Part shown: positions 1-64,000 of the stretch, one piece after another
Layout of the letters: every line of letters begins with the position of its first letter
Numbering within the stretch: position 1 is the first letter of the stretch
Assembly: GCA_963638045.1 (NCBI GenBank)
Contig: CAVHPV010000002.1
Location: forward strand, 8 to 64,007
Source of the DNA: Faecalibacterium sp. CAG:74
Lineage (GTDB): Bacteria > Spirochaetota > Spirochaetia > Sphaerochaetales > Sphaerochaetaceae
DNA length: 64,000 nucleotides
Direction: 5' to 3'
Notes under the pieces: generated by a model
Databases searched by the model: none
What the model saw: the letters and a program-made list of their open reading frames with translations, nothing else
Told to the model about the DNA's origin: nothing
Translations under genes and position numbers: made by a program

Positions 1-114
1 CTTTGAGTAATTATATTGCCGGGAAAATAAGGTGGCAAGTGGACTTATTCGTCATGCATTCGTCGCGCCAGACAGCCCCGACATTCACCTGACTGCCAAA
101 CTGTTCTCAGACCC

Positions 115-152
115 CGTTTATGACAATCATTTTACTGTCTGTAAGTAGATAT
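115..152. repeat. 38-bp direct repeat, copy a (partner 893-930), 5 nt downstream of the PIN/Phd cassette
   Basis: Shares CGTTTATGACAATCATT (17/17) and AGTAGATAT (9/9) with 893-930. About 31/38 identical by hand alignment, at a constant offset of 778 bp. Confidence 0.6.
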
Positions 153-156
153 GCTC

Positions 157-552
157 TCAATGCAAATAACGCTCAATGAAATCCAGGGGTAAGACGATAT
201 TCTTATCCACCGGGTAATGGATAAGATTCCCTGTAACAAGAATTGCATCACAGAAGACTGCAACCTCATAAAACCTTCTGTCTGTCTCATCTCTATTAAA
301 GGGGATATCTTTCATCGGAGTGGGCGTAACAGCTATGCCGTTTTTGATGATAGGGGCAAGAACAGCATCAATTTCGCTTTCAGTGAAATGGAATTTGGGA
401 TAATGGAGAACACGTTGATACTCTTCAAGGATCCTATAGTCATAACAGGCTGTGAACCTTCTCATAAATACAGCCTCAAGGATTTTAGCAGCATTGCGTC
501 CAGGTGACCATGCAGCAGAGAGAAGTATATTCGTGTCCAAAACGATATTCAT
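157..552 (-). CDS. PIN-domain toxin (VapC-like) of a type II toxin-antitoxin pair
   Basis: 131-aa ORF. N-terminal MNIVLDTNILL, then RDETDRRFYEVA and ILVTGN motifs typical of PIN ribonucleases. Its start lies 2 nt after the stop of the upstream antitoxin ORF. Confidence 0.75.
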   Translation of the reverse strand: MNIVLDTNILLSAAWSPGRNAAKILEAVFMRRFTACYDYRILEEYQRVLHYPKFHFTESEIDAVLAPIIKNGIAVTPTPMKDIPFNRDETDRRFYEVAVFCDAILVTGNLIHYPVDKNIVLPLDFIERYLH

Positions 553-554
553 TT

Positions 555-827
555 TCAGCTGCCTCTTGCTCCATTGATGAGAGCTTCAATTTCGTCGTCA
601 GACTTGAAGCCTTCTCTTGATGCCCTTTCTCTAATTTTGTTGAGTGCTATCATCGCTTTGGCCTGTCTTACTGCCTGGACAACTTCATCAAAGCATCCTT
701 CGGGAATATCTATCATGATAGCTGAAGGCTTACCATTATTAGTGAGAATGACTTCATCTCCGTGGGAGAGATCAGCCCACATATTTCTGCTTTCTGTTCT
801 TAAGTCACGTATTGAATAGAAATTCAT
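555..827 (-). CDS. Phd/YefM-family antitoxin
   Basis: 90-aa reading from the internal ATG at 827 (MNFYSIRDLRTESRNMWADLSHGDEVILTNNGKPSAIMIDI), the typical Phd/YefM N-terminus. The longer 151-aa ORF in the track adds a hydrophobic leader with no support. Confidence 0.7.
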   Translation of the reverse strand: MNFYSIRDLRTESRNMWADLSHGDEVILTNNGKPSAIMIDIPEGCFDEVVQAVRQAKAMIALNKIRERASREGFKSDDEIEALINGARGS

Positions 828-853
828 GTTAATCTTCTTGGTAATAATATGGT

Positions 854-865
854 ACACAATTGTGT
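854..865. promoter_or_regulatory. Perfect 12-bp palindrome ACACAATTGTGT, candidate TA operator
   Basis: Lies 27 nt upstream of the antitoxin ATG (827) in the only intergenic space that could hold the cassette promoter. Confidence 0.4.
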
Positions 866-892
866 CCATTTGGCAAATAGAAATTGACACGA

Positions 893-930
893 CGTTTATG
901 ACAATCATTCTGTTCTCTAGGAGTAGATAT
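893..930. repeat. 38-bp direct repeat, copy b (partner 115-152), upstream of the PIN/Phd cassette
   Basis: Same evidence as copy a. Together the two copies bracket the complete two-gene cassette and its putative operator. Confidence 0.6.
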
Positions 931-1092
931 ATACTTTCCCCACAATATGATCTTACTCGTCTATAGAACAGATACATAAGGAGACAGAGAAAGAGGACTA
1001 CCAACATCAAACAAAGAAAGCAGAAGTCATCCTATCCTCCGTAAATGCATCCCTGACCAGGAGGAATGGTAAACAGCAATGCAGGCTGCAAC

Positions 1093-2283
1093 TCAATTAT
1101 CCACAGTTGAACTGCTCTTGAGGAATATCTTCTTCGAGAGCTTTCTTATTGCCCTGAAGGAGGTGTCAAGCCTGATCTGAGTCTGAGTCCTTGAACGCTT
1201 GAGATAGAGGCCGTCACCTTTTACTTCCGTATTGTAGAACCCTGCTGTTGCTATACGGGGAGAGTCTATCTGTGTGTATGAGTTTGCAAAGTACATGACT
1301 TTTGTCTCTCCCGGAAGCAGGATGAGATTCTCCGTCCCCCGCTCTCCTCCCGTAAAGCCGAGAGAGAGACTTCTTATCTGGGGAGTTGCGCCGTCAAAGA
1401 GTGCCCAGGGGGAATCCATCCTTCCGTACCAGTTTTCACCGATCGAGCAATACGGGAAGATATACTCGTTGTCAGCTTCCTTCTTAGGAGTGAAGACGAA
1501 ATAGCCCATCTGGTCAGAGGGATTGATTACACTCACCCAATTCATCTCCTCCTCATCTGTCTCCCCCATGATGTAATCATAGGTTCCGGTTGGAGAAGGA
1601 ACAATGGACGCATCTCCTGTGCCGCCGCGAAGAAGAGGAGCAGATTTAAGGTCATCAAAGACAACCCGTGGTACAAACCGGTTCACACCGGACTCCCTGT
1701 AAGTCAACGGATAGACACAGAACGAGTGTGCATTCGTGTTTATATAAGCACCTTGCTCAATAAGCGGAGAGGAAAGCATGCTCACCCACTTGGCATTTCC
1801 CGTAAGGTCCCTTTCCTCGCTCAGGTTGGTAATGCTGATTGCCGTGTAGATGACGTCCTGCTGGGGAAGGATGAGATCAACTCTTCCTACCTTGTAGCGG
1901 TTGTTCTCCACACGTGATTTCATGTCACTGTACTTCCAGACTCCCCCGAACTCATCCTCCGTGCCGTAACGGCGTAGAGTCCAGTAGGTATTGGATGTGT
2001 TGATTACATCATCCGTTCCGGAGGGAAAATTGAAATATGCACCACCAGCTTGATAAAGCCCCTGGCTCATTCTCCACCACTCACCGTTAGTGTCACTCAT
2101 GACACCGCTTCCCGTTCCCCTAAAATAAGGAAGGCATAAAGGCGAAATGCGTGCACCGTTGCCGTTACGGACACTGAGTTCAAGAATGACCTCCCCCTGG
2201 TCCTCAATCAAAGCCTGTAAGGTCTCATTAGACATAAATGTGGCGTATCTTCCCTCCCACAGGGAGAGTCTTCTAATATCCAT
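1093..2283 (-). CDS. Hypothetical protein, possibly carbohydrate-related (divergent from GH36 gene)
   Basis: Long uninterrupted ORF (405 aa in the track; start moved to MDIRRLSLWEG). No family motif recognised by eye. The start is uncertain (alternative ATG at 2235). Confidence 0.5.
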   Translation of the reverse strand: MDIRRLSLWEGRYATFMSNETLQALIEDQGEVILELSVRNGNGARISPLCLPYFRGTGSGVMSDTNGEWWRMSQGLYQAGGAYFNFPSGTDDVINTSNTYWTLRRYGTEDEFGGVWKYSDMKSRVENNRYKVGRVDLILPQQDVIYTAISITNLSEERDLTGNAKWVSMLSSPLIEQGAYINTNAHSFCVYPLTYRESGVNRFVPRVVFDDLKSAPLLRGGTGDASIVPSPTGTYDYIMGETDEEEMNWVSVINPSDQMGYFVFTPKKEADNEYIFPYCSIGENWYGRMDSPWALFDGATPQIRSLSLGFTGGERGTENLILLPGETKVMYFANSYTQIDSPRIATAGFYNTEVKGDGLYLKRSRTQTQIRLDTSFRAIRKLSKKIFLKSSSTVDN

Positions 2284-2364
2284 AGCAATAATATAACATG
2301 TGAAAAACATAAAGGTTACTTTAAAACATGAAAGATATTACAATAACATCAATGCGGAGGCCTT

Positions 2365-4626
2365 ATGATCACTTACAATGACGGCATATTCATCATAGAA
2401 ACAGAAAACACAAACTATATCTTCTCTGTTGAGAACACAGGCTTTCCGGAGCATATTTACTATGGACGCAAATTAAGGCTCCCCCTCTCTTCCCTGCTTG
2501 GAATGAGGGAGAAACATCTCAAGGCACCTCATATGGCAGCACGGTGCTCGAAGGAGTACAGCGAGTTCTCCCTCTCCGATACCCTTCTTGAATTCTCCAC
2601 GGAGGGAAAAGGTGACTACAGGGTTCCGCTCATAGCCGTCTCCCTCTCGGAAAAAGGAGACAGGACCCTTGAACTAAGATATGACTCCCATACAATAACA
2701 GACGGCATAGTGAGGCTGAAAGGCTTGAGGCTTCCACAGGCAATCGGCACAGAGAGCGAGGCAGAAACACTTGCAGTCACATATATCGATAAGAGTAGAA
2801 AGATAAAACTCATCACCTATTACACTTCGTTTTACAAGGCAGATGTCATAACAAGAAGGTCTGTCATAGTAAATGACTCCTCCTCCCCTATCAATGTAAG
2901 GTCTCTCCTCTCCTCTTCACTTGATTTGAGAGCAAGGGGCACCAGCATCACATCATTCTCCGGAAGATGGGGCAAAGAGAAAGGAATCAAAGAAAGAGTA
3001 ATGGATGAGGGAGAGATTGTAATCGAGTCGAGAACCATCCAGAGCGGAGAGACAGATTCCACAATAATTATAGAAAACGGGAAAGACACTTATCTATCCG
3101 GCCTTATCTACTCAGGTGCTTTCAGAACAACGGTAACGGAAAGTGCAAGCGGAATAACACACATAACAACAGGGATAAATCCCGACCTCTTCAGCTGGAA
3201 GCTGGACAGCAGTGAATACTTCGAGTCTCCTGAGGCTGTCCTTGCCTACTCGGATGGAGGAAGAAACAAGGTCGGCAATCTCATGAAGAAGTTCATCGAG
3301 AACCACGTCAGACGAGGACTCTGGAAGAACAGAATGAAGCCGATTATGCTCGATACATGGTCTTCTCTTTCATATGACCCGGACGAGAGAGATGTGCTGA
3401 AGATGGCAAAGGAAGCTGAGGAGCTCGGCTTCGAGGGGATTGTCGTATCGGACGGCTGGTTCGGGGCAAGAAGGAATAACTCATCTTCTCTTGGAGACTG
3501 GTATGCTGATACCAAGCACTTTCCTTCCGGCATCAAGAGTCTCTCTAATGAGATACACTATATGGGGCTTCTCTTCGGACTGTGGTTCGAGATGGAGGGA
3601 ATAAGCGAGCGTAGCATGCTCTATAAGTCCCATCCCGATTGGATAGTAGGAAGAAGTGCAGAAGAAAGCGTGAAGGCTAACAATGAGCTGCTTCTGGACT
3701 TATCACGCGAGGATGTGCAGGAGTGGGTAATCGACACAATGACGAAGATAATCGACTCCTATAAGCTTGATTACATCCGCTGGAGTCTATCACGCTTCCA
3801 GGGTGACCTCTGGTCAAACAGCGGAGAGAGAGACAGCTCGGAATTCATGCACCGCTATCTCGCAGGGCTCTATCATATCCTCGATGCAATAACAAAGACT
3901 TACCCGAACATATATATAGAGGGAACCAGTGCGGGAGGCATGAGGTTCGACATGGGCATGCTCTCTTATATGCCGAGCATCGTCACAAGCGAGAATCCCG
4001 ATTCTCTCGGAAAACTCAAGATAACAGAGGGAACAGGGATGATTTATCCCCTTTCCGTTATGACAAACATCATTACCAAGACGGGGCTCTATCCAGCACG
4101 GAAGATAGACGAGGAGACACAGTTCAATGCCTTTTCATTCGGAGTTCTGGATTATTCCATTAATCCGATGGAACTTTCGGCCCGTGACAAGATAAGGCTT
4201 GTGCAACAGCTCGATTTTTACAAAGGCTACAGACCTCTCTTCCAATACGGCACATTCACTCTTCAGGAAGAGAATGAGGAACGCACTCTCTGGACAGTCT
4301 CCAATGGAGACAGCTCTACAGTAATCATGCTCTACTACCTCAAGAAGGCAGAAATCAACACAAGTGCGGAGAAGCTCTATGTGGAGTGTGCCAACGAAAA
4401 CTATGACTACTCCTTCATAGCACGCACCCACATACAAAGTGAAGTCGAGGATGAACTTCATCCACAGGAGATGGAGTGCTACAACAGTGCAGGTGATGTC
4501 CTGAAGTGGGCAGGCCTCACCCTTGTCGAGAATTCAAGCGGTAACGGCTGGGAAGACGGGATGAGGGCACTCAGGGACAACACTTCACGCCTTTACATAA
4601 TAAAGAAAACAGAGGAAAGAAAGTGA
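2365..4626 (+). CDS. Alpha-galactosidase, glycoside hydrolase family 36
   Basis: 753 aa. KLDYIRWSL (nucleophile region, K-x-D-x-x-x-W) and EGTSAGGMRFDMG (GGxRFD acid/base region). The size and N-terminal beta-sandwich pattern are typical of AgaA/RafA-type GH36 enzymes. Confidence 0.8.
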   Translation: MITYNDGIFIIETENTNYIFSVENTGFPEHIYYGRKLRLPLSSLLGMREKHLKAPHMAARCSKEYSEFSLSDTLLEFSTEGKGDYRVPLIAVSLSEKGDRTLELRYDSHTITDGIVRLKGLRLPQAIGTESEAETLAVTYIDKSRKIKLITYYTSFYKADVITRRSVIVNDSSSPINVRSLLSSSLDLRARGTSITSFSGRWGKEKGIKERVMDEGEIVIESRTIQSGETDSTIIIENGKDTYLSGLIYSGAFRTTVTESASGITHITTGINPDLFSWKLDSSEYFESPEAVLAYSDGGRNKVGNLMKKFIENHVRRGLWKNRMKPIMLDTWSSLSYDPDERDVLKMAKEAEELGFEGIVVSDGWFGARRNNSSSLGDWYADTKHFPSGIKSLSNEIHYMGLLFGLWFEMEGISERSMLYKSHPDWIVGRSAEESVKANNELLLDLSREDVQEWVIDTMTKIIDSYKLDYIRWSLSRFQGDLWSNSGERDSSEFMHRYLAGLYHILDAITKTYPNIYIEGTSAGGMRFDMGMLSYMPSIVTSENPDSLGKLKITEGTGMIYPLSVMTNIITKTGLYPARKIDEETQFNAFSFGVLDYSINPMELSARDKIRLVQQLDFYKGYRPLFQYGTFTLQEENEERTLWTVSNGDSSTVIMLYYLKKAEINTSAEKLYVECANENYDYSFIARTHIQSEVEDELHPQEMECYNSAGDVLKWAGLTLVENSSGNGWEDGMRALRDNTSRLYIIKKTEERK

Positions 4627-5576
4627 ATAAAATAGTAGTAGCAGGAGGAGGTGTATTCGGTACTTCAATAGCAGAGCGCCTCACCTGGAACAGAAATAAC
4701 AACGTAACGATCCACACTATCGAAGAGGACGTTGCTGATGATATAAACAGAAACCACCAGAATACAAAGTATTTTCCAACGAAGTTTCTCTCACCCTCTC
4801 TCAAGGCCACCATGGATGACAGCATCTTCTGCGATGCCGATGTCGTCATGCTCGTCCTTCCCTCCAAAGCCATCGTCCCCTTCTCAAAGAGAATAAAGAC
4901 AGACAAAAATCCCTTGATAGTGAACCTTGCCAAAGGAATGAGCGACGAAGGGGCATTCATCACAGAAGATATTCCCTTTCTCCGCAAAGCCAGTATGAAG
5001 GGACCATCGTTTGCAATCGAGACAATGAACGGTTTCCCGACATCCTTCACCTTCGGAGGAAGGAGGGAGGACTATGAATACTTTAAAGAGAATATTCTTC
5101 CCCATACAGGATTCACGCTTGACTGGACAGAAGATACAAGAAGTGTTGAACTATGCTCCATTCTCAAGAATATGTATGCAATAGCGATAGGACTTGTGTC
5201 AGGAAAGTACGGATCTCCTAATGTGGACTTTCTTGTCTACACAAAGGCAGTAAAGGAAATGAGGGAGCTTTTGAGGCTTTACTCATGCTCGGAGGATACG
5301 ATCTTCTGCTATTGCGGACTGGGGGACCTGGGACTAACCGCCCTCAATGACCTATCACGCAACAGGACATTCGGTATGCTACTCGGAAAGGGATTCCTCT
5401 TCAACGAAGAGAAGAATGCCGCCACAGTAATAGAGGGAAAGAGAACGATAAAACTCGTAAAGAAGTTCATCACAGAGAAGGGAAGAGAAGAAGACTTCCC
5501 GCTTGTGAACAATCTCTACTCCCTTCTCTATGAGAACGGCAGAATCAACGACTACTACGTATCGGTATTGAGTTAA
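4623..5576 (+). CDS. NAD(P)H-dependent glycerol-3-phosphate dehydrogenase family protein (GpsA-like paralogue)
   Basis: Rossmann motif VVAGGGVFGTSIA at the N-terminus. GLGDLGLTALNDLSRNRTFGMLLGKG matches the GpsA signature GLGDLxLTCxSxxSRNRxxG. Overlaps the upstream stop by 4 nt. Confidence 0.7.
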   Translation: MNKIVVAGGGVFGTSIAERLTWNRNNNVTIHTIEEDVADDINRNHQNTKYFPTKFLSPSLKATMDDSIFCDADVVMLVLPSKAIVPFSKRIKTDKNPLIVNLAKGMSDEGAFITEDIPFLRKASMKGPSFAIETMNGFPTSFTFGGRREDYEYFKENILPHTGFTLDWTEDTRSVELCSILKNMYAIAIGLVSGKYGSPNVDFLVYTKAVKEMRELLRLYSCSEDTIFCYCGLGDLGLTALNDLSRNRTFGMLLGKGFLFNEEKNAATVIEGKRTIKLVKKFITEKGREEDFPLVNNLYSLLYENGRINDYYVSVLS

Positions 5577-5577
5577 G

Positions 5578-6924
5578 ATGGATAGATTAAAGAGAAAGGA
5601 AAACCTTAAATCCTTCATAGTCCTCGCCCTTCCCATAGTGGCGGAGGAGATTCTCTCAACCCTGTTGCAATACGTTGACACAGCAATGGTAGGTCAGCTC
5701 GGAGCGTCTGCAACTGCTGCGGTGAGCCTCACAAGCACCGTTAATTGGCTCATCTACTCCCTCTTCGCCTCTTTCGGGATATCAATCGTAGCCATGATTT
5801 CCTCTTCCCTCGGAGCAAAAGACTATGAAAAGATAGAGAAATCCTCCTCAATGGCATTCACCCTCTCAATAGCAATGGGCCTAGTCATAGGGATTATAGC
5901 AATAGCACTTAGTCCCTTCATCCCGAAGTGGATGAACGCCGATGAGGCGATACAGCCCCTCGCCTCTCTCTACTTTGCAATAATCAGTGCAGCCATTCCC
6001 TTCAGGGCATTCATAATCATCGGCTCATCATCATTGAGGGCAATAAAGGACAGTAGAACGCCGATGATTATAAATCTCACGGCAAATGTATTGAACATAA
6101 TCCTTAACTACCTCCTGATCTACACATTCTCGCTCGGAGTTAAGGGAGCAGCCATAGCTACCCTTATTTCCTATGGAGTCGGTGCAATAATAATGGCCGT
6201 AGTCTGGAAAAGAAAGACGATAGTAAGCTACAGAAAAATATACCTTAAGCCGGAGAAGGAGCTAGTTAAAGAAGCATTCACAATAACCCTCCCGGCAGCA
6301 ATGACTAACACGACAAGTTGCCTGGGGCACATAGTATTTGCTTCCCTCGTCTCCTCAATGGGAACAGTGATCTTTGCAGCCCACTCCATAGCACTCTCAG
6401 CAGAGACGATATTCTACGTACCCGGTTACGGCCTCAGGGGAGCAACCTCAACATTGATAGGGATATCACTTGGAGAGAAGGATAAGGAGAAGTTCAGGAT
6501 AATCGAGCACCAGGCAGTGGTAATCACAATAATGATGATGACAGTGACGGGGGCTCTTCTCTACTTCTTTGCCCGCCCCGTCATGTCATTCTTCACACCG
6601 GACGAAAACGTAATAAGAGAAGGAACAAGGATCCTCAAACTCATAGCATTCACAGAGCCGCTCTTCGGCCTCATGATAGTAAGTGAAGGAGTCTACTACG
6701 GACTGGGAGAAACAAAATACCCCTTCATCATAGAGACAATAGGAGCATGGGGAATAAGAATACTCTTTACAAAGATAGCACTCACGTACCTGAATGCCGA
6801 TCTCCTGGGAGTCTGGCTCTGTATGGCCCTGGACAACACCTTCCGCAGCCTCGGCCTAACCCTCCCCATCATGTTCAAGAAGGGCAACAGGCTCTTTGAG
6901 AGGAAAGCGGGGGTAAGTGCATAG
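5578..6924 (+). CDS. MATE-family efflux transporter
   Basis: 448 aa, about 12 hydrophobic segments. N-terminal LALPIVAEEILSTLLQYVDTAMVGQLG is typical of NorM/DinF-type MATE proteins. Confidence 0.8.
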   Translation: MDRLKRKENLKSFIVLALPIVAEEILSTLLQYVDTAMVGQLGASATAAVSLTSTVNWLIYSLFASFGISIVAMISSSLGAKDYEKIEKSSSMAFTLSIAMGLVIGIIAIALSPFIPKWMNADEAIQPLASLYFAIISAAIPFRAFIIIGSSSLRAIKDSRTPMIINLTANVLNIILNYLLIYTFSLGVKGAAIATLISYGVGAIIMAVVWKRKTIVSYRKIYLKPEKELVKEAFTITLPAAMTNTTSCLGHIVFASLVSSMGTVIFAAHSIALSAETIFYVPGYGLRGATSTLIGISLGEKDKEKFRIIEHQAVVITIMMMTVTGALLYFFARPVMSFFTPDENVIREGTRILKLIAFTEPLFGLMIVSEGVYYGLGETKYPFIIETIGAWGIRILFTKIALTYLNADLLGVWLCMALDNTFRSLGLTLPIMFKKGNRLFERKAGVSA

Positions 6925-7016
6925 AGGCGAGTTCTACTCACTTATTACACCCGCAATTACAGCAGATACCAGTCATTGCATTAAAGTAAAATTCCCACAA
7001 AACACTTTTTTAAACA

Positions 7017-7038
7017 GCCGGCATGATGCAATGCCGGC
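7017..7038 (-). terminator. Hairpin downstream of the truncated lipoprotein copy
   Basis: GCCGGCAT-gatgca-ATGCCGGC, an 8-bp stem 8 nt after the stop at 7046. The U-run on the minus strand is weak. The repeat boundary (7029) falls in the loop. Confidence 0.4.
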
Positions 7039-8547
7039 ATCATTCTTACAGGGTCTCGAAGAATGACAAGGTACCATCCCCAAGGATTCTGAATCCACCA
7101 GCTGTCAACTGGATCGCTTCGTTGTCACTAATTTGCCAACCTGTGTTTTCAGCAAATGAATAGCTAACCCCTCTACTTGTGGTGTACCCATTATAATCCA
7201 GGTCCAGAATAACTCCCTTTTTCACAACAAAGGAGTCAGTTTCAACACTAGTTTTATTCACCCAGTATTTTATTTCAGCCACGACACTTCCAGTCTCGCT
7301 CTTTGTAATTCCTTCGACTGTGGTCGACGAGGTGTCCGTTTGTATACCAATAAGAGCTTTTTCAGCACTGAGGAGAACGGCTTTGTAGCTGGCAACAGCA
7401 GTTTCATCCAGTGTAGCCGAGCCGGAAGCAGAAGCAGCCTTGATTGCATCTGCGATACTTGTCCCAGGGGTAGCTTCGCTATTTACTGTCAGGAGGGTTT
7501 TTATTGCAGATCTTGCTCCCGAGCCATCAGCCTTCCCCATTTTCTTCAAGATTTCATCCGCAGCCTTCAGAGTATCAGCAACCTTCTGCATCACAGCTGC
7601 AGCGTTTGTGCCTGTCGTTGCTGTAGTAAATTTGTTCGTGCTTCCACCATACTTCCACGCAGTCTTAGCAGCCTCCAGAGCATCGTCTGCGGTAGTCATT
7701 GCGACCGGATCGCTTGACTTATTCACAGTCACTTCGCAATAGTTTTTGGCATAATATCCGCATTTTGTGCATGTAGCTTTCTGCTCGTCTGTTCTTCCGG
7801 TTGTGGTATCGTAGATATGAGCAACAGGATAGTATTCTAGTCCACACACATCACAGCATACATAGTGGTCTGTCCCGTCCATCAGGTTGTTACTCATGAA
7901 AGACATCAGTTTAAAATTAGAATCATTTCCAACAAATGTCGATCTGTCATTTTCAGCACTGCTCGTGCCATAAAGGTGATTGTGATTCTCGATGAAGACA
8001 ATTTTGCAGGTTTTGGATTCAGCAGCTGTATATGCATTACTGCTATTATCCGAACTCACAACCCAAGCTCCAGTTGAATCTTTTGAGAGATAAATTCCAC
8101 TGCTTAGCTTCAATGCACGTTCTTTTGTATCTTTGCAATCAAAGCGATCTACAAATTCTGCAGTCGCAACACTGCTAGCCTCTGTCGTTGTCCACCCTTT
8201 CCCGTCAGCACAAGAAGATTCAATCTTTTTCACGGTCAGACCATCCGCATTCTCTACAATATCTCCATAAGTAATATTGGTAATATTTCCGTTAGAATCC
8301 AATGTATAGCCGACTAAGGTTCCAACCATATATTTATAAGTTGGAGCAGCTGTTCCACTTGTTTCCACAGGCTTATTCAAATACCCAAGAGACTCAAGGC
8401 AAGATGCACAATATGCTTCGTAACTTACAGGTGTAAATTCTGTTGCAGCAACGGTTTTATCCTTTTCATAATGAGCATCATCTTCGCTTATCCCACCTGC
8501 AACATTTATTTTTCCGTCGGCAGTAAGATAATTTACATATGCACCAT
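7029..8547. repeat. 1,519-bp direct repeat, left copy (partner 10519-12037)
   Basis: Identical to 10519-12037 at offset 3490. Hand-compared lines match, and the translations of four ORFs on both strands are identical between the copies. Confidence 0.95.
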
Positions 8548-8575
8548 CGTTAAATATACACGGATGCTGCTGAAC
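7046..8575 (-). pseudogene. 5'-truncated duplicate of the 621-aa surface lipoprotein gene
   Basis: The C-terminal 444+ codons are identical to 10536-12401, but the signal peptide and lipobox are missing. The frame runs upstream out of the repeat and closes at TAG 8576-8578. No ATG with an SD; only an internal TTG at 8380. Confidence 0.8.
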
Positions 8576-8635
8576 CTATTATTTCTTCAAAGTCCTACAG
8601 CATCTGTATACTTCAAAAGTCAACCATTTAGCTGT

Positions 8636-10348
8636 TTAAGGATGAGGCCACACTGTGCAGATATACCCGACCATCTCATCACACCGCCTCAATATTGATG
8701 TCTCATTCCATGCATCAAAGCCACCAAGACTTTGGCTAATGCGGATAGGAGTATAGCGGTAGCCATAGTTGAAACCGTCCGGGGCATTACCTCTCCAGTC
8801 TCTCTTGAATCCGAAGCGATAATCTCCCATACGGGCATTCTCTCCTCTTGGAAGAATAGTCAGATTTCCCAATGTATGCTGGAATCTATCATGAATAACC
8901 TGTGCTTCTGCTCCCAGGTCAAGTTCCCAATTATAGTCATCAATGTTCTGAACATTCTCCTTTGGAAAAGCAGCCGTATGCATAGTTTCAGGAAGAATAT
9001 GCTCGATAGTTGGGTCTACTAAGGAGAATGCAGGATTAAGAGATTTCTCAATTCTCTCAAGGTAGTAGTATGCGCTCATTAAGCTATAGAAGTCACCATA
9101 ATGCAGATAGTTCAATATTTCATTATCATCAGGCATTCTTTGTTTGCCAGGAAGGTTATTGATGCACTCGATAAAGTCATTCAGGCTGTCAGAATGAGAT
9201 AGGAACATTATCATGGCAGTACCCAATGAATTCGTCGGAACACGGAGAATATCTCTCCTCACTATATAAGACTCGAGGTACCTCAGGATGGCAATTGTGT
9301 CATCAACTAAGACAGTGTGTTTGTCCCACTGATTCAATATCTTAAGAATCAACGGAATAAATATGTCTTTTCCAGTGTAGGAAATATACTTTAGGAGAGT
9401 TGCAATGTCTCTATTTCTAAATGAGTTATTAAGATATTTTGCATAGAGTTTAGCATACTGATGTATCTCAGCAAGAATACTCTCGATGCCTTCAACACTA
9501 CCGGAACTCATAATGAATGTCTTCTTGAAAACGCAGTAGTATTCTTTCTGATCAAGAAGAGTACAGGCTTTAAGTCTTGTAAAATAAAAGAGAAAATCAT
9601 CCATTTTATCAAGAATAAGATCCTCAACAGGTTTCCAATACTGAATGTAGAGCCGATTTTGGTCTCTACTTGTAAGTCCCATAAAAATCCAATTACGCAC
9701 CAGATCGACTTTATTTAAATCAACACCAGTGTCATTTACAGCTTCAAACAGAAGCTGAGGATTCTCATTTGCCTCCAAGGTCACAAGTGCAAGTTGTGCC
9801 TTACTTATACCATCAAAGATAATTGTCGGATTATATTTTTTATCGACCAGACTCTTAAGGAAGAAGTTATAGTTTTCGGACATCTTCCCGTCTCCAATTA
9901 CCCCATGCAGAAGGCTTATATATTCATTCCTGTCTGTACCTTCTTTCGGAAGTAACTTTGTAAACAAGCTTGTGTTTATTAATGCATCATTTACAAGGTA
10001 AATTTTCTTTATATTACCAAGAATTGCTGATGTAGTGTCAGGCACAGTCTGAACAGGATAATCACTCCAGTATCTCTCCAAAGCAAGCAGGAGAAGTGTA
10101 ATCGTTGTGGTTCTCTGCTGTCCATCTATTACATTGTAGACATTTACAACTCCTGCAGCCTGTTCCTCTTTCAAAATGATTGACCCGACATAATGATTAG
10201 CATTCCCGGGAGTCCCGGCCTTGATAATATCCTCCAATAACTTCTCGCAATTCTCTTTCCCCCAGGCATAATTCCTTTGGTAGATAGGAATCTGGTACTG
10301 CTTGATTCCTGACAAAAGCGAAAAGAAGTCGCTCGGTGTAATTCTCAT
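8636..10348 (-). CDS. GmrSD-like type IV restriction endonuclease candidate (DUF262 N-terminal + DUF1524 His-Me/HNH C-terminal domain)
   Basis: 570 aa. QIPIYQRNYAWGKENCEKLLEDI and VIDGQQRTTT (DUF262 / ParB-like DGQQR motif). C-terminal IEHILPE ... HTLGNLTILPRGENARMGD (DUF1524). Strong SD AAGGAGG upstream of the ATG at 10348. Confidence 0.8.
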   Translation of the reverse strand: MRITPSDFFSLLSGIKQYQIPIYQRNYAWGKENCEKLLEDIIKAGTPGNANHYVGSIILKEEQAAGVVNVYNVIDGQQRTTTITLLLLALERYWSDYPVQTVPDTTSAILGNIKKIYLVNDALINTSLFTKLLPKEGTDRNEYISLLHGVIGDGKMSENYNFFLKSLVDKKYNPTIIFDGISKAQLALVTLEANENPQLLFEAVNDTGVDLNKVDLVRNWIFMGLTSRDQNRLYIQYWKPVEDLILDKMDDFLFYFTRLKACTLLDQKEYYCVFKKTFIMSSGSVEGIESILAEIHQYAKLYAKYLNNSFRNRDIATLLKYISYTGKDIFIPLILKILNQWDKHTVLVDDTIAILRYLESYIVRRDILRVPTNSLGTAMIMFLSHSDSLNDFIECINNLPGKQRMPDDNEILNYLHYGDFYSLMSAYYYLERIEKSLNPAFSLVDPTIEHILPETMHTAAFPKENVQNIDDYNWELDLGAEAQVIHDRFQHTLGNLTILPRGENARMGDYRFGFKRDWRGNAPDGFNYGYRYTPIRISQSLGGFDAWNETSILRRCDEMVGYICTVWPHP

Positions 10349-10506
10349 AATATTTCTCCTCCTTCAAAGCTTCTTATCTAAAGCAACCAAAATAAAAAGT
10401 TCCCCCTAAACAAAAAGCTATAACCAGAAGGGGAACCGTCAGGTTATAGCAATAAAGTAAAAATGGAATATTAATTTTATTTCCATTAAATACAATGTTT
10501 AAATCA

Positions 10507-10527
10507 CCGGCATTCAAACAATGCCGG
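10507..10527 (-). terminator. Hairpin downstream of the intact lipoprotein gene
   Basis: CCGGCAT-tcaaaca-ATGCCGG, 9 nt after the stop at 10536. The right arm lies inside the repeat. The left arm lies outside it but is still complementary. Confidence 0.4.
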
Positions 10528-12037
10528 CATCATTCTTACAGGGTCTCGAAGAATGACAAGGTACCATCCCCAAGGATTCTGAATCCACCAGCTGTCAACT
10601 GGATCGCTTCGTTGTCACTAATTTGCCAACCTGTGTTTTCAGCAAATGAATAGCTAACCCCTCTACTTGTGGTGTACCCATTATAATCCAGGTCCAGAAT
10701 AACTCCCTTTTTCACAACAAAGGAGTCAGTTTCAACACTAGTTTTATTCACCCAGTATTTTATTTCAGCCACGACACTTCCAGTCTCGCTCTTTGTAATT
10801 CCTTCGACTGTGGTCGACGAGGTGTCCGTTTGTATACCAATAAGAGCTTTTTCAGCACTGAGGAGAACGGCTTTGTAGCTGGCAACAGCAGTTTCATCCA
10901 GTGTAGCCGAGCCGGAAGCAGAAGCAGCCTTGATTGCATCTGCGATACTTGTCCCAGGGGTAGCTTCGCTATTTACTGTCAGGAGGGTTTTTATTGCAGA
11001 TCTTGCTCCCGAGCCATCAGCCTTCCCCATTTTCTTCAAGATTTCATCCGCAGCCTTCAGAGTATCAGCAACCTTCTGCATCACAGCTGCAGCGTTTGTG
11101 CCTGTCGTTGCTGTAGTAAATTTGTTCGTGCTTCCACCATACTTCCACGCAGTCTTAGCAGCCTCCAGAGCATCGTCTGCGGTAGTCATTGCGACCGGAT
11201 CGCTTGACTTATTCACAGTCACTTCGCAATAGTTTTTGGCATAATATCCGCATTTTGTGCATGTAGCTTTCTGCTCGTCTGTTCTTCCGGTTGTGGTATC
11301 GTAGATATGAGCAACAGGATAGTATTCTAGTCCACACACATCACAGCATACATAGTGGTCTGTCCCGTCCATCAGGTTGTTACTCATGAAAGACATCAGT
11401 TTAAAATTAGAATCATTTCCAACAAATGTCGATCTGTCATTTTCAGCACTGCTCGTGCCATAAAGGTGATTGTGATTCTCGATGAAGACAATTTTGCAGG
11501 TTTTGGATTCAGCAGCTGTATATGCATTACTGCTATTATCCGAACTCACAACCCAAGCTCCAGTTGAATCTTTTGAGAGATAAATTCCACTGCTTAGCTT
11601 CAATGCACGTTCTTTTGTATCTTTGCAATCAAAGCGATCTACAAATTCTGCAGTCGCAACACTGCTAGCCTCTGTCGTTGTCCACCCTTTCCCGTCAGCA
11701 CAAGAAGATTCAATCTTTTTCACGGTCAGACCATCCGCATTCTCTACAATATCTCCATAAGTAATATTGGTAATATTTCCGTTAGAATCCAATGTATAGC
11801 CGACTAAGGTTCCAACCATATATTTATAAGTTGGAGCAGCTGTTCCACTTGTTTCCACAGGCTTATTCAAATACCCAAGAGACTCAAGGCAAGATGCACA
11901 ATATGCTTCGTAACTTACAGGTGTAAATTCTGTTGCAGCAACGGTTTTATCCTTTTCATAATGAGCATCATCTTCGCTTATCCCACCTGCAACATTTATT
12001 TTTCCGTCGGCAGTAAGATAATTTACATATGCACCAT
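10519..12037. repeat. 1,519-bp direct repeat, right copy (partner 7029-8547)
   Basis: See the left copy. This copy lies entirely within the intact lipoprotein gene and its terminator arm. Confidence 0.95.
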
Positions 12038-12401
12038 TTTTTAAAACTGCATGCGGGACTTTCATTCCAGCTTCAGCAGCTTCCTTTGGAGTAACGATCT
12101 CCTGGAATTCTGCACCACACACCTGACAACGATATGTATAGATACCGTCCTGAACACAATTCAAAGGCTGTTCTTCTTTTTTAACGGCATTTTTAGCATG
12201 ACTATGACCAAGAGCGGCAACAGTCTCTGTCTTAGTTTCTCCACATGTGGTACATGTGAATGTTATCTCACCAGTCGTTGTACATGATGGTGCCAAGGTC
12301 TGTTTTCCTTCATCCCACGTATGCTTGTGGTTTTCAGGTGAACATGCCACGGCAACAAACACCAAGACAACCAACATTACGATTGATAATGTTTTCTTCA
12401 T
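10536..12401 (-). CDS. Surface lipoprotein with N-terminal His/Cys (zinc-ribbon-like) modules
   Basis: 621 aa. Signal peptide MKKTLSIVMLVVLVFVAVAC with a lipobox Cys. The mature N-terminus carries HKHTW...CTTCGE and GHSH...CQVCGA modules. Confidence 0.8.
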   Translation of the reverse strand: MKKTLSIVMLVVLVFVAVACSPENHKHTWDEGKQTLAPSCTTTGEITFTCTTCGETKTETVAALGHSHAKNAVKKEEQPLNCVQDGIYTYRCQVCGAEFQEIVTPKEAAEAGMKVPHAVLKNGAYVNYLTADGKINVAGGISEDDAHYEKDKTVAATEFTPVSYEAYCASCLESLGYLNKPVETSGTAAPTYKYMVGTLVGYTLDSNGNITNITYGDIVENADGLTVKKIESSCADGKGWTTTEASSVATAEFVDRFDCKDTKERALKLSSGIYLSKDSTGAWVVSSDNSSNAYTAAESKTCKIVFIENHNHLYGTSSAENDRSTFVGNDSNFKLMSFMSNNLMDGTDHYVCCDVCGLEYYPVAHIYDTTTGRTDEQKATCTKCGYYAKNYCEVTVNKSSDPVAMTTADDALEAAKTAWKYGGSTNKFTTATTGTNAAAVMQKVADTLKAADEILKKMGKADGSGARSAIKTLLTVNSEATPGTSIADAIKAASASGSATLDETAVASYKAVLLSAEKALIGIQTDTSSTTVEGITKSETGSVVAEIKYWVNKTSVETDSFVVKKGVILDLDYNGYTTSRGVSYSFAENTGWQISDNEAIQLTAGGFRILGDGTLSFFETL

Positions 12402-12454
12402 AAATAATTTACCCCTTTGGGACAGAAGTCCCTCAATTTTTACTTTTCAAAGAG

Positions 12455-12484
12455 AGTATACCCCCCCCCGTATATTTTTTGCAA
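12455..12484 (-). promoter_or_regulatory. Candidate sigma-70 promoter of the lipoprotein gene with a G9 homopolymer in the spacer
   Basis: The minus strand reads TTGCAA (12484-12479), aaaatatacGGGGGGGGG (18-nt spacer; C9 on the + strand at 12461-12469), TATACT (12460-12455). It lies about 55 nt upstream of the ATG at 12401. Confidence 0.6.
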
Positions 12485-12549
12485 GTGTTTTATTGAACTG
12501 ATGAAGGAAAAATATAGAAGTTATATGAGTTTTCGGGGCTTCCGGGCAA

Positions 12550-12581
12550 TAAAAAATCCCATAGGAGAGGCCCTACGGGAT
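12550..12581 (-). terminator. Rho-independent terminator after the SIMPL lipoprotein gene
   Basis: The minus strand reads ATCCCGTAGG-gcctct-CCTATGGGAT followed by TTTTTT. It lies 26 nt downstream of the stop at 12607. Confidence 0.7.
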
Positions 12582-12606
12582 GTGTATCTTCTTATTTCGA
12601 GTTGAG

Positions 12607-13329
12607 TTATCTAAGTTCGAAGACTGCTGTGACTGTTGCTGATACGCTTAAGTCTCCTGCATAGTAAGTTGTAGAAGAATAGCTGTCTGCTGCGGCTGCC
12701 TCGGCAAACATCATCTTGGAATTGGAGTAGTCATAGGAAGAATAGGAGACGGATCCCTCGGCAAGGGAGACTACCTTCCCCACTGTCATATTCACTCCCT
12801 TGGCATAATCGGATGCTTTCTCCAGGGCACTTATTGCCGCTCCTTCACGTGCTTTCTTCACATCCTCTGTCGTATCGAGCTTCGAATATGATATCGAGGA
12901 AATCGAGATCCCGTCGAGAACACTGAGCCTGTCATAGACCTTTCCAGCCTTTTCCAACCCATTCTTTATTGTAATATTAAGGCTCTGTGTTGCTCTCTGC
13001 CCCGAGAGTGTCCTTGAGCCGTCCACCCATTCATAATAAGGATTAATATTCATATAGTTGGTGACTATCTCGTCATCTGTTATACCATACTCATCCTTGA
13101 GGATACTTATTGCCTCACTTATCATTTTACTTGATGCATTCCTTGCTTCTTCTGTTGTAGGCTCCAGGGATTCTGCCGTTATTGTGAATGAAGCTGCATC
13201 AGGAGTGACTGAAACTGAGCTTGTTGCTGTCACTGTTATATATGACTTTTCATTCTTCAAAGTTGAACAGCTTGTGAAAGCTAGAAGCAATACAAATACT
13301 AATAAGATACTGCATGTGAGTTTTTTCAT
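12607..13329 (-). CDS. SIMPL/DUF541-domain lipoprotein
   Basis: 240 aa. Lipobox LLAFTSC. ITVTATSSVSVTPD... start and overall beta-rich pattern typical of SIMPL (DUF541). ATGA overlap with the upstream Nudix gene. Confidence 0.6.
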   Translation of the reverse strand: MKKLTCSILLVFVLLLAFTSCSTLKNEKSYITVTATSSVSVTPDAASFTITAESLEPTTEEARNASSKMISEAISILKDEYGITDDEIVTNYMNINPYYEWVDGSRTLSGQRATQSLNITIKNGLEKAGKVYDRLSVLDGISISSISYSKLDTTEDVKKAREGAAISALEKASDYAKGVNMTVGKVVSLAEGSVSYSSYDYSNSKMMFAEAAAADSYSSTTYYAGDLSVSATVTAVFELR

Positions 13330-13907
13330 CTCTTGATTCTCCTTAAACCAGGCTCTTCCTCTGCTTTTCTCATGAAGGCAAAGAGAGCCGAAAGCATGAT
13401 TCCATTCGAATATTGGCCGGTGGCCATATCACGAATGACGTCCTCGACAGGAACGAAGAGGAGTTCTATCTCCTCGTTATCGTCCAGGTTCGGGGCTGAG
13501 ACCTTCCTGAGGTTTCTTGCCAGAAAGAAAGTCTGTCTGTTTGTCAAAAAAGCGGGATTGGGATTGAAAGACGCAAGAAGCTCGAAGTCCGCCTCATAAC
13601 CGGTCTCTTCCATCAATTCCCTTCTTGCACCCTCCAGTGCACTTTCCCCTTCCTCTATTAAACCCGCAGGAAACTCAATGGTTACACTTTCAGATCCGTG
13701 ACGGTATTGTCTCTCCATGAGAAACACCGGTACTCCATCCTCCCGTCTCATCCACGGGATAATTGATGCCCAGTCAGGAAGGGCAAGTGTTATGAACTCT
13801 CCCTTCTTTTCACCATGTGTACGTTCTGATACGTCTACGCTGAAGATGGGGGAAGTGAAGACTCTCCTCTTCTCTCCCACCTTCCACATGAGCTCCTCAT
13901 CCTTCAT
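13326..13907 (-). CDS. NUDIX hydrolase (ADP-ribose pyrophosphatase-like)
   Basis: Nudix box GLIEEGESALEGARRELMEETGY. The start is uncertain (GTG 13943, ATG 13907 or ATG 13889). The ATG at 13907 overlaps the Mrp stop by 11 nt. Confidence 0.75.
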   Translation of the reverse strand: MKDEELMWKVGEKRRVFTSPIFSVDVSERTHGEKKGEFITLALPDWASIIPWMRREDGVPVFLMERQYRHGSESVTIEFPAGLIEEGESALEGARRELMEETGYEADFELLASFNPNPAFLTNRQTFFLARNLRKVSAPNLDDNEEIELLFVPVEDVIRDMATGQYSNGIMLSALFAFMRKAEEEPGLRRIKR

Positions 13908-14820
13908 TTTTCTTACTCGGACAGTTTGATGTGCAATGCGCACATGCCTCAGGAGAGCAGGAGGAAGTACCGAGGTAGTTCATCTCACGTCCTGTCGTAC
14001 ATGCATCTCCCTTCTCGAGTTTCTCTGCTATCTTATATAAAGCTTCAGCACTTGGATGTGTTGTATCCTTAATCCAGTCATCTCCCCTGTCTTCACTTTC
14101 CATAAGATCGAGCTCCATCGGAATAGAACCGAGTAATGGTGTATTCATCTCGAGTGCCATGTTCCTTCCACCATTTCTGCCGAATACGGGAATCTCGGTG
14201 CCGCAATTGGGACACTTGAGTCCTGACATATTTTCTATTACTCCGATAATTGGAACACCGCACTTACGGGCAAATGTAACGGAGCGTCTGCTGTCGAGTA
14301 TTGCAACACTCTGAGGTGTTGTGACAATGATTGCACCGGTAAGGTCAAGTACAGACTGGACAACAGTGAGCTGTTCATCCCCTGTTCCAGGAGGAGTGTC
14401 TATGATGAGATAGTCCAGCGTACCCCACTCCGTATCACCTAAGAATTGTCTGATAACACCCATCTTCATTGCTCCCCTCCAGATGATTGCATCATCCGGA
14501 TCGGGAAGAGCAAAGGCAAGCGACATGACTTCCATCCCGTCGTCAGTGACGACAGGAAGCATCGTCTTCCCATCAGGGGACATGAGCTCGGCATCCTTCA
14601 CCCCAAGCATCTTGGCCACATTGGGGCCGTGTATATCACAATCGAGGATACCGACGGAGCATCCCATCTTGGAGAGAGCGCGGGCAAGGTTTACTGTGAC
14701 AGTTGTCTTACCGACTCCACCTTTACCCGACATCACAATTATCTTACGCTTTATAAGGCACATTCTTTCATCTATACGTTCAGATTGAAGATCGTATTCA
14801 CTTTTCTCTGTGTTTTCCAT
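13897..14820 (-). CDS. Mrp/ApbC/NBP35-family Fe-S cluster carrier ATPase
   Basis: Deviant Walker A VMSGKGGVGKTTV, CPNCG motif, Cys-rich C-terminal tail. SD AAGGAG 6 nt upstream of the ATG. Confidence 0.85.
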   Translation of the reverse strand: MENTEKSEYDLQSERIDERMCLIKRKIIVMSGKGGVGKTTVTVNLARALSKMGCSVGILDCDIHGPNVAKMLGVKDAELMSPDGKTMLPVVTDDGMEVMSLAFALPDPDDAIIWRGAMKMGVIRQFLGDTEWGTLDYLIIDTPPGTGDEQLTVVQSVLDLTGAIIVTTPQSVAILDSRRSVTFARKCGVPIIGVIENMSGLKCPNCGTEIPVFGRNGGRNMALEMNTPLLGSIPMELDLMESEDRGDDWIKDTTHPSAEALYKIAEKLEKGDACTTGREMNYLGTSSCSPEACAHCTSNCPSKKNEG

Positions 14821-14905
14821 TTTTAATCTCCTTAGTGCATATTACCCCAAACTCCTCACATGATTCCAGAGAGCGGGGATGATGGTTCACTCCCTTACCT
14901 GTCCT

Positions 14906-15793
14906 TCAACCGAGGGATGCTACAAAACCGTCATACATCATTTTAGTCATTTCTGCGGAGAAACCGGAATTCTCCAGGAACTTCTTGTACTTCTCAAGCA
15001 TTCCTCTTCTCTCTTCAGCTTTACCCTCGGCTTTACCCTCAGCTTTACCCTCAGCTTCTCTAATATCACCCTCTCTCTCAACCATCGCCTCGATGATTCT
15101 TTCCTGTCTCTCTATGCTGCTCATTATACCCTCAACCTCCCGTCTATGTTCTGAAAGATATTCCCTCATCGCTACTGTATCCTCACACTCAAGACAATAC
15201 TCTATCGTTCTCTCCACCGCCTCTGCAGTGCGTCCATACAGGGAACGGAACTCATCATACTTTTCACAGAAGATGCAATACGCCCTGAGTATACCCGTTG
15301 TATTTTCCTCTGTTAATATTTTAACCCTTATTTTCAGCGTCTGTCCCGAAAAACCGCAAAGCTCATCCTCGTAGTAATCAGGAACAGGTTTCTTTCCCGT
15401 ATACACCACAGCAAAATACAGGTCCGGCATACCTGTGGCATTCCTCTCATCATATTGCTCAAGCTCAAAGCGGGGATACACAGTGTAAATCGTCTCACAG
15501 AAATAGCTGTTGAGCCTGTATGTTATGTTCGGGCAGACTGTGGACTGTGCCTCAATCATATAGAGCTCCTTACCCTTTACAGTGAAACCCAGGTCATTGT
15601 GTATTCCGTATGCCAGAATATTGCCGAGAGTGACTATCTTCATGTCCTCTTCCCTGACAGTCGTATCATCTCCACCGAGACAGAGATAAAGCTCTCTGAC
15701 ATATCGCGGAATGGAGAAGAGGTGAGTGAAGACAGAATCTTTCAGATTGTATCTCACACGTCTCTTTCTCTTCTTCTGTGATTTTTCCTCCAT
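14906..15793 (-). CDS. Rpn-family recombination-promoting nuclease / PD-(D/E)XK putative transposase
   Basis: HNDLGFTVKGKELYMIEAQS (D...E-x-Q core of the PD-(D/E)XK Rpn/YhgA-like family). Start placed at MEEKSQKKRKRR. The C-terminal region contains an (EGKA)x3 repeat. Confidence 0.65.
   Translation of the reverse strand: MEEKSQKKRKRRVRYNLKDSVFTHLFSIPRYVRELYLCLGGDDTTVREEDMKIVTLGNILAYGIHNDLGFTVKGKELYMIEAQSTVCPNITYRLNSYFCETIYTVYPRFELEQYDERNATGMPDLYFAVVYTGKKPVPDYYEDELCGFSGQTLKIRVKILTEENTTGILRAYCIFCEKYDEFRSLYGRTAEAVERTIEYCLECEDTVAMREYLSEHRREVEGIMSSIERQERIIEAMVEREGDIREAEGKAEGKAEGKAEERRGMLEKYKKFLENSGFSAEMTKMMYDGFVASLG
15018..15053. repeat. 12-bp tandem repeat x3 inside the Rpn-family gene
   Basis: GCTTTACCCTC(G/A) repeated three times in frame, encoding EGKAEGKAEGKA. 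Confidence 0.9.
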
Positions 15794-16127
15794 GAAAAAC
15801 CTCCTACATATCTTTAAGACAGGTTTTTTCCGGAAAATGTCATCATTTTTCTTCAACTTTTGCGAATATGGTGAACATAGCCGCTTTTTTGAGGCCGGAT
15901 CGGCTGAGAAGGACAGATGTCTCTCCTCTTTTCATCCAGAGAAAGAAGCCAGAAAGCATGGCTCATTTCAGCCAGGAGATAATAAAACTGTGAGAAATAA
16001 CAAGTTATTTAACATTTTCTGCTGTATATGTTAAATAGTCTTTACAATAGTGACGGATACTTGAATTCAAATCTAAATCTTTAGTAAAATTAAATAAAAT
16101 CTAATTTCCAGATTAGGAGACAAATAT

Positions 16128-16400
16128 ATGTTGGCATTATTAACAAATCTGCCTAGTGCATATCTCAATGCACAGCTTAAAGACGGAATCGTGTTAATGT
16201 TCCTTGGTATGATTGTTGTCTTCATTTTCCTGACCATTCTTATTTATTCAATCAAACTCATGTCTAAGATTGTCGGGAAGAATGCGGTAGCAGAAGAACC
16301 AAAGAAGAAGGTTGCTACTAAACCTGCAACAGTAGCTAAAACAAATGACGACGAGAAAGTTGCAGTGGCTATTGCAGCTTCTGTCAACAAGGGAAGGTAA
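16128..16400 (+). CDS. oadG: Oxaloacetate decarboxylase gamma subunit
   Basis: 90 aa, one N-terminal TM helix and a Lys/Ala/Pro-rich tail. Sits immediately upstream of the alpha and beta subunits. Confidence 0.75.
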   Translation: MLALLTNLPSAYLNAQLKDGIVLMFLGMIVVFIFLTILIYSIKLMSKIVGKNAVAEEPKKKVATKPATVAKTNDDEKVAVAIAASVNKGR

Positions 16401-16405
16401 TTAAA

Positions 16406-18577
16406 ATGGCCCAGAAGAAAATCAATTTCATGTGTACAGCCTTCAGAGACGGCTTCCAGTCCGTCTACGGTGCGAGGGTATTCACAAAAGACTTCATGCC
16501 GGCTGTTGCCGCAGCCAAGGAAGCAGGCATCAGACACTTCGAAGCAGGTGGCGGTGCAAGATTCCAGGCTCTCTACTTCTATACAAATGAAGATGCTTTC
16601 GCAATGATGGACGAATTCAGAAAGGTTGCAGGACCTGATGCCAACCTCCAGACTCTCGCACGCGGTGTCAACATCGTAGGTCTTGATTCCCAGCCGAGAG
16701 ATATGATCAAGCTCCATGCTCAGCTTTTCAAGAAGCACGGCATGACAACCATCCGTAACTTCGATGCACTCAATGATGTCAACAACCTCATCGACAGCGG
16801 TAATGCCATCCATGATGCCGGCCTCAAGCATGAGATCACAGTCACTATGATGAGTCTTCCGGAAGGCGTCAACGGCGCACACAACCCTGACTTCTATGAA
16901 AGGATCCTCAAGGAAATCCTTGCTGCAAAGATTCCTTTCGATTCTCTCTGTTTCAAGGATGCTTCAGGCACATCAACACCTCACAATGTTTATGAGACAA
17001 TCAAGAGAGCACGCAAGCTCGTCGGTCCGAACATGAACATCGTCTTCCATTCACATGAGACAGCAGGTGTTTCCATCCAGCAATACATGGCAGCTATCGA
17101 GGCAGGGGCAAACCAGCTCGACCTCTCCATGTCTCCTGTATCAGGCGGAACATGCCAGCCCGATATCATAACAATGTGGCACGCTCTCAGAGGAACTGAC
17201 TACACACTCGATATCGATATCGAGAAGGTCAGAAAGGCTGAAAGCGTATTCGAGGAATGCATGGCTGACTACTTCCTTCCTCCTGAGGCAACAAAGGTCA
17301 ACCCTGAAATTCCGTTCTTCCCGCTCCCGGGTGGCGCTCTCACTGCAAACACACAGATGCTCAGGGACAACAACCTCATGGACAAGTATCCGCAGATTGT
17401 CGCTGCAATGGGCGAGACAGTCGCAAAGGGCGGCTTCGGTACTTCCGTCACCCCTGTAAGCCAGTTCTACTTCCAGCAGGCATTCAACAACGTAATGTTC
17501 GGGCCGTGGAAGAAGTTTGCTGAAGGCTACGGAAAGATGGTTCTCGGCTACTTCGGAAAGACTCCTGTCGCTCCGGACCCGGAAGTTGTAAAGCTTGCTT
17601 CCGAGCAGCTCCACCTCGAGCCTACAACTGAGAAGGTTGTAGATATCAACGACAGAGACCCCAAGAAGGGTGTTGCTGCAGCAAAGGCTATGCTCGAGAA
17701 GGAAAACCTTCCTCTCACAGACGAAAACATCTTCATCGCTGGTGCATGTAAGGAAAAGGGTATCCTCTACCTCACAGGTAAGGCACATGTTAATGGTGTC
17801 AGACTCAAGAGCGAGATGGCTAAGGAAGAAGAGGCTAAGAAGGCTCAGGCTCCAGCTAGCAAGAAGAGCGCAAACGGCGAATACACAGTCACAGTCGGCG
17901 GCACAGCTTACGGCGTAAAGATCAGTGGCAACAAGGCTGTTGTAAACGGCAAGGAATATCCTTTGAATGTTGTTGACGGAATCAAGGCTCCAACAGCTGC
18001 AGTAAAGTCTGAGGCTAAGGAAGTCAAGAAGGTTGTCAAGACAACAGGAAGCACAGAAGTTGTTGCACCAATGCCGGGACTCGCACTGAGGTTCGAAGTC
18101 AAGGTCGGTGACACTGTCAAGAAGGACCAGGTTCTCTGTGTCATGGAAGCTATGAAGATGGAGAACGAAATCTACTCTCCATGTGACGGCGTTGTCTCAT
18201 CAATCACTGCTAACCAGGGCGACCAGCTCCAGGCAGGCGACCTCTTGATGACAATCGGAGGCTCTGTTGAAGAAGTAGTCGAAGAAGTCGTTGAGGAAGT
18301 TGTTGAAGAGCCAGTGGCTGCACCAGTTGAAGAGACAAAGGAAGAAGTTGCAGTTTCTGGAGAAGGAACAGAGGTTCTCGCACCTATGCCGGGTCTGGCA
18401 CTCAGATTCGAGGTTAAGGTCGGAGATAAGGTTGAGAAGGACCAGGTTCTCTGTGTCATGGAAGCTATGAAGATGGAAAATGAAATCTATTCTCCTGTTG
18501 CAGGCACAGTCGCATCAATCAATGTTAACCAGGGCGATCAGCTTCAGGCTGGTGACCTTTTGATGGTTATCGCATAA
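16406..18577 (+). CDS. oadA: Oxaloacetate decarboxylase alpha subunit (carboxyltransferase) with two C-terminal biotinyl domains
   Basis: 723 aa. N-terminal TIM-barrel carboxyltransferase region (FRDGFQS, HSHETAG). Two copies of [15 protein letters not shown]...[15 protein letters not shown] separated by an (EEVV)x3 linker. Confidence 0.85.
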
Positions 18578-18587
18578 GGGAAAGGAT

Positions 18588-19823
18588 ATGTCAGATATTC
18601 TAAACGGATTTGTACAGCTCTGGTATTCAACCGGGCTCTATGGTTTTCTCACTGTAGAGAAAGGCTGGGGTATGGCCCTCATGATTCTTGTCGGCTTCCT
18701 CCTTCTCTACCTTGCTATAAAGAAGGGCTTCGAGCCACTGCTTCTCGTTCCAATCGGAATGGGATGTATCCTCTCGAACATTCCTCTTGCATACATTGCA
18801 AGTGTTGACCCCAACAGCACATTCGCAGCTACAGGATTCATCAAGATTCTCTATGATGCAGGTATTGAGTCAGGACTCTTCCCAGTTCTCATCTTCATGG
18901 GTGTCGGTGCTATGACAGACTTCGGCCCGCTTATCGCAAACCCGAAGACACTGCTTCTCGGTGCTGCTGCACAGCTTGGTATCTTCGTTGCACTCATCGG
19001 AGCCATGCTTCTTGCATACATCCCGGGAATCAACTTCACACTCAATGTAGCATCCTCCATCGGTATCATCGGTGGTGCTGACGGTCCTACCGCCATCTAT
19101 GTAACATCGCGTCTTGCTCCGAGCTACCTCGGCTCGATTGCCGTTGCCGCATACTCATACATGGCACTCGTTCCTGTCATCCAGCCACCTATCATGAAGG
19201 CTTTGACAAGTGTTGAAGAGAGAAAGATTAGAATGCAACAGCTCAGACCTGTCAGCAAGACAGAGAAGATCATCTTCCCGATTCTTGTTATCACACTCTG
19301 CGGTATTCTCCTCCCGTCAGCTGTACCTCTCATGGGTTCACTCATGTTCGGTAACCTTGCAAAAGAATGTGGAGTTCTCGGTAGACTTGCCGACACAATG
19401 AGTAACGCACTCATGAACACGGTAACTATCTTCCTCGGACTCTCCGTCGGTTCCAAGATGGCTGCAGACAAGTTCCTCAACCTCGAGACACTCGGTATTC
19501 TCTTACTCGGTGCTGTCGCATTCGGTTTCGGAACAGCAGGTGGTGTCCTTCTCGGAAAGCTCATGAACAAGCTCGATCCGAAGCACCCGATCAACCCGCT
19601 CATCGGAGCAGCCGGTGTCTCTGCCGTTCCTATGGCTGCACGTGTTGCATCCAAGGTCGGCCAGGAAGCAGATACCCAGAACTTCCTTCTCATGCATGCA
19701 ATGGGCCCGAACGTCTCCGGCGTTATCGGAAGTGCAGTTGCAGCAGGTGTCCTGCTTGCAGTTGTCCCAAGCATGATGGAGACTATCTCCCCACTGCTTG
19801 CAGGTTTCCAGGTTGTGATGTAA
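18588..19823 (+). CDS. oadB: Oxaloacetate decarboxylase beta subunit (Na+ pump)
   Basis: 411 aa polytopic membrane protein. GADGPTAIY and FGNL motifs typical of OadB/GcdB/MmdB Na+-translocating decarboxylase subunits. Confidence 0.85.
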
Positions 19824-19843
19824 TCTTGAAACATGGAGTTGAT

Positions 19844-19874
19844 AATCCCTCTGAGAGAATCAGGGGGATTTTCT
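19844..19874 (+). terminator. Rho-independent terminator after oadB
   Basis: AATCCCTCTGA-gagaa-TCAGGGGGATT (one G-U pair) followed by TTTTC. Confidence 0.6.
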
Positions 19875-20546
19875 TTGCCTCATTCTACGATTATCATCCA
19901 GTGGCAAGCATTCTGCCCTCGTGAAGAAACACAAAGAATGAAATGCTGGTATCGCTCTCTGATCATAAGCAGTCTAGCCCTATCAAGTACCATGACAGTG
20001 ACTTGCCTCCAATATTCTTGGGCTTATCTCGCGATTGGGGAATACTGTATCTGCTCATCCTGTCCTCTTTGGACATGAGAAAAACACCCCGTCTTGTTGG
20101 AGTGTACACAACGCTATAAAAGAGACACAAAACCACGATTAAGGGGAGAAGCCATCGGGATTAGAGGGAGACACTCCAACTTCCAGATTTCCGGTATAAA
20201 GCAAGCGTAGTCACTCAGCAGAGCTTTATAGGAACAAGCACAGCTCCATGTAGATGAATATGTCATGTGTATTAACCTGAATGGAGTTGCATCATCAATC
20301 ATTATATATACAAGTGGCCGGACTGAAGGGAGGCCGAATAGTATGTGCATAGGTGGTTGGCCTAGAAGCATAGGCAAGGCCTCTTTCCTTATGTACAACA
20401 AGTGAACCATAGGCTTCCTCGTTATGTATGTACAACAAATGCATGGTAGGTTCCATGTAGCTTTTAGTGCTGAGATAGCTCTGTCAGGCCTTGATTTGCG
20501 CTTAAAAATCGAGAAAAAAAGCGTATTTTGGGGAATGAGAAACAAA

Positions 20547-20684
20547 TTATCGCAGTATTTCTGAGTAAAAAAGCCGATTTATCGCAGTTTTAATTTAAGA
20601 TTTTCAGAAAATATCGCAGTTTTTAGAGTTATAATTCTAAAATTATTGCAGTTTCTGTTTGCTTTTTTTCTAAATTATCGTATT
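20547..20684. repeat. Five decamer repeats phased at exactly 32 bp (iteron-like array)
   Basis: TTATCGCAGT at 20547 and 20579, ATATCGCAGT at 20611, TTATTGCAGT at 20643, TTATCGTATT at 20675. The intervening 22 bp are AT-rich and not conserved. Confidence 0.85.
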
Positions 20685-20692
20685 CTCCAAGT

Positions 20693-22051
20693 ATGGATAT
20701 TCAGTTAATCGAGACAGCTATTCAAGAGCAGCGAAGGGAATTTATTACTTCTATTAAGAGAAATTACTGTTCCAGACCTGAAGAAAATCTGGTAGATATC
20801 AACAGTAGCATGGCCCAGGTAATAATCGGAATAAGGCGAAGCGGGAAGTCTTCCTTATGCTTTAATATCATAAAGAAGTCCGGAATAAACTATGCATATA
20901 TCAACTTTGATGATGAACGTCTTTCATCAATAAAGGCTGAAGACCTGAACAGGATTCTTGAAAGCCTGTACAAAATCTATGGGGACTTCGATCATCTCTT
21001 CATCGATGAGATACAGAATATCGACGAGTGGTATCTTTTTGTAAACAGACTTCTCAGGACGGGGATGCATATTCTCATAACAGGTTCAAATGCAAGACTC
21101 CTCAGCGGGGAACTGGCAACACATCTCACCGGAAGACATATGAAAACCGAGCTCTTTCCATTTTCATTCAATGAATACTGTGAGTATAAGAATATAAGCA
21201 CACAGCATGATACTACAAAGGAAAAAGGAATGTTGCAGGCTGCCTTTGATTCTTATCTTGTTGACGGCGGCTTTCCAGAGCTGATCGAAAGCAGAAGAAA
21301 GCAGACATATATAAATACTCTTGTAGACAGCATCATCAAGAAAGATATCGAAAAGAGGTATTCCATTCTATATAAAGCAGCCTTCGAGAATATTGCACAG
21401 CATCTATTGAATAATGCACCTTCAAAGATTAACTATAAGGAGTTGAAAGATACTTTCGGGTTGAAATCAGACCATACAGCAGAAAACTATGTCAGCTATA
21501 CAAAAAATGCTTACCTTATATGCCAGGTCAAGAAATTTTCATTCAAGAGCAGAATCAGGATCCACTCAGAGAAGGCCTACGCTGTTGACGTGGCATTCAT
21601 GAACAACAGGGAGAATGCAATGCAGGGGGAGAATCTCGGCTGGAGACTGGAGACCATTGTCTATATAGAGCTTCTGAGGCGTTACAGGCCGCAGGAATGC
21701 GACATCTACTACTTTGAGGAAAACTCCTATGAAGCCGATTTTGTTGTATGCAGGGGAAGAAATGTTCTCCAGATTATCCAGGTATCCTACGACATATCAA
21801 ACAAAAAGACCCTATTGAGAGAAAAGAGGGGACTTCTTGCAGCATCAAAAGCCACCGGATGCAACAACCTTCTGCTAATTACACAATATGACGACACACA
21901 ATTATCCGAGAACGGCAAGACCATCCGTGTAATACCTGCATATAGATGGCTGACAGAAAGAGAGATGATGATTTACTTCGACAAAAACTTCGGATGCACT
22001 CGAGATTGTATGAAAGGCCCGAAAGTGGTTACCCCGGGCCTAAATCTATGA
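20693..22051 (+). CDS. AAA-family ATPase with C-terminal DUF4143 domain (COG1373-type)
   Basis: 452 aa. Walker A GIRRSGKSS, Walker B HLFIDEIQ. The C-terminal half matches the pattern of DUF4143 (restriction-endonuclease-like) proteins. Confidence 0.7.
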   Translation: MDIQLIETAIQEQRREFITSIKRNYCSRPEENLVDINSSMAQVIIGIRRSGKSSLCFNIIKKSGINYAYINFDDERLSSIKAEDLNRILESLYKIYGDFDHLFIDEIQNIDEWYLFVNRLLRTGMHILITGSNARLLSGELATHLTGRHMKTELFPFSFNEYCEYKNISTQHDTTKEKGMLQAAFDSYLVDGGFPELIESRRKQTYINTLVDSIIKKDIEKRYSILYKAAFENIAQHLLNNAPSKINYKELKDTFGLKSDHTAENYVSYTKNAYLICQVKKFSFKSRIRIHSEKAYAVDVAFMNNRENAMQGENLGWRLETIVYIELLRRYRPQECDIYYFEENSYEADFVVCRGRNVLQIIQVSYDISNKKTLLREKRGLLAASKATGCNNLLLITQYDDTQLSENGKTIRVIPAYRWLTEREMMIYFDKNFGCTRDCMKGPKVVTPGLNL

Positions 22052-22061
22052 TAAGGGAGAA

Positions 22062-23837
22062 TCAGATTACGTTGTATTGTTTGAGTATCTTCTCGATATC
22101 TGTTCCCTTGATCTTCTCCATCACCTTCTTGAGTGCTAAGCGCTCAATCCAGTTGAATTGCATGTCTGTGAGCTTCTTGCCGTCTCTGAGCTTAACGGAT
22201 GCATCCATGAGAGCTCTCACGTCGTATACACTTCCCCAGACTTCCGGGACTCCTCTGTCGATATTGAGAAGGGTATATACGCTCTCCATACCTGTACGCA
22301 TTGAGTACTCGGTTGTAAAGATTGTGTCTCTCTTTGTCTCTGCAAACTGTCCGAGGAATGCGAAGTTCACTGCGCCCTCCGGCACTACATCCGGCCTGTC
22401 GCCATAAGAGCGTGGCATGAAGAATGCATCGATATAAGGCATCATGACTGGAACTGTGTTGGCGTGGTTGGAGGCCATCTCCTCTATCTGGTCTACCGGT
22501 ACCCCGATATGATAGAGCCATTCCTCACAGATTTCCTTACCAGTACATTCCCTCATCGGTTTTTTGATATAGTCTCCTTCCTTGTTCGTGAAGAGAGAAT
22601 ATACCCATACAAGACAATGATCCTTAGGCTGTTCTCTGAACTGTGGCTGACGGTTGATTGTCCAGCTCATGAGCCATGAGGAATCCTTGACTGTGACAAT
22701 ACCTCCGGTAACAACCTTGCCGGAAAGCGGGTCTCTCTTGCATATGTTCTTTATGTAAGGAAGAATCCTGTCATCCAATGTCTCGACAGTTGCACTCATC
22801 CAGTTGGTCTGTTCAGGGTCATAGATAAACTTGTCCGGGTGTCCGAAAGCCGGATCCTGGGCAGCAATCTTACGCCACATATCCCATCCGCCACCTTCCT
22901 TGATTTCGGTGTTGTATGGTGCCTTCTCGTTCTGGCTTCCCATACTCGAGTTCTCGACACATCCTCCATTGGTGATGAAAACAAGGTCATTCTCCGTAAG
23001 GTCAATCTTGTCCTTCTTGCCGTCAACTATGATATCTATACGCTGGGCGACCTTCTTTGAAGGAGTGCACTTGAACTCAACGTTTGTAACATGTACTCCA
23101 TAGTGGAACTGGACTCCTCTTTCCTCTAGCCACTTCACCATAGGAAGAATCATTGACTCATATTGGTTGTACTTTGTGAAGCGGAGTGCCTTAAAGTCCG
23201 GAAGTCCCCCGATATGATGAATGAATCTCTGGATGTAGAGCTTCATCTCGAGTGCACTGTGCCAGTTCTCAAAAGCAAACATTGTCCGCCAATAGAGCCA
23301 GAAGTTGGATGAGAGAACCTCATCATCGAAGTAGTCTGTGATCTTCTTGTCCTGAAGTTCCTCATTAGGTGTGAAGAAGAGCTTCATGATTTCCATAGCA
23401 CCCTTGTCCGATATATCGAACTTGCCGTCAGTATGGGCATCCTTACCCTGGTTTACAGTTGCACGGCAGAGTGAGTAGTTGGGGTCGGCCTTGTTAAGCC
23501 AATAATATTCATCAAGTACGCTGACTCCCTCAGTCTCGATTGAAGGGATGGATCTGAAGAGATCCCACATGACTTCAAAGTGGTTATCCATCTCTCTCCC
23601 ACCGCGCATGACGTAGCCGACATTCTCGAATTTCCAGCCGTCGCATGCTCCGCCTGCTGTCTGTCCCTTTTCAAGAATATGGACCTTCTCGCCCTTCATC
23701 TGGCCGTCTCTGACAAGATAGCATGCTGCTGTCAATGCTGCCAGTCCGCTCCCCACGATATAAGCCGACTTATGGTCAACGCCTTCCGGCTTACGTGGCC
23801 TTGCAAATGCTTCGTAGTTACCGCTTGAATAATACAT
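22062..23837 (-). CDS. ohyA: Oleate hydratase (MCRA family, FAD-dependent)
   Basis: MYYSSGNYEAFARPRKPEGVDHKSAYIVGSGLAALTAACYLVRDG is the canonical MCRA N-terminus with a FAD fold. Start set at the second ATG, which has proper SD (GGAGG) spacing. Confidence 0.9.
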   Translation of the reverse strand: MYYSSGNYEAFARPRKPEGVDHKSAYIVGSGLAALTAACYLVRDGQMKGEKVHILEKGQTAGGACDGWKFENVGYVMRGGREMDNHFEVMWDLFRSIPSIETEGVSVLDEYYWLNKADPNYSLCRATVNQGKDAHTDGKFDISDKGAMEIMKLFFTPNEELQDKKITDYFDDEVLSSNFWLYWRTMFAFENWHSALEMKLYIQRFIHHIGGLPDFKALRFTKYNQYESMILPMVKWLEERGVQFHYGVHVTNVEFKCTPSKKVAQRIDIIVDGKKDKIDLTENDLVFITNGGCVENSSMGSQNEKAPYNTEIKEGGGWDMWRKIAAQDPAFGHPDKFIYDPEQTNWMSATVETLDDRILPYIKNICKRDPLSGKVVTGGIVTVKDSSWLMSWTINRQPQFREQPKDHCLVWVYSLFTNKEGDYIKKPMRECTGKEICEEWLYHIGVPVDQIEEMASNHANTVPVMMPYIDAFFMPRSYGDRPDVVPEGAVNFAFLGQFAETKRDTIFTTEYSMRTGMESVYTLLNIDRGVPEVWGSVYDVRALMDASVKLRDGKKLTDMQFNWIERLALKKVMEKIKGTDIEKILKQYNVI

Positions 23838-23952
23838 ATTCATGCCTCCATATATTTAGTAACCACAAGCTAATAAGAAAATAGGGAAAGGCAAATTTAC
23901 AATAAAATCCGAGTGTTCAACTTTTAATCAAACAGGCTTAAATGTAAGAAAA

Positions 23953-24510
23953 TCAACCGACACGGAATCTCTCGAGAGCACATTTGAAGCTTCCGCGGAC
24001 GACATTGTCCAGGTTGGCGATTATCTCTTTCGGATCCTGGAGCATATCGCCACTGATCCAATCAAGCATGACACCGACAAAGGCGTACTTGTATATGTTG
24101 GCGATAAAAACCTTATCCTCCTCTCTTACCACCATCCCCTTCGCCTCCTCGTCAACCACTCCCTTAAGGAGGTCAAATGTAAGCCGGAAAAGATAATTTT
24201 CAATCTGCTCTCTGCTGACAGAGTGATAGACATTGAGAATAAAGGGCTTATTCTCCCTTACAGCCTCAAAGATCTGAAGAAAGCCCTCCTGCCAGTTATC
24301 GTAGTGTTTTTTTCCTTCCAGGGCACGGGACGCATCCTCGTAGCATGACCACTCCACAAGCTCATATACATCTTTGAAGTGGTAGTAGAAGGTCATACGG
24401 CTTATCCCGCAATCTTCCGTGATATCAGTGACGGTAATGCGGGAGAGACTCTTCTCGAGTAGTAACTTTTTCAATGACTGCTCTAAAGCTAATTTCGTCA
24501 GCTGGCTCAT
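23953..24510 (-). CDS. TetR/AcrR-family transcriptional regulator (DhaS-like)
   Basis: HTH ITVTDITEDCGISRMTFYYHFKDVYELVEW. 185 aa. Adjacent to the oleate hydratase gene. Confidence 0.8.
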   Translation of the reverse strand: MSQLTKLALEQSLKKLLLEKSLSRITVTDITEDCGISRMTFYYHFKDVYELVEWSCYEDASRALEGKKHYDNWQEGFLQIFEAVRENKPFILNVYHSVSREQIENYLFRLTFDLLKGVVDEEAKGMVVREEDKVFIANIYKYAFVGVMLDWISGDMLQDPKEIIANLDNVVRGSFKCALERFRVG

Positions 24511-24609
24511 ACCAGAATAATAACAGATGAAAGGGAAATCGGAAAGAAAACAGTATGCTCTTTTCTTCCATCTTCTGTATAATGAATGTATTACATAGAG
24601 GAGCCGATT

Positions 24610-25101
24610 ATGAGTGACAAGAGAAAGGATTATATAAGCTGGGACGAGTATTTCATGGGAGTGGCAGTGCTGTCATCCATGAGAAGCAAGGACCCGAATA
24701 CACAGGTAGGGGCATGCATCGTCTCTGCCGACAGGAAGATTATAGGAGTCGGGTACAACGGTTTCCCCTCAGGCTGCAGTGATGACGATCTGCCATGGGC
24801 ACGCACCGGGGACTGGGGACAGACGAAATACCCGTATGTCTGCCATGCCGAGCTCAATGCCATCCTCAATGCCAACAATCCCGCAGCGCTGAAAGGTGCT
24901 ACTCTCTATGTTGCTCTCTTTCCTTGCAATGAATGTGCCAAAGCTGTCATCCAAAGCGGGATAAAAAAAATAATATACCTTTCCGATAAGTACAGGGACA
25001 GTGATGCGACAAAGGCAAGCAAGCGTATGCTTGATGCAGCAGGTGTCGTCTACCATCATCTGGAGACAGACAGGAAAGAGCTGACAATAAGTCTCACGTA
25101 G
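24610..25101 (+). CDS. dCMP deaminase (ComEB-type cytidine/deoxycytidylate deaminase)
   Basis: Zinc motifs CHAELNA and PCNECAK. Start at MSDKRKDY, preceded by AGAGGAG. Confidence 0.85.
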   Translation: MSDKRKDYISWDEYFMGVAVLSSMRSKDPNTQVGACIVSADRKIIGVGYNGFPSGCSDDDLPWARTGDWGQTKYPYVCHAELNAILNANNPAALKGATLYVALFPCNECAKAVIQSGIKKIIYLSDKYRDSDATKASKRMLDAAGVVYHHLETDRKELTISLT

Positions 25102-25245
25102 TGTTCAGCTTCCCGCATCAGAATCTAATTCTCCTTTACAAAACTCCCGTATCAATGGAAAATGATAGTTAGGTTGGTATCACAGACCGCTGCCACGCCA
25201 GACAGAAGCTAAGGGACCTCCTTTAAAAATAAGGAGAGGGTATTT

Positions 25246-28218
25246 ATGTCTCAGTTTATTGTTAATGGAAAATCAATAATTGTTGAAAAGAACATAAGCC
25301 TCCTGAGATATCTCAGGGATGATTTGAGGCTGACATCAGTCAAAGACGGATGCAGCGAGGGTGCATGCGGTACCTGCACAGTCGTTATTGATGGTGAAGC
25401 TGTGAAAGCTTGCACATATACAACCGGCTCTGTAGATGGAAAATCCGTCCTCACTGTCGAAGGACTGAGCGACAGAGAAAAGGATCTTTACACCTATGCC
25501 TTCGGCGAGGCAGGTGCTGTCCAGTGCGGGTTCTGTATTCCAGGTATGGTCATGTGTGCTAAAGCCCTGCTCGACAGAAATACTAATCCGACAGAGAAAG
25601 AAATAAGACACGCTATCAGAAATAACATATGCAGATGCACCGGATACGTGAAAATCGTAAAGGCCATCGAAATAGCCGCCTCGATATTAAGGGGAGAAGA
25701 AGAGATAAAATCGGAGAATGTGAAGTGGAAGATCGGGGAGCGTGTACACAGAGTCGATGTCAGAGAGAAGGTCACCGGAACGGGGCTCTATCCCGATGAT
25801 CTCTATGTTGACGGTATGCTCCATGCATCCTGCGTAAGAAGCAAATATCCCAGGGCAAGAATCCTCTCGCTGGACACAACCGAGGCTGAGAAGCAGCCAG
25901 GGATAGTAAAAGTATTCACTGCCAAAGATGTTCCGGGTAACAAGGTTGTAGGTCACCTATGCAAGGACTGGGATGCCTTCATTGACGTGGGAGAGATCAC
26001 CCACTTTCTGGGCGACCCCATCGCACTCATTGTCGGAGAGACTATCGAAGAGATCGAGAGGGCAAAGAAATTTGTAAAAATTGAATATGAGGAGCTGCCG
26101 TTTGTCGACGGACCGTACAGTGCCATGGAGGAAGGTGCCCCGCTGGTACATGACAATGCACCGGGCAACCTTGCTGTGGAGAAACATGTATCCCGGGGAA
26201 ATGCAGATGAAGCGATAAAGAGGAGCGACTATGTCTATTCCTCACACTTCTCCACTCCATTCACGGAACATGCATTCCTTGAGCCTGAGTGTGCTCTCTC
26301 TGTTCCCTATGAGGACGGGGTAAGGATTTACTCGACCGACCAGGGAGTTTATGACACACTCCATGAGACAGCACCGTTTTTAGGACTTCCATATGAGAAA
26401 GTCGAAGTCCATAATTGTCTTGTCGGAGGAGGCTTCGGCGGAAAGGAGGACGTGACTGTACAACACCTCTCAGCACTCGCTGCATATCTCTTGAAGCGTC
26501 CAGTGAAGATGAAGCTCACCAGGGCGGAATCAATCCTCTTCCACCCCAAACGCCACCCCATGGAGATGGACTTCACGGTCGGCATAGACAAAACAGGAAG
26601 AATACAGGGCGTCAAGGCAAAGGTAGTAGCAGACACAGGTGCCTACATGTCTCTTGGAGGACCTGTTCTCGAGAGAGCATGTACACATGCCTCCGGACCA
26701 TACAACTATCAGAATTTCCAGATAGACGGTTACGCTTACTATACTAACAACCCTCCTGCCGGCGCATTCAGGGGCTTCGGAGTAACCCAGACATGTTTCG
26801 GAATCGAGAATATGCTCAATTCCCTTGCGCGTCAAATCGGCATTACCGAGTGGGATATAAGATACATAAATGCAATAAGGCCGGGACAGGAACTCCCCAA
26901 CGGCCAGATAGCAGATGACTCGACAGGACTGGTTGAGACACTACTCGCCGTAAAAGATATCTACGACAGAGAGAAGATCAAAGGTATTGCCTGTGCAATG
27001 AAGAATGCCGGTGTCGGAGTCGGGCTTCCCGACTGGGGGCGTGTCAGGATAAAGATCGAGAACGGGAAGGCCCATATACACTGTGCAGGCTCATGCATAG
27101 GCCAGGGGCTGTGGACCGTCCTCAAGATGATCACAGCAGACATCACAGGTCTTGATGAAGACCTCATCGTAGTCGATAAGGCATCAACCCTAGACCCAGA
27201 CAGCGGAACAACAAGCGGAAGCCGTCACACTACAGTCACGGGAGAAGCATCGAGGAGGGCAGCCCTCCTTTTAAAGGATGCCCTTAAGGACAAATCACTA
27301 TCACAGCTCGAGGGAGAGGAATACTATGCCGAGTACCTTGCAAAGACAGACAAGATGGGTTCCCCTATCCCCCACCCCGTGAGCCATGTCGCATACGGTT
27401 ATGCTACACAGCTGTGTATTCTCAACGATGACGGGACAATCAAGGAGATGGTTGCTGCCCATGATGTCGGAAGGGCCATCAACCCGACAAACGTGGAAGG
27501 TCAGATAGAAGGCGGTGTCGTAATGGGTATGGGATATGCATTGAGGGAAAGATACAGGGTTGAGAACTGTAAACCCCTTGAGAAGTACGGCTCCCTCGGG
27601 CTCTTCAGGGCAGATGAGCTTCCTCCCATCAGGTCAATCATCGTTGAAAAGGAAGGGCTCAAGACATCATCCGGTGCAATCGGTATCGGGGAGATTACAT
27701 CAATCCCGACAGCCCCCGCAATAAGCAATGCATACTACCACTGGGACCATGTTCTCCATCATTCGCTCCCGCTTGAGAGTACACCATATCTTCTTGTCCC
27801 GAGTGAGAAGAAGACATTGAGTAAAGGAAAGAGACTCTTTGTAAACCCAGGAGTAAAGTGTATAGGATGCCTTGAATGTGTCCGTGCCTGTTCGGAGATG
27901 TTCTACAAAGAGAAGGACAGACGCTACGGGGCACTCAAAATTGAAGAGAAAAACGGAGAATGGAAGCCTTCTGTCTGTATACAGTGCGGTAAATGCGCCA
28001 GAGCATGCCCGCATGGAGCAATTAAACAGCTCCCCAACGGAGTATGGACGATAGATAAAAAATTCTGCACAGGATGCGGAGAATGCCGGAAGGTATGCCC
28101 GATGGGCGTCATGGTGACAAGTCCAGTCACAGGTCAGGCAGGAAAGTGCATAGCATGCGGCAGGTGCGTCTCAGTCTGTCCGCTTGATGTGCTCCAGATA
28201 GCTACAAGCCGGAGCTGA
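25246..28218 (+). CDS. Molybdopterin aldehyde oxidoreductase (XDH family) fused to N-terminal 2x[2Fe-2S] and C-terminal 2x[4Fe-4S] ferredoxin domains
   Basis: 990 aa. CSEGACGTC, CGFCIPG and CRCTGY (2Fe-2S). A long Moco-binding region (GGGFGGKE). The C-terminus has four Cys clusters: CIGCLECVRAC, CIQCGKCARACP, CTGCGECRKVCP, CIACGRCVSVCP. Confidence 0.8.
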   Translation: MSQFIVNGKSIIVEKNISLLRYLRDDLRLTSVKDGCSEGACGTCTVVIDGEAVKACTYTTGSVDGKSVLTVEGLSDREKDLYTYAFGEAGAVQCGFCIPGMVMCAKALLDRNTNPTEKEIRHAIRNNICRCTGYVKIVKAIEIAASILRGEEEIKSENVKWKIGERVHRVDVREKVTGTGLYPDDLYVDGMLHASCVRSKYPRARILSLDTTEAEKQPGIVKVFTAKDVPGNKVVGHLCKDWDAFIDVGEITHFLGDPIALIVGETIEEIERAKKFVKIEYEELPFVDGPYSAMEEGAPLVHDNAPGNLAVEKHVSRGNADEAIKRSDYVYSSHFSTPFTEHAFLEPECALSVPYEDGVRIYSTDQGVYDTLHETAPFLGLPYEKVEVHNCLVGGGFGGKEDVTVQHLSALAAYLLKRPVKMKLTRAESILFHPKRHPMEMDFTVGIDKTGRIQGVKAKVVADTGAYMSLGGPVLERACTHASGPYNYQNFQIDGYAYYTNNPPAGAFRGFGVTQTCFGIENMLNSLARQIGITEWDIRYINAIRPGQELPNGQIADDSTGLVETLLAVKDIYDREKIKGIACAMKNAGVGVGLPDWGRVRIKIENGKAHIHCAGSCIGQGLWTVLKMITADITGLDEDLIVVDKASTLDPDSGTTSGSRHTTVTGEASRRAALLLKDALKDKSLSQLEGEEYYAEYLAKTDKMGSPIPHPVSHVAYGYATQLCILNDDGTIKEMVAAHDVGRAINPTNVEGQIEGGVVMGMGYALRERYRVENCKPLEKYGSLGLFRADELPPIRSIIVEKEGLKTSSGAIGIGEITSIPTAPAISNAYYHWDHVLHHSLPLESTPYLLVPSEKKTLSKGKRLFVNPGVKCIGCLECVRACSEMFYKEKDRRYGALKIEEKNGEWKPSVCIQCGKCARACPHGAIKQLPNGVWTIDKKFCTGCGECRKVCPMGVMVTSPVTGQAGKCIACGRCVSVCPLDVLQIATSRS

Positions 28219-29050
28219 TCTCCTTCCATAGCCCATCCACAAGAAGAGCCCTGAAACGCTGGGGCTCATTCTTCAATGCATCTTCAAGTTCATTGCGACT
28301 ACGTGGAGGATTGAGTGAGATCGAAAGAAGGTTGTGCTTGTCCATGACACGGGAAGCAGGAACATTGAAACGCCGTGCGATATTGTCCCTAACAATAAAG
28401 AATGCCTTGAGCCTCTCCTTTTCATCCTTTTTCATCTTCTTCCAGTTCCCTATATGTCTCCAGCCCGGGACAGGTTCCTTCACAGCAGAGACCCGTTTGA
28501 GACCGGCTGCCATCTCCTTTTCAAGGTTCCTCTTTCTTATCTCATCGAGGAGAACTTTCTTGAGGTCAAAGAGATACATTACGTCTGTCAGGGCATACTC
28601 TATAAGTGCCATATCGAGAGGACGCACCAGCCAGTTCGCCTGCTGGTTCTTCTTTTTGTCTATGTTGATTTCCTTTCCCAGGAAGATTTCAATCAGGCTC
28701 AGAAGGTTACCGTTGTATCCAAGAAGGAGAGCAGGCACCCTGACATCAAAGACATTGGCAATCTTCAATCTGTACTTCTTGTAAACAAGAGATGCATCAC
28801 CCTGTATGTCGAACCATATCTTCTCACAGGGAGAGGAGAAGAAAGCTTCAAGACCGAGAGCTGTTACATCAGGGCTTCTTACATCAATAAGGTAGTAACG
28901 CTTACTGTCATAAATCTGAATAAGGCAAAGGTGTTCCCCGTAGATATGGAGATTGGACTCCCCCTCGAAGTCGACGGCAAGCGGGCATCCGTTCCAATCC
29001 GCCAAAGCTGAGAGGATCTTCTCATCACTGTCAAGAGTCGTGTAAATCAT
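28202..29050 (-). CDS. RNase D-like DEDDy 3'-5' exonuclease with HRDC-like tail
   Basis: Exo motifs AVDFEGE, WFDIQGDASL and YALTDVMYL. C-terminal FIVRDNIARRFNVPASRVM resembles HRDC. The ATG at 29050 forms an ATGA overlap with the WYL gene stop. Confidence 0.7.
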   Translation of the reverse strand: MIYTTLDSDEKILSALADWNGCPLAVDFEGESNLHIYGEHLCLIQIYDSKRYYLIDVRSPDVTALGLEAFFSSPCEKIWFDIQGDASLVYKKYRLKIANVFDVRVPALLLGYNGNLLSLIEIFLGKEINIDKKKNQQANWLVRPLDMALIEYALTDVMYLFDLKKVLLDEIRKRNLEKEMAAGLKRVSAVKEPVPGWRHIGNWKKMKKDEKERLKAFFIVRDNIARRFNVPASRVMDKHNLLSISLNPPRSRNELEDALKNEPQRFRALLVDGLWKEISSGL

Positions 29051-29973
29051 TTTATTGCCTCTGCACACTTTGTGATGATCGCTCTGTAGCGTGCGACAAA
29101 TTCCTCAGGCGCCACAGGCTCACTCTCCGGGGAATATGAGAGAAGTTTTCCCATAATCTCCACATCACTCACCGCAGGGACCGAGAGCTCATAGGAATTG
29201 TCATCATTCCACTTTCCCTTCTGCTCTTTATGCCATATTTGATTGGAGACGATATTGGCCGCCACCCCCCTGAACCTGACTGTATACCACACCGGATCCT
29301 CATTTCCCGAAAATATACCATAACTTCCCTCGTTGGCCCTGAGCTTCTCACTGTCATAGACGAAATGTTTCTCCGTGTACTTAACGTCCACTATCCTCGA
29401 AAGGGAATATGTCCTTATACTTCCATATTCAGTCTCTGCCCTGAGATACCAGATCTGAGAGTAGTTGATGAGCACCATCGGGTTGATGTCGAGTACAGTC
29501 TCCTTCCCCTGCGAGTTTATGTATCTCAAAGTGACTGTGCGCCTCTCCTTTATTGCACTTACAAGTTCCGTGAAGATTGAGTAATTCACCTTCTCGAGGG
29601 CTGTGTACATATATCTGACAGGAGCACTGTCATCCGATGCGGTGCTGTCTGCGGCTCCGAATTGTTCTTTGAGTGGGTTACCCTGTGCGCGTGAGAGAGC
29701 ATCGGCAATAGTCGAGTTGACAAATGCCTCATTGAGGCGAGGCTTATCACCGGTGAAGACATAATATTTCTTGTTCTCTTTTCTGATATATTCAACAGAG
29801 GAGAATTTGTCCATGTACCCGATATCTGTCAGCCGCTCCCTGATGAAGTCGATATCTCTTCTGAACTCTCTGTTTGAAATTCCGTACCTGTCTCTTATGT
29901 AGCCGTAATTAAGTCTCCCGTCATCAAGACAGAGAACATTAATCATGTCCATTATCCGCTCTAATCTGCTCAC
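29047..29973 (-). CDS. WYL-domain transcriptional regulator (HTH-WYL-WCX type)
   Basis: N-terminal HTH (RLERIMDMINVL...YGISNREFRRDIDFIRERL). WYL region IWYLRAETEYGSIRTYSLSRIVDV. GTG start at 29973 (uncertain). Confidence 0.7.
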   Translation of the reverse strand: MSRLERIMDMINVLCLDDGRLNYGYIRDRYGISNREFRRDIDFIRERLTDIGYMDKFSSVEYIRKENKKYYVFTGDKPRLNEAFVNSTIADALSRAQGNPLKEQFGAADSTASDDSAPVRYMYTALEKVNYSIFTELVSAIKERRTVTLRYINSQGKETVLDINPMVLINYSQIWYLRAETEYGSIRTYSLSRIVDVKYTEKHFVYDSEKLRANEGSYGIFSGNEDPVWYTVRFRGVAANIVSNQIWHKEQKGKWNDDNSYELSVPAVSDVEIMGKLLSYSPESEPVAPEEFVARYRAIITKCAEAIK

Positions 29974-30046
29974 ATGGTTATTATAGAAGCAAAAAGAGAC
30001 AAAGACTATTCATCTCTGTCTCTTTTATGACTAATGATGTAACAAA

Positions 30047-31069
30047 TTATCTCAGCCCGAAGCGTGATACGAATGCCTCGGCATTCTGAATGGAACCGCC
30101 GGCTGCTCCCTTGACGATGTTGTTGACAAGAAGACAGAAGCCGATTTTGCCCTCTTTCTTTCTCAATCTACCCGTATAGACAACCATTCCTTTCGGGTTA
30201 CCCCAGAAAGCATACTTCGGCTGCGGGAATGTATTCTCTGCCGAATACTGCACAGGCTGAGCTGGAGTCGAAGGAAGATCCACTTCGTCCTTGAAGTCTG
30301 CCCATGCCTTGATTATATCCTCGCACTCAACATCCTTCTCAAGGTCAAGCCAGACTGTCTCAAGGTGTCCGAACATGACAGGAACACGCACTGTGAATGC
30401 ATAGACAGTCGGATTGATGGAGAGTATCTTCTTGATCTCCTTGTCTATCTTCTCCTCTTCTCCCTTGATGAATGGGATACAGTTATCTGTTATGTCAAAG
30501 GATGAGAGCCCCGGGTACCCTGCTCCCGATACGCTCTGGTAGCTGTTGACTGTAATTGTCTTTATACCAAACTTCCTCAAAGGGGCTAGTGCCATTGCAA
30601 GACCGGTTGTGACACAGTTGGCATTGGTGACACAGAAACCTGTCTGAGGATAGCCTTGAGCACGTATGAGATCCAGCTGTTCAACGTTCGTCTCAGGAAT
30701 AAGGATAGGCACATCAGAGTCATAACGCATAGCGGCAGCATTGCTGAAAACATAGAAACCGTTAGCCCTCAGCTGGGGCTCAGCCTCCCTGGCAACCTCT
30801 GCAGGAAGAGCAGAGAACACTATCCTGACTCCCGCCTCAAGCATGGCATCATGATTGAATTCCTTTATCTCAAGGTCCTTAATCTGAGATGGCATTTCAA
30901 ACGGCATAACCCAGTGAACTGTCTCGGAGTATTTCATTCCTACTCTGGCAGCAGAAGCAGTAACATAACTAAGCTCAAACCATGGGTGGTCTGAGAGCAT
31001 CCACATAAAAACCTGTCCAACAGCACCGGTTGCACCCAATACGGCAACCTTGATTTTCTTGTTGTCCAT
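30047..31069 (-). CDS. asd: Aspartate-semialdehyde dehydrogenase
   Basis: VAVLGATGAVGQ NAD(P) fold, NANCVTTG active-site Cys region, QSVSGAGY. Confidence 0.9.
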   Translation of the reverse strand: MDNKKIKVAVLGATGAVGQVFMWMLSDHPWFELSYVTASAARVGMKYSETVHWVMPFEMPSQIKDLEIKEFNHDAMLEAGVRIVFSALPAEVAREAEPQLRANGFYVFSNAAAMRYDSDVPILIPETNVEQLDLIRAQGYPQTGFCVTNANCVTTGLAMALAPLRKFGIKTITVNSYQSVSGAGYPGLSSFDITDNCIPFIKGEEEKIDKEIKKILSINPTVYAFTVRVPVMFGHLETVWLDLEKDVECEDIIKAWADFKDEVDLPSTPAQPVQYSAENTFPQPKYAFWGNPKGMVVYTGRLRKKEGKIGFCLLVNNIVKGAAGGSIQNAEAFVSRFGLR

Positions 31070-31310
31070 ACTTTACCAACTCCTTTGAGGTAAAAATTAC
31101 CTAACTATATCTAATGAAGGGGGAATGGACAATAGATATAAGGGAAAAGAATGTAAAATTCTAACAGAATGTTATGATAAAAACATTAATGATTGTTTAC
31201 TGAGGATCGAATAGCATAAATTATTGTCACGCATAATAAAAATTGATAGACTGTCGGTATGGCTTTTTTTAAGCTCTTTTGCTTATAATGGTCTTCCCTA
31301 AGGAGTAACA

Positions 31311-31760
31311 ATGGCTAGTAAGAAAGAAAATCTTGTACTTGGATTAGGCTGTATCTCATGTGCACACAACAAAGACATCAATCTTTATAAGGATATGTAT
31401 AAGAAATCCACAGAAAAGATTCCTTCCCATGCTGAAGAGGGAACCGAGTTCTTCAAGGCTCTCATGAAAAATTCGCCTTCAAGAACAGAGTGCAGATTCT
31501 ATAACAGCGATGACGGCCTTCTTTGTGAATACTTCGTAGAGCGTGACTATTGCAAGGATGACAGCTGCCCTGACTATCTTGCCGTAAAGTTCGAGAAAGC
31601 TCCGGTCACACGCACTCATGCAATCACAGATGAGGAGAGAGAGCCGGCTGAAGGAGAAATCAGGGAAGTTGAAAGTGAAGACGAGGAAGAGGAGTTCTCA
31701 GGAGAGAATGAGAATGATGAGCCCGTTGAACTTGAAGATGACGAGAATTACACAGAATAA
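31311..31760 (+). CDS. Hypothetical Cys-containing protein with a highly acidic C-terminal tail
   Basis: 149 aa. Good SD (AAGGAG) and a strong terminator downstream. No family recognised. Confidence 0.55.
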   Translation: MASKKENLVLGLGCISCAHNKDINLYKDMYKKSTEKIPSHAEEGTEFFKALMKNSPSRTECRFYNSDDGLLCEYFVERDYCKDDSCPDYLAVKFEKAPVTRTHAITDEEREPAEGEIREVESEDEEEEFSGENENDEPVELEDDENYTE

Positions 31761-31779
31761 TTATTTTCCACCAGTATAC

Positions 31780-31809
31780 AGAGAGGACTTTGTGTCCTCT
31801 CTTTTTTTA
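31780..31809 (+). terminator. Rho-independent terminator
   Basis: AGAGAGGAC-tttgt-GTCCTCTCT followed by TTTTTTT. Confidence 0.85.
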
Positions 31810-32185
31810 TTCCACAGTCAACCGAACAGTTAAACTCGAAGTCAATATAATCAGGACTTCATACTAAAAAACTAAACAATATGATTATTTAGTAAAGAAA
31901 ACATTAACAATTTATATAAGATCAGTTATAACTTACTCAGATAGCTCTCGGCAACATCCTCGGAGTACCGAAACAGTATGTCTCAGACATGGAGCACGGG
32001 AGATGACCAATATCAAAAGAGATGACCAAGAAGAATGCTTCAGCACTCGGCTATCCAGTCACACTGTTCATATAAGCAAGACCCCGGTGCCTTTCAAAGG
32101 AGGGGGAGAAACACACCGGGGATGTCCCAAGAAGGGATCACAAAAACAGAGTAAATCACAGCCCGTTTATCTTCAAGAGTCTGAA

Positions 32186-32887
32186 TCAATCCAAAGAGTA
32201 AATTTCAATCACATCAACAAAGCCGAGTTTCTCAAGCGAGGAGATAATCTCCGTGGAATCATTCTTCGTCATCGAGATAATTGAAGCTGAGAGAATGACA
32301 TTACCATCCTCCTCTCTTCTTGTGATTGATATGTTCTTCAGAAGAAGTCCCTCTTTCTCTATTGCATCTTTAGCCTGTTCAACTGTGAGATTATTTCTTG
32401 TGAGGTTAATCTGCACAGAGCCGTTGTTGCTGTTGAATGATTTATGCTCTCCCCTGTGCACTATAAGCTGGATGAGTATAATCAATGCCGTACATGCAAT
32501 GCCGAGAACATAAAGCCCCGAGCCGATTGTCAATCCGATTCCGACTGTAGCCCAGAGCCCCGCAGCTGTCGTGACTCCGACAATGTTATCTTTCTTCACA
32601 AAGATGACACCGGCACCCAAAAAACCTATTGCCTGCACAACTCCGGCTGCCACACGGGAAGCGTCAACCTGCACCGACTGGAGATAGACCACATCCATGA
32701 ATGCGTATTTTGATATAACCATCATCAAGGAGGACGCAAGAGCTACAAGCATATGAGTCCTGAGCCCTGCACTCTTGAGTCTTCTCTCCCTCTCCCATCC
32801 GATGAACATCCCGCAAACAGAGGACAGGATTACCCTGAGGACAAATTCTATTTGCAATGTATTCGTTACAGTGAACTCCGGCATCAT
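32186..32887 (-). CDS. MgtC/SapB-family membrane protein with C-terminal ACT-like domain
   Basis: GWERERRLKSAGLRTHMLVALASSL signature and four to five TM segments. Start at an ATG preceded by AAGGTGG. Confidence 0.8.
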   Translation of the reverse strand: MMPEFTVTNTLQIEFVLRVILSSVCGMFIGWERERRLKSAGLRTHMLVALASSLMMVISKYAFMDVVYLQSVQVDASRVAAGVVQAIGFLGAGVIFVKKDNIVGVTTAAGLWATVGIGLTIGSGLYVLGIACTALIILIQLIVHRGEHKSFNSNNGSVQINLTRNNLTVEQAKDAIEKEGLLLKNISITRREEDGNVILSASIISMTKNDSTEIISSLEKLGFVDVIEIYSLD

Positions 32888-32953
32888 CACCACCTTATTT
32901 TGAGATTACATTCTTAAGGCCGGAAAAGTTTTAGTCAAGACAAAAAACACAAA

Positions 32954-33682
32954 TTACTCAAAGATTCCGCCAAGCATAACCAGAGCTAATCCAACCATTA
33001 TCCAGAGTAATGACCAAAGCCTGTTTTTTCCCCTGATTATGTCACCAAGAAGTTCCCAGAAAAGAATGTAAAGGACCATACCGAGGGCAATAGGAGTCAG
33101 CACACCGACAAGGGTTACACTTATATATGTCTCGAGAAGCATCATAAGTATGCCACCGAGGAAGGTTGAGAGACTGGAAACAGAAAAGATAACGGCCTTC
33201 TTTCCACGGCTCTCTGTACGTGTTGTGGAATATATAAGCATCCCCATCGGGATATTGTGGAGAGCAACTCCCAGTGCAAGGAGGATTCCTGAGGTAAGAG
33301 AGATTGAAGCAAGTGAATAAACACTCATGCCCTCGACTGTATTATGTATGGCTATTGCAAGAGTTGCCATTATCCCTATGTGGACCAGATTTCCATCATG
33401 GCTTGTCTCCTTCCCCTCATGCTCCGGCACAAGCCTGTCCAGGAGAAAGAGGACAATAAATCCGGTTAGAGTGAAAAGAATTGCTTTCCACCATGTGACA
33501 CTTCCCTCCCCTATACCCTGGACCATCTCCGGGATGATATCAAAAGCGACGACGGCAAGCATTGCGCCGAAGCTTAGAGCAACGGAAATCTCCTCGACCT
33601 TATCATTATCTTTTACAAGTCCCCCGAGAGCTATTCCCAGGAGAAACACTATACTCAAACCCAAAGTCACCATCAGAGGCAT
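32954..33682 (-). CDS. ZIP-family divalent metal (zinc) transporter
   Basis: AIHNTVEGMS and ALHNIPMGML motifs (HNxxEG/HNxPxG). Start at MPLMVTLG, one nt after the Fur-family stop, with AAGGAG upstream. Confidence 0.8.
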   Translation of the reverse strand: MPLMVTLGLSIVFLLGIALGGLVKDNDKVEEISVALSFGAMLAVVAFDIIPEMVQGIGEGSVTWWKAILFTLTGFIVLFLLDRLVPEHEGKETSHDGNLVHIGIMATLAIAIHNTVEGMSVYSLASISLTSGILLALGVALHNIPMGMLIYSTTRTESRGKKAVIFSVSSLSTFLGGILMMLLETYISVTLVGVLTPIALGMVLYILFWELLGDIIRGKNRLWSLLWIMVGLALVMLGGIFE

Positions 33683-33683
33683 T

Positions 33684-34076
33684 CTATCTATTCTCCTTTG
33701 TTGCACACTCAGGACACTTCCCGGTAAAAACCGTGGAGAGACATGAGCTGAAGCCCAGACGGGTCTCCAGTATTTTCTCTATCTCGCAGCTTGTCTCCTC
33801 ATCTATATGGACAGTCTTCCCACACTCTGTACATCTTATGTGCATGTGACGGGGACATGTATTCCCGTCTGAAAGCTGGTAGAGAGCACACCGCCTTGAG
33901 TCAGAACCCACCTTCCTGATTACCCCGTCACTCTCCAGCTGATCCACTATACGGTAGACAGAGCTCTTCGGTATATCATCAAGAGCGCAGAGGATATCAT
34001 TAAGGGTGAATGATGAGGACGGATTCCCGCTAAAAAGAGAAAGTACCCTCTTCTTTGACTGTGTCGAATAGTGCAT
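33684..34076 (-). CDS. Fur-family metalloregulator (Zur-like)
   Basis: Winged-helix SSVYRIVDQLESDGVIRKV. Metal sites CPRHMHIRCTECGK and GKCPEC. Start placed at MHYSTQSKK (no SD; possibly a short-leader mRNA). Confidence 0.7.
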   Translation of the reverse strand: MHYSTQSKKRVLSLFSGNPSSSFTLNDILCALDDIPKSSVYRIVDQLESDGVIRKVGSDSRRCALYQLSDGNTCPRHMHIRCTECGKTVHIDEETSCEIEKILETRLGFSSCLSTVFTGKCPECATKENR

Positions 34077-34081
34077 AAAAG

Positions 34082-34112
34082 TGAGAATAATTCTCATTTT
34101 CCAGAGTGTCAA
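34082..34112 (-). promoter_or_regulatory. Candidate promoter with overlapping Fur/Zur-box-like palindrome
   Basis: The minus strand reads TTGACA (34112-34107), a 17-nt spacer, then TATTCT (34089-34084). A 7-1-7 palindrome TGAGAAT-a-ATTCTCA (34082-34096) overlaps the -10. Confidence 0.5.
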
Positions 34113-34179
34113 TAATCTCTCCACAAAAACAACACCTTAAACTGTTGGAAAAATGACAATTGGAGGTTATCTTTAAGCC

Positions 34180-34611
34180 ATGAACAATTATCGTGGTCAG
34201 TTTTCCGGGCGTTACGGGGCTGACGAGCTCTCTGTCACACTCATTGTGACAGGCATCCTCTCCCTCCTCGCCTATCCCATATTCACATTAGAATACCTGA
34301 GGATCATCTTCATTGCCCTTGGTTCTGTATTGATTGCCGTTGCCGTTTTCCGCAGTCTCTCTACAAATATAGCGAAGAGAAGATATGAAAACGACAGCTT
34401 CCTCTCTCTCTTCAAAGAATCAAGCAAAGAGGAGAAGAAGAGAATAAAGGAAGAGGAGAAGGCAAAAAAGGCAAAGAGAAAGGAAGACGAGAAGATTTAT
34501 GCATACTTCCATTGTCCGAAGTGCCGTAAGGAGCTCAGGGTTCCCCGCGGCAAGGGTAAAATCAGAATCAAATGTCCGAATTGCTCGGAAGAATTCATCA
34601 GGAAGACCTGA
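34180..34611 (+). CDS. Membrane protein with C-terminal zinc ribbon
   Basis: 143 aa. Two TM segments, a Lys/Glu-rich linker, then CPKCRKELRVPRGKGKIRIKCPNC. Confidence 0.55.
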   Translation: MNNYRGQFSGRYGADELSVTLIVTGILSLLAYPIFTLEYLRIIFIALGSVLIAVAVFRSLSTNIAKRRYENDSFLSLFKESSKEEKKRIKEEEKAKKAKRKEDEKIYAYFHCPKCRKELRVPRGKGKIRIKCPNCSEEFIRKT

Positions 34612-34613
34612 TT

Positions 34614-35420
34614 ATGTTCGGTTATATTGTTCTTTCAAATAAAGCGGAAAAAGAAGACAAGAGAGTATACAGGGAATGCTATTGCGGTCTCTGTCATACT
34701 CTTAAGGAGAAATATGGAAGAGTTGGAATGCTCTCACTCTCCTATGACATGACATTCCTTTCCCTGCTTCTATCGGATCTTTCATCGGAGGAAAAGAAGG
34801 AGGGTGTTGAACGATGTCCCGTCCATCCTTTGAAAAAACACAAATACTTCGTAACTCCCGTCATGGACTACACATCCGACATGCAAATACTTCTTTCTTA
34901 CTACTCTCTCCTTGATTCCATCCGGGATGAAAACAAAGGGGAGAATAGAGAAAAAAGCTACTTGAAATTCATCCCGTCCCTTGAGCAAAAGTATCCCAGG
35001 CAGACAAAGGCCATAAAGGATAATCTGGGAATAATATCATCATACGAAGCGAAAGGCATAAAGGACACAGAGAAAACCGCACTGGCCTTCGGCAATCTCC
35101 TGGGTGAGATTTTTGTGTATGACGAGAAGAGTTTCTTCAAAGAGGATCTCTTCCTTCTGGGATGCAACCTCGGAAAGTTCATATATATCCTGGACGGCTG
35201 GGACGACAGGGACAGAGACAGGAAAAAGGGGCTCTATAACCCGCTTGATGACACTGTGACATACAACATAGTTAAAGATATGCTCCTTGATGCGGCATCT
35301 TCTGCCTCCGCGTGCTATAACAGGCTTCCCCTTGATGAATATACCTCTATAATGGATAACATCATCTACAGTGGCATGTGGACAAAATTCAACAGAAAAA
35401 AGGATGGCCAAAATAAATGA
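34614..35420 (+). CDS. DUF5685-like protein
   Basis: The start MFGYIVLSNKAEKEDKRVYRECYCGLCHTLKEKYG matches my recollection of the DUF5685 N-terminus (MFGYV...Y...YCGLC). 4-nt overlap with the downstream J-domain gene. Confidence 0.5.
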   Translation: MFGYIVLSNKAEKEDKRVYRECYCGLCHTLKEKYGRVGMLSLSYDMTFLSLLLSDLSSEEKKEGVERCPVHPLKKHKYFVTPVMDYTSDMQILLSYYSLLDSIRDENKGENREKSYLKFIPSLEQKYPRQTKAIKDNLGIISSYEAKGIKDTEKTALAFGNLLGEIFVYDEKSFFKEDLFLLGCNLGKFIYILDGWDDRDRDRKKGLYNPLDDTVTYNIVKDMLLDAASSASACYNRLPLDEYTSIMDNIIYSGMWTKFNRKKDGQNK

Positions 35421-36019
35421 ATGACCCTTACTCAGTACTCGGGCTGTCCAGCTCAGCAAGTGAAGAAGATGTGAAGAAGGCTTATAAGAGACTGGCTAAG
35501 AAATATCATCCGGATGTGACGGGGAATGATCCGGCAGCGGCAAAAAAGATGCAGGAAATCAACGCCGCCTATGATGCCATCATCAACCATAAAGATACCG
35601 GTTCATACCAGAGTGGCTACTCAGGATTTTACAGCGGATACTCCCAGGAAAGCACAGAGGGAGAGAGCAATGAGATGAGGGCTGCCGCCTCATATATCAA
35701 CGCACGCCGTTTCAAGGAGGCTCTCCATGTCCTCTCCACTGTAAAACCGGAAAACCGCAACAGCAAATGGTATTACTACTCCAGTATCGCAAAGTGCTAC
35801 TCCGGTGACACCACAGGAGCCTATTCAGATATAGCTGAAGCCATAAAGATGGAACCGGGGAACATGCAATACAAGGCATTCCTCGATAAGCTCAGGTACG
35901 GTAAGACATTCTATACAGAGCGAAGAGCATCCTATCCTCAATCGGACGGCTTTCTCTCATGCTGTCTTCCTCTTATTCTCCTCAACCTCTTCTGCCCCGG
36001 TTATTTTTGCATTTGCTGA
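35417..36019 (+). CDS. J-domain (DnaJ-like) protein with TPR-like region and hydrophobic Cys-rich tail
   Basis: DPYSVLGLSSSASEEDVKKAYKRLAKKYHPD. Confidence 0.8.
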   Translation: MNDPYSVLGLSSSASEEDVKKAYKRLAKKYHPDVTGNDPAAAKKMQEINAAYDAIINHKDTGSYQSGYSGFYSGYSQESTEGESNEMRAAASYINARRFKEALHVLSTVKPENRNSKWYYYSSIAKCYSGDTTGAYSDIAEAIKMEPGNMQYKAFLDKLRYGKTFYTERRASYPQSDGFLSCCLPLILLNLFCPGYFCIC

Positions 36020-36612
36020 AGCGTCACACGGAGAGCTTCCCGCTGCGGCTTGAGAATACGGGATATGTATTGCACGGAATCCTCCAGTTTTACTGGAATC
36101 TTTTCAAGGAGTATGTCTTCGTATACAGTCATAATCCCGCTTATTGCATAATCAAGGAGAACCATAATCATGGTTTTCATCTCATCATTCAGGTCAGCAG
36201 GTATATCAAAAAGAACCTTTCTGATTGCTGCATGCCTTGCATCATCCAGTACTTCATGAAATCTGTCTGCCTGTAAGAGCTTCGCGTAATATTCAGGATT
36301 CTCTTTCAAAAACGCTGTAATCGGATTAAGAAATTCTTCCGGAACAAGGAGAACCTGGGACGTGTCGGAATCTGCAAATATGGAGGCAAGCTCATCAACA
36401 ACGCCTGTCGAAATCCCTTTCAGGACCTCATCCGTATTGGAATAATGAGCATAGAAGGTTCCCCTGTTGATATCTGCCCTGCGGACAATATCGGTGATGC
36501 TGATCTTCTCAAACGGCTTTTCTATCATAAGTGACAGGAGTGCATCCTTAATCATTGACTTGCTTCTGATGGAACTGCGGTACTCCGCCTTCTTTCTCTT
36601 TGCCTCTTCCAT
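36001..36612 (-). CDS. TetR/AcrR-family transcriptional regulator
   Basis: HTH ISITDIVRRADINRGTFYAHY. 203 aa. Confidence 0.8.
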   Translation of the reverse strand: MEEAKRKKAEYRSSIRSKSMIKDALLSLMIEKPFEKISITDIVRRADINRGTFYAHYSNTDEVLKGISTGVVDELASIFADSDTSQVLLVPEEFLNPITAFLKENPEYYAKLLQADRFHEVLDDARHAAIRKVLFDIPADLNDEMKTMIMVLLDYAISGIMTVYEDILLEKIPVKLEDSVQYISRILKPQREALRVTLQQMQK

Positions 36613-36696
36613 ATTGCCTCCAATTATTCAAAATTGTACAAACGTATAATATTAAGATAATGTTGAAATCTGTATTTGGCAAGAGTCCGGCTCTGA

Positions 36697-37506
36697 TTAT
36701 CTATTTCTCTTTACAGCATACCTGACAGCATTCATTATGCCGTCATCATCGATTTGAGTGGTAACCCAGTCAGCAATCCTCTTGATTTCCTCTGTCGCAT
36801 TCCCCATGGCGATTCCAAGGTGTGCCGACTCAATCATCTCCCTGTCGTTTGCTCCATCCCCGACAGCCACAACGGAACGGGGATCTGCCCCCAACGCCCT
36901 GATAAGCCTCTCAATGCCATATGCCTTGCTCAGTCCCTTTATACCCACTTCAACCATATCGGACTGGGGAAGACCAACGGAGTTACCGACTATTTCGAAC
37001 CTGTTTGAGAGTTCCATTACATTCCCTATTTTATGCTCCCTCGATATGAAGAGGAATTTACATACAGGAGGAAGCAGGGTCGGCAGAGAGGGATACGTAA
37101 TCAAATTCGGGACACTGAAGCTTCTTCCCGTTATACTCTCCACTCCCGAAATAAAATAGTCTCTACACTCCTCTGTCATTATTGTGCCTTCATCAGACTG
37201 GACCATCGTAAGAAAACCGTTTCTATCTGCATATTCCCTCAGAAACGAAACATCATCCTGTGTCATCCTCACACTGTAGAGAGTCTCTCCGCGGAAGATG
37301 ACAGTTGCTCCGTTGGAGTAAACACCGCCATCGAACTCAATTTTATCAAGTCTCGAGTCAATCTCACTGAGCGACCTCCCGGAGGCTATGAAGATATTAT
37401 GTCCGTCCTGTCGTGCCTCCCTTACAGCCTCTACGGCACTCCGGGGCACCTCCTCCCCGAACGGCAACAGCGTTCCGTCAATGTCAAAAAAGAAATTCAG
37501 TTTCAT
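36697..37506 (-). CDS. Cof-type HAD-IIB phosphatase
   Basis: FFFDIDGTLL (motif I), GDGANDREM (motif IV). Start at MKLNFFFDIDG. Confidence 0.8.
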   Translation of the reverse strand: MKLNFFFDIDGTLLPFGEEVPRSAVEAVREARQDGHNIFIASGRSLSEIDSRLDKIEFDGGVYSNGATVIFRGETLYSVRMTQDDVSFLREYADRNGFLTMVQSDEGTIMTEECRDYFISGVESITGRSFSVPNLITYPSLPTLLPPVCKFLFISREHKIGNVMELSNRFEIVGNSVGLPQSDMVEVGIKGLSKAYGIERLIRALGADPRSVVAVGDGANDREMIESAHLGIAMGNATEEIKRIADWVTTQIDDDGIMNAVRYAVKRNR

Positions 37507-37582
37507 ACCCGGAATGATAGATAATATAAAGCCCTTTGAAAACAACCAGTTAGTCTTGTTTAACAATATAGTGTTTTTCCTA

Positions 37583-37637
37583 TTGACGAAAGAAAGAGAG
37601 TCTTATATATTCCAGTTAGTTAGCAAAAACTAACTAA
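37583..37637 (+). promoter_or_regulatory. Candidate feo promoter plus 8-6-8 inverted repeat operator
   Basis: TTGACG (37583-37588), a 17-nt spacer, TATATT (37606-37611). Then TTAGTTAG-caaaaa-CTAACTAA (37616-37637), 12 nt before the feoA ATG. Confidence 0.45.
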
Positions 37638-37649
37638 AGGAATCAGTTA

Positions 37650-37862
37650 ATGTTACCGCTTTTTCTAGCTAAACCCGAAGAGGAAAACACCATAAAGAAG
37701 GTATCTGGAAGCCAGGAAGTCAAAAGGCACCTCGAAGATATGGGTTTCTCTGTCGGATCAAACATAACAGTCATATCCACTAACAGTGGCAACGTCATCG
37801 TCAAGGTCAAAGAGTCAAGAGTGGCTATCAGCGAGGAGATGGCCATGAAGATATATGTGTAA
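37650..37862 (+). CDS. feoA: FeoA-family protein
   Basis: 70 aa SH3-like FeoA (KKVSGSQEVKRHLEDMGFSVGSNITV). Confidence 0.8.
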   Translation: MLPLFLAKPEEENTIKKVSGSQEVKRHLEDMGFSVGSNITVISTNSGNVIVKVKESRVAISEEMAMKIYV

Positions 37863-37877
37863 AAAGGAAATAGAAAT

Positions 37878-38099
37878 ATGAAAACACTCAAAGAAGTCAA
37901 TGTTGGAGAAAAGGCAACTATCAAGAGACTTGGTGGTGAGGGTGCCGTCAAGAGAAGGATTATGGACATGGGGCTTACAAAGGGCACAGAAGTCTATGTA
38001 CGTAAGGTTGCTCCACTCGGGGACCCGATCGAACTGACAGTAAGAGGCTATGAGCTCTCACTGAGAAAAGCAGATGCAGATCTGATTGAAGTAGAATAA
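37878..38099 (+). CDS. feoA: FeoA-family protein (second copy)
   Basis: 73 aa. IKRLGGEGAVKRRIMDMGLTKGTEVYV. Confidence 0.85.
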   Translation: MKTLKEVNVGEKATIKRLGGEGAVKRRIMDMGLTKGTEVYVRKVAPLGDPIELTVRGYELSLRKADADLIEVE

Positions 38100-38111
38100 G
38101 GAGTCGGATAT

Positions 38112-40538
38112 ATGAGTATCAAGATTGCACTTGCCGGCAACCCGAATGCGGGCAAGACCACACTTTTCAATGCACTTACAGGTTCCAACCAGTTCGTCGG
38201 CAACTGGCCTGGAGTAACAGTCGAGAAGAAGGAAGGTAAACTCAAGAAGAACACAGATGTCATCGTGACGGACCTTCCCGGTATTTATTCACTTTCACCA
38301 TATACACTGGAAGAAGTTGTTGCAAGGGACTATTTGAAGAACGAGAATCCTTCAGTCATCCTCAATATTGTCGATGCAACAAACCTCGAACGTAACCTCT
38401 ATCTTACAACACAGCTCATCGAGCTCGGCATCCCGATGGTTGTCGCACTCAACATGATTGATGTTGTCAGGAAGAACGGGGACAAGATTAACACAAAGGA
38501 GCTTGAGAGACAGCTCGGTGTTCCTGTTGTCGAGATTTCCGCCCTCAAGGGGGACGGCGTCGAGGAAGTCACAGAGAAATGCCTCAAAGCTGCAAACGGT
38601 GCCCATCCGGTTCCCCCACACATCTATTCAGGTGCAACCGAGCACACCCTTGCACATATCGAGGAGGCGGCCCTGCATAGTCTTCCAGAGTCGGAGCAGA
38701 GATGGTATGCCATCAAGATCTTCGAGAGGGATAAAAAAGCTTATGAAAAGCTCAATATAAACCCGGCAACTCTCAACCATATTGAAAATGACATCAAAGA
38801 AGCAGAGAAGGAAATGGATGATGATGCAGAGTCAATCATCACAAACGAAAGATACATCTTCATCGCAGGGGTCATCAAAGCTTGCTACACAAAGAAGAAG
38901 ACAGGCCTCTCCACTTCTGATAAGATTGATAAGGTTGTAACAAACCGTTTCCTTGCACTTCCTATTTTTGCAATCATCATGTGGCTTGTTTACTATATCT
39001 CTGTAACTACAGTTGGAAGCTGGGCTACTGACTGGGCCAATGATGGTGTATTCGGAGATGGATGGCATCTCTTCGGTATCGGATCTGAAGCATACAGCGA
39101 AGCTTCAGATACCTACACCGGTGCAGATGAGGTACTTTCCGCATTTGCAGAGGAGAAGGGTATTGAGTTTGATGAGTATTCACCTGAAGTTGTCGCTTCC
39201 ATCGTAAGTGCCGCAAAGCCTTCAGACACTGTCAAATACACAATTGAAGACGAAGAAACACTTGCAGAAGAAGAAGAAACAGCAACATACGAAGACCTTA
39301 CAGAGAGTGCAAAGGCTATGGCAAGCGTTGACTATGCAGAGCCTGATCCTGCTGACTATGGTGTATGGGTACCCGGTGTTCCTGTTCTCCTTGAAAACCT
39401 TCTCGACAGGATCGGCTGTGCTGACTGGCTTAAGGGTCTGATCCTTGACGGCATTGTGGCTGGTGTCGGTGCCGTTCTGGGGTTTGTACCGCAGATTTTC
39501 GTCCTCTTCATCTTCCTTGCATTCCTGGAAGGTTGTGGCTATATGGCTAGAATTGCATTCGTCATGGACAGAATCTTCCGTAAGTTCGGTCTCTCCGGTA
39601 AGTCATTCATCCCAATTCTTATCGGAACAGGATGCGGTATACCGGGCATCATGGCTTCGCGTACCATCGAGAACGAGAAGGACAGAAGGATGACGATCAT
39701 GACAACTACCTTCATCCCATGCGGGGCAAAGCTTCCTTTCATCGCTATGATAGCCGGAGCTGTCTTCGGTGGGGCCAGCTGGGTTGCACCGAGTGCATAC
39801 TTCCTTGGTATGTTTGCCATAATCTCAAGCGGTATTATCCTTAAAAAGACAAGACTCTTTGAGGGTGACCCGGCTCCGTTTGTTATGGAGCTCCCTGCTT
39901 ACCATCTTCCAACAGTTGGCTCGATTCTCCGTTCAATGTGGGAGAGAGGCTGGTCATTCATCAAAAAGGCCGGGACTATTATCACACTTTCAACTATCTT
40001 CATCTGGTTCACAACATACTTCGGCTTCACTGCTGAAGGGTTCAGGATGCTAGCTGAGGATGAGATTGAGTATTCTATCCTGGCCAAGATCGGAAGTGTC
40101 TTTGCATGGCTCTTCGCTCCTCTCGGATGGGGTAATTGGCAGGCTGCTGTAGCTTCGATCACAGGCCTTGTCGCTAAAGAGAACATCGTCGGAACACTTG
40201 GCATCCTCTACGGGGCATCCGGAAATGCATATGCCGGGATCAGCGCGGCATTTACATCCGTCACAGGTTTCTCATTCCTGGCATTCAACCTCCTCTGTGC
40301 TCCATGTTTTGCAGCAATGGGTGCAATAAAGAGGGAAATGAACTCTCCGAAGTGGACCTGGGCAGCAATCGGCTGGGAATGTGGTTTTGCTTATCTTGTG
40401 GCATTTGTTGTGACACAGGTCGGCAATATGTTTACAGGAAAGGGAAACGTGTTTATGTTCATCCTTGCACTCCTCGTGATCGCACTTTATATTTATGAGC
40501 TCTTCTTCAAGAAGACCTCAAAGAAAGTTGAAGCATGA
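38112..40538 (+). CDS. feoB: Ferrous iron transporter FeoB
   Basis: 808 aa. G-domain GNPNAGKTTLFNALTG, DLPG. Polytopic C-terminal permease. Confidence 0.95.
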   Translation: MSIKIALAGNPNAGKTTLFNALTGSNQFVGNWPGVTVEKKEGKLKKNTDVIVTDLPGIYSLSPYTLEEVVARDYLKNENPSVILNIVDATNLERNLYLTTQLIELGIPMVVALNMIDVVRKNGDKINTKELERQLGVPVVEISALKGDGVEEVTEKCLKAANGAHPVPPHIYSGATEHTLAHIEEAALHSLPESEQRWYAIKIFERDKKAYEKLNINPATLNHIENDIKEAEKEMDDDAESIITNERYIFIAGVIKACYTKKKTGLSTSDKIDKVVTNRFLALPIFAIIMWLVYYISVTTVGSWATDWANDGVFGDGWHLFGIGSEAYSEASDTYTGADEVLSAFAEEKGIEFDEYSPEVVASIVSAAKPSDTVKYTIEDEETLAEEEETATYEDLTESAKAMASVDYAEPDPADYGVWVPGVPVLLENLLDRIGCADWLKGLILDGIVAGVGAVLGFVPQIFVLFIFLAFLEGCGYMARIAFVMDRIFRKFGLSGKSFIPILIGTGCGIPGIMASRTIENEKDRRMTIMTTTFIPCGAKLPFIAMIAGAVFGGASWVAPSAYFLGMFAIISSGIILKKTRLFEGDPAPFVMELPAYHLPTVGSILRSMWERGWSFIKKAGTIITLSTIFIWFTTYFGFTAEGFRMLAEDEIEYSILAKIGSVFAWLFAPLGWGNWQAAVASITGLVAKENIVGTLGILYGASGNAYAGISAAFTSVTGFSFLAFNLLCAPCFAAMGAIKREMNSPKWTWAAIGWECGFAYLVAFVVTQVGNMFTGKGNVFMFILALLVIALYIYELFFKKTSKKVEA

Positions 40539-40675
40539 ATTTAGGAACTTTCATTGTATTGGCTGTTCTGGTGGCTGTTGTTACCCTGATAGTCCGTTCG
40601 ATGAGAAAGGACAGAAAAGAAGGGGGATGCAGTGGTAATTGCTCTTCCTGTGGCTGTTCTTGCCATAAGAAGTAA
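40535..40675 (+). CDS. FeoB-associated Cys-rich small membrane protein (not in the ORF track)
   Basis: Hand-translated 46 aa: MNLGTFIVLAVLVAVVTLIVRSMRKDRKEGGCSGNCSSCGCSCHKK. ATGA overlap with the feoB stop. Confidence 0.7.
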   Translation: MNLGTFIVLAVLVAVVTLIVRSMRKDRKEGGCSGNCSSCGCSCHKK

Positions 40676-40693
40676 TCTGAGAAAAATAAGTCT

Positions 40694-40727
40694 GGGAGCT
40701 GTTGGACAGAACTGCTCCCTTTTTTTC
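40694..40727 (+). terminator. Rho-independent terminator of the feo operon
   Basis: GGGAGC-tgttggacagaact-GCTCCC followed by TTTTTTT. Confidence 0.75.
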
Positions 40728-40770
40728 TGAAAGTTATTGCTCCTTTCCCCGTCTTTAATGTAGTATTTGA

Positions 40771-40860
40771 CTATCCATAGAGAGTACGTGAGGGACAAGC
40801 CCGGTGACCGTACAGCAACCTGTAGAAAAATAAGGTGCTAAAGCTTGAACGATGGGTTGT
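40771..40860 (+). promoter_or_regulatory. SAM-I-clan (S-box) riboswitch aptamer upstream of metK
   Basis: ATCCAT-AGAGAG-TACGTGAGGGACAAGCCCGGTGACCGTACAGCAACC-TGTAG...AAGGTGCTAA...GATGGGT. The P1, P2 (GTACG/CGTAC) and P3 (ACCT/AGGT) pairings and the conserved GAGGGA, GCCC, GCAACC and GGTGCTAA blocks are present. Confidence 0.75.
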
Positions 40861-40918
40861 TTTTTATTGCCCGTCCGATGGGTGGCAGCTTCTTCTCTAT
40901 GGTAAAGGAGAAGCAGAA

Positions 40919-42052
40919 ATGAAAAGTTATTTCACATCAGAATCAGTAACCCCCGGTCATCCCGACAAGGTTGCAGACCAGATTTCAGATAGTATCCTTG
41001 ATGCTATATTGAAAGAAGACCCGTACTCACGCTGTGCAGCAGAGACGACTGTCGAGGAAGGACTATGCAGAGTATTCGGGGAAGTCACAACAAATGCTCA
41101 AGTTGACTATGAAAGTGTCATACAAGCAAAGATAAGGGAAATAGGATACACGGACACTTCTCTCGGTTTTTCTGACAAAAGTCGCATTGAAGTTGCCCTT
41201 CACAGGCAGTCAGCAGACATTGCCCTCGGAGTTGACCGGGATGGGGCCGGCGACCAGGGAATGATGTTCGGCTATGCCACATCTGAGACGGACTCTTTTA
41301 TGCCGCTTGCACTTAACGAGTCCAGAAAACTGGCGATAGCACTCACAGAATACCGTAAGAGCGGAAAAGGAAGCTATCTCCGTCCTGACGGAAAGAGCCA
41401 AGTGACAATATGCTATGAAGACGGGAAGGCAAAGTACATAGATACCGTTGTCCTCTCAAGCCAGCACAGTGAAGATATCACAACAGAAGAGCTCAGAAAA
41501 GATTTGAAGGAAAATGTCATCCTTCCATCTCTTTCGGAAAAACTGGTAAATGAAAATACAAAGTTTTATATCAACCCGACGGGACGGTTCGTCCTGGGAG
41601 GCCCCGCAGCAGATACCGGTCTTACAGGAAGAAAAATCATAGCAGATACATATGGAGGCTACGCTCACCATGGCGGTGGTGCATTCAGCGGCAAGGACGG
41701 CACCAAGGTTGACCGCTCCGCTTCCTACAAGGCACGGCAGATAGCCAAGACTCTCGTCTCTTCAGGAATATTCAATGAAGCGGAAATACAGCTCTCATAT
41801 GCTATCGGGATTGCAAACCCGGTTTCAATCCATGTAGTAACAAACAGGGATGATATAGACGAAGAGAGACTTGTTGCATTTATAAGAGACAACTTTGCCC
41901 TGACACCGAAAGGGATTATAGAGAGCCTCTCCCTCCGCTCCCCGATTTTCAGTGAGACCGCCCGTTTCGGCCATTTCGGCTTCCCATCCTTCCCCTGGGA
42001 GCAGGTTGATCCAGAGACAGTGGAGAAATTAAGAATAAAATTCGGAAAATAA
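40919..42052 (+). CDS. metK: S-adenosylmethionine synthetase
   Basis: GHPDKVADQISD, GAGDQGMMFGYA, GGGAFSGKD. Start at MKSYFTSE, preceded by AAAGGAGAAG (the track ORF begins 84 nt too early). Confidence 0.95.
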   Translation: MKSYFTSESVTPGHPDKVADQISDSILDAILKEDPYSRCAAETTVEEGLCRVFGEVTTNAQVDYESVIQAKIREIGYTDTSLGFSDKSRIEVALHRQSADIALGVDRDGAGDQGMMFGYATSETDSFMPLALNESRKLAIALTEYRKSGKGSYLRPDGKSQVTICYEDGKAKYIDTVVLSSQHSEDITTEELRKDLKENVILPSLSEKLVNENTKFYINPTGRFVLGGPAADTGLTGRKIIADTYGGYAHHGGGAFSGKDGTKVDRSASYKARQIAKTLVSSGIFNEAEIQLSYAIGIANPVSIHVVTNRDDIDEERLVAFIRDNFALTPKGIIESLSLRSPIFSETARFGHFGFPSFPWEQVDPETVEKLRIKFGK

Positions 42053-42127
42053 GAAAAAAATCTCAAACTAGGTCATTATCTGACCTAGTACACTCTCTAT
42101 ACTGGTTCTGTCATAAGGAGACAAAAG

Positions 42128-42448
42128 ATGACTTATTCAGAGACAAGAGAGATGTACACATCCTTCTATGCGGAGAGCAGAAGGGAAAGAGAGAAAAGAA
42201 CCGGATTGCTGTTAAACGCTTTTAAACTCCTTTATTCATGTTTTCTGCCATGGCTTATAACTTCACTATGCATTGTGAGAGTACATAACCTCCACAATGC
42301 AAAGGGCTTTCTTCTTTCTTTCGTTATACTCGGCCTTTCCCTTCCCTTCTACTCAAGTGCATCCAATAGTGACAGGACATACTTCCTCTCCTGTACCATC
42401 CTTTCATACCTTATTGCACTTTCATCAGTCCTCACTGTTCTTATGTAG
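42128..42448 (+). CDS. Small hydrophobic membrane protein (106 aa), copy 1
   Basis: SD AAGGAG 7 nt upstream, about 3 TM segments, followed by a terminator hairpin. Duplicated identically at 44070-44390. Confidence 0.5.
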   Translation: MTYSETREMYTSFYAESRREREKRTGLLLNAFKLLYSCFLPWLITSLCIVRVHNLHNAKGFLLSFVILGLSLPFYSSASNSDRTYFLSCTILSYLIALSSVLTVLM

Positions 42449-42469
42449 GACTCACCCAACACCCCTTAT

Positions 42470-42491
42470 GCCGGGCTCATAACCCGGCTTT
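42470..42491 (+). terminator. Hairpin terminator at the end of repeat copy 1
   Basis: GCCGGG-ctcataa-CCCGGC followed by TTT. It overlaps the last codons and the stop of the minus-strand antitoxin gene. Confidence 0.5.
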
Positions 42492-43487
42492 ATTATGCAC
42501 CGTTGAGTAAAGATCACTCGAGTAGAGAAAAATATCATCCGGGGTTTTCATCCCGTATTTTTCCTTTATAGCTAGAAAGAAATCACCTATTGCTTTTCTG
42601 TCTATCACCTTATCTGAATGAGAATCTTCTTCTGTCTCGCCTCTAGTCTCAATCCAGGGAGTCTCACTGTGGGTGAAGGCTTCAAGTATCTTTCCGCTGT
42701 AGCAGCATATATTATTGATGACACTGTCTATCACAGCCTTCTCTTCTCTGGAGAATACGGGAAGAGGAGATTTGGAGTTATCAGAAATTGGATTGAAATG
42801 ATAATCTGCATACTTCTTATAGACATTGCGGTAGACAGGGCCGTGTGCCCAAGCTTCACAGTCCTCTTCGAAAATGAACTTTGAATAGAATGCATAGAAA
42901 AATCCCTGGATGTAATAAAGCGCTTTCTGAAGTGCCAGTGGAGTTATATCCTCACATCTGTCGATAAGATAGACAATCACAGAAGAGATCGCCTCGCTGC
43001 ATTCTACCTCATTACTCCCAAGCAAAACCTCTGCCGCCATCCGGCTCTTAGCATAGCTTTTCTTTGAGATTTTTTCTCTCCCGGCCTCCAGCAGATTAAG
43101 ATAATATCCCGGGTCCTCATAGAGATTTTCCAGGGTCTGAGAGTATTGCCTTGTCGGGATATCACCATCAAGATAACGCTCAAGCGTATGTTCACCCCAC
43201 CCAAGAAGCACGGAGAGAGGCCTCTTACCGATCTTATATCTTTCAGGGAGAGTACGGACTTTCTCCAGCGATATTATTCCATTTTCGCTTCTATATTTAT
43301 CATAGAGTGCCGTCAGGTTACACTCCCCGATCTCCCAGACATCGAGATTTCCCCCGCATTCTGCGCACCTTACCTCTTTTCCTTTATATTTGTAGACAGT
43401 GCCGCGTATTGTCCCTGTCATCTCCTTCTCTTCAATTATATAATCGACATCCTTCCTGCAATTGACACAGAAAACCTTGTCAGTCAT
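42477..43487 (-). CDS. Fusion antitoxin: MqsA-like zinc ribbon + HTH fused to a Panacea (DUF4065/SocA-like) domain
   Basis: CVNCRK...CAECGG zinc ribbon, an HTH-like region (ISLEKVRTLPERYKIGKRPLSVLLGWGEHTLERYLDG), then ITPLALQKALYYIQGFFYAFYSKFIFEEDCEAWAHGPVYRNVYKKY, typical of DUF4065. Start at MTDKVF, overlapping the toxin stop by 8 nt. Confidence 0.65.
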   Translation of the reverse strand: MTDKVFCVNCRKDVDYIIEEKEMTGTIRGTVYKYKGKEVRCAECGGNLDVWEIGECNLTALYDKYRSENGIISLEKVRTLPERYKIGKRPLSVLLGWGEHTLERYLDGDIPTRQYSQTLENLYEDPGYYLNLLEAGREKISKKSYAKSRMAAEVLLGSNEVECSEAISSVIVYLIDRCEDITPLALQKALYYIQGFFYAFYSKFIFEEDCEAWAHGPVYRNVYKKYADYHFNPISDNSKSPLPVFSREEKAVIDSVINNICCYSGKILEAFTHSETPWIETRGETEEDSHSDKVIDRKAIGDFFLAIKEKYGMKTPDDIFLYSSDLYSTVHNKAGL

Positions 43488-43926
43488 GCTTTTTCTCCTT
43501 TCTAAACAGATATTCAACGGGTCTATTTAATTTATGTAGTGAAATCACAACGGTCCAGTCGCCATCCTCTCTCTTGATCAAATTGAACTTTGTATAAACA
43601 TCGACGCTTTCTTTTTCTCCAACAGCATTATAGAGGACAACACGGGGAACAAATACATAAAGAACTTCGTCCTCATATCCTTTCTTCATATTCCTGAGAG
43701 TGTGGCAGAAATCATCAACGGTGATTTCCAAGAGGAGCCTCTTCCTCTTTTTATGATAAAGATTGTACTCATTTATGAAAGATATATTCTCCTGTCTGTT
43801 CTCGTTCATTGAAACCTGGAATCTGTCATTTTCCACGCACTCCTTAATTCTGGACAGCACAGCGTCTATCTCGCTCTTTGTGTAATCCCTCTTATAATAC
43901 TGATTCGACATACCCCTCCCCAACAT
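43480..43926 (-). CDS. MqsR-like (RelE/YoeB-superfamily) toxin candidate
   Basis: 148 aa (143 aa if it starts at 43911). Hand alignment to E. coli MqsR: LEITVDDFCHTL versus GLSESDFYKSM, VDVYTKFNL...VVISLHK versus QVYLKITV...LIVSFKEK. Toxin-first order as in mqsRA. Confidence 0.5.
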   Translation of the reverse strand: MLGRGMSNQYYKRDYTKSEIDAVLSRIKECVENDRFQVSMNENRQENISFINEYNLYHKKRKRLLLEITVDDFCHTLRNMKKGYEDEVLYVFVPRVVLYNAVGEKESVDVYTKFNLIKREDGDWTVVISLHKLNRPVEYLFRKEKKHD

Positions 43927-43929
43927 CCT

Positions 43930-43949
43930 TATTGTCTATAGAGACAATA
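43930..43949. promoter_or_regulatory. 8-4-8 inverted repeat TATTGTCT-atag-AGACAATA, candidate TA operator
   Basis: Lies immediately upstream of the toxin start codon. The minus strand has TTGACA just upstream of it. Confidence 0.45.
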
Positions 43950-44008
43950 GAAAATGTCAATATATGTACTAATTGGTACATAATGAGGAAAATTTAAAAA
44001 TTTCCTTG

Positions 44009-44433
44009 ACTAGGTCATTATCTGACCTAGTGCACTCTCTATACTGGTTCTGTCATAAGGAGACAAAAGATGACTTATTCAGAGACAAGAGAGATGTACA
44101 CATCCTTCTATGCGGAGAGCAGAAGGGAAAGAGAGAAAAGAACCGGATTGCTGTTAAACGCTTTTAAACTCCTTTATTCATGTTTTCTGCCATGGCTTAT
44201 AACTTCACTATGCATTGTGAGAGTACATAACCTCCACAATGCAAAGGGCTTTCTTCTTTCTTTCGTTATACTCGGCCTTTCCCTTCCCTTCTACTCAAGT
44301 GCATCCAATAGTGACAGGACATACTTCCTCTCCTGTACCATCCTTTCATACCTTATTGCACTTTCATCAGTCCTCACTGTTCTTATGTAGGACTCACCCA
44401 ACACCCCTTATGCCGGGCTCATAACCCGGCTTT
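44009..44433. repeat. 425-bp direct repeat, right copy (partner 42067-42491)
   Basis: See the left copy. Confidence 0.95.
44070..44390 (+). CDS. Small hydrophobic membrane protein (106 aa), copy 2
   Basis: Identical translation to 42128-42448. This copy has an intact TTGAC upstream and a longer T-run after its terminator. Confidence 0.5.
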   Translation: MTYSETREMYTSFYAESRREREKRTGLLLNAFKLLYSCFLPWLITSLCIVRVHNLHNAKGFLLSFVILGLSLPFYSSASNSDRTYFLSCTILSYLIALSSVLTVLM

Positions 44434-44441
44434 CTCTTTTT
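44412..44441 (+). terminator. Rho-independent terminator at the end of repeat copy 2
   Basis: GCCGGG-ctcataa-CCCGGC followed by TTTCTCTTTTT. Confidence 0.65.
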
Positions 44442-44547
44442 GCAGAGACATAGTACTCTTTGTTTCATCTTTCAAAGAACGAAAGATTTTCCCTGCTATG
44501 AGAGAGCTCACTTTTCCTTTTCTCCTTTTAGGTATATCCTCTTTTCT

Positions 44548-45876
44548 ATGAGTAATTTAATTGAAAGATACAAGTCTTTTCTCGATAACGGAAAGACAGA
44601 AAGGGAGTGTGTCAGAGAGGCTGTTGCCCTTGCAGAAAAGAAGGGTTATAAGGACCTCTTTAGTGTCTCTTCTCTCAAAAGTGGAGACAAGGTATATGTT
44701 GTGAATTATGGAAAGGCTGTTGCCTTCTACCATATCGGGACGGGCGATATCTCAAAGGGTATGAACATCCTCGGAGCCCACATCGACTCCCCCAGACTCG
44801 ATATAAAGATGAATCCTCTCTATGAGAGCGACGGGCTTGTCTATCTCGACACCCATTACTATGGCGGAATCAAGAAATACCAATGGGTTACAATGCCACT
44901 TGCTATCCATGGTGTTGTATGCAAGACAGACGGCAGTGTGCTGAATGTAAAAATCGGAGAAGAGGATGATGATTTCACATTCTGTATTTCCGATATCCTT
45001 CCACATATGGCACAGGAACAGATGAAAAAGACTGCCGGTGAATTCATACCCGGTGAAGACCTCGACCTTGTAGTGGGTCTGGGAGAAAAAAAGAGCGGAG
45101 ATGAGAAAGAGGAGAAGGATGAAGCAAAGAAAAGAATTCTCTCCATCCTCGGCGAAAAATACAACATCACAGAGAAGGATTTCCTCTCTGCAGAGCTCGA
45201 AGTAGTTCCTGCAGGAAAGGCAAAGTATCTCGGCTTTGACAAATCGATGGTCCTTGCATATGGGCAGGATGACAGAATTTGCTCATTCACTTCACTTGAT
45301 GCACTTCTGGAGGGAGAGACAGAGGAAAGAACAAGCGTATGTCTTCTTGTTGACAAGGAGGAGATCGGCTCGACAGGTGCAACCGGAATGGATTCCCGTT
45401 TCTTCGAAAATGCAACAGCTGAGGTTCTTGACAGGCTCGGAAGCTACTCATCCCTCACCCTCCAGAGGACACTCAGAAACTCCATGATGCTTTCAAGCGA
45501 CGTCAACTCTGCATATGATCCTCTCAACAGCAGTCTCTATGACAAGAAGAATTCATCATTCCTCTCCGGTGGTGTCGTATTCAACAAGTACACAGGCTCC
45601 CGTGGCAAGAGCGGTGCAAGTGATGCAAACCCGGAGTTCATCTCAAAACTGAGAGCAACCCTTGAGAAGAACAATATCTCATACCAGATGGCAGAGATGG
45701 CAAAGGTTGATGTCGGAGGCGGTGGAACGATTGCCAAGTTCTCGGCTTACTACGGCATGCAGGTTATCGACTGCGGAGTAGCAATCCTCTCTATGCACGC
45801 ACCCTGGGAGATCTCAAGCGTGAAGGACATCGAGGATGCAAAGAACACCTATAAGGCTTTCCTCACCATAAAATAG
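44548..45876 (+). CDS. M18-family aminopeptidase (aminopeptidase 1-like)
   Basis: GAHIDSPRLD, EEIGSTGATG. Start at MSNLIERYKSF (the track ORF starts 108 nt upstream without support). Confidence 0.75.
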   Translation: MSNLIERYKSFLDNGKTERECVREAVALAEKKGYKDLFSVSSLKSGDKVYVVNYGKAVAFYHIGTGDISKGMNILGAHIDSPRLDIKMNPLYESDGLVYLDTHYYGGIKKYQWVTMPLAIHGVVCKTDGSVLNVKIGEEDDDFTFCISDILPHMAQEQMKKTAGEFIPGEDLDLVVGLGEKKSGDEKEEKDEAKKRILSILGEKYNITEKDFLSAELEVVPAGKAKYLGFDKSMVLAYGQDDRICSFTSLDALLEGETEERTSVCLLVDKEEIGSTGATGMDSRFFENATAEVLDRLGSYSSLTLQRTLRNSMMLSSDVNSAYDPLNSSLYDKKNSSFLSGGVVFNKYTGSRGKSGASDANPEFISKLRATLEKNNISYQMAEMAKVDVGGGGTIAKFSAYYGMQVIDCGVAILSMHAPWEISSVKDIEDAKNTYKAFLTIK

Positions 45877-45885
45877 GTCAAAATA

Positions 45886-45920
45886 AAAATGCCTGATTCT
45901 TTAAAGGAACCGGGCATTTT
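45886..45920. terminator. Hairpin between convergent aminopeptidase and glnA genes
   Basis: AAAATGCC ... GGCATTTT 8-bp outer stem with an A-run and T-run on either side, so it could act bidirectionally. The inner pairing is imperfect. Confidence 0.4.
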
Positions 45921-45946
45921 CTTTACATAATATGTATAAGATGATA

Positions 45947-48034
45947 TCAAGTATAGAATAGTATATCACCATAGGTCGGGAACGGCCAATACTCACGGGC
46001 AACCACAAGCTCAAGGCTGTCACATATCTTTCTCAACTTTTCCATCCTGGGAAGCACATCAGTGCAATAGTAGTGAGACTGCAGCGCCCCCTCAAGATTA
46101 TGGGCTTCTGCAATTGTTATATTGAGTATATTGCACTCCTCGTAAAGCTCGTTGTTAAGCCTCGTTATTCTCTCGAGTATCTCCTCCTGGGAGTGGGTGC
46201 TGAGAGAAGGAATAACCCCCTTCATCCTTACAATAGATTCAGCAAGGGAGGAAGCATACTTCACCGATGCCGGGTATATGTCTCTCATTGCGATATCATA
46301 CATAGTGAGGGCCTCGATGTTTACTGTCTTTGAGTATTCCTCATGGTGTATCTCCATCCTGCTTGCGACTTCCTTTTCAGAGTAGATTCCGAACTCCCCG
46401 AAGAGTTTTATATTCTTCTCTGCTGTATATTGGTCAAAGGCATCCGGGGCACTTTCAAGGTTCAAGAGTTCCCGTCTTGCCGCCTCCTCAAGCCACTCGG
46501 GAGAGTAGGCATTGCCATTGAAGACTATTCTCTTATGGTCACTGTATACACGCCCGATAAGCTTTGTAGCAGCCACATTGAGATCACTTTCATCTTTTAT
46601 CTCCTCATAGAAAGATTTGAGAGAAGAGGCTACTGCTGTGTTCAACACCACAAGCGGACCGGACACCGAGAATGAGGAACCCGGCATTCTGAACTCAAAC
46701 TTGTTGCCTGTAAAGGCAAGCGGGCTTGTTCTGTTACGGTCTGTCGAGTCACGAGAAATCTCAGGAAGAACATGAACGCCGAGTTTCATCTTCTTCTTTT
46801 TCTTCTCTTCAAAGCTTGTCCCGTTCGCAATTGACTCCAGGATAGATTCAAGCTCATCACCAATGAACATCGAGACGATTGCAGGTGGGGCCTCCGAGCC
46901 TCCGAGTCTATGGTCATTGCCTGCAGATGATATCGAGATACGCAATAAGTCCTGGAACTCGTCCGCAGCCTTGATGACCGCTACGAAGAATAAAAGGAAA
47001 AGTGCATTGTCGGCGGGATTTTCTCCGGGCTCCAGAAGATTCACTCCCGTATCTGTCGAAAGCGACCAGTTTATGTGCTTACCCGAACCGTTAAGCCCCG
47101 CAAACGGCTTCTCATGAAGAAGACAGGCAAAATGGTGCTTCTGTGCGATCTTCTTCATCAATTCCATGGTAATCTGGTTATGGTCGACGGCGACATTGGC
47201 CACGCTGAAGACAGGAGCCAGCTCATGCTGACATGGAGCGACCTCATTGTGGCTTGTCTTGGCGTTTATTCCGAGTTTCCAGAGTTCCTTGTCAAGGTCC
47301 GCCATATAATCTGCAACCCTTGTCCTGATAGCTCCGAAGTAATGGTCATCCTTCTCCTGGCCCTTGGGACTTCTTGCCCCGAAGAGGGTGCGTCCCGTCA
47401 TGATTATATCTTTTCTTCTCTTATAGTCATCCTCGTCTATAAGGAAATATTCCTGTTCAGGCCCGACAGTTGCATTCACCCTTCTGGCATCGGTTTTCCC
47501 GAAGAGAGAGAGAATCTTCAAGGCATACTCATTAAGTGCCTCCATACTCCTTAATAGTGGTGTCTTCTTGTCGAGAACCTCCCCCGAGTAAGAACAATAG
47601 GCTGTAGGGATGCACAGTGTGTCCCCCTTGATGAATGCATAGGAGGTCGGGTCCCATGCAGTATAACCCCGGGCCTCAAATGTAGCTCTGAGACCGCCGG
47701 AAGGGAAGGATGAGGCATCAGGCTCCCCTTTTATAAGCTCCTTACCCGAGAACTCTAGAAGCACTCTTCCCCCTTCCACAGGAGAAATGAATGCATCATG
47801 CTTTTCTGCTGTCATCCCGGTGAGAGGCTGGAACCAGTGTGTATAATGTGTCGCCCCCTTCTCGATTGCCCAGTTCTTCATTGCATTGGCAACACTGTTG
47901 GCAATATTGAGGTCCAGGTCCTTACCTTCTCTTATAGTCTTCTTGAGTGCCTTGTATATATCTTTTGGAAGGCGCTCCAGCATAACCTCATCATTGAATA
48001 CCATAGAACCGAAATAATCTCTGATTGTTTCCAT
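45947..48034 (-). CDS. glnA: Glutamine synthetase type III
   Basis: 695 aa. N-terminus [29 protein letters not shown] and the length are characteristic of GSIII (GlnN). Confidence 0.9.
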
Positions 48035-48323
48035 CCGTTTTCTGCTCCGTTTCCTTTTCTATAGCACAAAAGAAGAAGTTACCTCAACAAGGAGAGGAAC
48101 ACGAAGAGTTGTTTTATAATTGATTTCTTTTTTTGCCTTTTTTCTTCTTTAGCCTTATTGACAGATTAACACAAAAAGAATAATCATCATTGCCATATTG
48201 AAAGGTACAAACATGAGAGCGAGACTAGTCTGGGCCAGAGGAAAAGAGAAAAGGAAAGTGCAACTTTCCCTCCTCTCTCTCACTTCCACTCAGACAGAGG
48301 AGACTCAGATACACTGAATATCA

Positions 48324-48353
48324 GGGACACCGGAGATGGTGCCCTCTTTTTTT
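48324..48353 (+). terminator. Leader terminator (attenuator candidate) immediately upstream of pyrG
   Basis: GGGACACC-ggagat-GGTGCCC (one bulged A) followed by TCTTTTTTT. The T-run ends about 10 nt before the pyrG ATG. Confidence 0.6.
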
Positions 48354-48363
48354 GGAGGAATTT

Positions 48364-49959
48364 ATGGCAAAACACATCTTTGTCACAGGCGGAGTTGTAT
48401 CAGGACTGGGGAAGGGCATCACTGCCGCATCTCTGGGAAGACTTCTCAAGAGCAGAGGCTACAAGGTAGCTTCTCAGAAGCTTGACCCATACATGAATGT
48501 CGACCCGGGAACAATGTCTCCACTCCAGCATGGAGAGGTATTTGTCACAGAGGACGGCGCAGAGACCGATCTGGATCTCGGCCACTACGAAAGATTCATA
48601 GATGAAGATCTCTCAAAGTTCTCCAATCTCACGAGTGGAAAGGTGTATTGGAATGTCCTCAATAAGGAGAGGAACGGGGAGTACCTGGGGCACACCGTGC
48701 AGATAATCCCCCACGTCACAAATGAAATCAAGGAATTCATATATAATTGCGGAAAGACAAGCAATGCCGATGTAGTCATCACGGAAATAGGGGGAACGAC
48801 GGGAGACATCGAATCACAGCCGTTTCTTGAAGCAATACGCCAGATCGGCCATGAGGTCGGAAGCGAGAACTGCCTCTTCATCCATGTTGTCCTTGTCCCT
48901 TATCTCTATGCTTCGGGGGAGCACAAATCAAAGCCCGCACAGCACTCCGTCAAGGAGCTTATGAGCTCGGGTATCTTCCCCGATATCATCGTACTCAGAA
49001 GTGATGAGCCTATTGAGGAGTCCATCAAAGAAAAAGTATCACTCTTTTGCAATGTGAAGAGAGATTGTGTCATAGAGAACAAGACGGTCCCCGTTCTCTA
49101 TGAAGCTCCCCTCATGCTTCATAAGGAGGGCCTCGATACTGCAGCATGCCGTATCCTTCACCTTGACGAGAGGAAGATCGACCTCTGTGAGTGGGAGGCA
49201 ATGGTCGACAACATCCACAGGGCACAGAAGAGCGTGAGGATAGCAATGGTCGGCAAGTATATGGAACTTCACGACGCCTACCTCTCCGTAATGGAAGCAT
49301 TAAAACATGCCTCATGGAATGAAGGTGCCAATTGTACTATCGACTGGGTCGACAGTGAGACAGTCACAGAGGAGACAGTCGAAGAGCGTCTTAAGGATGC
49401 AGACGGAATTCTTGTTCCCGGAGGTTTCGGCTACAGAGGAGTTGAAGGCAAGATTACAGCTGTCAAATATGCACGTACCCACAAGGTTCCTTTCCTGGGA
49501 ATCTGTCTGGGAATGCAAGTTGCCGTCATCGAGTATGCAAGAAACGTTCTCGGCCTTGAAGGTGCCAACTCATCCGAGTTCGACAAAGACGGCAAATACA
49601 GTGTCATCGATCTTATGCCTGACCAGAAGGGAGTGAAAAAAGGCGGAACTATGAGACTGGGTGCCTATCCATGTGCAATCAGGAAAGGAAGTGTACTCGA
49701 GGGTCTTTACAAGACAGATCTCATCGAGGAGAGGCACAGACACAGATATGAATTCAACAATGATTTCAGAACCCTCTTTGAGGAAAGCGGAATGAAGATA
49801 AGTGGCACAAGCCCTGACGGTAAGCTCGTCGAGGAAGTCGAAATAGAGGGACACCCCTACTTTGTAGCCGTCCAGTTCCACCCCGAATTCAAGAGCAGGC
49901 CGCAGCGTCCGGAACCATGCTTCACCGGTCTTATAAAGGCAGCACTCAAAAAGAACTAA
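48364..49959 (+). CDS. pyrG: CTP synthase
   Basis: [35 protein letters not shown] at 48364 preceded by GGAGG (the track uses an upstream TTG). Confidence 0.95.
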
Positions 49960-50927
49960 TCACTGTCTTTACCTAGAAGCAAGCCCAGGGATTCCTTGAC
50001 AAAGGGGATCCCCATTATTTTTTTGTACCCGTTTGCCGAATAATAGCAATACCAGCTCTCTTCACTCTCCTTGTATCTGACATCGAGGGATGTTATATAT
50101 CTTGAAGCCCAGCCTTCCTCAGGGGTTTTCTGTATGACTTTATTGAAAACGAAGTTTAACCCGTCCCGGCTTGTCAGGAGGAGAATATTGGTTGTACTCT
50201 TCCTTCTTTTTCTGTCATAGGAGAAAGCACACTCAAATGCAGCAACTCCGTCTGAACATTGGAGAATATGGACTGAGCCTGTTGCAAGGTTGCGGTACTC
50301 ATCATCCCCGTCAATATCAAGAAGAGGCTGTGGGTTTACGCGATATCCTCTGTCAAGATAATCAGACTCTGCATACATCAACCTTGCAGTGGCCTTTTGC
50401 TTCGTATCATAGATTCTTGCCTCACCTGAGCCGAAGTAAAGCCTGTAGATTCCACCTGTCTCGATTATCTGCGGACGCGAGATCCTCACCTCCCCGGCCC
50501 TATATTGTGCACGTGTGATTTTCATCGAATCCAGGACAGTCTTAGGCTCTGACCATAAAAGGAGGTCAGTTGAGCTTGTCACCATAATCCTCGAAGAGGA
50601 GACTGAGTTGTCATTCTTCCTGAAATAGGATGTGCGGTTATGAATCTCATAGAAAAGATAGTATGTGTTGCCTTCCTTGAATATGAAAGGAGAATGTCCC
50701 CTTGCAACAATGAGGTGCTCCCTCTTCCACTCCAGGCCGGAAGTGCTTGTCAGGTGTTCTACCCCTATCCAGGTATGGGCAAACATATGCCACAGCCCGT
50801 CCGGGGACTCCTCAGGAAGGAGGTAAGCCGGGTCGCATAGTCTGAAAGCCCCGCGGGTGAGAATAGGCTCATCGTTGAAGGAATACCAATAGGCATTCTC
50901 TATCTTCTCAAGCTCCTTAAGCCTCAT
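49956..50927 (-). CDS. Hypothetical protein, possibly a beta-propeller glycosidase-like fold (GH43/32/130-like)
   Basis: 323 aa. Repeated W/Y-rich beta-strand pattern ([32 protein letters not shown]). The family assignment is a guess. Confidence 0.3.
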
Positions 50928-51195
50928 TGTCTCTGTCCTTTCCTCCGCCGAGATCCCATTTCCTGCTGAGCAAAGTGAGAATCTTTTTGTAGAGGAATAA
51001 CGCTATTATGAATGACACAATAACAGCAACTCCCAAAAGAAGCATGAACACATCAGAGCTGAAAGCAACAACCTTGCTGTTGATAAATGCCAGAAAAAGC
51101 ACTAAAAGAATAAAGACACCAGCAACCAATGCCAGGTTAAGCAAAGTGGCAAGAACCATGAAAAGTGGCGTGTTTATCTTCTTTTTCTCACTCAT
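50917..51195 (-). CDS. Small membrane protein
   Basis: Two TM helices. Start at MSEKKKINTP, overlapping the lspA stop by 1 nt. Confidence 0.5.
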   Translation of the reverse strand: MSEKKKINTPLFMVLATLLNLALVAGVFILLVLFLAFINSKVVAFSSDVFMLLLGVAVIVSFIIALFLYKKILTLLSRKWDLGGGKDRDNEA

Positions 51196-51719
51196 TATTT
51201 CTTCTCCTTTCTTCTGCATTCATCAATAATTATTGTAATCAGAAGAAGTCCCACACTGATCACGACCGAGCTGTCCGCAACATTCCATGTGGGGAATCTG
51301 TCCATACCCAATATCCCATAGAACTTCACGCTGATGAAGTCAACAACTCTGAGGTGTCTGAAGATACGGTCAATGAGGTTGCCGCATCCGCCTCCGAGGA
51401 TACCGGCAAGACACCACTTCTGGAGAGTTGAGAACTCCCTGTCCGTCTTATGGGAGACAATAAGCCAGGCAAGTGCCCCCATGACACAAAGCGGCAGGAA
51501 AACAAAGAAGACATATTTCAATGCCACAGGAACATTCTCCCCCAGAGAAAAAGCAACTGCGTTGTTCCTGACGTGGATAATCCACAGAAAATCCCCTAAA
51601 AATGATGCACCAATGCTCCCTTCCGGGATATATTTCACAACAAGAGCCTTCGTAATCTGATCAATGATTATGATGAGTGTGGAGAGCAAGAATGGAAGGT
51701 ATCTTTTCTTTTCACTCAT
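51195..51719 (-). CDS. lspA: Lipoprotein signal peptidase (signal peptidase II)
   Basis: IIDQITK, NNAVAFSL, GGGCGNLIDR, VVDFI, WNVAD motifs. Confidence 0.9.
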   Translation of the reverse strand: MSEKKRYLPFLLSTLIIIIDQITKALVVKYIPEGSIGASFLGDFLWIIHVRNNAVAFSLGENVPVALKYVFFVFLPLCVMGALAWLIVSHKTDREFSTLQKWCLAGILGGGCGNLIDRIFRHLRVVDFISVKFYGILGMDRFPTWNVADSSVVISVGLLLITIIIDECRRKEKK

Positions 51720-52465
51720 AGTCCTGTCTCCGAATCAATAAAGAGTGTCTCCACCCCGTATTTCTTCTCCGTCAATCTCTGGAGAGCCTTGACACCATAA
51801 GTCTCACTCATGTAGTGCCCGAATGCGAGGATGCTCAGACCGTTCTCCATAGCCTCATGGTAGACTTCATGGTGGATTTCCCCCGTTATGAAGAGATCAA
51901 CACCTTCTTTGATTGCATCCTCCACATCACTCGATCCACTTCCCGATACAATTGCAACTCTCTCGATTTTCTCCTTTCTGCATCCCGGGATTATAACCGG
52001 TTCACTGCACTTCAGAAGAAGCATGATCTCCTCCATTGTCATAGGGAACGGAAGGTTACCCTTAACTCCGATAAGTTTTCCTTTCCACTCTCCAAAGCCG
52101 TCAAACTCCTTCATGCCGAGCATTAGGGCTATCTGGGCATTATTGCCATAGGGAATATTGGCATCAAGCGGAATATGGGAGGCGAAGAGCATCAATGAGC
52201 CGTCAAGCGCCCTCTTCACTCTCCTGTAGTGTGCCCCGTCAATGGCTATCGGACTACCCCAGAAAAGCCCGTGATGAACAAGAAGTATGTCACAGGAGGA
52301 TGATACTGCCTTGTCGATAGTGTCGAATGCTGCATCAACAGCAAACCCAACCTTCCTCAGTGGCCTGTCCTCACATCCTATCTGTATGCCGTTGAGTGAT
52401 ATATCCTGATAAGATGAAAGCGACAGAAGTTCTTCCATCTCATGTGCGTATTCATAAATTGTCAT
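51716..52465 (-). CDS. Nif3-family dinuclear metal centre protein
   Basis: ILLVHHGLFW, ASHIPLD, FGHYMSE. Start at MTIYEYAHEM. Confidence 0.8.
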   Translation of the reverse strand: MTIYEYAHEMEELLSLSSYQDISLNGIQIGCEDRPLRKVGFAVDAAFDTIDKAVSSSCDILLVHHGLFWGSPIAIDGAHYRRVKRALDGSLMLFASHIPLDANIPYGNNAQIALMLGMKEFDGFGEWKGKLIGVKGNLPFPMTMEEIMLLLKCSEPVIIPGCRKEKIERVAIVSGSGSSDVEDAIKEGVDLFITGEIHHEVYHEAMENGLSILAFGHYMSETYGVKALQRLTEKKYGVETLFIDSETGL

Positions 52466-52591
52466 AGATGTGATTATATGGATTAAGGTTAGAGTAGTCC
52501 ACAGCATAAAACACTCTCCAGACCTAACCTGTACTTTCATAGAAGTTCGGAGAGAGCGTAACTTATTTGCATAAAATCAGTCTAAGTTCTG

Positions 52592-54559
52592 TTGAGTCCG
52601 GCTTTTTCTGTAGATTATCCTCTCCCATTTGACACTCTCATATCTCTAAATTACATTATTCGCGTGTTGGAAGAAATAAAGAAAAAAGATATAGAACTCA
52701 ATTACAGTGCATACAGTTTCTCATCTGTTGATGCCGGAGAGAAGATTATCGGACAAGATAAGGCCATGGGACTTTTGAGACTCGGACTCTCCGTAAAGAG
52801 ACCGGGATACAATATCTTCCTCTCAGGAGATGAGGGATCGGGAAGGCTGACTGCCCTGACAGAGGAGATAAGACTCATCGAGAATGATCTCGATATGCTG
52901 AAAGACTGCGCCTACCTCCATAATGAGAGCCATCCCTCCAGACCTCTCGCCATCCTCTTTGAGAGGGGAAAGGCAAGGGAATTTCAGAGGGACCTTGATG
53001 ACATGAGGGACGGAAAGACAAGTAAGGATATGCTCATCAGAAAATGGAACGCCAATTTGAAGCTTGTGAAGTTCCTTACAACCCTCCCCCCTTTTGATAC
53101 CAACCCAGCAGCTTGGACTATTAATATTGTGCTTGACCGCAGCCACTACACAAGGCGTCCCCTTGTCGTGGAGACACATCCGTCACGCACATCCCTCTTC
53201 GGTTTCATCGAAAAGGAAGAGAGTGCACCTCATCTTTCAATCCGCTGTGGCAGCTACCAGGAGGCATGCGGCGGGTTTCTTGTACTCTCAGCCAGCGAAA
53301 TATGTGAGAACGAAGAGCTTTGGCAGACACTCAAGCGCTATCTCGATATGACAATGCGAGCTCTCTCGAGTACGGCAGTACAGGGAGAGATGATGTCCTC
53401 AATCAGACCATCCCCGATAGCAATGCTTACGAAGGTCATCCTGATGGGGCCCGAGGAGCTTTATGACAAGCTTATCGACAGCGATGAGACGTTCTTCCGT
53501 TACTTCAAGGTTTCTCCGGAGTTCGACTTCTCGATGCCGGCGACGGAGAAGAACATTAATGGAACTGTGAGTTACCTGAAGAAAACGGGGGAGAAGATGC
53601 TGAGGCAGGATGACTCGGCTTACCGCGAGATTCTCAGATACTCATCCTTCATCGCAGAAGACAGGACAAGACTTACCACCCAGCTCTCGATTCTCGGGGA
53701 CCTTCTTGAAGAGGCAGAGCTCGATGCATTGACAGAAGGGAATAACACCGTTACAGGTGACAATGTACGCTCAGCACTAAGAAAGAGGGACTATTACTCA
53801 TCAATAGCAGAGGAACACATAAACAGTGAAATCAAAGACGGCACGATGGTGATGGCCCTCAAGGGGGAAAAAACAGGCGTCGTCAACGGCCTTGCTGTCA
53901 TGGACAGAGCCCTCACCTCATTCGGCACCCCCTGTGTGATTTCAGCCACGGTCGCACCCGGAACAGAGGGAATAGTGAATATAGAGCATGAGGCGGGACT
54001 CAGTGGCAATATTCACGACAAGGGGCTTTTGATCCTCGAGGGATACCTCAGGCACATGTATGCCCAGGACTTTCCGCTTTCTCTCTATGCCGGGATATGT
54101 TTTGAGCAAAGCTACGGCAATGTTGACGGGGACTCCGCCTCTTCAGCAGAGCTCTATGCACTACTCTCCGCCATCGGACAATTCCCTCTCAGGCAGGACA
54201 TTGCCGTGACGGGCTCGGTAAATCAGATGGGGGAGCTGCAGCCGGTTGGAGGAATCAACGAGAAGATACAGGGCTTCTTTAATGCCTGCGAGACATGCGG
54301 CCTTACAGGAACCCAGGGAGTGATTATCCCATACCAGAACAAGACATCCTTAATCCTTCCCTACCATATCGAGAAGGCGATAGGAGACGGGACATTCCAC
54401 CTCTGGACGATATCATCAATAGATGAGGGGCTGGAACTCTTATCGGGACTTAAAATGGGAGAGAGGGACAGGAAAGGAAACTACCCGCACGGAACAATCA
54501 ACCGCTACATAGAGGATGAGCTCAAGTCTCTATGCCGGTCATCCCAGAGCTTTAAATGA
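52592..54559 (+). CDS. Lon-like (LonC-type) protease with degenerate AAA module
   Basis: C-terminal S16 domain with NVDGDSASSAELYALLSA (Ser) and GGINEKIQGF (Lys). The N-terminal P-loop position reads GDEGSGRLT, with no Walker A lysine. TTG start in the track; the true start is uncertain (GTG 52664 possible). Confidence 0.7.
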   Translation: MSPAFSVDYPLPFDTLISLNYIIRVLEEIKKKDIELNYSAYSFSSVDAGEKIIGQDKAMGLLRLGLSVKRPGYNIFLSGDEGSGRLTALTEEIRLIENDLDMLKDCAYLHNESHPSRPLAILFERGKAREFQRDLDDMRDGKTSKDMLIRKWNANLKLVKFLTTLPPFDTNPAAWTINIVLDRSHYTRRPLVVETHPSRTSLFGFIEKEESAPHLSIRCGSYQEACGGFLVLSASEICENEELWQTLKRYLDMTMRALSSTAVQGEMMSSIRPSPIAMLTKVILMGPEELYDKLIDSDETFFRYFKVSPEFDFSMPATEKNINGTVSYLKKTGEKMLRQDDSAYREILRYSSFIAEDRTRLTTQLSILGDLLEEAELDALTEGNNTVTGDNVRSALRKRDYYSSIAEEHINSEIKDGTMVMALKGEKTGVVNGLAVMDRALTSFGTPCVISATVAPGTEGIVNIEHEAGLSGNIHDKGLLILEGYLRHMYAQDFPLSLYAGICFEQSYGNVDGDSASSAELYALLSAIGQFPLRQDIAVTGSVNQMGELQPVGGINEKIQGFFNACETCGLTGTQGVIIPYQNKTSLILPYHIEKAIGDGTFHLWTISSIDEGLELLSGLKMGERDRKGNYPHGTINRYIEDELKSLCRSSQSFK

Positions 54560-54562
54560 AAT

Positions 54563-54584
54563 AGAGGCCCTTTCCGGGGCCTCT
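54563..54584. terminator. Hairpin between convergent lon-like and transporter genes
   Basis: AGAGGCCC-tttccg-GGGCCTCT. Confidence 0.5.
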
Positions 54585-54589
54585 CAAAC

Positions 54590-55948
54590 TCAAACAAGTC
54601 CGATGACTATGATTGCTATGATTATAAGCGGAAGAATGTAGCTGAGATAGAATCTCAATGCTTTGTTCGCCCCATTGTACTTCATGCCCTTTCCTGTGTT
54701 GGCCTCAGCAATGAAATTGCCATACCCCCAGCCGGAAGAGCGTGTGCAGAAGAGACACATCACTAAGCTACCGAGAGGAAGCAGGAGGTTGCTCACAAGG
54801 AAATCCCAGCTGTCAAGGAAACCTCTGTTCCCTATAAGAGTAATACCGCTGAAGAAGTTGTACTCGAATGCAACAGGAAGGGAGAGTACAGTCAAGCCGA
54901 TCGCATTTATTATGATACTCTTCTTTCTTGAAAATCCGAAGGTATCCATGAAGGATGCAACTATATTCTCCATTACCGCCAATACCGTACTCAATGCCGC
55001 AAACGACATGAAAACGAAGAAGAGCATTCCCCATATCCTGCCGCCGGCCATGTTGATGAAGACGTTGGGGAGCGTGATGAATATGAGGGACGGGCCCGCA
55101 TCAGGTGTAATATTGTAGCTGTAGCATGCGGGGAAGATTATGAGACCCGAGCAGAACGCAACAAAGGTATCAAGGCCGCATATTCTGACAGACTCACTGA
55201 GAAGAGTATTGTCGGAGCTCATATAAGTTCCGAAGATCTCCATTGCACATATCCCCAGTGAGAGTGTGAAGAATGCTTGGTTCATTGCAGCAACAATCGT
55301 GTCCGCAAGTCCCTTCTCCCCTATAGCATCCAGAGACGGCACAAGGTAGAACTTAAGTCCTTCTCCTGTTCCCGGGAGTGTGAATGAATGGATTACAAGT
55401 ATTATGATAAGGCCGAATAGTCCTAGCATCATAGTCTTGGAGACTTTCTCCACGCCCTTCTCCAGCCCACGTGCACAGACAACAATGCCGATTGCAACGG
55501 CAATAAGCATGAAGATGAGGCTCTCCGAGGGAGAAGCAAGCATATTGCTAAAGACAGCGGAGACATCCGTACCCTGTGTAAACTGACCTGTCAGGAACTT
55601 GTATGTATAGTCAAGCATCCACCCTGTGACCGAGTGATAGAACATCAGGAGAAGGTAACAACCTGCTATCGAGAAGTATCCTGCGATATGCCACTTTGTT
55701 CCCTTCTTTTCGAGGGTTCTGAAGCCGTTTACAGTGCTTTTTCTGCTTCCTCTTCCGATTCCGATCTCCATTGTCAGGACAGGAACACCCATGATGACAA
55801 GAAAGACAAGATATATAAGTACAAAGATTCCACCACCATACTGGCCGACAAGCCAGGGAAACTTCCATACGTTCCCGATTCCTATAGCACAACCTGCACT
55901 GACAAGTAAAAACCCAAGCCTGGACTTAAAGCTTTCTCTATTCTCCAT
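54590..55948 (-). CDS. Sodium-dependent neurotransmitter:sodium symporter (NSS/SNF) family transporter
   Basis: GFLLVSAGCAIGIGNVWKFPWLVGQYGGG and about 11-12 TM segments. Confidence 0.85.
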   Translation of the reverse strand: MENRESFKSRLGFLLVSAGCAIGIGNVWKFPWLVGQYGGGIFVLIYLVFLVIMGVPVLTMEIGIGRGSRKSTVNGFRTLEKKGTKWHIAGYFSIAGCYLLLMFYHSVTGWMLDYTYKFLTGQFTQGTDVSAVFSNMLASPSESLIFMLIAVAIGIVVCARGLEKGVEKVSKTMMLGLFGLIIILVIHSFTLPGTGEGLKFYLVPSLDAIGEKGLADTIVAAMNQAFFTLSLGICAMEIFGTYMSSDNTLLSESVRICGLDTFVAFCSGLIIFPACYSYNITPDAGPSLIFITLPNVFINMAGGRIWGMLFFVFMSFAALSTVLAVMENIVASFMDTFGFSRKKSIIINAIGLTVLSLPVAFEYNFFSGITLIGNRGFLDSWDFLVSNLLLPLGSLVMCLFCTRSSGWGYGNFIAEANTGKGMKYNGANKALRFYLSYILPLIIIAIIVIGLV

Positions 55949-56723
55949 CACCTTCCTCACTTTCTGCCCAATATTGTAATAATATGGCCACAGCTGATGC
56001 TACATTAATTGAGCCTTTTACTCCATACTGTTTGATAGAAACCCGCCCGAGGCTGCTGTCCGCCGCTCTGAGAGCACGTCCCGACACACCGTCCTCCTCG
56101 CTTCCTATTATGCAAACAGCATCTTTCGGGAATTTGAATGAGGTTATGTCCTCGCCTCCAAGCTCAAGAGCAAAGAGAGGTTTATCAACATCCTCAAGTT
56201 CCCTGAAAGTCCAATCCACACCTTCTGTAGTATTACGGCTTGTACGCTTCGCCCTCTCATGGAGTGGAGAGGCCGAACCCGGAGAGAGATATATTCCCTT
56301 GACACCGAATGCCTCGGCAGAGCGGAAGATAGACCCGACATTGTACGGGGATCTTAGATGATCAAGATAGAGATAATGGTTAAAGACCGTCCTCTCACTC
56401 CAGGCAATCTCGCCATCCGGGGTAACCATGTCCCAGTCGGCAACGCTCTCACCGAGTATAGTCAGCGTCCTGTAGTAAATGTCCCGGTAGTCCTCCTTAC
56501 CTCCCATCTTATAGAAATAGAGGATATCTTCCTTGTCCTTTTTGGAGAGGAGCTCCTCTTCAAGAAGAGTATCGAGAGCCTCCTTCACATAAGATGGATC
56601 AAGCTCCGTGCGGGTGGCAAGAAAGAAGATTTCCCCCAGCCTCCGGACTCTCACCCTTTCCTTAAGCGTCCGTATCTTCTTTATCGTTATCACAGTTGTC
56701 TCCCGGAACAACAAGTAGTACAA
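55938..56723 (-). CDS. SpoU/TrmH-family RNA 2'-O-methyltransferase
   Basis: IIGSEEDGVS and GSINVASAVAILL motifs. The start is uncertain (TTG in the track overlaps rsmI by 62 nt; GTG at 56693 or 56654 possible). Confidence 0.7.
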   Translation of the reverse strand: MYYLLFRETTVITIKKIRTLKERVRVRRLGEIFFLATRTELDPSYVKEALDTLLEEELLSKKDKEDILYFYKMGGKEDYRDIYYRTLTILGESVADWDMVTPDGEIAWSERTVFNHYLYLDHLRSPYNVGSIFRSAEAFGVKGIYLSPGSASPLHERAKRTSRNTTEGVDWTFRELEDVDKPLFALELGGEDITSFKFPKDAVCIIGSEEDGVSGRALRAADSSLGRVSIKQYGVKGSINVASAVAILLQYWAESEEGDGE

Positions 56724-57372
56724 ACTCTCCCTTTATACTCTGTCGCTCTCTGTAGGACTCAAGAATCTCCTCAGGGGTGCCTACATTGATCTCCTCATGG
56801 GCTTTTGTGAGCTCACGCCCGACAACAATCCTCTTCACACTTTCAAAGGAGGCTATCTCCTCCATCGTCTTAAGAACCCTGAAGGGAGACTCATAGATAA
56901 TAAAGGCATTACCTTGAGCGATAAGCTCCTCCAGTCTCTTAAGTCGTCTTCCCTTCTTGGGAGATAGAAAGCCTTCGAATGTGAATGCCTTCCCGATCCG
57001 CCCAGCAGCGGAAATTAAAGAGACGAATGCACTTGCCCCGGGGATTGGGACAATTGTATGCTCACTCTCTCTCCGCACCATCTCGCAAAGCCTGCTTCCC
57101 GGGTCTGAAATACCGGGAGTACCGGCATCGGAGCAATAGGCGATATTCCTACCTTCATCAAGGAGGGCGATAATCCCCTTCGCAGACTCCTCTTCGTTGT
57201 ATGAATGGCATGCAATAAGCCTCTTCTGAATATCGTAGTGGGAGAGAAGAAGCTGTGTGTGTCTTGTATCCTCACATGCTATTACATCAACAGCTTTAAG
57301 AACATTGAGTGCCCTCAGTGTAATATCTTCAAGGTTTCCTATCGGTGTTGCCACCATATATAAAGTGCTCAT
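56662..57372 (-). CDS. rsmI: 16S rRNA (cytidine1402-2'-O)-methyltransferase
   Basis: LYMVATPIGNLEDITLRAL, CEDTRHT, SDAGTPGISDPG. Confidence 0.85.
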   Translation of the reverse strand: MSTLYMVATPIGNLEDITLRALNVLKAVDVIACEDTRHTQLLLSHYDIQKRLIACHSYNEEESAKGIIALLDEGRNIAYCSDAGTPGISDPGSRLCEMVRRESEHTIVPIPGASAFVSLISAAGRIGKAFTFEGFLSPKKGRRLKRLEELIAQGNAFIIYESPFRVLKTMEEIASFESVKRIVVGRELTKAHEEINVGTPEEILESYRERQSIKGEFVLLVVPGDNCDNDKEDTDA

Positions 57373-57381
57373 TATTGCAGT

Positions 57382-58368
57382 CTATCCCTTTTCCCTTTCC
57401 TGTTTAAGTCTCTCATAGTATTTGCGGTACATCCCCCTGAACTGATCATAGCTGAGCCCGAGGAGCTCTGATGCCTTCTTCTGGCTGCGGTCTCCTTGTC
57501 TCAATGCCCTCATTATGAATGCCATGTCGAGGTCCTCCCTCGCTCTTTCATATTCATCGAGGGCATAGGAGGAGAATTCATTCCCTTTCTCCTCTTTCTT
57601 CTCTTCAAAAGGATTAAGAAACGGATCAAAGACAATGGAGTCAATCACCCTGTCCCGGCTTTTGTAGACAGCTCTCTCCACAGTATTCTTGAGCTCCCTA
57701 ATATTACCCGGCCACGGGTAAGAGAGAAGCTCTCTCTTTACCTTCTCGCTGAAGACGGGAGAGTAATCCCGTTTACACTCAAGTGCCATCTTGAGGGCGA
57801 AGTATTCGGCAAGGAGGAGGATATCATCTCCGCGTGCCCTGAGTGGAGGGACGAATATGACATCAAAGGAGAGCCTGTCAAGGAGATCTTCCTTGAATCT
57901 CCCCTCCTCGCTCATTCTCTTGAGGTTGGCATTCGTTGCTCCGATAATCCTCACGTTGACACTTCTTGTCTCTGAGGAGCCGAGTCTCTCGAATGTTCCG
58001 TATTCAACAACACGCAGCAGCTTCTCCTGGACAGAGAGAGGTATCAGGCCGATCTCGTCAAGAAAGAGGGTTCCTCCGTCAGCTTCCTCAAATCTTCCCT
58101 TCCTTGACTGGAATGCCCCCGTGAAAGCCCCCTTCTCATAGCCGAAGAGCTCAGACTCGATAAGACTCTCAGGAAGAGAAGCAGAATTCACAGTCACAAG
58201 GGGCTTGTCCCAGCGAGATGACATATAGTGCACACGACGTGCCGCCATCTCCTTACCCGTTCCTCTCTCTCCGAGGAATAAGACGGGCCTCTCAACTGTG
58301 GCACAAAGTGCTATTTGATCAAGCAATTCAAGATAGGCCTCACTTTCACCTATCGGTTCATTCATCAT
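57382..58368 (-). CDS. pspF: Sigma-54-dependent psp operon activator PspF
   Basis: AAA+ EBP core without a receiver domain: GERGTGKE, ESELFGYEKGAFTGA, GTLFLDEI, WPGNIRELKN. Collinear with E. coli PspF as recalled. Confidence 0.85.
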   Translation of the reverse strand: MMNEPIGESEAYLELLDQIALCATVERPVLFLGERGTGKEMAARRVHYMSSRWDKPLVTVNSASLPESLIESELFGYEKGAFTGAFQSRKGRFEEADGGTLFLDEIGLIPLSVQEKLLRVVEYGTFERLGSSETRSVNVRIIGATNANLKRMSEEGRFKEDLLDRLSFDVIFVPPLRARGDDILLLAEYFALKMALECKRDYSPVFSEKVKRELLSYPWPGNIRELKNTVERAVYKSRDRVIDSIVFDPFLNPFEEKKEEKGNEFSSYALDEYERAREDLDMAFIMRALRQGDRSQKKASELLGLSYDQFRGMYRKYYERLKQEREKG

Positions 58369-58486
58369 ATTCACAGGTAAATTATACACACGAAGGTTAA
58401 AAATACCAACAACCAGATACATCCCAAACAAGGGAAATTTATATCCAAAAATCTAACTACTTATCTTATAAAAGAATAATAAAAAT

Positions 58487-58502
58487 TGGCATGCATTTTG
58501 TA
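58487..58502 (+). promoter_or_regulatory. Candidate sigma-54 (-24/-12) promoter of pspA
   Basis: TGGCATGCATTTTGTA versus consensus TGGCACG-N4-TTGCW (GG and TG correctly spaced). It lies 27 nt upstream of the pspA ATG. Confidence 0.6.
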
Positions 58503-58528
58503 TTATTTTAGGCATAGGAGATAAGAAA

Positions 58529-59170
58529 ATGGGTATTTTCACCAGATTTAAAGACATCGTTAATTCCAACATCAATTCACTTCTCGACAAGGCAGAAGAC
58601 CCTGAGAAGATGCTCAAGCTTATGATTACAGAGATGGAAGATACTGTAATCGACCTCAAGACAAGCACAGCCAGCCGTATGGCTGAAGCCATAAGACTGG
58701 ACAAAAAGGTAAGCGAAGCACATGATACCGTAGAAAGATGGCAGAAGCGTGCTGAGCTTGCAATAGAGAAAGGAAAAGAGGATCTTGCAAGGGAGGCTCT
58801 TGTCGAGAAAAAGAGAGCAGCAGAGGACGAGGAGAGACTCAGAGGAAGTCTTGTCGCACTCAAGAATGCAATCGAAGAGGGCAAGAAGGAGATAACTACC
58901 CTTGAGGACAAGGTGAAAGCTGCCAAGGTGAAGCTTGAGACTCTCCAGAGAGAAAGTGTAAGAGCCGAGGAGAGACAGAAGGAAAGTGTAAACCTCAATG
59001 CACGCTTCGAGGACCTTGAGAACAGGATCAACAGGATGAACGCCTACACTGAGCTTAACAGAGCGAAGGAAGAGGAATCGAAGGAAGAGAAGTTCAGGAA
59101 GATGGAGACAAGCGAGGAAATCGAAGAGGAGATTTCCAGAATAAAGAAAGAAAAGGGAATTGAGATATGA
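58529..59170 (+). CDS. pspA: Phage shock protein A
   Basis: MGIFTRFKDIVNSNINSLLDKAEDPEKMLKLMITEMEDT closely parallels the E. coli PspA N-terminus. Coiled-coil composition. Confidence 0.9.
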   Translation: MGIFTRFKDIVNSNINSLLDKAEDPEKMLKLMITEMEDTVIDLKTSTASRMAEAIRLDKKVSEAHDTVERWQKRAELAIEKGKEDLAREALVEKKRAAEDEERLRGSLVALKNAIEEGKKEITTLEDKVKAAKVKLETLQRESVRAEERQKESVNLNARFEDLENRINRMNAYTELNRAKEEESKEEKFRKMETSEEIEEEISRIKKEKGIEI

Positions 59171-59457
59171 CAGTGCTTTACATTCTCATTGTCATTTTCT
59201 CCTTTATAATCATACTTGAGTACATAGGTGAGAAAGAAAAGACAAAGAGAACGAAAATGAAGATAGAGGCTTACCTCCGCGACAGGGAGATGAGCGAAGG
59301 GTATTCACCCGGAACTTATTCGAATGTAGAAGAAAGAGACTCCTCCTCACCCCATAAAATGAGCAGGGAGGAGCTCAAAAGGGCTATCAGGAATCTAGAG
59401 GAGAGGCTTGAGAATCTCGATACGATTCTTAAAGCAAGAAAATATAAGGAAGCATGA
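59167..59457 (+). CDS. pspB: PspB-like small membrane protein
   Basis: N-terminal TM helix. C-terminal IRNLEERLENLDTILKAR resembles E. coli PspB RIQALESILDAE. ATGA overlaps on both sides. Confidence 0.55.
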   Translation: MTVLYILIVIFSFIIILEYIGEKEKTKRTKMKIEAYLRDREMSEGYSPGTYSNVEERDSSSPHKMSREELKRAIRNLEERLENLDTILKARKYKEA

Positions 59458-59864
59458 AGATGGCAATAAGAACAAGAAGATGGACACGATCCCCAAGGGG
59501 GGAGATTTTCGGGGTTGTTACAGGTCTTGCCGAGTGGAGAGGACTCCCTCCCAGCACGACAAGGCTCATTGTCCTCCTGATTACAATTTTCACGGCAATC
59601 TTTCCTGCGGTGCTGATCTACCTTATCCTCGCAATCATACTTCCCGAGCAGACTCCGGATGATATCATAGGCGAGAATGATTATAGGACCTTCAGCACAA
59701 GAAGCAGAAGAAACAATGATTATGCCGAGGACGCAACCTTCCGGGAGAAGAGTGACGAAGACCTAGAGAAGGAATACGAGAATCTCAAGAAGAAAGTCGA
59801 GACCATGGAGAATGACATCTACGACAAGGAAAAGGATTGGGACAACCGCTTCAAGAACAGCTGA
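59454..59864 (+). CDS. pspC: PspC-domain protein
   Basis: RSPRGEIFGVVTGLAEWRGLPPSTTRLIVLLITIF...ILAIILP (PspC domain). Confidence 0.8.
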   Translation: MKMAIRTRRWTRSPRGEIFGVVTGLAEWRGLPPSTTRLIVLLITIFTAIFPAVLIYLILAIILPEQTPDDIIGENDYRTFSTRSRRNNDYAEDATFREKSDEDLEKEYENLKKKVETMENDIYDKEKDWDNRFKNS

Positions 59865-59880
59865 GAAGAGTAACAGCACA

Positions 59881-59909
59881 AACTGCTTCCACTAGGGAGC
59901 AGTTTTTTT
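59881..59909 (+). terminator. Rho-independent terminator of the psp operon
   Basis: AACTGCTTCC-acta-GGGAGCAGTT followed by TTTTTTT. Confidence 0.75.
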
Positions 59910-60178
59910 ATCACACTAAACTAAATTCCTCTGGAAAAGAATCACAAATCATTAACCATCACATCCAATCATGTCCCGGAAACTATTAACAAACAAGGAA
60001 AACAGAAAAGAGTATCATCCTACTTTTGTCCCGAAAATTGACAATTCTTTATAAATATTGAAAATATCATGATAAATATAGGCTAACATAGTTGATTAAT
60101 TGAAAAATTGTATTTTAATCTTCTCTTGTGAAATATTAATTTCATGGCAATTGAATTATAACAGAGGAGAGAAAAATT

Positions 60179-60772
60179 ATGGCTACAGTGCAAACAAGAA
60201 TAGAGGAAGTCATCAAATATGCCGCTACAGGCACCATCTTCTCAATCTATGACTTCGTACCCTACGGCAACTATGAGTCAGCAAAGAAAGCTCTCCTCAG
60301 AGCAGAGAAAAGAGGGGAACTAAAAAGGATACTCAACGGTCTCTACTATAAGCCAGGCCTCCTCTACACTCATCCCCCCATGGACGATATAGCACGAGCA
60401 ATAGCACTCAAGTTCGGCTGGACAATAGCCCCCTCGGGAGAGGAATGCCTTAGAAAGCTCGGCCTCAGCGATACCCAAAAGACAGAGAACCGATATCTCT
60501 CAAGCGGACCCGGACGCACCTACACAATATTTGGAGAATACCTCGCCTTCACCCATACCACTTCCCGGGACATCGTAGGACTCTCGGCGATGTCGATCAC
60601 AGTTGTCCAGGCCTTGAAGGAATACGGGAGAGGAAACATCCCAGATATAATACTTGAGAAGATCAGTAGCAGACTCACCAACGAAGAGAAAGAAACACTC
60701 TTCAAGGAAACCTCAAGCACAACTACCTGGGTCCACTCCGATATAACACGAATGCTTACCCTCTTCCCCTGA
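60179..60772 (+). CDS. AbiEi-like antitoxin-domain protein (DUF6088-type), without a cognate toxin gene
   Basis: FSIYDFVPYGNYESAKKALLRAEKRGELKRILNGLYYKPG fits the AbiEi N-terminal winged-helix pattern (DF...aL.RL...G.L.Ri..GlY). No AbiEii nucleotidyltransferase ORF follows. Confidence 0.5.
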   Translation: MATVQTRIEEVIKYAATGTIFSIYDFVPYGNYESAKKALLRAEKRGELKRILNGLYYKPGLLYTHPPMDDIARAIALKFGWTIAPSGEECLRKLGLSDTQKTENRYLSSGPGRTYTIFGEYLAFTHTTSRDIVGLSAMSITVVQALKEYGRGNIPDIILEKISSRLTNEEKETLFKETSSTTTWVHSDITRMLTLFP

Positions 60773-60871
60773 CTGAATGCACCCCCTAGCCAGAAGCCAG
60801 AGGGTGCGGGGGAATAATAAATCTATGTGCACTGCCTATGGGGTGGCAGATAACACCTTAGCCACACTACA

Positions 60872-63800
60872 TCAAGTGTTACTCTTTTTGATTGTGTAGT
60901 ATCCTTCAGAATCCACAGCAGAAAGAGTGCAAGTGGTGTCTGTCAGTATACTGCTGTTCACAACCCAATTTACTTTTCCACCTTCCAGTTCTAACATCCC
61001 TTCCTTGTATACAAAACTTTGTACAAAATCTTTTGAAGAACTCTCATTTATAGTAAATTTACCACTTTTCACGGTTATATTATTCGCCTCAGTCCATTCT
61101 CCAGTGCTCGTTTCCGGGTAAAAAACCGCCTTTCCATTGCTCGTAAAATTGCAGTTATTCACGGTTACTTTGCCCCACACGTCAGTCAAAAATGCACCAT
61201 CCCCAGATATTTCAAAGTTACCATTATTTATGACTACTCCCTTCTCACCAAAGTAACCACATATTACATGGCTCTTTTCACCTTTTGTAACGAATGTCCC
61301 TCCATCAATCTCAACACTCATTTTTCCTGCCTTAACACCATCTTTCCCTTGGCTAGGAGTTTCTGTTGAAATAACGTAGGCCCAATTGGACTTCTCAGAT
61401 GTTGTAAATTTTCCATTTTTTATAACCAGGGATGTATATTCATCCCAGTCAGGATAAGAATATTTCACTTTTATAACATTTGCAGAAGTATTTTCAAATG
61501 TACCTCCACAAATCGTCAAATTAGAACTCCAGATGGTCAAATTATCAGCACTGCCTTTTGCAAGATAATTTCCACTCTCTATTGTAACATCCGACGTATA
61601 GATGCCAACAGCCCCTTCAATTCCACCATTTTCACAGGAATCTCTCAATATCATATTGCCACAGCCCGTATCTGGCTCCAAATATTCGCCAATATCAATT
61701 TTTCCAATCACCTTGTTTCCATTAAAGTCGATTGTCAGACCTTTCTTCTCAGAGATAACAGCATCTTCTGTGCATGTGATATCACCAAGCAATTTTATAG
61801 TTGAATTATCTTCAACATTAGAAATTGCGTTTTCAAGGCTTTCTGCACCGGCAACATACCATGTCTTCTCATCGGCAGATTTTACGGTTGCACCGTTGAA
61901 GTCAGCATTGAAAGACCAAGACTCATCAAATCCGATTAATGTCGTGCCTTCACCTTCGATATACACGTCCGGTATACCAGCATTCGCAGTAGTTTTTAAT
62001 TTAACATCGTTCAAAGATACCGTTGCAAAATAATACTCAACTGTCGGTTCTCCGCTTTCATCACTAATGGTAGCAGTAGTATATCCAACATAGAGGGCAC
62101 TATCGTAACTTACATTTGTAGATTCTTTTTTCGACTCTATGGTTGTTTTACTTATGGTATGAGAACCTCCGACCAATTCCAGAATCTTATTTCCACTCCC
62201 TTTTATTGTGGAGTTCTCAATTTTACCAACAGAAGGACAACCTATTACAACTGTTCTAATTCCAGTAGACTCCAAAGTAGAATTTTCAATTGTGACATTT
62301 GCTTTTTTTGTAGTATTAGAAAGCGCTCCATCCACATTCACAATCATTGAATTACTCGTAAGAATAGAATCCTTAATTGTAACTGAAGGATCTCCTGTAG
62401 AATTATTGGTTTCATTCTCCAATTCGGCATATATCAGACCATTCATATAAAATCCTGTACCAGTCTGTTCAAGATTTATGTCATCCAAGCACAAAGAATT
62501 GCCGTAGAAGACACCAAAAGCACAATCATCATAACTATTGGTTGCAGCTTTGATTGTTCCATTCTTTAAAGTCAATGAACAAGCGTTTTCCTCAGCCAGA
62601 GCGATGCAATAATCTCCCATATCTAATGTCTTCTGGCTCAAATCAATTGTTAAGCTCTTTGCGACAGAAATATCGCCTGTTAATGTTTCATCCTTCAGCA
62701 ATTTGATAGTGGCTCCTTTTTCAGCCCCAACTATTGCCTCAGAAAGAGTTTTATACAGCTTGTTATTACTGTCTACTGCGACCATATTTGTGGAGACAAT
62801 AGCATACTTACTGAAGTGATAGACAGTAAATTTCAAATATCCATCACCATTTCTATATTCTTCAATTACAGCTTTATTGTTTTCTGTTTCATTAACAGTA
62901 GTACCAACATAGACAATCTTCAGGTCTTCTGCTCCTCCCAGTCCAGGAGCAATATAGGTTTCAACAGTGGTACCTTCCTTTTTCTCGGAACTATCTGTAT
63001 TCGTTCCTGATAAATCTGCACTATTTGCACCAATAAGAGTAAATTCAAATCCAGCAACAACAGCCTCATCGATTTTAACAGTCTGTGAACTATCACCGCC
63101 AGATGGTTGAGTAGTTTCTGTTTTCACCTGGTAACTCGTATCTGAGGTTACCTCTGTTACAGGAATAGCCGTGACCGTCAGAGAGACGTTTGTTGCATTC
63201 TCCTTCATCTTCAAAGCACCTTCAGGGAATGACACTGTAGTTTTAGGAGCTTCAGTTGTAGTTGAGGAAGAGCCGGAGTCTCTAGTTTCAGATGTACTTG
63301 TTGCGGCAACATTTGCAGTTATAGATACAGGAGCTGTATTCTCAACTATCTTACTGTTATCAACAGTTTCTGTTGTTGTTTTTCCTTGACTGTCAACAAC
63401 GGTAATTGTGGTTGTACCTGTCTTGGTGCTGTCTGCTTTAGAAACTGCCGTTACCTCTTTTTTGACAGTCTCTTCTGCTGCAAGGGTTTCTTTATAATTA
63501 CAAACTTGACACCACTTATCTTTATTTACTTTGTCGTCGTATGTTGTAATAGCTATCTTATGCTTCTCTTCTGCTCCATAGTATCCACAGACACTGCACT
63601 CCTGGCGATGATTGACTGCACCGGTGCTGACATAGTTAAGGCTATGAGATGAGTAGTTCACTCTGCTCTTACATGTTGAACATGTCTGCCAATGACCGGT
63701 TTCATCATGAGAATATCCTGAAGAGAGTTTATGAACATGTCCAACTTGCGGGATTTCTTCTTCTCTCTCATAACCACAAACACTACAGACTCTGTGTCCT

Positions 63801-63997
63801 TTTCCTGTCTTGGATTCTGTTGCTGCTTCGTCTGTTATCAGATTACCAAATTTATGAGCTTCCTTACCGTCCTCTACATCGTGACCGCAGGTTGCTTTAT
63901 GCCAATGGTATGTTTCATTACTTGTCCATTCTTCTGAGAATGTGTGGACATGTGGTTCTTCACATGATACGGCAATAATCATTATGGCTAGAACCAT
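60872..63997 (-). CDS. Large surface lipoprotein: His/Cys modules, Thr-rich linker, beta-helix-like repeats (5' end probably beyond the window)
   Basis: At least 1041 aa. ...LAIMIIAVSC lipobox at the window edge. HVHTF...CGHD, CSVCGYE, CSTCKS and CSVCGYYG modules. The C-terminal two thirds are full of short G/N/T-rich repeats (TIKLL, NGNF, GGTF). Confidence 0.75.
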   Translation of the reverse strand: MVLAIMIIAVSCEEPHVHTFSEEWTSNETYHWHKATCGHDVEDGKEAHKFGNLITDEAATESKTGKGHRVCSVCGYEREEEIPQVGHVHKLSSGYSHDETGHWQTCSTCKSRVNYSSHSLNYVSTGAVNHRQECSVCGYYGAEEKHKIAITTYDDKVNKDKWCQVCNYKETLAAEETVKKEVTAVSKADSTKTGTTTITVVDSQGKTTTETVDNSKIVENTAPVSITANVAATSTSETRDSGSSSTTTEAPKTTVSFPEGALKMKENATNVSLTVTAIPVTEVTSDTSYQVKTETTQPSGGDSSQTVKIDEAVVAGFEFTLIGANSADLSGTNTDSSEKKEGTTVETYIAPGLGGAEDLKIVYVGTTVNETENNKAVIEEYRNGDGYLKFTVYHFSKYAIVSTNMVAVDSNNKLYKTLSEAIVGAEKGATIKLLKDETLTGDISVAKSLTIDLSQKTLDMGDYCIALAEENACSLTLKNGTIKAATNSYDDCAFGVFYGNSLCLDDINLEQTGTGFYMNGLIYAELENETNNSTGDPSVTIKDSILTSNSMIVNVDGALSNTTKKANVTIENSTLESTGIRTVVIGCPSVGKIENSTIKGSGNKILELVGGSHTISKTTIESKKESTNVSYDSALYVGYTTATISDESGEPTVEYYFATVSLNDVKLKTTANAGIPDVYIEGEGTTLIGFDESWSFNADFNGATVKSADEKTWYVAGAESLENAISNVEDNSTIKLLGDITCTEDAVISEKKGLTIDFNGNKVIGKIDIGEYLEPDTGCGNMILRDSCENGGIEGAVGIYTSDVTIESGNYLAKGSADNLTIWSSNLTICGGTFENTSANVIKVKYSYPDWDEYTSLVIKNGKFTTSEKSNWAYVISTETPSQGKDGVKAGKMSVEIDGGTFVTKGEKSHVICGYFGEKGVVINNGNFEISGDGAFLTDVWGKVTVNNCNFTSNGKAVFYPETSTGEWTEANNITVKSGKFTINESSSKDFVQSFVYKEGMLELEGGKVNWVVNSSILTDTTCTLSAVDSEGYYTIKKSNT

Positions 63998-64000
63998 AAC

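Follow-up and report, generated by a model that had tools for sequence, protein, structure and literature searches.

How did a restriction gene come to lie between two identical stretches of a neighbouring lipoprotein gene, and is the arrangement a fresh, reversible insertion or the remains of something older? The locus occupies positions 7029 to 12037 of the window (the whole 64,000-nucleotide stretch of DNA that was analysed). A preliminary description had interpreted it as Campbell-type insertion-duplication, in which a circular molecule bearing part of a gene integrates by a single crossover, and as a possible gain/loss switch. On balance, we favour the second: a partial duplication of some age, its copies since made alike by gene conversion.

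The two copies of the repeat (7029-8547, left, and 10519-12037, right) were compared base by base at an offset of 3,490. They are identical at 1,519/1,519 bp in one uninterrupted run, as had been reported, and the second-longest identical run at this offset is 5 bp. Self-BLAST of the pair (6999-8547 against 10489-12037) gives 99.4% rather than a perfect match because the alignment extends into a weakly similar flank. The 1,971-bp segment between the copies (8548-10518), delimited by this comparison and by Logan contig L001 (see below), has a GC content of 0.387, against 0.435 in the repeats and 0.46 in the flanks. The AT-richness previously noted by eye is therefore true but modest.

The right copy is part of an intact gene (10536-12401, minus strand) which, from ORF analysis and allele comparison, encodes a 621-aa Cys-rich lipoprotein with the leader MKKTLSIVMLVVLVFVAVAC directly followed by S. 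A promoter-like site was identified 5' of the gene by motif match (12484-12455, minus strand; TTGCAA, an 18-nt spacer and TATACT, with 9/12 matches). The left copy lacks the 5' end of the gene. Its minus-strand frame (7046-8575; approximately residues 122-621, or 119-621 by tblastn) has no leader peptide and is closed upstream by a TAG at 8578-8576; the earliest possible start is a TTG at 8380. The two copies are thus as first described, one belonging to an intact gene and the other 5'-truncated. The truncated copy would most likely be a pseudogene, passively refreshed by conversion.

Allele comparison shows that the lipoprotein family is rare and fast-evolving with a conserved leader: the N-terminal approximately 195 residues share 55% aa identity and the body 29%, and one allele has a leader 100% identical to that in the window. 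The dN/dS between alleles is <0.4, with dS saturated. Self-BLAST identified no copies in the 64-kb window beyond these two, a metagenome scan with the lipoprotein alignment retrieved no relatives, and an exact-protein look-up returned no record for the 621-aa lipoprotein or for P0003. The possibility that the truncation point represents a module boundary was ruled out: the repeat ends at residue 122 and the alleles begin to diverge at about residue 195.

The sole substantial ORF in the segment between the repeats (8636-10348, minus strand) is an intact 570-aa gene of the GmrSD family of type IV, modification-dependent restriction enzymes (DUF262 + DUF1524). Both Pfam domains exceed their gathering thresholds (GmrSD_N, PF03235, E 2.5e-34, residues 10-222; GmrSD_C, PF07510, E 5.6e-12, residues 406-560), and the protein matches the PADLOC models Orf5, HEC-06 and mREase_IV. 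It carries the motif DGQQR at residue 75 in the N-terminal domain and EHILP (449) and GNLT (494) in the C-terminal domain, and AGGAGG precedes the ATG. The HMM search and the AGGAGG agree with the preliminary description's assignment of a GmrSD-like gene with its own SD. As in the GmrSD/BrxU/SspE family, there is a single-gene system with the same two-domain architecture and the same three motifs, but the gene in the window lies outside any BREX or Ssp system. We expect the protein to work without partners as a nuclease of innate defence. The nearest solved structure, 9jfl, is a distant match to the N-terminal part (E 1.3e-6).

Homologues of this gene with 98-60% identity occur in other contexts, and in two unrelated contexts (L087 and L092) the gene is accompanied by the same hairpins as in the window (see below). 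More distant homologues are found within defence islands or beside a serine recombinase. The truncated lipoprotein copy was considered as a conserved operon partner of GmrSD and was ruled out, because what lies downstream of GmrSD is an FRG-domain gene in L087 and genes for membrane proteins in L092. A search of IMG/VR gave no match and plasmid and phage copies show at most 30% identity; there is thus no evidence of arrival on a known mobile element. The segment encodes no replication, recombinase or integration function. Signs of an integrase- or transposase-borne island were likewise missing from the locus: the segment has no recombinase gene, and the repeats consist of 1.5 kb of a host gene, not of short att or target-site repeats.

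The repeats and the segment form part of a 5.7-kb block of accessory DNA (6925-12606). The block fills a variable slot flanked by two convergent core genes, a MATE efflux gene on the left (5578-6924, plus strand; Pfam MatE, E 7.5e-59) and a SIMPL/DUF541 gene on the right (12607-13329, minus strand; Pfam SIMPL, E 3.1e-37). The synteny aGal-GPD-MATE> <SIMPL-NUDIX-Mrp is kept in approximately 15 species. The gap between MATE and SIMPL ranges from about 10 bp (L014 and L018) to about 3 kb with unrelated cargo (for example, AAA ATPases and a peptidase), and in other Sphaerochaetaceae-like species the slot is empty or differently filled. In the window, the order on the minus strand is the intact lipoprotein gene, its terminator, two more hairpins, the solitary GmrSD gene and the 5'-truncated lipoprotein duplicate. 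Pan-genome studies have revealed defence-gene hotspots of this kind, located between conserved core genes and devoid of mobility genes. The MATE-SIMPL slot resembles them in being empty or variably filled in relatives and in containing no integrase or transposase; it differs in that the comparison here covers approximately 15 assembled genomes and in that the other cargo is mostly ATPases of unknown role. A site with a single lipoprotein gene, which the idea of a recent insertion had led one to expect in relatives, was not found among these genomes: the sister species has both copies, and the more distant species with empty sites also lack the lipoprotein gene.

The sister species (L004, continuous with L007; its assembly includes CAVIAZ010000112, samples ERZ15610573 / ERR10754002) provides the main evidence on age. 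Its flanking core genes differ from those of the window with dS 0.8-1.1 and share 81-86% nucleotide identity. Nevertheless, the order in L004 is the lipoprotein 3' end, terminator, hairpins, a GmrSD remnant, a 5'-truncated lipoprotein copy of 427 codons and the MATE 3' end, which is identical to L007 in the overlap. The remnant corresponds to the start region of GmrSD, from which the ATG has been lost and of which just the first 80-130 nt or so remain. Because the same layout is present in the sister species, the duplicate is considered to be old. The lipoprotein DNA of the two species is 69% identical. The preliminary description had itself proposed that an A-B-A order shared by relatives, with diverged repeats, would point to an ancient duplication; with one such relative (n = 1), what we observe comes near to this and argues against the recency of the insertion. 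As an alternative to shared ancestry, the same layout might conceivably have arisen independently in the two lineages.

Identity between copies within each genome is well above that between the species. The two copies in L004 are identical at 82/84 positions and those in the window at 1519/1519, whereas L004 and the window share 64/86 over the same stretch. This is the pattern of concerted evolution in two lineages. In the second, L004, the first lipoprotein copy can be read over 84 nt only, so the case there depends on a short overlap and on a low-coverage contig (4.3x). Concerted evolution by gene conversion is familiar from duplicated bacterial genes such as tufA/tufB in Salmonella and the rRNA operons. 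The likeness lies in within-genome copies that are far closer than orthologues and in an abrupt change from perfect identity to diverged flanks. Here, however, one partner is truncated and probably non-functional, and the copies lie 2 kb apart and flank a defence gene. A point against this reading comes from a closer strain (L006, run SRR19415659), whose GmrSD is 96.7% identical at the nucleotide level. Downstream of GmrSD it shares only 14 nt of the repeat before the sequences part, so the lineage does not uniformly carry the truncated copy, or not in identical form.

The edges of the repeat are informative in this respect. Terminator-like hairpins lie at the 3' ends of both the truncated copy (GCCGGCATGATGCAATGCCGGC, 7017-7038) and the intact gene (CCGGCATTCAAACAATGCCGG, 10507-10527), and both span the left boundary of the repeat, which falls at the 3' end of the loop. 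As noted previously, the CCGGCAT arm of both hairpins is located outside the perfect repeat. This arm had been presented as a detail of the boundary. We find that it is no coincidence at a crossover point but belongs to approximately 40 nt of diverged homology outside the left copy (6989-7028, minus strand, similar to 10479-10518; the alignment scores 12, whereas shuffled sequences average 3.7 +/- 1.7 and 0/1,000 of them score as high), which is what the margin of a conversion tract should look like. Homology beyond the perfect tract is thus limited to these 40 nt or so on the 3' (terminator) side, with none on the 5' side, which looks like the original truncation breakpoint.

Comparison with relatives also revealed, in the stretch that separates GmrSD from the lipoprotein gene (10410-10500, minus strand), two conserved hairpins that both have a T-run behind them and that show compensatory changes at four stem pairs. 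This pair accompanies GmrSD elsewhere but also follows a lipoprotein allele with no GmrSD downstream (L091). The rightmost 110 nt or so of the segment, which include the two hairpins, belong natively to the lipoprotein family as its 3' flank, as L091 and L004 show; the insert is therefore not, as had been supposed, foreign up to both repeat boundaries. An Rfam scan of 6800-12700 gave no match, so the conserved hairpins do not correspond to a known RNA family. The second hairpin was inspected as an attC-like site and rejected, given its short stem, the T-run behind it and core motifs that do not match.

With gene conversion as the probable homogenising process, we propose that an old 5'-truncated duplicate of the lipoprotein gene underwent recent conversion with the intact gene in direct orientation, which would have produced the perfect 1,519-bp identity. 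The tract would run from the terminator loop to the point at which the duplicate was originally truncated. The merging of near-identical copies by a short-read assembler may also have contributed to the perfect match. Recombination between the repeats, whether unequal or within one molecule, could then amplify GmrSD or remove it, in which case a single intact lipoprotein gene would remain. The part of the earlier switch proposal that concerns loss is retained, since deletion of a 3,490-bp circle follows trivially from 1.5-kb direct repeats by RecA-type recombination. Reversibility is not: the segment has no replication or integration function, so that the excised circle, with GmrSD as its only gene, would be lost and the loss would be irreversible within a cell. 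Simple tandem duplication was ruled out as an origin. The period is 3,490 and only 1,519 bp recur, so that a second deletion would be needed.

Among the alternatives, recent Campbell-type integration fares best, and we regard it as unlikely. It supposes that a non-replicating circle, carrying a 3' fragment of the lipoprotein gene, the hairpins and GmrSD, entered a resident single-copy gene by one crossover, with the repeats allowing it to pop out again. The geometric fit is exact: an intact and a 5'-truncated copy in direct orientation and with perfect identity surround an insert, and this A-B-A geometry is the part of the original interpretation that survives. In addition, 8547/8548 is the only junction with no flanking homology, as expected for the closure point of a circle, and GmrSD moves between contexts with its hairpins. 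For the wzy locus of Salmonella Typhimurium, excision that depends on repeats and yields a circular form has been documented; 113-bp intergenic perfect direct repeats are involved there, and excision, the circle and reversion were shown experimentally (PMC12074656). As at that locus, a phage-interaction gene lies within perfect direct repeats with no internal recombinase, loss would leave one copy of the repeat and a circle is possible; the repeats here, known from sequence alone, are instead 1,519-bp copies of a neighbouring gene.

The layout in the window is, however, probably older than the species split, one end of the insert is native flank, and neither a circle nor an empty site with a single lipoprotein gene was seen in the assembled contigs of the compared species. 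Recency, foreign boundaries and the empty site are therefore the parts of the Campbell-type interpretation that find no support. Since this topology is already present in the sister species, in an allele diverged by 31%, any integration would be ancient and the perfect identity would still require gene conversion. Moreover, the segment has no replication or recombinase gene, and donor and recipient would need identity over 1,519 bp yet approximately 30% divergence immediately past it.

Slightly less probable is that the arrangement reflects ambiguity in the assembly graph. The contig would then be the simplest loop traversal of a single-copy locus plus a free 3,490-bp circle, of an array (A-B)n-A, or of near-identical copies merged by bubble popping. 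The window derives from a 64,015-bp NCBI contig, apparently of an uncultured-genome assembly and probably short-read; both the number of copies and their perfect identity thus depend on how a graph loop was traversed and not on spanning reads, and near-identical copies may look perfect through assembler collapse. In run SRR13434599, the short-read Logan contigs that enter the repeat from the left flank and from the segment stop after exactly k-1 = 30 nt of it, with none seen spanning 1.5 kb. L001 corresponds to window positions 8518-10548, so that the segment has exactly 30 nt of repeat at either end, and another contig to 5387-7058. The NCBI protein of the repeat region has no Logan-derived counterpart in its cluster. 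Together, these contigs support three of the four repeat junctions independently; for the fourth, 12037/12038, between the right copy and the 5' part of the lipoprotein gene, no independent contig was seen. Against an artefact, the ends of the segment are joined solely to the repeat in these contigs (which stop 30 nt in), and it can be reasoned from them that any linear genome with the segment holds A-B-A. A 3.49-kb circle with no replication gene is implausible as a plasmid, and L004 links the lipoprotein end, the segment remnant, the second copy and MATE in one contig. More generally, perfect kilobase repeats in short-read metagenome contigs should be treated as loop traversals, not as measured structures.

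The same contig contains a second repeat-bracketed cargo at 42-44.4 kb (42067-44433), a Panacea-domain toxin-antitoxin pair between 425-bp repeats at a metK-aminopeptidase locus. Both cargos are of defence type, though unrelated to each other; they are flanked by long near-perfect direct repeats of adjacent host DNA and have no recombinase. A metagenome scan with MetK for empty sites of the 42-44 kb structure gave only matches of at most 58% identity. The shared architecture hints at recurrent insertion-with-duplication and would favour a Campbell-type model for the origin. It also raises the idea, which we consider improbable, of an integrase-free, RecA-driven cassette cycle in which a cargo together with a piece of host DNA loops out as a circle and re-enters genomes containing that host sequence by a single crossover. 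If true, such a cycle would provide for the gain, loss and amplification of defence genes at hotspots.

Finally, the truncated copy might be a silent cassette for surface-lipoprotein variation, as in vmp, vls or pilS systems, with the identity reflecting a recent copy into the expression site and GmrSD as a bystander; we consider this very improbable. In its favour, the leader and, to a fair degree, the N-terminal part are conserved and the body diverges as described, two species carry truncated promoterless copies with open frames, and contigs end near the start of the gene: L091 begins at the conserved leader, 10 nt before the ATG, and L003 ends at 12458, some 55 nt upstream of the start codon. 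Against it, in place of several diverged promoterless cassettes the 64-kb window holds a single one, identical to the expressed gene and so with no diversity on offer, the truncation at residue 122 does not coincide with the onset of allele divergence at about 195, and the low dN/dS, with its saturated dS, also speaks against it.

An old duplication kept identical by gene conversion, the reading that we prefer, is a fairly ordinary arrangement. The locus combines three known things: a solitary type IV restriction gene in a variable slot, a partial duplication homogenised by conversion, and direct repeats. For the organism, the direct repeats make GmrSD liable to be deleted or amplified. Should the architecture prove both recurrent and active, repeat cassettes that circularise and re-integrate would offer a testable route by which defence genes could enter hotspots that have no mobility genes.

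Self-comparison of the window aligned 7029-8547 with 10519-12037 as a single unbroken identical run of 1,519 bp at an offset of 3,490 bp (the second-longest run at this offset is 5 bp), confirming the perfect direct repeats reported in the preliminary description. As had been claimed, the right copy lies within an intact lipoprotein ORF (10536-12401, minus strand; 621 aa) with the leader MKKTLSIVMLVVLVFVAVAC followed by S, and the left copy lacks the 5' end and a usable leader: an upstream TAG (8578-8576) closes its frame and the earliest possible start is a TTG at 8380. Hairpins at 7017-7038 and 10507-10527 span the left repeat boundary. The segment between the copies (8548-10518; 1,971 bp) is indeed more AT-rich, with a GC content of 0.387 against 0.435 in the repeats and about 0.46 in the flanks. 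It carries a 570-aa ORF (8636-10348, minus strand) with its own ribosome-binding sequence, AGGAGG, as described. The history that we favour, with somewhat better than even confidence, is that part of the lipoprotein gene was duplicated long ago beyond this ORF and that gene conversion recently homogenised the copies, leaving a truncated pseudogene and a stand-alone GmrSD gene.

The proposed DUF262/DUF1524 identity of the 570-aa protein withstood a profile search. Pfam returned GmrSD_N (E 2.5e-34) and GmrSD_C (E 5.6e-12), the PADLOC models Orf5 and HEC-06 matched over their full length and mREase_IV only partially, at the C-terminus. The protein includes DGQQR at residue 75 and EHILP and GNLT in the C-terminal domain; among solved structures only a distant N-terminal match (9jfl) was obtained. 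It is a member of the GmrSD enzyme family. Homologues at 70-74% identity occur on two contigs in surroundings that lack a lipoprotein gene: an FRG-domain gene comes next in L087, and membrane proteins in L092; more distant ones (65-67%) lie in defence islands or adjoin a serine recombinase. A copy in SRR19415659 (L006; 96.7% nucleotide identity) also matches the segment at its left end, with a 12-nt deletion immediately downstream of GmrSD. There (L006 1909-1964, corresponding to window 8560-8534 and beyond) just 14 nt of the repeat (ATGGTGCATATGTA) precede unrelated sequence; this switch point may reflect microhomology where the first break occurred, or a rearrangement that the strain underwent later.

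The repeat boundaries are informative. On the terminator side, diverged similarity of the copies runs about 40 nt past the perfect tract (score 12 versus 3.7 +/- 1.7 for shuffles, 0/1,000 of which reach it). The complementary arm noted earlier outside the tract is therefore real, but is explained by this continuing homology. The duplication appears to be larger than the perfect tract, whose edge in the hairpin loop is probably a conversion endpoint. Alignment past the 5' boundary found no residual similarity, and this edge looks like the original truncation breakpoint. The earlier view of the insert as foreign DNA did not hold at its right end: the right ~110 nt, with two hairpins each followed by a T-run (10500-10410), are the native 3' flank of the lipoprotein family and not foreign. 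In L091 (1885-1975) the hairpins follow a different lipoprotein allele and the next gene is not GmrSD; in L004, a contig of a sister species (150-250), they lie between the lipoprotein gene and a GmrSD remnant. They also precede the GmrSD homologues of L087 (1-45) and L092 (125-215), without a lipoprotein gene, and occur in L006 (1-85). In stem 2, 4 base pairs carry compensatory changes; Rfam gave no match to either hairpin. They may be terminators or insulators marking one edge of a cargo slot.

L004 (ENA ERZ15610573), part of which is confirmed by a Logan contig (L005), is closed by a MATE 3' end that matches the end of L007 exactly; of the species in our MATE scan, L007 is the nearest (MATE protein 90% identical to that of the window; flanking core genes at dS 0.8-1.1 and 81-86% nucleotide identity). 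In the minus orientation of the window it contains the last 120 nt of a lipoprotein gene, a CCGGCAT-type terminator, the two hairpins, the GmrSD ribosome-binding region without its ATG (no more than the initial 80-130 nt or so of this gene remain), a leaderless lipoprotein copy (P0002; 427 codons, DNA 68.7% identical to the window's repeat) and MATE. The sister species thus shares the topology of the window, GmrSD having been deleted without use of the repeats. In the only overlap visible, the two lipoprotein copies of L004 match at 82/84 bases; L004 and the window match at 64/86 in the same stretch. L004 begins exactly 33 nt ahead of the first mismatch between its copies, as would result if a k=33 assembly graph had broken at a perfect repeat of greater length. 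Identity within genomes that greatly exceeds identity between species, in two lineages with the arrangement, is the pattern left by concerted evolution through gene conversion and not by a fresh insertion.

A search with the MATE protein, using one genome per species, retrieved gut Sphaerochaetaceae/Spirochaetaceae-type assemblies, about 15 of which keep the order aGal-GPD-MATE> <SIMPL-NUDIX-Mrp. Between MATE and SIMPL these relatives have a cargo hotspot: the gap is about 10 bp (empty) in L014 and L018, 0.4-0.6 kb in several other species, and 1.5-3 kb in L009, L011, L012, L016, L017 and L021, where it is filled by unrelated genes (for AAA-type ATPases, an M20-like peptidase or another small lipoprotein). 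Neither the window nor these eight assemblies showed a recombinase at this position. Because the lipoprotein and GmrSD genes are absent from all of these slots, the whole 5.7-kb block (6925-12606) is accessory cargo in a variable slot and not a core gene that took an insert. Several H076xx 'cleanbin' assemblies (among L007-L021) carry organism names (for example, Comamonas kerstersii, Clostridium sp., Muribaculaceae) that clash with their clearly spirochaete-like synteny and 70-90% protein identity to the locus, and these names look unreliable.

These comparisons bear on the single-crossover (Campbell-type) integration originally proposed. The geometry fits, but a recent event of this kind does not agree with the sister-species layout or the native right boundary, and the expected empty site with a single lipoprotein gene was found in none of the relatives compared, whose empty slots lack this gene too. 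We consider it unlikely. The old duplication itself could have arisen by an ancient Campbell-type event, or by unequal exchange followed by deletion.

An assembly-loop ambiguity is distinctly unlikely. The window makes up almost all of an NCBI contig of 64,015 bp. Logan short-read contigs of SRR13434599 correspond to window 8518-10548 (the segment flanked on either side by exactly 30 nt of repeat) and 5387-7058 (ending 30 nt inside the repeat), so that three of the four junctions (left flank-repeat and both repeat-segment) exist in reads; among these contigs none independently covers junction 12037/12038. The repeat is a collapsed node of the assembly graph, and the contig reveals neither copy number nor whether copies are truly identical or near-identical with bubbles popped. 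In these contigs each segment end is joined solely to the repeat, and on this evidence any linear genome with the segment contains the repeat-segment-repeat arrangement, the only alternatives being a free 3.49-kb circle or a tandem array of repeat plus segment. The L004 contig limits this explanation further.

The lipoprotein itself belongs to a very small family: Pfam gave one sub-threshold zinc-ribbon match and otherwise no family, and only four true relatives were found among 5.8 billion proteins. Two full-length alleles, P0003 and P0004, are about 35% identical overall, with leaders identical and matching at 20/23 residues, respectively; in the comparison with P0004, identity is 55% over the N-terminal 195 residues and 29% over the rest. 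The near-identical leader MKKTLSIVMLVVLVFVAVACSPE recurs across the family (window 12333-12401; P0003, P0004, L091 1-50), and 39 nucleotides around the start codon are identical, against only about 35% identity of the mature proteins. Contigs from other samples break off within this conserved stretch (L091) or some 55 nt before the start codon (L003), a hint that it is common to several alleles or paralogues. A silent-cassette system for lipoprotein variation would suit a conserved leader with a divergent body, but is contradicted by the presence of just one cassette, which does not differ from the expressed gene, and is highly improbable.

Self-BLAST revealed another such pair of direct repeats (42067-42491 and 44009-44433; 425 bp, one mismatch at 42090, offset 1,942), with metK on one side, an M18 aminopeptidase gene on the other and boundaries at hairpins. 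The 1,517-bp segment within this structure (42067-44433) includes a 148-aa ORF (43480-43926, minus strand) and a Panacea-domain (SocA-like) antitoxin of 346 aa (42477-43517, minus strand) whose final 5 codons fall within the left repeat and whose relatives (44-52% identity) are found on viral contigs. Two repeat-bracketed defence-type cargos in 64 kb may reflect a recurrent process; a more novel reading built on this, a RecA-driven cycle of cargo cassettes that needs no integrase, is improbable. A 198-bp direct repeat (18053-18250 and 18368-18565; 82% identical) proved ordinary: it encodes a tandem pair of biotinyl/lipoyl carrier domains with which a carboxylase/decarboxylase alpha-type protein of 723 aa (16406-18577) ends.

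Under the favoured history of duplication and homogenisation, the lipoprotein gene would have been part-duplicated long ago on the far side of GmrSD, inside the variable slot, and recent conversion between the copies would passively refresh the truncated pseudogene. GmrSD is predicted to act alone as a type IV restriction enzyme. Repeats of this kind inevitably permit RecA-dependent recombination, which would delete it, restoring a single intact lipoprotein gene, or alternatively amplify it. Homologous excision of the defence gene is thus feasible, but the reversible switch first envisaged is not supported: with no replication or recombination gene in the segment, the circle would not persist after excision. 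Reversal would be conceivable only if the gene were taken up again from other cells, a route put forward for the wzy locus of Salmonella, where the repeats are 113 bp long (PMC12074656). The locus is a further case of known kinds, combining a hotspot-borne GmrSD gene with a gene duplicate that evolves in concert with its parent copy.

Follow-up and report, generated by a model that had tools for sequence, protein, structure and literature searches.

A lipoprotein gene of a spirochete of the family Sphaerochaetaceae is preceded by a run of nine G residues. The question raised by this locus is whether the run acts as a switch that changes the expression of the gene. The sequence-only reading had placed it in the spacer between the -35 and -10 hexamers of a surface lipoprotein promoter, and had proposed it as a candidate for slipped-strand phase variation. 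We analysed the site in the window (the whole stretch of 64,000 bases) and compared it with homologous loci in public assemblies, which are denoted here by L and a number. We consider that G9 is probably a hypermutable spacer repeat that serves as a slippage-driven promoter switch of a hypervariable lipoprotein gene.

Predicted promoter and leader of the lipoprotein gene

The promoter site sits between the strong terminator-like hairpin of the upstream gene (12581-12556) and the Shine-Dalgarno sequence and ATG of the lipoprotein gene. This terminator sets the lipoprotein gene apart from the upstream one as a separate transcription unit, and a promoter of the lipoprotein gene itself is therefore expected in the approximately 150 nt that hold the site. 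The features of the region are as follows.

10536..12401, minus strand: 621-aa lipoprotein gene, with a signal peptide and lipobox (MKKTLSIVMLVVLVFVAVAC), a Cys-rich module and a family-specific remainder
12412..12418, minus strand: Shine-Dalgarno-like AAAGGGG, 10 nt 5' of the ATG (from sequence)
12419..12432, minus strand: small leader hairpin GGGAC-ttct-GTCCC, directly 5' of the Shine-Dalgarno-like sequence (from the MFE structure)
12447..12448, minus strand: predicted transcription start (G/A, 7-8 nt past the -10), from sigma-70 promoter geometry and sequence
12455..12460, minus strand: predicted -10 hexamer TATACT (5/6 to TATAAT)
12461..12469, minus strand: G9 homopolymer (C9 on the plus strand), the length-variable element
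12470..12478, minus strand: non-repetitive spacer portion AAAATATAC; the L022 form is AAAAGATAC plus an extra T
12479..12484, minus strand: predicted -35 hexamer TTGCAA (4/6 to TTGACA, TTG retained)
12485..12527, minus strand: A/T-rich conserved block 5' of the -35, ATATAACTTyTATATTTTTC...CAATAAAAyAC (alignment of 12 loci from two species)
12556..12581, minus strand: intrinsic terminator hairpin (11 pairs and a T run) of the upstream SIMPL/DUF541 lipoprotein gene
12607-13329, minus strand: SIMPL/DUF541 lipoprotein gene, the upstream neighbour on the same strand

The coordinates given earlier for TTGCAA, the spacer, G9, TATACT and the ATG at 12401 were all correct on the minus-strand read. The spacer of the window is AAAATATAC+GGGGGGGGG, with a length of 18 nt (12478-12461, minus-strand read), and G9 fills 9 of these 18 positions between the predicted hexamers. 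TATACT lies 53 nt from the lipoprotein ATG, and the G tract ends 59 nt before it. The CTP synthase encoded in the window, whose top matches come from metagenomes, is 83% identical to a Candidatus Ornithospirochaeta protein and 72% identical to its Sphaerochaeta pleomorpha counterpart, which places the window in an uncultured member of the Sphaerochaetaceae. The sigma-70 hexamer model is reasonable for Spirochaetota. The A/T-rich block 5' of the -35 may be an UP-like element.

Apart from the C9/G9 run, no run of G or C in the window exceeds 6 nt. The other long G/C runs comprise four of 6 nt and none of 7 or 8 nt, so the description of the run as the longest G/C homopolymer in the window holds. 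The first-order Markov expectation for runs of at least 9 nt is approximately 0.07 for G and 0.18 for C (approximately 0.25 in total), which means that such a run is uncommon yet possible by chance. The hexamers had been called near-consensus, which overstates the match of TTGCAA (4/6) and TATACT (5/6), with a pair score of 9/12. Equally good hexamer pairs numbered 14 between 10000 and 14000, against 7.9 +/- 2.9 in shuffles; the hexamer match by itself is therefore not significant. Pair scoring and reading of the sequence found no better promoter-like pair between the terminator and the ATG. The site stands above chance because of its position and its conservation, above all in the comparison across genomes.

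The stem of the leader hairpin is kept in L015 with a compensatory change (GGGAT..ATCCC), where it also precedes AAAGGGG, and the hairpin is present in L022 too. The AAAGGGG sequence is conserved in L010, L015 and L022. The fold energy of the leader is ordinary (z = -0.29, MFE structure), and an Rfam search of 12350-12650 gave nothing better than E = 2. A leader riboswitch or attenuator was rejected on the basis of the missing Rfam family and the fold score.

Several other candidates were rejected. An intragenic frameshift switch does not agree with the end of the tract upstream of the ATG and with a start that is fixed by the conserved signal peptide. The plus-strand ORFs that contain C9 (12247-12501 and 12417-12605) are mechanical; they overlap the terminator and the promoter and are broken by indels in L015. 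Sigma-54 and ECF-type promoters do not fit, as TTGCA is not preceded by a GG at -24 and a GGAAC/CGT motif is missing. The promoter, its leader and the first 29 codons lie between the arms of a perfect 12-nt inverted repeat (TTTTCCTTCATC / GATGAAGGAAAA, 12303-12314 / 12500-12511); such a repeat occurs in only 0.4% of shuffles. An inverton was rejected as the general mechanism, since L022 and L015 carry the promoter but lack this repeat. A scan of seven neighbouring genes (7046-15856) found no recombinase. L017, L018 and L021 leave the promoter-bearing contigs at the position that corresponds to the upstream repeat arm (after TATATTTTTC) and run into a convergent gene.

Tract length and conservation among homologous loci

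The homologous loci were pulled from public assemblies through the conserved SIMPL neighbour and the members of its 90% cluster. The SIMPL neighbour was used as bait because the lipoprotein has no exact record: exact-protein look-ups of the 621-aa lipoprotein, the truncated copy and protein P0003 gave no match on record. Two DNA-pattern scans of the JGI metagenome collection gave no match, and the tally is made without JGI data. The contigs of L005-L009, which have a Sphaerochaetaceae-type neighbourhood, bear titles such as Muribaculaceae, Ruminococcus intestinalis and Acutalibacteraceae. The MAG set may therefore contain contigs that were mis-binned or given the wrong taxonomic label.

Tract length was compared across strains, as the sequence-only reading had proposed. 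The four same-species assemblies, which are short-read consensus assemblies in which long G runs are error-prone, gave G9 in the window, G10 in L004 (Logan SRR13434599), G11 in L010 (MAG GCA_963609625.1) and G11 in L015 (Logan SRR19415659). The L004 contig stops 3 nt past the tract, and L010 has both hexamers, the leader and the ATG intact. L016, which has an Illumina adapter before the tract, and L024, which ends in the terminator, were uninformative for tract length.

As a noise control, approximately 3.9 kb of the same-species contigs was aligned to the window. L004 showed 0 substitutions over 3,855 nt and a sole difference of +1 G in the tract; the window and L004 may share one sample, and the difference would then be within-sample or an assembler choice and not one between two strains. 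L010 showed 35 substitutions and one indel, which is the +2 G in the tract. L015 showed 97 substitutions, and the tract was the only indel upstream of the -10. Six A6/T6 runs in the aligned stretch were invariant in length. Since only the tract changes length while these runs stay fixed, no other site in the region comes close to its length lability. A slippage-prone repeat would be expected to show such lability, whereas generic assembly error accounts for it less easily. With the tract as the only indel in approximately 3.9 kb in two comparisons, the proposal of a slipped-strand phase-variation candidate was supported.

In the sister species, the SIMPL neighbour is 87% identical. Here L012 has G9 with TATACT, and L022 has TTGCAA-AAAAGATACT-G9-TATACT, in which T+G9 gives a spacer of 19 nt. 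The L022 tract looks like a G10 with its first G turned into T. The contigs of L005, L013 and L014 end inside the run, with at least 9, at least 6 and at least 8 G, respectively. In L017, L018 and L021, also of the sister species, the promoter and the gene are both absent. The third species, L007 (SIMPL 71%), has TTGACA-CCATACC-G5 at the equivalent place, followed by a diverged insertion sequence (IS) copy. No tract was found in the distant relatives L006, L008 and L009.

We considered whether the length differences are a sequencing or assembly artefact at a long homopolymer, with a true tract of fixed length. Illumina indel error climbs at runs of at least 9, several contigs terminate in the run, and the window and L004 are zero SNPs apart and might be the same data. 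However, three lengths occur in complete two-sided contexts, from different assemblers and projects and in strains 35-97 substitutions apart, and the 2-nt gap between G9 and G11 exceeds typical consensus error. The 19-nt spacer of L022 is marked by a substitution and does not depend on homopolymer calling. An artefact is therefore an improbable explanation. Four contigs (L004, L005, L013 and L014) stop in the run or no more than 3 nt past it. Contig ends at the run are expected if the site is heterogeneous in the reads, and the tract would explain the assembly breaks at this site. Strain mixtures (IS present or absent, or divergent downstream alleles) could be another source of the breaks.

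The alignment of 12 loci showed that the block CAATAAAAyAC-TTGCAA-AAAAkATACk-G(n)-TATACT-C is conserved in both species. TTGCAA is invariant in every locus that reaches the -35 in both species, and TATACT is invariant in the window, L010, L015, L012 and L022. The hexamers and the tract are retained in the sister species despite diverged adjacent intergenic sequence, and the terminator stem is kept there through compensatory changes. In L015, the leader and the gene are a different allele, which departs from the window 1 nt past the -10. The promoter and the tract thus appear to behave as a conserved module before exchangeable downstream sequence. Retention of the tract as a long homopolymer suggests selection, since without it such a run should decay.

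The spacers of the six complete tracts measure 18-20 nt, and the optimal 17 nt was found in none. The expected range had been put at 17-19 nt: the lengths of 18 and 19 nt were both seen, while 17 nt was absent and 20 nt was found in addition. The lack of the optimal spacer agrees with a tract that is a real mutational hot spot and is neutral for regulation, with a promoter that lies elsewhere or tolerates spacers of 18-20 nt. The hexamer match, no better than many chance matches, fits this explanation too. However, a neutral run of G9-G11 should vanish fast, yet it is kept together with the hexamers in two species, and a G run is found in a third. No better pair is available between the terminator and the ATG, and the conserved block in L015 stops right after the -10. 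We regard a neutral hot spot as unlikely.

Another possibility is that transcription from an upstream promoter starts at or in the G run, and that the run acts in the RNA. This could take place by reiterative transcription as at B. subtilis pyrG, or by pairing of a G-rich 5' end with the downstream CUCUCUUU. The pyrimidine-rich CTCTCTTT after a TATA downstream of the run and the conserved block 5' of the -35 would suit such a start. The candidate sigma-70 pairs for it, however, match 2-3 of 6 positions and lack the key -7 T. The leader has an ordinary fold and no Rfam match, and TATACT is invariant whereas CTCTCTTT is replaced in L015. A role of the run in the RNA is extremely improbable.

The IS1182-family element and the variable lipoprotein locus

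An IS1182-family element with a 601-aa transposase was found inside the poly-G run in L011, L019 and L023 of the sister species, and a diverged copy occupies the equivalent G run of L007. The element lies at 3777-5932 in L011, 1098-3253 in L019, from 3733 onward in L023 and from 3946 onward in L007, and its ends are AGACTGTCCTAAAAT / ATTTTAGGACGGTCT. G runs flank the element on both sides and on the same strand: G6|IS|G9 in L011, and G5|IS|G6 or more in L019. The flanking Gs look like a target duplication, which suggests that the element prefers poly-G. The right flank in L011, G9-TATCCT, runs into an unrelated GTPase-like gene, and this contig may be rearranged or chimeric. The window carries no copy of the IS1182-family ends. 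The idea that the run is a scar of the IS was rejected, as the window is free of IS ends and the IS-free loci have no IS remnant.

These insertions allow the reading that the G run is mainly an IS landing site or a boundary of cassette exchange, and that its position in the promoter is incidental. The IS copies inside the run of the sister species and of L007, the G residues at both of their ends on the same strand, and the break in allele similarity near the promoter are all in line with it. On the other hand, the tract is intact in the IS-free genomes of both species and in the IS-free window. A preference for G runs explains where the IS lands and not why the tract is retained, and the allele boundary in L015 falls after the -10, outside the run. 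A mere landing site or exchange boundary is very improbable as the explanation of the tract.

At the start of the lipoprotein product, MKKTLSIVMLVVLVFVAVAC is a lipoprotein signal peptide that includes a Cys lipobox. The signal peptide MKKTLSIV..V.LV..AVACSPE is common to all full-length relatives, although these are less than 50% identical to one another. The mature part of the window protein is approximately 33-36% identical to P0003, P0004 and the L022 allele. The SIMPL neighbour, in contrast to these hypervariable alleles beside it, is 87-100% identical. L003 matches the window exactly over its first 49 nt, a stretch that begins 10 nt 5' of the ATG and reaches into the codons of the signal peptide, but differs beyond it; the L010 contig ends at the same boundary. 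An invariant expression and export module, a hypervariable mature part and a conserved neighbour together suggest diversifying selection on a putatively exposed protein. The lipoprotein gene looks like a contingency gene. Its surface localisation, which the sequence-only reading had taken for granted, is putative, based on the lipoprotein signal peptide and the hypervariability.

Outside the N-terminal module, a word-index search gave no more than four relatives, and an exhaustive HMMER search found approximately 8 clusters that match the lipoprotein over its full length. The same HMMER search gave thousands of matches to residues ~26-105, a Cys-rich repeat. This module has paired CxxC motifs with a period of approximately 40 residues; giant proteins in the representative library (1,000-7,500 aa) carry it in up to approximately 40 copies. 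The repeat may be undescribed as a family, as its sole Pfam match, to a zinc ribbon, is below threshold. The AlphaFold model of the lipoprotein, built on a 4-sequence alignment, was poor, with a mean pLDDT of 48.7.

The lipoprotein gene is followed in the window by a restriction gene and a partial second copy.

7029..8547, minus strand: 5'-truncated, promoterless second lipoprotein copy (residues ~122-621 and 17 nt past the stop)
8636..10348, minus strand: GmrSD-type restriction endonuclease gene

The segment 7029-8547 is a direct repeat of 10519-12037, with a length of 1,519 nt and 100% identity without a mismatch. The ORF of the duplicate is the 444-aa ORF at 7046-8380. The GmrSD gene lies on a unique segment of 1,971 nt (8548-10518) between the two copies, with a GC content of 38.7% compared with 45.5% in the window. 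The sequence-only reading had the lipoprotein gene duplicated around the restriction gene. This is right for the 3' three quarters of the gene, which flank GmrSD as the 1,519-nt repeat, and not for the remainder. The implied paralogy between the lipoprotein and the 570-aa ORF fails, as that ORF is the GmrSD gene itself. The identity of the repeat stops inside the loop of the terminator hairpin after each lipoprotein copy. This layout of repeat, unique segment and repeat is the expected product of a tandem duplication, or of a 3.49-kb circle integrated by a single (Campbell-type) crossover. In the relative L001, the end of a full copy is followed approximately 300 nt later by a 5'-truncated copy, without GmrSD.

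Two further features were annotated in the window. A 12-nt tandem repeat of 3.6 copies at 15015-15057, in the minus-strand ORF 14906-15856, gives an unannotated protein of 316 aa an (AEGK)n stretch close to its C terminus; L024 has one unit fewer, an in-frame copy-number polymorphism. A SAM riboswitch (RF00162, 55.1 bits) at 40772-40858 on the plus strand lies upstream of ORF 40835-42052 and overlaps its start.

The predicted spacer switch and its relation to known systems

In the spacer switch that we propose, slipped-strand mispairing at replication would add or remove G residues in the tract. The distance between the -35 and the -10 would then shift in 1-nt steps, with 17 nt for G8, 18 nt for G9, 19 nt for G10 and 20 nt for G11. 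Each step would twist the -35 by approximately 34 degrees of the helix relative to the -10. The altered distance would therefore alter the contact of RNA polymerase with both hexamers. Sigma-70 promoters work best at 17 nt, and their activity falls progressively at 18, 19 and 20 nt. G8 is thus predicted to be fully ON, the G9 of the window intermediate, and G10-G11 low or OFF. The outcome would be graded or ON/OFF expression of the lipoprotein in a clonal population, heritable yet reversible. We infer that the predicted hexamers are the promoter and that tract length changes transcription. We likewise infer frequent, reversible switching and a protein exposed at the surface to selection by immunity or phages. 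The missing 17-nt state is the main internal weakness of the spacer switch. Its absence from six tracts implies either that low or off states dominate the sampled populations, as one tract length dominates those of T. pallidum tprL (PMC7864442), or that spacing is less strictly constrained at this promoter.

Repeat-driven promoter switches are textbook in Neisseria, Haemophilus, Mycoplasma and T. pallidum. The poly-G tract of T. pallidum tp0126 was reportedly studied by Giacani et al. in 2015, and the promoter repeats of vlp and Vmm are said to have been described by Citti and Wise in 1995 and by Persson in 2002. Gene families of the vlp/Vmm type have a conserved 5' end and signal peptide with variable mature parts, a combination that the present gene recalls. 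To our knowledge, repeat-driven switches are hardly documented in commensal gut bacteria that are uncultured; the literature on these is mostly about invertible promoters. In a literature search, repeat-mediated phase variation was not reported for any Sphaerochaetaceae, and the sole overlap was an inverton survey that mentions Sphaerochaeta.

The tp0126 gene of T. pallidum (an OmpW homologue) has a poly-G between the -35 and the -10, with the best transcription at 17-nt spacing, and its tract length varies among and within isolates (PMC7864442). The site described here is similar in its phylum (Spirochaetota), in a poly-G of similar length between predicted sigma-70-type hexamers, and in a predicted envelope protein with a cleavable signal peptide. 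The analogy with Treponema made in the sequence-only reading is apt phylogenetically, as the host is a spirochete. Unlike the pathogen, the present host is uncultured and probably commensal, and the gene is an unrelated hypervariable lipoprotein gene. The tp0126 switch is backed by transcription start, reporter and fragment-length data, whereas the promoter here is predicted from sequence, and its observed spacers are 18-20 nt only. In T. pallidum tprE/G/J, the poly-G lies just upstream of the transcription start, with 8 G or fewer permissive and 7-11 G in vivo (PMC7864442). The poly-G of tprL overlaps the -10, and its populations are dominated by one tract length (PMC7864442). These are also spirochaetal poly-G tracts 5' of candidate outer-membrane protein genes, but they do not lie cleanly between the -35 and the -10, so simple spacer tuning does not apply to them.

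The porA gene of N. meningitidis has a G tract of approximately 9-11 in the -35/-10 spacer, with graded expression of a surface protein through departure from 17 nt (PMC7864442); opc has a poly-C at the -35. In contrast to the present site, porA belongs to another phylum and encodes a porin, its tract makes up most of the spacer, and its observed states include the optimum. In M. hyorhinis vlp, a poly-A promoter tract governs ON/OFF transcription of variable surface lipoproteins, and in M. mycoides Vmm, TA repeats in the promoter spacer form an ON/OFF lipoprotein switch (PMC10502178). The repeat here is poly-G and not poly-A or TA. The vlp genes form a multigene cluster with one switch per gene, whereas here there is one full gene and a promoterless partial copy. 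The site shares both defining features of the porA/tp0126/vlp type that sequence can test, namely a position in the spacer of the predicted hexamers and length polymorphism.

The locus may vary in more elaborate ways, as the IS insertion, the promoterless partial copies and the GmrSD insertion hint. We speculate, with considerable doubt, that commensal Sphaerochaetaceae use it as a site dedicated to expressing a hypervariable lipoprotein, and that it combines the poly-G switch, gene-body replacement and a poly-G-homing IS1182-family element. In the second of these layers, the gene body would be swapped behind an invariant module of promoter, leader and signal peptide, possibly fed by adjacent promoterless 5'-truncated copies, which are seen in two lineages. 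In the third, the IS1182-family element would insert preferentially into poly-G, independently in two species and with duplication of the G runs. If true, this would be an insertion sequence that homes to phase-variation tracts.

If the spacer switch is confirmed, it would extend the poly-G strategy of T. pallidum to free-living or commensal spirochetes. Its presence in a commensal branch would suggest that the strategy predates pathogenesis in the phylum. Confirmation would also single out this lipoprotein family as one on which host antibodies or phages probably exert selection, and tract length would become a simple metagenomic read-out of the expression state in natural populations.

Follow-up and report, generated by a model that had tools for sequence, protein, structure and literature searches.

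A toxin-antitoxin (TA) cassette lies between two near-identical copies of a small gene in the window (the whole stretch of DNA that was analysed, 64,000 nucleotides), and this repeat-cassette-repeat (A-B-A) arrangement is a real one. Judging from the sequence comparisons below, it was most likely made by ordinary homology-anchored recombination and not by a new kind of mobile element. The two repeats, at 42067-42491 and 44009-44433, are direct and agree at 424 of 425 positions in a base-by-base comparison at an offset of 1,942, which reproduces what had been reported in the initial annotation; the sole mismatch is an A at 42090 and a G at 44032. The identity ends sharply on either side of the two copies, and a match of 425 bp cannot be due to chance. 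The first copy (A1; 42067-42491, plus strand) includes a putative operator palindrome, a promoter, the small gene and its terminator, and its left side runs into the native metK spacer, where it matches the corresponding spacer of L002, the closest relative. The second copy (A2; 44009-44433, plus strand) contains copy 2 of the small gene at 44070-44390 and a terminator at 44412-44430, and runs on its right side into the native upstream region of pepA. Between them, cassette B (42492-44008, minus strand; 1,517 bp) includes only a promoter/operator, the toxin and the antitoxin, with a GC content of 41.3% vs 45.5% for the window. An inverted-repeat search returned no inverted repeats pairing the ends of 42492-44008, and there is no recombinase or transposase among the ORFs in or adjoining the TA cassette and the GmrSD insert described below.

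The contents first described for the repeats (a palindrome, an SD-preceded 106-aa ORF and a closing hairpin) were all found in each copy, and so was the opposite-strand two-gene TA module with its own palindrome in the 1,517-bp insert. The palindrome ACTAGGTCA-TTATC-TGACCTAGT (42067-42089) opens each repeat copy and lies upstream of a TATACT -10 box. Copy 1 of the small gene (42128-42448, plus strand) encodes a 106-aa protein with three hydrophobic segments, and AAGGAG is placed 7 nt 5' of the ATG in each copy. The protein matched no known family, its exact-protein look-up gave no match, and its own family is tiny (4 clusters). The hairpin GCCGGG-ctcataa-CCCGGC-TTT closes each repeat copy; in copy 1 it is the terminator of the small gene at 42470-42488 (plus strand), whose loop includes the antitoxin stop codon on the other strand.

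Both genes of the cassette are on the minus strand. The antitoxin (42477-43487 from the ATG, with an upstream start at 43517; 336 or 346 aa) contains a Panacea/SocA domain and an MqsA-like zinc-ribbon/HTH N-terminus. Its match to PF13274 is clear (E 1.9e-19; 71.1 bits vs a cut-off of 25.7; residues 196-288), the N-terminus reaches 38.9 bits against TIGR03830, under the cut-off of 61.8, and PF15731 is recorded for some antitoxin homologues only. The putative toxin (43480-43911, with an upstream ATG at 43926; 143 or 148 aa) overlaps the antitoxin start by 8 nt and belongs to no Pfam or NCBIfam family. For its model (pLDDT 83), Foldseek gave no PDB match with E < 0.01; the best match had E 0.019, and the weak top matches are NTF2-like folds. 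The Pfam, NCBIfam and Foldseek searches left the toxin unassigned, and an MqsR-like identity was rejected for it. It has 501 homologues, all of them unnamed, and the pairing of toxin and antitoxin recurs in L001, L082, L087 and L110. With an unannotated family of about 500 members, a confident model and no known fold match, the 143-aa protein is a candidate for a new PanA-partnered toxin. The TA promoter and palindrome occupy 43931-43982 (minus strand): a sigma-70-like promoter at 43960-43931 (TTGACA, 18 nt, GACAAT), and the palindrome TATGTACTAA/TTGGTACATA at 43963-43982, just upstream of it, which is likely the autoregulatory operator of the TA genes. The dN/dS is 0.13-0.17 for the antitoxin and 0.06 for the putative toxin, and judged by these ratios both genes are under purifying selection. 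Exact-protein look-ups of the 346-aa antitoxin (TTG start) and of the 148-aa toxin gave no match, while that of the ATG-start antitoxin did. Carriage by a phage was rejected, as the relatives of the TA genes on viral contigs are only about 50% identical and no viral relatives of the GmrSD gene were found.

To place the arrangement among its relatives, we compared the locus in 10 related species. All of them have the order FeoB-MetK-small gene-PepA, with a single-copy orthologue of the small gene between metK and pepA, and cassette B is missing at the locus in all 10. The metK-A1 and A2-pepA flanks align to these relatives without a break, and B has no counterpart there. L004 represents a compact empty site. 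Several other relatives contain unrelated inserts, on the metK side of the small gene in L005 and L013 and on its pepA side in L002, L008-L010, L009 and L084/85; by this comparison, accessory genes are gained and lost on both sides of the small gene. Tandem small genes without a cassette, which by the initial annotation would have spoken against its reading, were seen in none of at least 12 related genomes; the relatives are single-copy and cassette-free. The palindrome that opens the repeats is kept before the small gene in the 10 related species, insert-free ones included, and its arms show paired changes (T/A to A/T). It probably serves the small gene as operator or promoter element. The role of a recombination site was rejected for it, because the palindrome is conserved with paired changes where no insert exists, and because the inserts of L005 and L013 sit upstream of the spacer and not at the palindrome.

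The two junctions of the cassette differ in kind. As had been pointed out before, the last four antitoxin codons (K-A-G-L) and the stop lie inside repeat copy 1, at 42477-42491. The last 6 residues of the antitoxin, HNKAGL, reach beyond the usual C-terminus of the family, whose members end about 6 residues earlier, which indicates that the A1|B joint is illegitimate and that the antitoxin lost its own stop codon there and gained six residues. At the other side, the right end of B (43984-44008, plus strand) is a stub of about 25 nt resembling a diverged metK-to-palindrome spacer. The blastn alignments of five relatives to A2 begin at 43989-43990, about 20 nt inside B, and in L086/L087 the stub reads TGAAAATATTTGAAAAGTTACTTA, resembling the spacer of L008-L010. 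When the stubs of this case and of the second case below were aligned with the native spacer or terminator within the window, locally and globally, the observed score was reached in 52-84 of 1,000 shuffles, and the sequences are A/T-rich. The B|A2 joint appears to keep about 25 nt of diverged native spacer, with a similarity that is not statistically significant, and the argument rests on the alignments to relatives because the within-window shuffles are only marginal. An exact scan of JGI metagenomes for the A1|B junction gave no match. Our search for a donor with the cassette beside a homologous small gene returned none, and the nearest other homologues are at most 65% identical.

The A-B-A structure is also present in a second strain (GCA_963609625.1; 99.35% identical over 21 kb). 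Its junctions are unchanged in the Logan contigs of two lineages whose cassettes are 94.5% and 88.9% identical, with an antitoxin dS of 0.19-0.28. Because the same junctions occur where the cassette differs by 5.5% and 11%, the A-B-A is old and inherited and no recent acquisition. In the 88.9% lineage (L086), repeat copy 1 has a 2-nt and an approximately 212-nt deletion and the toxin is frameshifted, so the two copies are physically distinct there; by these lesions copy 1 and the toxin gene are pseudogenes, and the gene that decayed is the toxin, not the antitoxin. Between the two strains there are 8 SNPs in A, each of them in both copies of a strain, and the A/G difference at offset 24 is copy-specific in both strains. 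The near-identity of the copies with eight shared strain-specific SNPs points to gene conversion, although bubble collapse in assembly could account for part of the SNPs common to both copies. Easy RecA-mediated loss had been anticipated for such a structure; it turned out instead that the structure persists, with the copies kept alike here and with copy 1 and the toxin decaying in place in one lineage.

The same layout had been noted at 7029-12037 and, in degenerate form, at 115-930, and both are real. In the second case, 7029-8547 and 10519-12037 (1,519 bp, 100% identical) surround a GmrSD gene. The copy at 7029-8547 (minus strand) is a truncated duplicate, consisting of the 3' 1,502 bp of a gene for a 621-aa lipoprotein-like protein plus 17 bp, and the copy at 10519-12037 (minus strand) is part of the intact lipoprotein-like gene at 10536-12401. 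The 1,971-bp insert (8548-10518, minus strand) carries a GmrSD-family type IV restriction gene at 8636-10348 (PF03235, PF07510). Its right end reads CACCGGCAT vs CAGCCGGCAT, in an alignment that runs for 30 nt at about 65% identity, and it appears to carry a diverged distal arm of the terminator of the lipoprotein gene. This is the anatomy of the first case again: the terminator arm, in diverged form, is at the A2 side, and at the A1 side the joint falls within a gene. One Logan contig consists of the GmrSD insert plus 30 nt per side, and the look-up of a SIMPL neighbour of this insert gave matches in the same sample only. The third case (115-930, minus strand) has 38-nt direct repeats at 115-152 and 893-930 (82% identical) around a PIN toxin at 157-552 and a Phd-like antitoxin at 555-812. 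Elsewhere, flanking direct repeats were seen at 1 of 37 homologous TA loci: in L110, from an unrelated metagenome, a homologous TA is flanked by repeats of 67 bp in which a terminator hairpin lies. In 1.15 Mb of related loci, no further long repeats of this bracketing kind were found. The window thus has repeats of 38, 425 and 1,519 bp, and those of L110 are 67 bp long.

The reading that we hold to be rather probable is that the A-B-A is a chromosomal duplication-insertion, which would have required one homologous crossover and one illegitimate joint, and which would then have been inherited and kept by addiction and gene conversion. The ancestral order would be the native one of this group of gut spirochaetes (metK, spacer, small membrane-protein gene, pepA), and a foreign fragment with a compact TA operon would have reached the locus in an ancestor of the species. 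At one end, the fragment would have been homologous to the spacer and the small gene and may have crossed over at the operator palindrome, the first well-conserved stretch, and its other end, broken at the antitoxin stop codon, may have been joined illegitimately just past the terminator of the small gene. With the illegitimate joint downstream of the crossover, the topology would be "ends-in", via a circularised fragment, a sister chromatid or a broken fork, so that the recipient's own 425-bp segment (originally about 450 bp) would come to stand on both sides of the cassette. The structure would then have been passed on vertically, with the TA genes held by purifying selection. Repeat-mediated loss would presumably be counter-selected, since the antitoxin gene would go too (addiction); gene conversion would homogenise the copies, except within about 25 nt of the edge of homology; and where the toxin died, copy 1 would decay as well. 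The GmrSD insert at 7029-12037 may have been made by the same route. In this reading, we infer the sequence of events, the ends-in topology, and the parts played by addiction (as stabiliser) and gene conversion (as homogeniser).

The initial annotation had offered homology-driven single-crossover insertion of circular DNA as one explanation, and of this the homology-driven insertion stands as the best fit to the junctions. If a plain Campbell circle had come from a diverged donor, one of the two copies of A would be of the donor type, and for this reason a crossover at the edge of A with an illegitimate joint is preferred. In its full form, a circle with the cassette and a complete small-gene segment, from a conspecific or near-identical donor, would be inserted by one reciprocal crossover inside A; in a variant, the circle itself was excised from another A-B-A and the cassette spreads between strains as a RecA-dependent translocatable circle. 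Such an insertion predicts the exact layout, with both A copies meeting native flanks, RecA acts efficiently on repeats of 425 and 1,519 bp, and the layout recurs within the window. We nevertheless consider it doubtful. A diverged donor, as the stubs suggest, should give differing copies, and the copies agree at 424 of 425 and 1,519 of 1,519 positions; if the donor were conspecific, the stub would be expected to match the resident spacer exactly, and it differs from that spacer. Besides, the joint that removes the antitoxin stop codon still requires an illegitimate step, and identical junctions at dS 0.19-0.28 indicate one old event, not repeated re-insertion. Quite unlikely, in our view, is that the duplication came first, the spacer and small gene being doubled in situ and the cassette landing between them because an insertion hotspot follows the terminator, after which the edges diverged and the interior was homogenised. 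Several relatives do have inserts downstream of the small gene's terminator, and the stub before A2 resembles a second spacer copy; however, none of the at least 12 related genomes has the tandem gene minus the cassette, and the two-step coincidence would be needed again at the 1,519-bp case, where the duplicate is a truncated fragment without evident selective value. An unequal crossover between a strain with the cassette to the left of the small gene and a strain with it to the right was rejected as a general model, because the repeat of the second case is an internal gene fragment.

The other explanation offered at first, an undescribed element that duplicates long targets, fares worse. A dedicated mobile element or trans-acting recombinase would here place defence or TA cassettes at hairpins or palindromes and make long target duplications. 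Three cassettes bracketed by direct repeats within 64 kb would agree with it, as would the L110 locus with its terminator hairpin, the repeat ends coinciding with a palindrome or terminator in cases 1, 2 and L110, and the lack of further long bracketing repeats in the 1.15 Mb of related loci. It is very improbable, however, since cassette B holds two TA genes only, no recombinase or transposase lies in or beside the inserts, terminal inverted repeats are absent, the three inserts have no common end sequences, and a cut of fixed stagger could not produce lengths of 38, 67, 425 and 1,519 bp; moreover, one boundary is arbitrary and mid-gene, 36 of 37 homologous TA loci have no flanking repeats, and the palindrome is conserved in insert-free species. 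As for an assembly artefact, the true chromosome would be metK-A-pepA, and an A+B circle or a strain mixture would have been threaded once as a loop. All long assemblies are short-read SPAdes MAGs, Logan contigs stop at the repeat, and the assembly graph alone does not separate X-A-B-A-Y from X-A-Y plus an A+B circle. At both inserts, the contigs of SRR13434599 end on either side after exactly k-1 = 30 nt of repeat, and SPAdes traverses simple loops to resolve them. Against this, four independent samples or lineages show the structure, a copy-specific SNP is found in two strains, and the cassette-side copy of L086, with its own deletions and a pseudogene toxin, would require a long-evolving replicating molecule, while the 1.5-kb insert has no replication gene. 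An artefact is therefore extremely improbable, and on the basis of the copy 1 and toxin pseudogenes in the 89% lineage, the A-B-A is most probably not an assembly collapse.

Most defence and TA genes sit in hotspots without visible mobility genes, and their arrival route is rarely documented. Under the duplication-insertion reading, both novel joints are still readable here and, with the duplicated anchor, plausibly document how a cassette was acquired; the GmrSD insert of this window has matching anatomy. The series of lineages further presents a structure that would be expected to be recombinationally unstable and has long been kept, with homogenised copies, and with toxin loss and erosion of one repeat in one lineage. 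It thereby becomes testable whether a TA module guards the repeat-flanked locus in which it sits against deletion. A wider proposal, which we rate as unlikely, is that the lineage has a recurrent recombinase-independent route, in which small defence and TA cassettes with a short homing arm of conserved host sequence undergo one-ended homologous insertion that duplicates the anchor, leave and re-enter as RecA-dependent mini-circles, and resist deletion through TA addiction. If true, two long and one short repeat-bracketed cassettes in 64 kb, against none in 1.15 Mb, would reflect a lineage-specific propensity and not chance.

For the TA genes, PanAT (Kurata et al. 2022, PMC8832971) is among the closest known systems: there too the antitoxin joins a Panacea domain to an N-terminal domain of DNA-binding type, the two genes overlap in one operon, and a small putative toxin is adjacent. 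A toxin-upstream order was noted there for PanA proteins with the accessory domain PAD1 (PMC8832971), and the toxin gene is upstream of the antitoxin here too; homologues of the present TA also occur on predicted phage contigs. Unlike in PanAT, the present partner matches no described toxin family or solved fold, and its toxin role is putative. The MqsR/MqsA type II system is similar in its toxin-first order, in a palindromic operator at the promoter, and in an antitoxin N-terminus with a CxxC...CxxC zinc ribbon and HTH (a weak TIGR03830 match). It differs in that the family threshold is missed (38.9 vs 61.8), the toxin has no MqsR/RelE similarity in sequence or fold, and the present antitoxin carries an extra Panacea domain.

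For the arrangement itself, our literature search returned general mechanisms and no report of a repeat-cassette-repeat layout like this one. Long direct repeats allow the segment between them to leave as a circle that keeps one repeat copy, and recombination can bring it back, as in IS26 translocatable units. Unlike in such units, the repeats here are host gene sequence, with no transposase and no sign of amplification or movement. Nor does the locus resemble a transposon or IS with target-site duplication, as it has neither a transposase or recombinase, nor terminal inverted repeats, nor a short duplication of fixed length. Part of what is expected of insertion-duplication is seen: the duplicated host segment is single-copy at this locus in at least 10 related species, each outer flank continues into one of the copies, and the insert is foreign to the locus. 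In that process the target is doubled when pairing bridges two positions or chromatids, and interchromatid integration yields merodiploids (PMC3784515); the pneumococcal ones, unlike the present case, span 100-900 kb between IS copies. Homology-facilitated illegitimate recombination (HFIR), known in Acinetobacter, Pseudomonas stutzeri and S. pneumoniae (as cited in PMC5361080), and Campbell-type integration are also alike, with an arbitrary joint on one side and foreign DNA trapped beside a conserved anchor; homology to the target at the other junction may be a further likeness. Described HFIR events mostly delete or replace recipient DNA, whereas the anchor is duplicated here; the process is proposed from sequence, and the present organism is not known to take up DNA by any route. 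A further parallel is given by the displacement arrays at T6SS effector-immunity/Rhs loci (Kirchberger et al. 2017, PMC5361080), where modules enter recurrently at hotspots beside a conserved upstream anchor, homologous on one side and illegitimate on the other. In those arrays the old module is pushed downstream and orphaned, whereas here the anchor is doubled and both copies are kept alike.

A position-by-position comparison at an offset of 1,942 bp showed that 42067-42491 (copy 1) and 44009-44433 (copy 2) share 425 bp with one mismatch (42090 A versus 44032 G), confirming the repeat-cassette-repeat arrangement at 42067-44433 reported in the initial annotation; the identity stops abruptly at either end. 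Each copy opens with a palindrome (9+5+9 nt; ACTAGGTCA-TTATC-TGACCTAGT, 42067-42089 and 44009-44031), continues with a TATACT box, an AAGGAG motif and a 106-aa ORF with three hydrophobic segments, and ends with the hairpin GCCGGG-ctcataa-CCCGGC and TTT. The palindrome overlaps the -35 position relative to the TATACT box, and comparison of relatives revealed that palindrome and -10 box are kept upstream of this small gene in at least 10 species with paired, compensating changes in the arms, so that the palindrome is part of the small gene's control region. It is a putative binding site, probably for some regulator of the 106-aa membrane protein, and its candidacy as a recombination site was rejected on the same conservation.

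Between the copies, the 1,517-bp insert (42492-44008) carries two overlapping genes on the minus strand: a putative toxin (143/148 aa) without Pfam or NCBIfam family, and an antitoxin (336/346 aa) that combines a Panacea/SocA domain (PF13274, E 1.9e-19) with a sub-threshold N-terminal match to the MqsA-type zinc-ribbon/HTH. A promoter (TTGACA-18-GACAAT) with a 20-nt palindrome directly upstream lies within the insert. Its domains, gene order and operon layout make the cassette a predicted toxin-antitoxin pair of the published PanA type. About 500 proteins make up the toxin family, all of them unannotated, and the best PDB match of a model of the 143-aa toxin (pLDDT 83) reached only E 0.019. 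Relatives of the toxin and antitoxin at about 50% identity are located on predicted viral contigs.

To describe the native locus, we ran an aminopeptidase-based scan with one genome per species, which returned gut spirochaete MAGs labelled mostly as Sphaerochaetaceae, Spirochaetales or Treponema. Among the closest MAGs (L002-L013), several bear implausible names (Comamonas kerstersii, Muribaculaceae, Segatella copri, Ruminococcus); judged by synteny and identity, these loci clearly group as one spirochaete clade, so the labels of the misnamed bins are unreliable. The order FeoB, MetK, small gene, PepA and GlnA-III is kept in the twelve closest species as far as the contigs extend, and L004 represents a compact empty site. 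The small gene was found in 10 of the 12, always as a single copy, and no tandem small gene without a cassette was found in the relatives' loci, which speaks against the natural tandem duplication raised as an alternative in the initial annotation. Its flanks vary in content: AlbA_2-like genes lie between metK and the small gene in L005 and L013, while the interval between the small gene and pepA holds a nucleotidyltransferase/HEPN pair plus an AlbA_2-like gene in L009, a nucleotidyltransferase gene in L002, L084 and L085, and a rubrerythrin-like gene in L008 and L010. The AlbA_2-like gene of L013 lies between 53-nt direct repeats (3035-3087 and 4592-4644; 87% identical), which consist of ACTTCACTAC units and have an inverted repeat inside; in L005, a related motif separates the two AlbA_2-like genes (7882-7927).

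A second MAG, GCA_963609625.1, reached via the cassette protein, contains the same structure with 99.35% identity to the window over 21 kb. Its 137 differences from 32478-53488 are strongly clustered (15 in 39478-39977, zero in several other 500-bp bins), a pattern typical of recombination patches. Besides, the 90% cluster of the cassette protein includes four more variants, on short Logan contigs. In two such contigs, L087 and L086 (SRR19415656), the cassette is 94.5% and 88.9% identical, and the joints of copy 1 with the cassette and of the cassette with copy 2 are exactly alike; the antitoxin dS among cassette lineages is 0.19-0.28. These comparisons indicate that the structure is real and old, predating 5-11% cassette divergence. 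The initial annotation was thus mistaken on timing, the acquisition not being recent, and in the instability it expected from easy RecA-mediated loss, as the structure is still present.

All long assemblies are short-read and the Logan contigs end exactly 30 nt into the repeats, so the assembly graph taken alone is also compatible with a circle of one repeat plus cassette alongside a chromosome with a single repeat. In L086 (1-1674), several frameshifts and stops have turned the toxin gene into a pseudogene, the antitoxin is intact, and the small-gene copy adjoining the cassette has lost about 214 nt through a 2-nt and a ~212-nt deletion. Having deletions of its own, this copy must be physically separate and have evolved on a molecule that replicates; as the 1.5-kb insert lacks a replication gene, no location but the chromosome makes sense. 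As for the likeness of the two copies, the repeat differs between the window and GCA_963609625.1 at eight sites (offsets 157-340), and at all eight both copies in a strain agree, while the A/G difference at offset 24 is copy-specific in both strains; copy 2 has A there in other lineages, which makes the G a recent mutation. Divergence between the copies is 0.24%, where several per cent would be expected without homogenisation given the age of the structure. Gene conversion that does not reach the outermost ~25 nt of homology would explain this. The shared SNPs could in part stem from the assembler collapsing small bubbles, but such collapse is unable to conceal several per cent divergence. Between cassette lineages, dN/dS is 0.13-0.17 for the antitoxin and 0.06 for the toxin; selection on both genes, together with the toxin-first decay in L086, appears compatible with a working addiction module, and we infer that addiction may be why the cassette between 425-bp direct repeats was not lost.

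The two joints differ in character. Antitoxin homologues stop at the residue aligned with ...STV, while this one continues for six residues (HNKAGL), four of which, with the stop codon, come from the small gene's terminator sequence; the joint with copy 1 therefore removed the native antitoxin stop, and appears to be illegitimate. At the other end, the final ~25 nt of the insert (the stub) resemble the spacer ahead of the palindrome in all relatives, and in blastn, five relatives align to copy 2 from 43989-43990 onwards. The stub of L086 and L087, TGAAAATATTTGAAAAGTTACTTA, resembles the spacer from metK stop to palindrome in L008-L010; tested within the window alone, the stub/spacer similarity is not significant. 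This anatomy seems to be repeated at 7029-12037, where identical 1,519-bp copies surround a GmrSD gene (PF03235 + PF07510): the insert end adjoining copy 2 looks like a diverged version of the distal terminator arm of the lipoprotein gene, and the other end meets copy 1 at an arbitrary mid-gene point.

We propose that a fragment came from a diverged donor in which the cassette adjoined the homologous gene, that it would have crossed over by homology at the first well-conserved stretch, and that its other end would have been joined illegitimately downstream of the crossover, duplicating the recipient's own DNA. Copies born in this way would be identical and would show, on one side only, a sharp identity edge next to a diverged stub, the opposite joint being arbitrary. 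Simple Campbell insertion would lead to the same map, yet one copy of the repeat would then be the donor's, and the fit is less good; the homology-driven insertion suggested earlier holds in outline, by its junction anatomy. The dedicated element also suggested there found no evidence in these sequences: no recombinase gene, terminal inverted repeats or common end sequences were found in the inserts, and the duplications in the window measure 38, 425 and 1,519 bp. The shortest belongs to 115-930, where 38-nt direct repeats (82% identity, an exact 17-mer in common) bracket a PIN toxin (157-552) and a Phd/YefM-like antitoxin (555-812). Other metagenomes provided 37 homologous TA loci with sufficient flanking DNA, of which a single one has bracketing direct repeats: L110 (JGI Ga0123356_10205099; 224-1946), a 45%-identical toxin/Panacea-antitoxin pair between 67-bp repeats (224-290 and 1880-1946; 94-97% identical) that include a terminator hairpin, that of the Uma2-like gene upstream. 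With L110, an event of this type does appear outside this genome. A search of 1.15 Mb of related spirochaete loci turned up no further kb-size insert between direct repeats of at least 100 bp. Two long and one short repeat-bracketed structures in 64 kb are a mild excess that keeps alive, at low probability, a lineage-specific acquisition route. A further 212-nt direct repeat (18046-18572; 81% identical, spacing 315), inside a 723-aa ORF (16406-18577), is a repeated protein segment unconnected with the cassettes.

In conclusion, this locus adds a further instance of known processes and brings with it a neat evolutionary series and an unstudied toxin. Among those processes, homology-facilitated illegitimate recombination and interchromatid integration during transformation are closest to the proposed origin.

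What the first reader, a model, noticed from the sequence alone, without database searches (positions are those of the whole stretch)
42477..43949. MqsR-like toxin paired with an MqsA (Zn-ribbon + HTH)-Panacea (DUF4065) fusion antitoxin
The upstream 148-aa ORF aligns by eye with MqsR in its C-terminal half (DF.H/K..., VY.K..., VIS/VSFK). The gene order is toxin-first, as in mqsRA.

The downstream 336-aa protein (from ATG 43487) has three parts:
- an MqsA-type CxxC...CxxC zinc ribbon;
- an XRE-like HTH;
- a C-terminal region with the hallmark DUF4065/Panacea motif (LQKALYYIQGFFYAF...AWAHGPVY).

The Panacea domain is known as a promiscuous antitoxin domain that pairs with many toxins. Here it is appended to what already looks like a complete MqsA antitoxin, which raises the question of which domain neutralises the toxin. 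An 8-4-8 palindrome (43930-43949) sits at the promoter, consistent with autoregulation.
Basis: partly seen in the sequence, partly recalled or inferred. Interest (0 to 1): 0.6.

Follow-up and report, generated by a model that had tools for sequence, protein, structure and literature searches.

The report
MqsR-like toxin with MqsA-Panacea antitoxin
This is a real two-gene toxin-antitoxin module (a divergent MqsR-type RNase toxin followed by a zinc-ribbon/HTH/Panacea antitoxin), but this architecture is already catalogued and has been dissected experimentally in relatives, so it is an ordinary new copy of a known system.

Summary
On the minus strand a 143-aa toxin gene (43911-43480) overlaps by 8 nt a 336-aa antitoxin gene (43487-42477). 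The antitoxin has four invariant Cys, an MqsA-type Zn-ribbon+HTH (TIGR03830 E 6.6e-10; PDB MqsA E 1.9e-4) and a Panacea domain (PF13274 E 1.8e-19).

The toxin itself hits no library. A profile of 76 relatives matches the E. coli MqsR family (hhalign 95.5%, E 1.4e-8), and 27 of the 76 hit Pfam MqsR. Foldseek did not retrieve MqsR.

The pair is conserved in 79 of 80 loci across several phyla.

The architecture is published. Kurata 2022 lists an ortholog pair from the same strain and with the same 26-nt spacing as toxin cluster T2 (MqsR-like) with an HTH-PanA. Ernits 2023 showed in Bacillus fungorum that the Zn-binding domain, not Panacea, neutralises the toxin.

The conserved operator-like site is a different palindrome (43963-43982), found in 76 of 78 relatives' promoters.

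Low novelty.

The parts
43480..43911 (-). Toxin gene, 143 aa (148 aa if read from ATG 43926). It belongs to a divergent MqsR/RelE-superfamily family. Family-wide invariant residues are R39, N42, F87, Y106, K108, S124 and H126.
   Evidence: ORF. There are 502 homologs, none with a Pfam domain. Profile against the E. coli MqsR family: hhalign 95.5%, E 1.4e-8. 27 of 76 relatives hit PF15723. AF2 model pLDDT 94.7. Column counts.
42477..43487 (-). Antitoxin gene, 336 aa, a PanA with ZBD-HTH-Panacea architecture. Its start overlaps the toxin stop by 8 nt.
43347..43475 (-). Zn-ribbon (ZBD) part of the antitoxin, residues about 5-47, with C7, C10, C41 and C44.
   Evidence: The four Cys are invariant in 25 homologs. 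TIGR03830 CxxCG_CxxCG_HTH E 6.6e-10. MqsA PDB 3gn5/2kz8 E 1.9e-4.
43125..43274 (-). HTH (XRE-like) part of the antitoxin, residues about 72-121.
   Evidence: It aligns with the HTH half of E. coli MqsA in hmmsearch and hhalign and lies within the TIGR03830 match.
42654..42932 (-). Panacea (SocA-like, DUF4065) domain, residues 186-278.
   Evidence: PF13274 E 1.8e-19, 71.2 bits against a cut-off of 25.7. NF047745 SocA E 6.9e-11.
43963..43982 (-). Conserved operator-like palindrome TATGTAC-N6-GTACATA (core GYAYYAATTRRTRC), 5 nt upstream of the -35.
   Evidence: The core motif (at most 1 mismatch) occurs in 76 of 78 upstream regions of relatives, usually 7-8 nt before TTGACA, and in 0 of 315 control segments.
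43931..43960 (-). Promoter-like site: TTGACA, 18-nt spacer, GACAAT.
   Evidence: 10 of 12 consensus matches. TTGACA is conserved in relatives.
43930..43949 (-).
   Evidence: It is an exact palindrome with no counterpart in 77 related loci. It is identical in the sister assembly, which has no mismatch between 43876 and 44165.
42067..42491 (+). Left 425-bp direct repeat. It holds a 106-aa three-TM-like gene (42128-42448) and a hairpin, and it supplies the last 4 codons and the stop of the antitoxin.
   Evidence: The gene is conserved in the genus.
44009..44433 (+). Right 425-bp direct repeat, with 1 mismatch to the left copy (42090 A against 44032 G).

Best explanation
This is a type II toxin-antitoxin operon of the published PanAT class, in which an MqsR-like toxin (Kurata's cluster T2, NetFlax node D2) is paired with a three-domain PanA antitoxin. 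The two genes are transcribed toxin-first from one promoter and are translationally coupled.

Toxin: it is a divergent MqsR/RelE-superfamily endoribonuclease that stops growth by cleaving RNA. That activity is inferred from homology.

Antitoxin:
- The N-terminal four-Cys zinc ribbon binds and neutralises the toxin. This is inferred from the B. fungorum truncation experiments.
- The HTH dimerises and represses the operon, most likely at the conserved GYAYYAATTRRTRC palindrome just upstream of the -35. This is inferred from conservation.
- The C-terminal Panacea domain is an accessory, possibly trigger-sensing module rather than the neutraliser. This is the hypothesis of Ernits 2023.

Shown here: the domain identities, the remote homology of the toxin to MqsR, conservation of the pair, and the conserved operator-like motif.

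Not shown here: toxicity, RNase activity, DNA binding, and the role of Panacea.
For: Antitoxin domains: PF13274 E 1.8e-19, TIGR03830 E 6.6e-10 over the whole model, PDB MqsA E 1.9e-4, hhalign against MqsA 82%. Some homologs carry PF15731 MqsA_antitoxin.

Toxin: hhalign of the family against the MqsR family gives 95.5%, E 1.4e-8, over MqsR residues 9-98. 27 of 76 relatives hit PF15723. MqsR Y81 and K83 correspond to the invariant Y106 and K108. The order of secondary-structure elements in a pLDDT-94.7 model matches the MqsR topology described by Brown 2009.

Pair conservation: 79 of 80 loci. The same pair lies on Bacillus and Clostridium plasmids.

Literature: Kurata 2022 Dataset S1 lists Anaerovorax odorimutans DSM 5092 and Gardnerella vaginalis pairs as T2 toxin plus HTH-PanA. 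The 26-nt spacing in that table matches locus L041. Ernits 2023 reports ZBD-HTH-Panacea PanA of B. fungorum and L. rossiae neutralising MqsR through the ZBD.

Operator.
Against: - The toxin itself hits neither Pfam PF15723 nor any NCBIfam model at E<=1.
- Profile searches of PDB sequences do not find MqsR.
- Foldseek against PDB with the high-confidence model lists only weak NTF2-like matches in its top 50 and no MqsR or RelE.
- Of the four MqsR toxicity residues, two are not kept: K96 is His (H126, nearly invariant) and the K56 position is variable (H here). Q68 falls in an alignment gap.
- The antitoxin's MqsA-model scores are below the curated cut-offs.
- One PanA-MqsR pair (Herbaspirillum) was toxic but not neutralised in E. 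coli.
Confidence: 0.85

Rival explanations
1. The Panacea domain, not the zinc ribbon, is the toxin-neutralising element here, as in stand-alone PanA antitoxins. The MqsA-like part would then serve only for DNA binding.
For: Panacea can neutralise directly in single-domain PanAs such as the B. choladocola system. The Panacea region of this family is at least as conserved as the ZBD.
Against: In the only dissected ZBD-HTH-Panacea antitoxin (B. fungorum), ZBD alone and ZBD-HTH neutralise, while Panacea alone and HTH-Panacea do not. All four Zn ligands are invariant here.
Confidence: 0.08
2. The 143-aa protein is not an MqsR-type RNase. It would be a toxin of another fold or mechanism, and the match to MqsR would reflect only shared secondary-structure periodicity.
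For: The protein has no direct library hit. Foldseek against PDB gives only NTF2-like noise. Two of the four MqsR toxicity residues are changed.
Against: Profile-profile comparison gives 95.5%, E 1.4e-8, over nearly the whole MqsR. There are independent PF15723 hits in 27 relatives. The invariant Y and K lie in the MqsR Y81/K83 columns. The partner is an MqsA-type antitoxin and the gene order is toxin-first. FlaGs clustering in Kurata 2022 puts the orthologs in the same cluster, T2, as CDD-recognised MqsR proteins.
Confidence: 0.06
3. The locus as assembled (repeat-cassette-repeat) does not exist on one molecule. The population would hold an empty chromosome site plus a 1.9-kb circle, or a strain mixture, and the assembler threaded them together.
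For: The genome is a 77%-complete MAG of 140 contigs. A 425-bp repeat cannot be phased by short reads. Unitigs from other samples stop exactly at the repeat edges.
Against: An independent NCBI assembly has the same collinear order at 99.3% identity, with the same A/G difference between the two copies. This rival concerns the context only, not the identity of the TA pair.
Confidence: 0.15

Closest known systems
Bacillus fungorum MqsR(D2):PanA and Lactobacillus rossiae MqsR(D2):PanA (Ernits et al. 2023, PNAS, PMC10440598)
   Same: Toxin-first two-gene operon. The toxin is MqsR-like. The antitoxin has a Zn-binding domain, an HTH and a C-terminal Panacea domain, and is of similar size (349 aa against 336 aa; ZBD-HTH 1-174 and Panacea 175-349 against a Panacea Pfam match at 186-278 here).
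   Different: I could not fetch those two proteins, so their identity to this pair was not measured. The nearest Bacillus cereus-group plasmid homologs of the toxin are about 42% identical. Nothing about this copy has been tested experimentally.
PanAT toxin cluster T2 with HTH-PanA in Kurata et al. 2022 (PNAS, PMC8832971), for example Anaerovorax odorimutans DSM 5092 and Gardnerella vaginalis NCTC10287
   Same: The Anaerovorax locus found here (L041, toxin 57% identical) has the same strain, the same T|A order and the same 26-nt spacer as the table entry. Its toxin is likewise named 'hypothetical protein' and is assigned to T2 together with CDD-recognised MqsR proteins.
   Different: That paper labels the N-terminal region only as 'HTH'. 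The pairs from these species were not tested.
Escherichia coli MqsR/MqsA (PDB 3HI2, 3GN5; Brown et al. 2009, PMC2791442)
   Same: Toxin-first order. The antitoxin's Zn-ribbon and HTH are arranged in the same way. The toxin aligns over MqsR residues 9-98, with Y81 and K83 conserved.
   Different: - The toxin is 45 residues longer, with an N-terminal extension and an extra hairpin between beta4 and beta5.
- K96 is replaced by His, the K56 position is variable and Q68 cannot be aligned.
- The antitoxin carries an added Panacea domain of about 160 residues.
- The operator core GYAYYAATTRRTRC differs from the ACCT-N-AGGT palindrome of the E. coli mqsRA promoter (the latter is from my memory and was not checked here).
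SocA/SocB of Caulobacter (type VI TA; the founding Panacea protein)
   Same: It shares the Panacea/SocA domain (NF047745 E 6.9e-11).
   Different: SocA is a proteolytic adaptor for a replication-blocking toxin. Here the toxin is MqsR-like, and the score is far below the equivalog cut-off (42 against 190 bits).

Membership tests
MqsR toxin family (Pfam PF15723) | Significant match to the family profile | tested here: inconclusive
   The window protein has no PF15723 hit at E<=1. However, 27 of 76 relatives hit it (best E 3.5e-6), and hhalign of family profile against family profile gives 95.5%, E 1.4e-8. The protein is a remote homolog and would not be recognised by the Pfam model.
MqsR toxin family (Pfam PF15723) | RelE-like fold: six-stranded sheet with three helices in the order b-a-b-a-a-b-b-b-b | tested here: inconclusive
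   The AF2 model (pLDDT 94.7) has the elements H12-27, E31-33, H40-48, H53-61, E68-73, E83-87, E90-94, E100-113 and E119-127. This is the same order as MqsR plus one extra strand. Foldseek against PDB listed no MqsR or RelE chain in its top 50.
MqsR toxin family (Pfam PF15723) | Toxicity residues K56, Q68, Y81, K96 (Brown 2009) | tested here: not met
   Y81 corresponds to Y106, which is kept in 73 of 76 sequences. K96 corresponds to H126, which is His in 75 of 76. The K56 position is variable (Y, H or K). Q68 falls in a gap. K83 corresponds to K108, which is invariant in both families.
MqsR toxin family (Pfam PF15723) | Toxin gene precedes an MqsA-type antitoxin gene | tested here: met
   (79 of 80 loci).
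MqsA antitoxin family (TIGR03830 / PF15731) | N-terminal four-Cys zinc ribbon followed by an XRE-type HTH | tested here: met
   C7, C10, C41 and C44 are invariant. TIGR03830 aligns over positions 1-123 of 127 at E 6.6e-10, although 38.9 bits is below the 61.8 cut-off. PDB MqsA scores E 1.9e-4 over residues 21-121. Homologs hit PF15731 at 25-27 bits, below the cut-off of 30.
Panacea / SocA-like domain (PF13274, DUF4065) | Profile match above the gathering threshold | tested here: met
   71.2 bits against a cut-off of 25.7, E 1.8e-19, covering positions 1-112 of the 113-position model.
PanAT type II TA systems (Kurata 2022; Ernits 2023) | Conserved two-gene neighbourhood of a PanA with a toxin across unrelated genomes | tested here: met
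   79 of 80 loci from Bacillota, Actinomycetota, Bacteroidota and Spirochaetota MAGs and isolates. The pair also occurs on plasmids.
PanAT type II TA systems (Kurata 2022; Ernits 2023) | Toxin inhibits growth and the cognate PanA neutralises it by direct binding | not testable with these tools
   This needs toxicity/neutralisation and pull-down assays. It has been shown for the B. fungorum and L. rossiae homologs.

The most novel reading that the evidence does not exclude
This large, unannotated sub-family ('hypothetical protein' in RefSeq) may be an MqsR derivative with a rebuilt active site. It has an invariant His in place of MqsR K96, plus invariant R39 and N42. It might therefore cleave RNA by a His-dependent, YoeB/RNase Sa-like chemistry with a different specificity from GCU-specific MqsR. 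The module would be controlled through a family-specific operator (GYAYYAATTRRTRC) and a Panacea sensor domain. In this genus the minimal 1.5-kb cassette could also move in and out of a TA hotspot by recombination between 425-bp repeats.
Probability: 0.2. Interest if true: 0.35.

Novelty: already known. Interest (0 to 1): 0.15.

Why it matters
It matters little beyond annotation. The architecture and the answer to 'which domain neutralises' are published. Three results are useful by-products:
- Homology evidence that a widespread family of 'hypothetical' 136-143-aa proteins next to ZBD-HTH-Panacea antitoxins is MqsR-related. The evidence is a profile-profile match; Foldseek did not retrieve MqsR.
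- A conserved candidate operator for the family.
- An example of a minimal TA cassette sitting in a hotspot that holds a different TA pair (MntA/HepT) in a sister species.

Tried and rejected
- Direct library scans of the toxin (Pfam, NCBIfam, PADLOC) gave only noise.
- A six-frame search of the window's own genome with PF15723 found nothing.
- Profile searches of PDB sequences with the shallow alignment (A2) and the deep alignment (A3) did not find MqsR.
- The first AF2 model, built from 21 close homologs, was mediocre (pLDDT 71.6), and its Foldseek matches were meaningless.
- The second model (pLDDT 94.7) still gave only weak NTF2-like PDB matches with TM 0.3-0.4 and rmsd 7-12 A, which I treat as noise.
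- The best BFVD match was a phage protein named 'HTH-type transcriptional regulator' (E 2e-5, TM 0.54-0.61). This is uninformative about function.
- BLASTP of the antitoxin against E. coli MqsA found nothing; only profiles detect the relationship.
- No homolog of the toxin was found in the phage collection.
- The idea that the 8-4-8 palindrome is the family's operator was rejected, because no relative has a palindrome at that position.

Full report
**What is in the sequence**

On the minus strand there are two ORFs. The first runs 43926/43911-43480. The second runs 43487-42477 and encodes 336 aa.

The first ORF most likely starts at the second ATG (43911), giving 143 aa. That start is preceded by GGGGAGGGG, and it matches the N-terminus of all homologs and the gene call in public assemblies.

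The toxin stop and the antitoxin start overlap (ATGACTGA). A GGAG lies 8 nt before the antitoxin ATG, so the genes are probably translationally coupled.

The other small ORFs on the plus strand within the region were not searched and were treated as spurious.

**Antitoxin**

- Pfam finds SocA_Panacea (PF13274) over residues 186-278, at E 1.8e-19 and well above threshold.
- NCBIfam's MqsA model TIGR03830 (CxxCG_CxxCG_HTH) aligns end to end with residues 7-129 at E 6.6e-10, although below the curated cut-off.
- A profile of 25 homologs finds E. coli MqsA chains in the PDB (3gn5, 2kz8; E 1.9e-4, residues 21-121). hhalign against MqsA gives 82%.
- Pairwise BLASTP against E. coli MqsA sees nothing.
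- C7, C10, C41 and C44 are invariant.
- Many homologs carry sub-threshold PF15731 MqsA_antitoxin hits.

The three-domain reading (Zn ribbon, HTH, Panacea) is therefore correct.

**Toxin**

The protein itself has no hit in Pfam, NCBIfam or PADLOC. RefSeq calls its plasmid homologs 'hypothetical protein'.

A full-library HMM search gave 578 relatives. I aligned 76 diverse full-length relatives as alignment A3. Evidence for a relationship to MqsR:

- 27 of the 76 hit PF15723 MqsR_toxin on their own (best E 3.5e-6).
- hhalign of A3 against an alignment of 25 bona fide MqsR proteins (A5) gives 95.5% probability and E 1.4e-8 over MqsR residues 9-98.

MqsR Y81 and K83 fall on Y106 and K108, which are present in 73 of 76 and 76 of 76 sequences. 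S94 falls on S124. K96 is replaced by a nearly invariant His (H126). The K56 column is variable, and Q68 lies in a gap. K56, Q68, Y81 and K96 are the toxicity residues of Brown 2009.

With the deep alignment, AlphaFold gives pLDDT 94.7. Its element order is the MqsR topology (three helices, six-stranded sheet) plus one extra strand.

Against this, Foldseek did not list MqsR or RelE among its top 50 PDB matches and gave only weak NTF2-like hits. The fold-level test is therefore inconclusive.

I read the protein as a remote MqsR homolog with a partly rebuilt active site.

**Conservation**

A scan of species-representative genomes found 189 stretches encoding a relative, of which the best 80 loci were kept. 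They come from Lachnospiraceae, Oscillospiraceae, Erysipelotrichaceae, Clostridium, Gardnerella, Bacteroidota and spirochaete MAGs.

In 79 of the 80 loci the fusion antitoxin follows the toxin directly. The one exception is cut off by the end of its locus.

Homologous pairs also lie on B. cereus-group megaplasmids and on a Clostridium estertheticum plasmid. None was found in the phage collection.

**Regulation**

The 8-4-8 palindrome (43930-43949) is real. It overlaps the predicted spacer and -10 of a TTGACA-N18-GACAAT promoter. None of the 77 related upstream regions has a palindrome at that position; they have a GTATCAT/TATAAT -10 box there.

What is conserved is another palindrome, with core GYAYYAATTRRTRC. 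With at most 1 mismatch it is present in 76 of 78 upstream regions, typically 7-8 nt upstream of TTGACA, and in 0 of 315 control segments. In the window it is TATGTAC-N6-GTACATA at 43963-43982, 5 nt before the -35.

This is the best candidate for the HTH operator. The 8-4-8 site may be a lineage-specific second site, or chance (about 0.01-0.02 expected by my estimate).

**Comparison with the literature**

- Kurata et al. 2022 (PMC8832971) found MqsR-like toxins to be the commonest recognisable PanT partner (n = 90) and found HTH domains in 343 PanAs.
- Their Dataset S1 lists Gardnerella vaginalis and Anaerovorax odorimutans DSM 5092 pairs as toxin cluster T2 (the MqsR cluster) with HTH-PanA.
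- My locus L041 is from that same Anaerovorax strain. It has the same T|A order and the same 26-nt spacer, so this family is already in that catalogue.
- Ernits et al. 2023 (PMC10440598) describe B. fungorum and L. rossiae PanAs as 'Panacea; ZBD (MqsA); HTH'.
- They show that a Y97 substitution detoxifies the B. fungorum MqsR. ZBD or ZBD-HTH neutralises it, while Panacea or HTH-Panacea does not. They propose that Panacea is a sensor.

**Context**

This side issue was noted separately in this scan as e1-3848972.

The 1,517-bp cassette (42492-44008) lies between two 425-bp direct repeats (42067-42491 and 44009-44433; 1 mismatch). Each repeat holds a complete 106-aa hydrophobic-protein gene with a good ribosome-binding site.

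That gene is real. In sister species of the genus it sits between metK and the M18 aminopeptidase gene. In one species the aminopeptidase gene follows directly, which is the empty site (G016, L088). In another, a MntA/HepT pair follows (G015, L087). The site is therefore a TA hotspot.

Evidence that the arrangement is not unique to this assembly:

- An independent NCBI assembly has the same repeat-cassette-repeat order at 99.3% identity. The A/G difference between the two copies is shared by both strains, and eight between-strain SNPs are identical in both copies. That pattern fits gene conversion, or consensus collapse by the assemblers.
- Unitigs from two further samples (99.9% and 94.5% identical) end exactly at the repeat edges.

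The last four codons and the stop of the antitoxin lie inside the repeat, beyond the usual family C-terminus.

**Verdict**

The system is a further copy of a catalogued and experimentally dissected PanAT class. Interest is low.

Noticed in passing
window 42067-42491 and 44009-44433: 425-bp direct repeats (1 mismatch) bracket the 1,517-bp TA cassette. Each holds a complete 106-aa hydrophobic-protein gene. The same arrangement occurs in an independent assembly (L094, 99.3% identical), and unitigs from two other samples break exactly at the repeat edges.
   Followed up: partly
L088 (G016) and L087 (G015): In sister species the 106-aa gene sits between metK and the M18 aminopeptidase gene. One species has the empty site. 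Another has a MntA (nucleotidyltransferase)/HepT pair directly after it. The spot is therefore a toxin-antitoxin hotspot in this genus.
   Followed up: partly
window 42477-42491: The antitoxin's last four codons (KAGL) and its stop lie inside the repeat's hairpin, six residues beyond where most family members end. The original stop seems to have been lost at the insertion junction.
   Followed up: no
window 44009-44031 and 42067-42089: A 9-5-9 palindrome (ACTAGGTCA-N5-TGACCTAGT) forms the first 23 nt of each repeat. It lies directly after the metK stop in the left copy and about 100 nt upstream of the toxin start in the right copy. Its function is unknown.
   Followed up: no
window 40772-40858: A SAM-I riboswitch (RF00162, 55.1 bits) lies upstream of metK.
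   Followed up: no
L084 (Bacillus cereus plasmid NZ_CP125990.1) 2459-3926: B. cereus-group megaplasmids carry a homologous pair (toxin about 42% identical), here next to a Sau3AI-family restriction endonuclease gene. RefSeq names the toxin 'hypothetical protein'.
   Followed up: no
BFVD entry A0A8S5T535: A 124-aa phage protein annotated 'HTH-type transcriptional regulator' is the only significant structural match of the toxin model (E 2e-5, TM 0.54-0.61). It may be a mis-named MqsR-like toxin.
   Followed up: no
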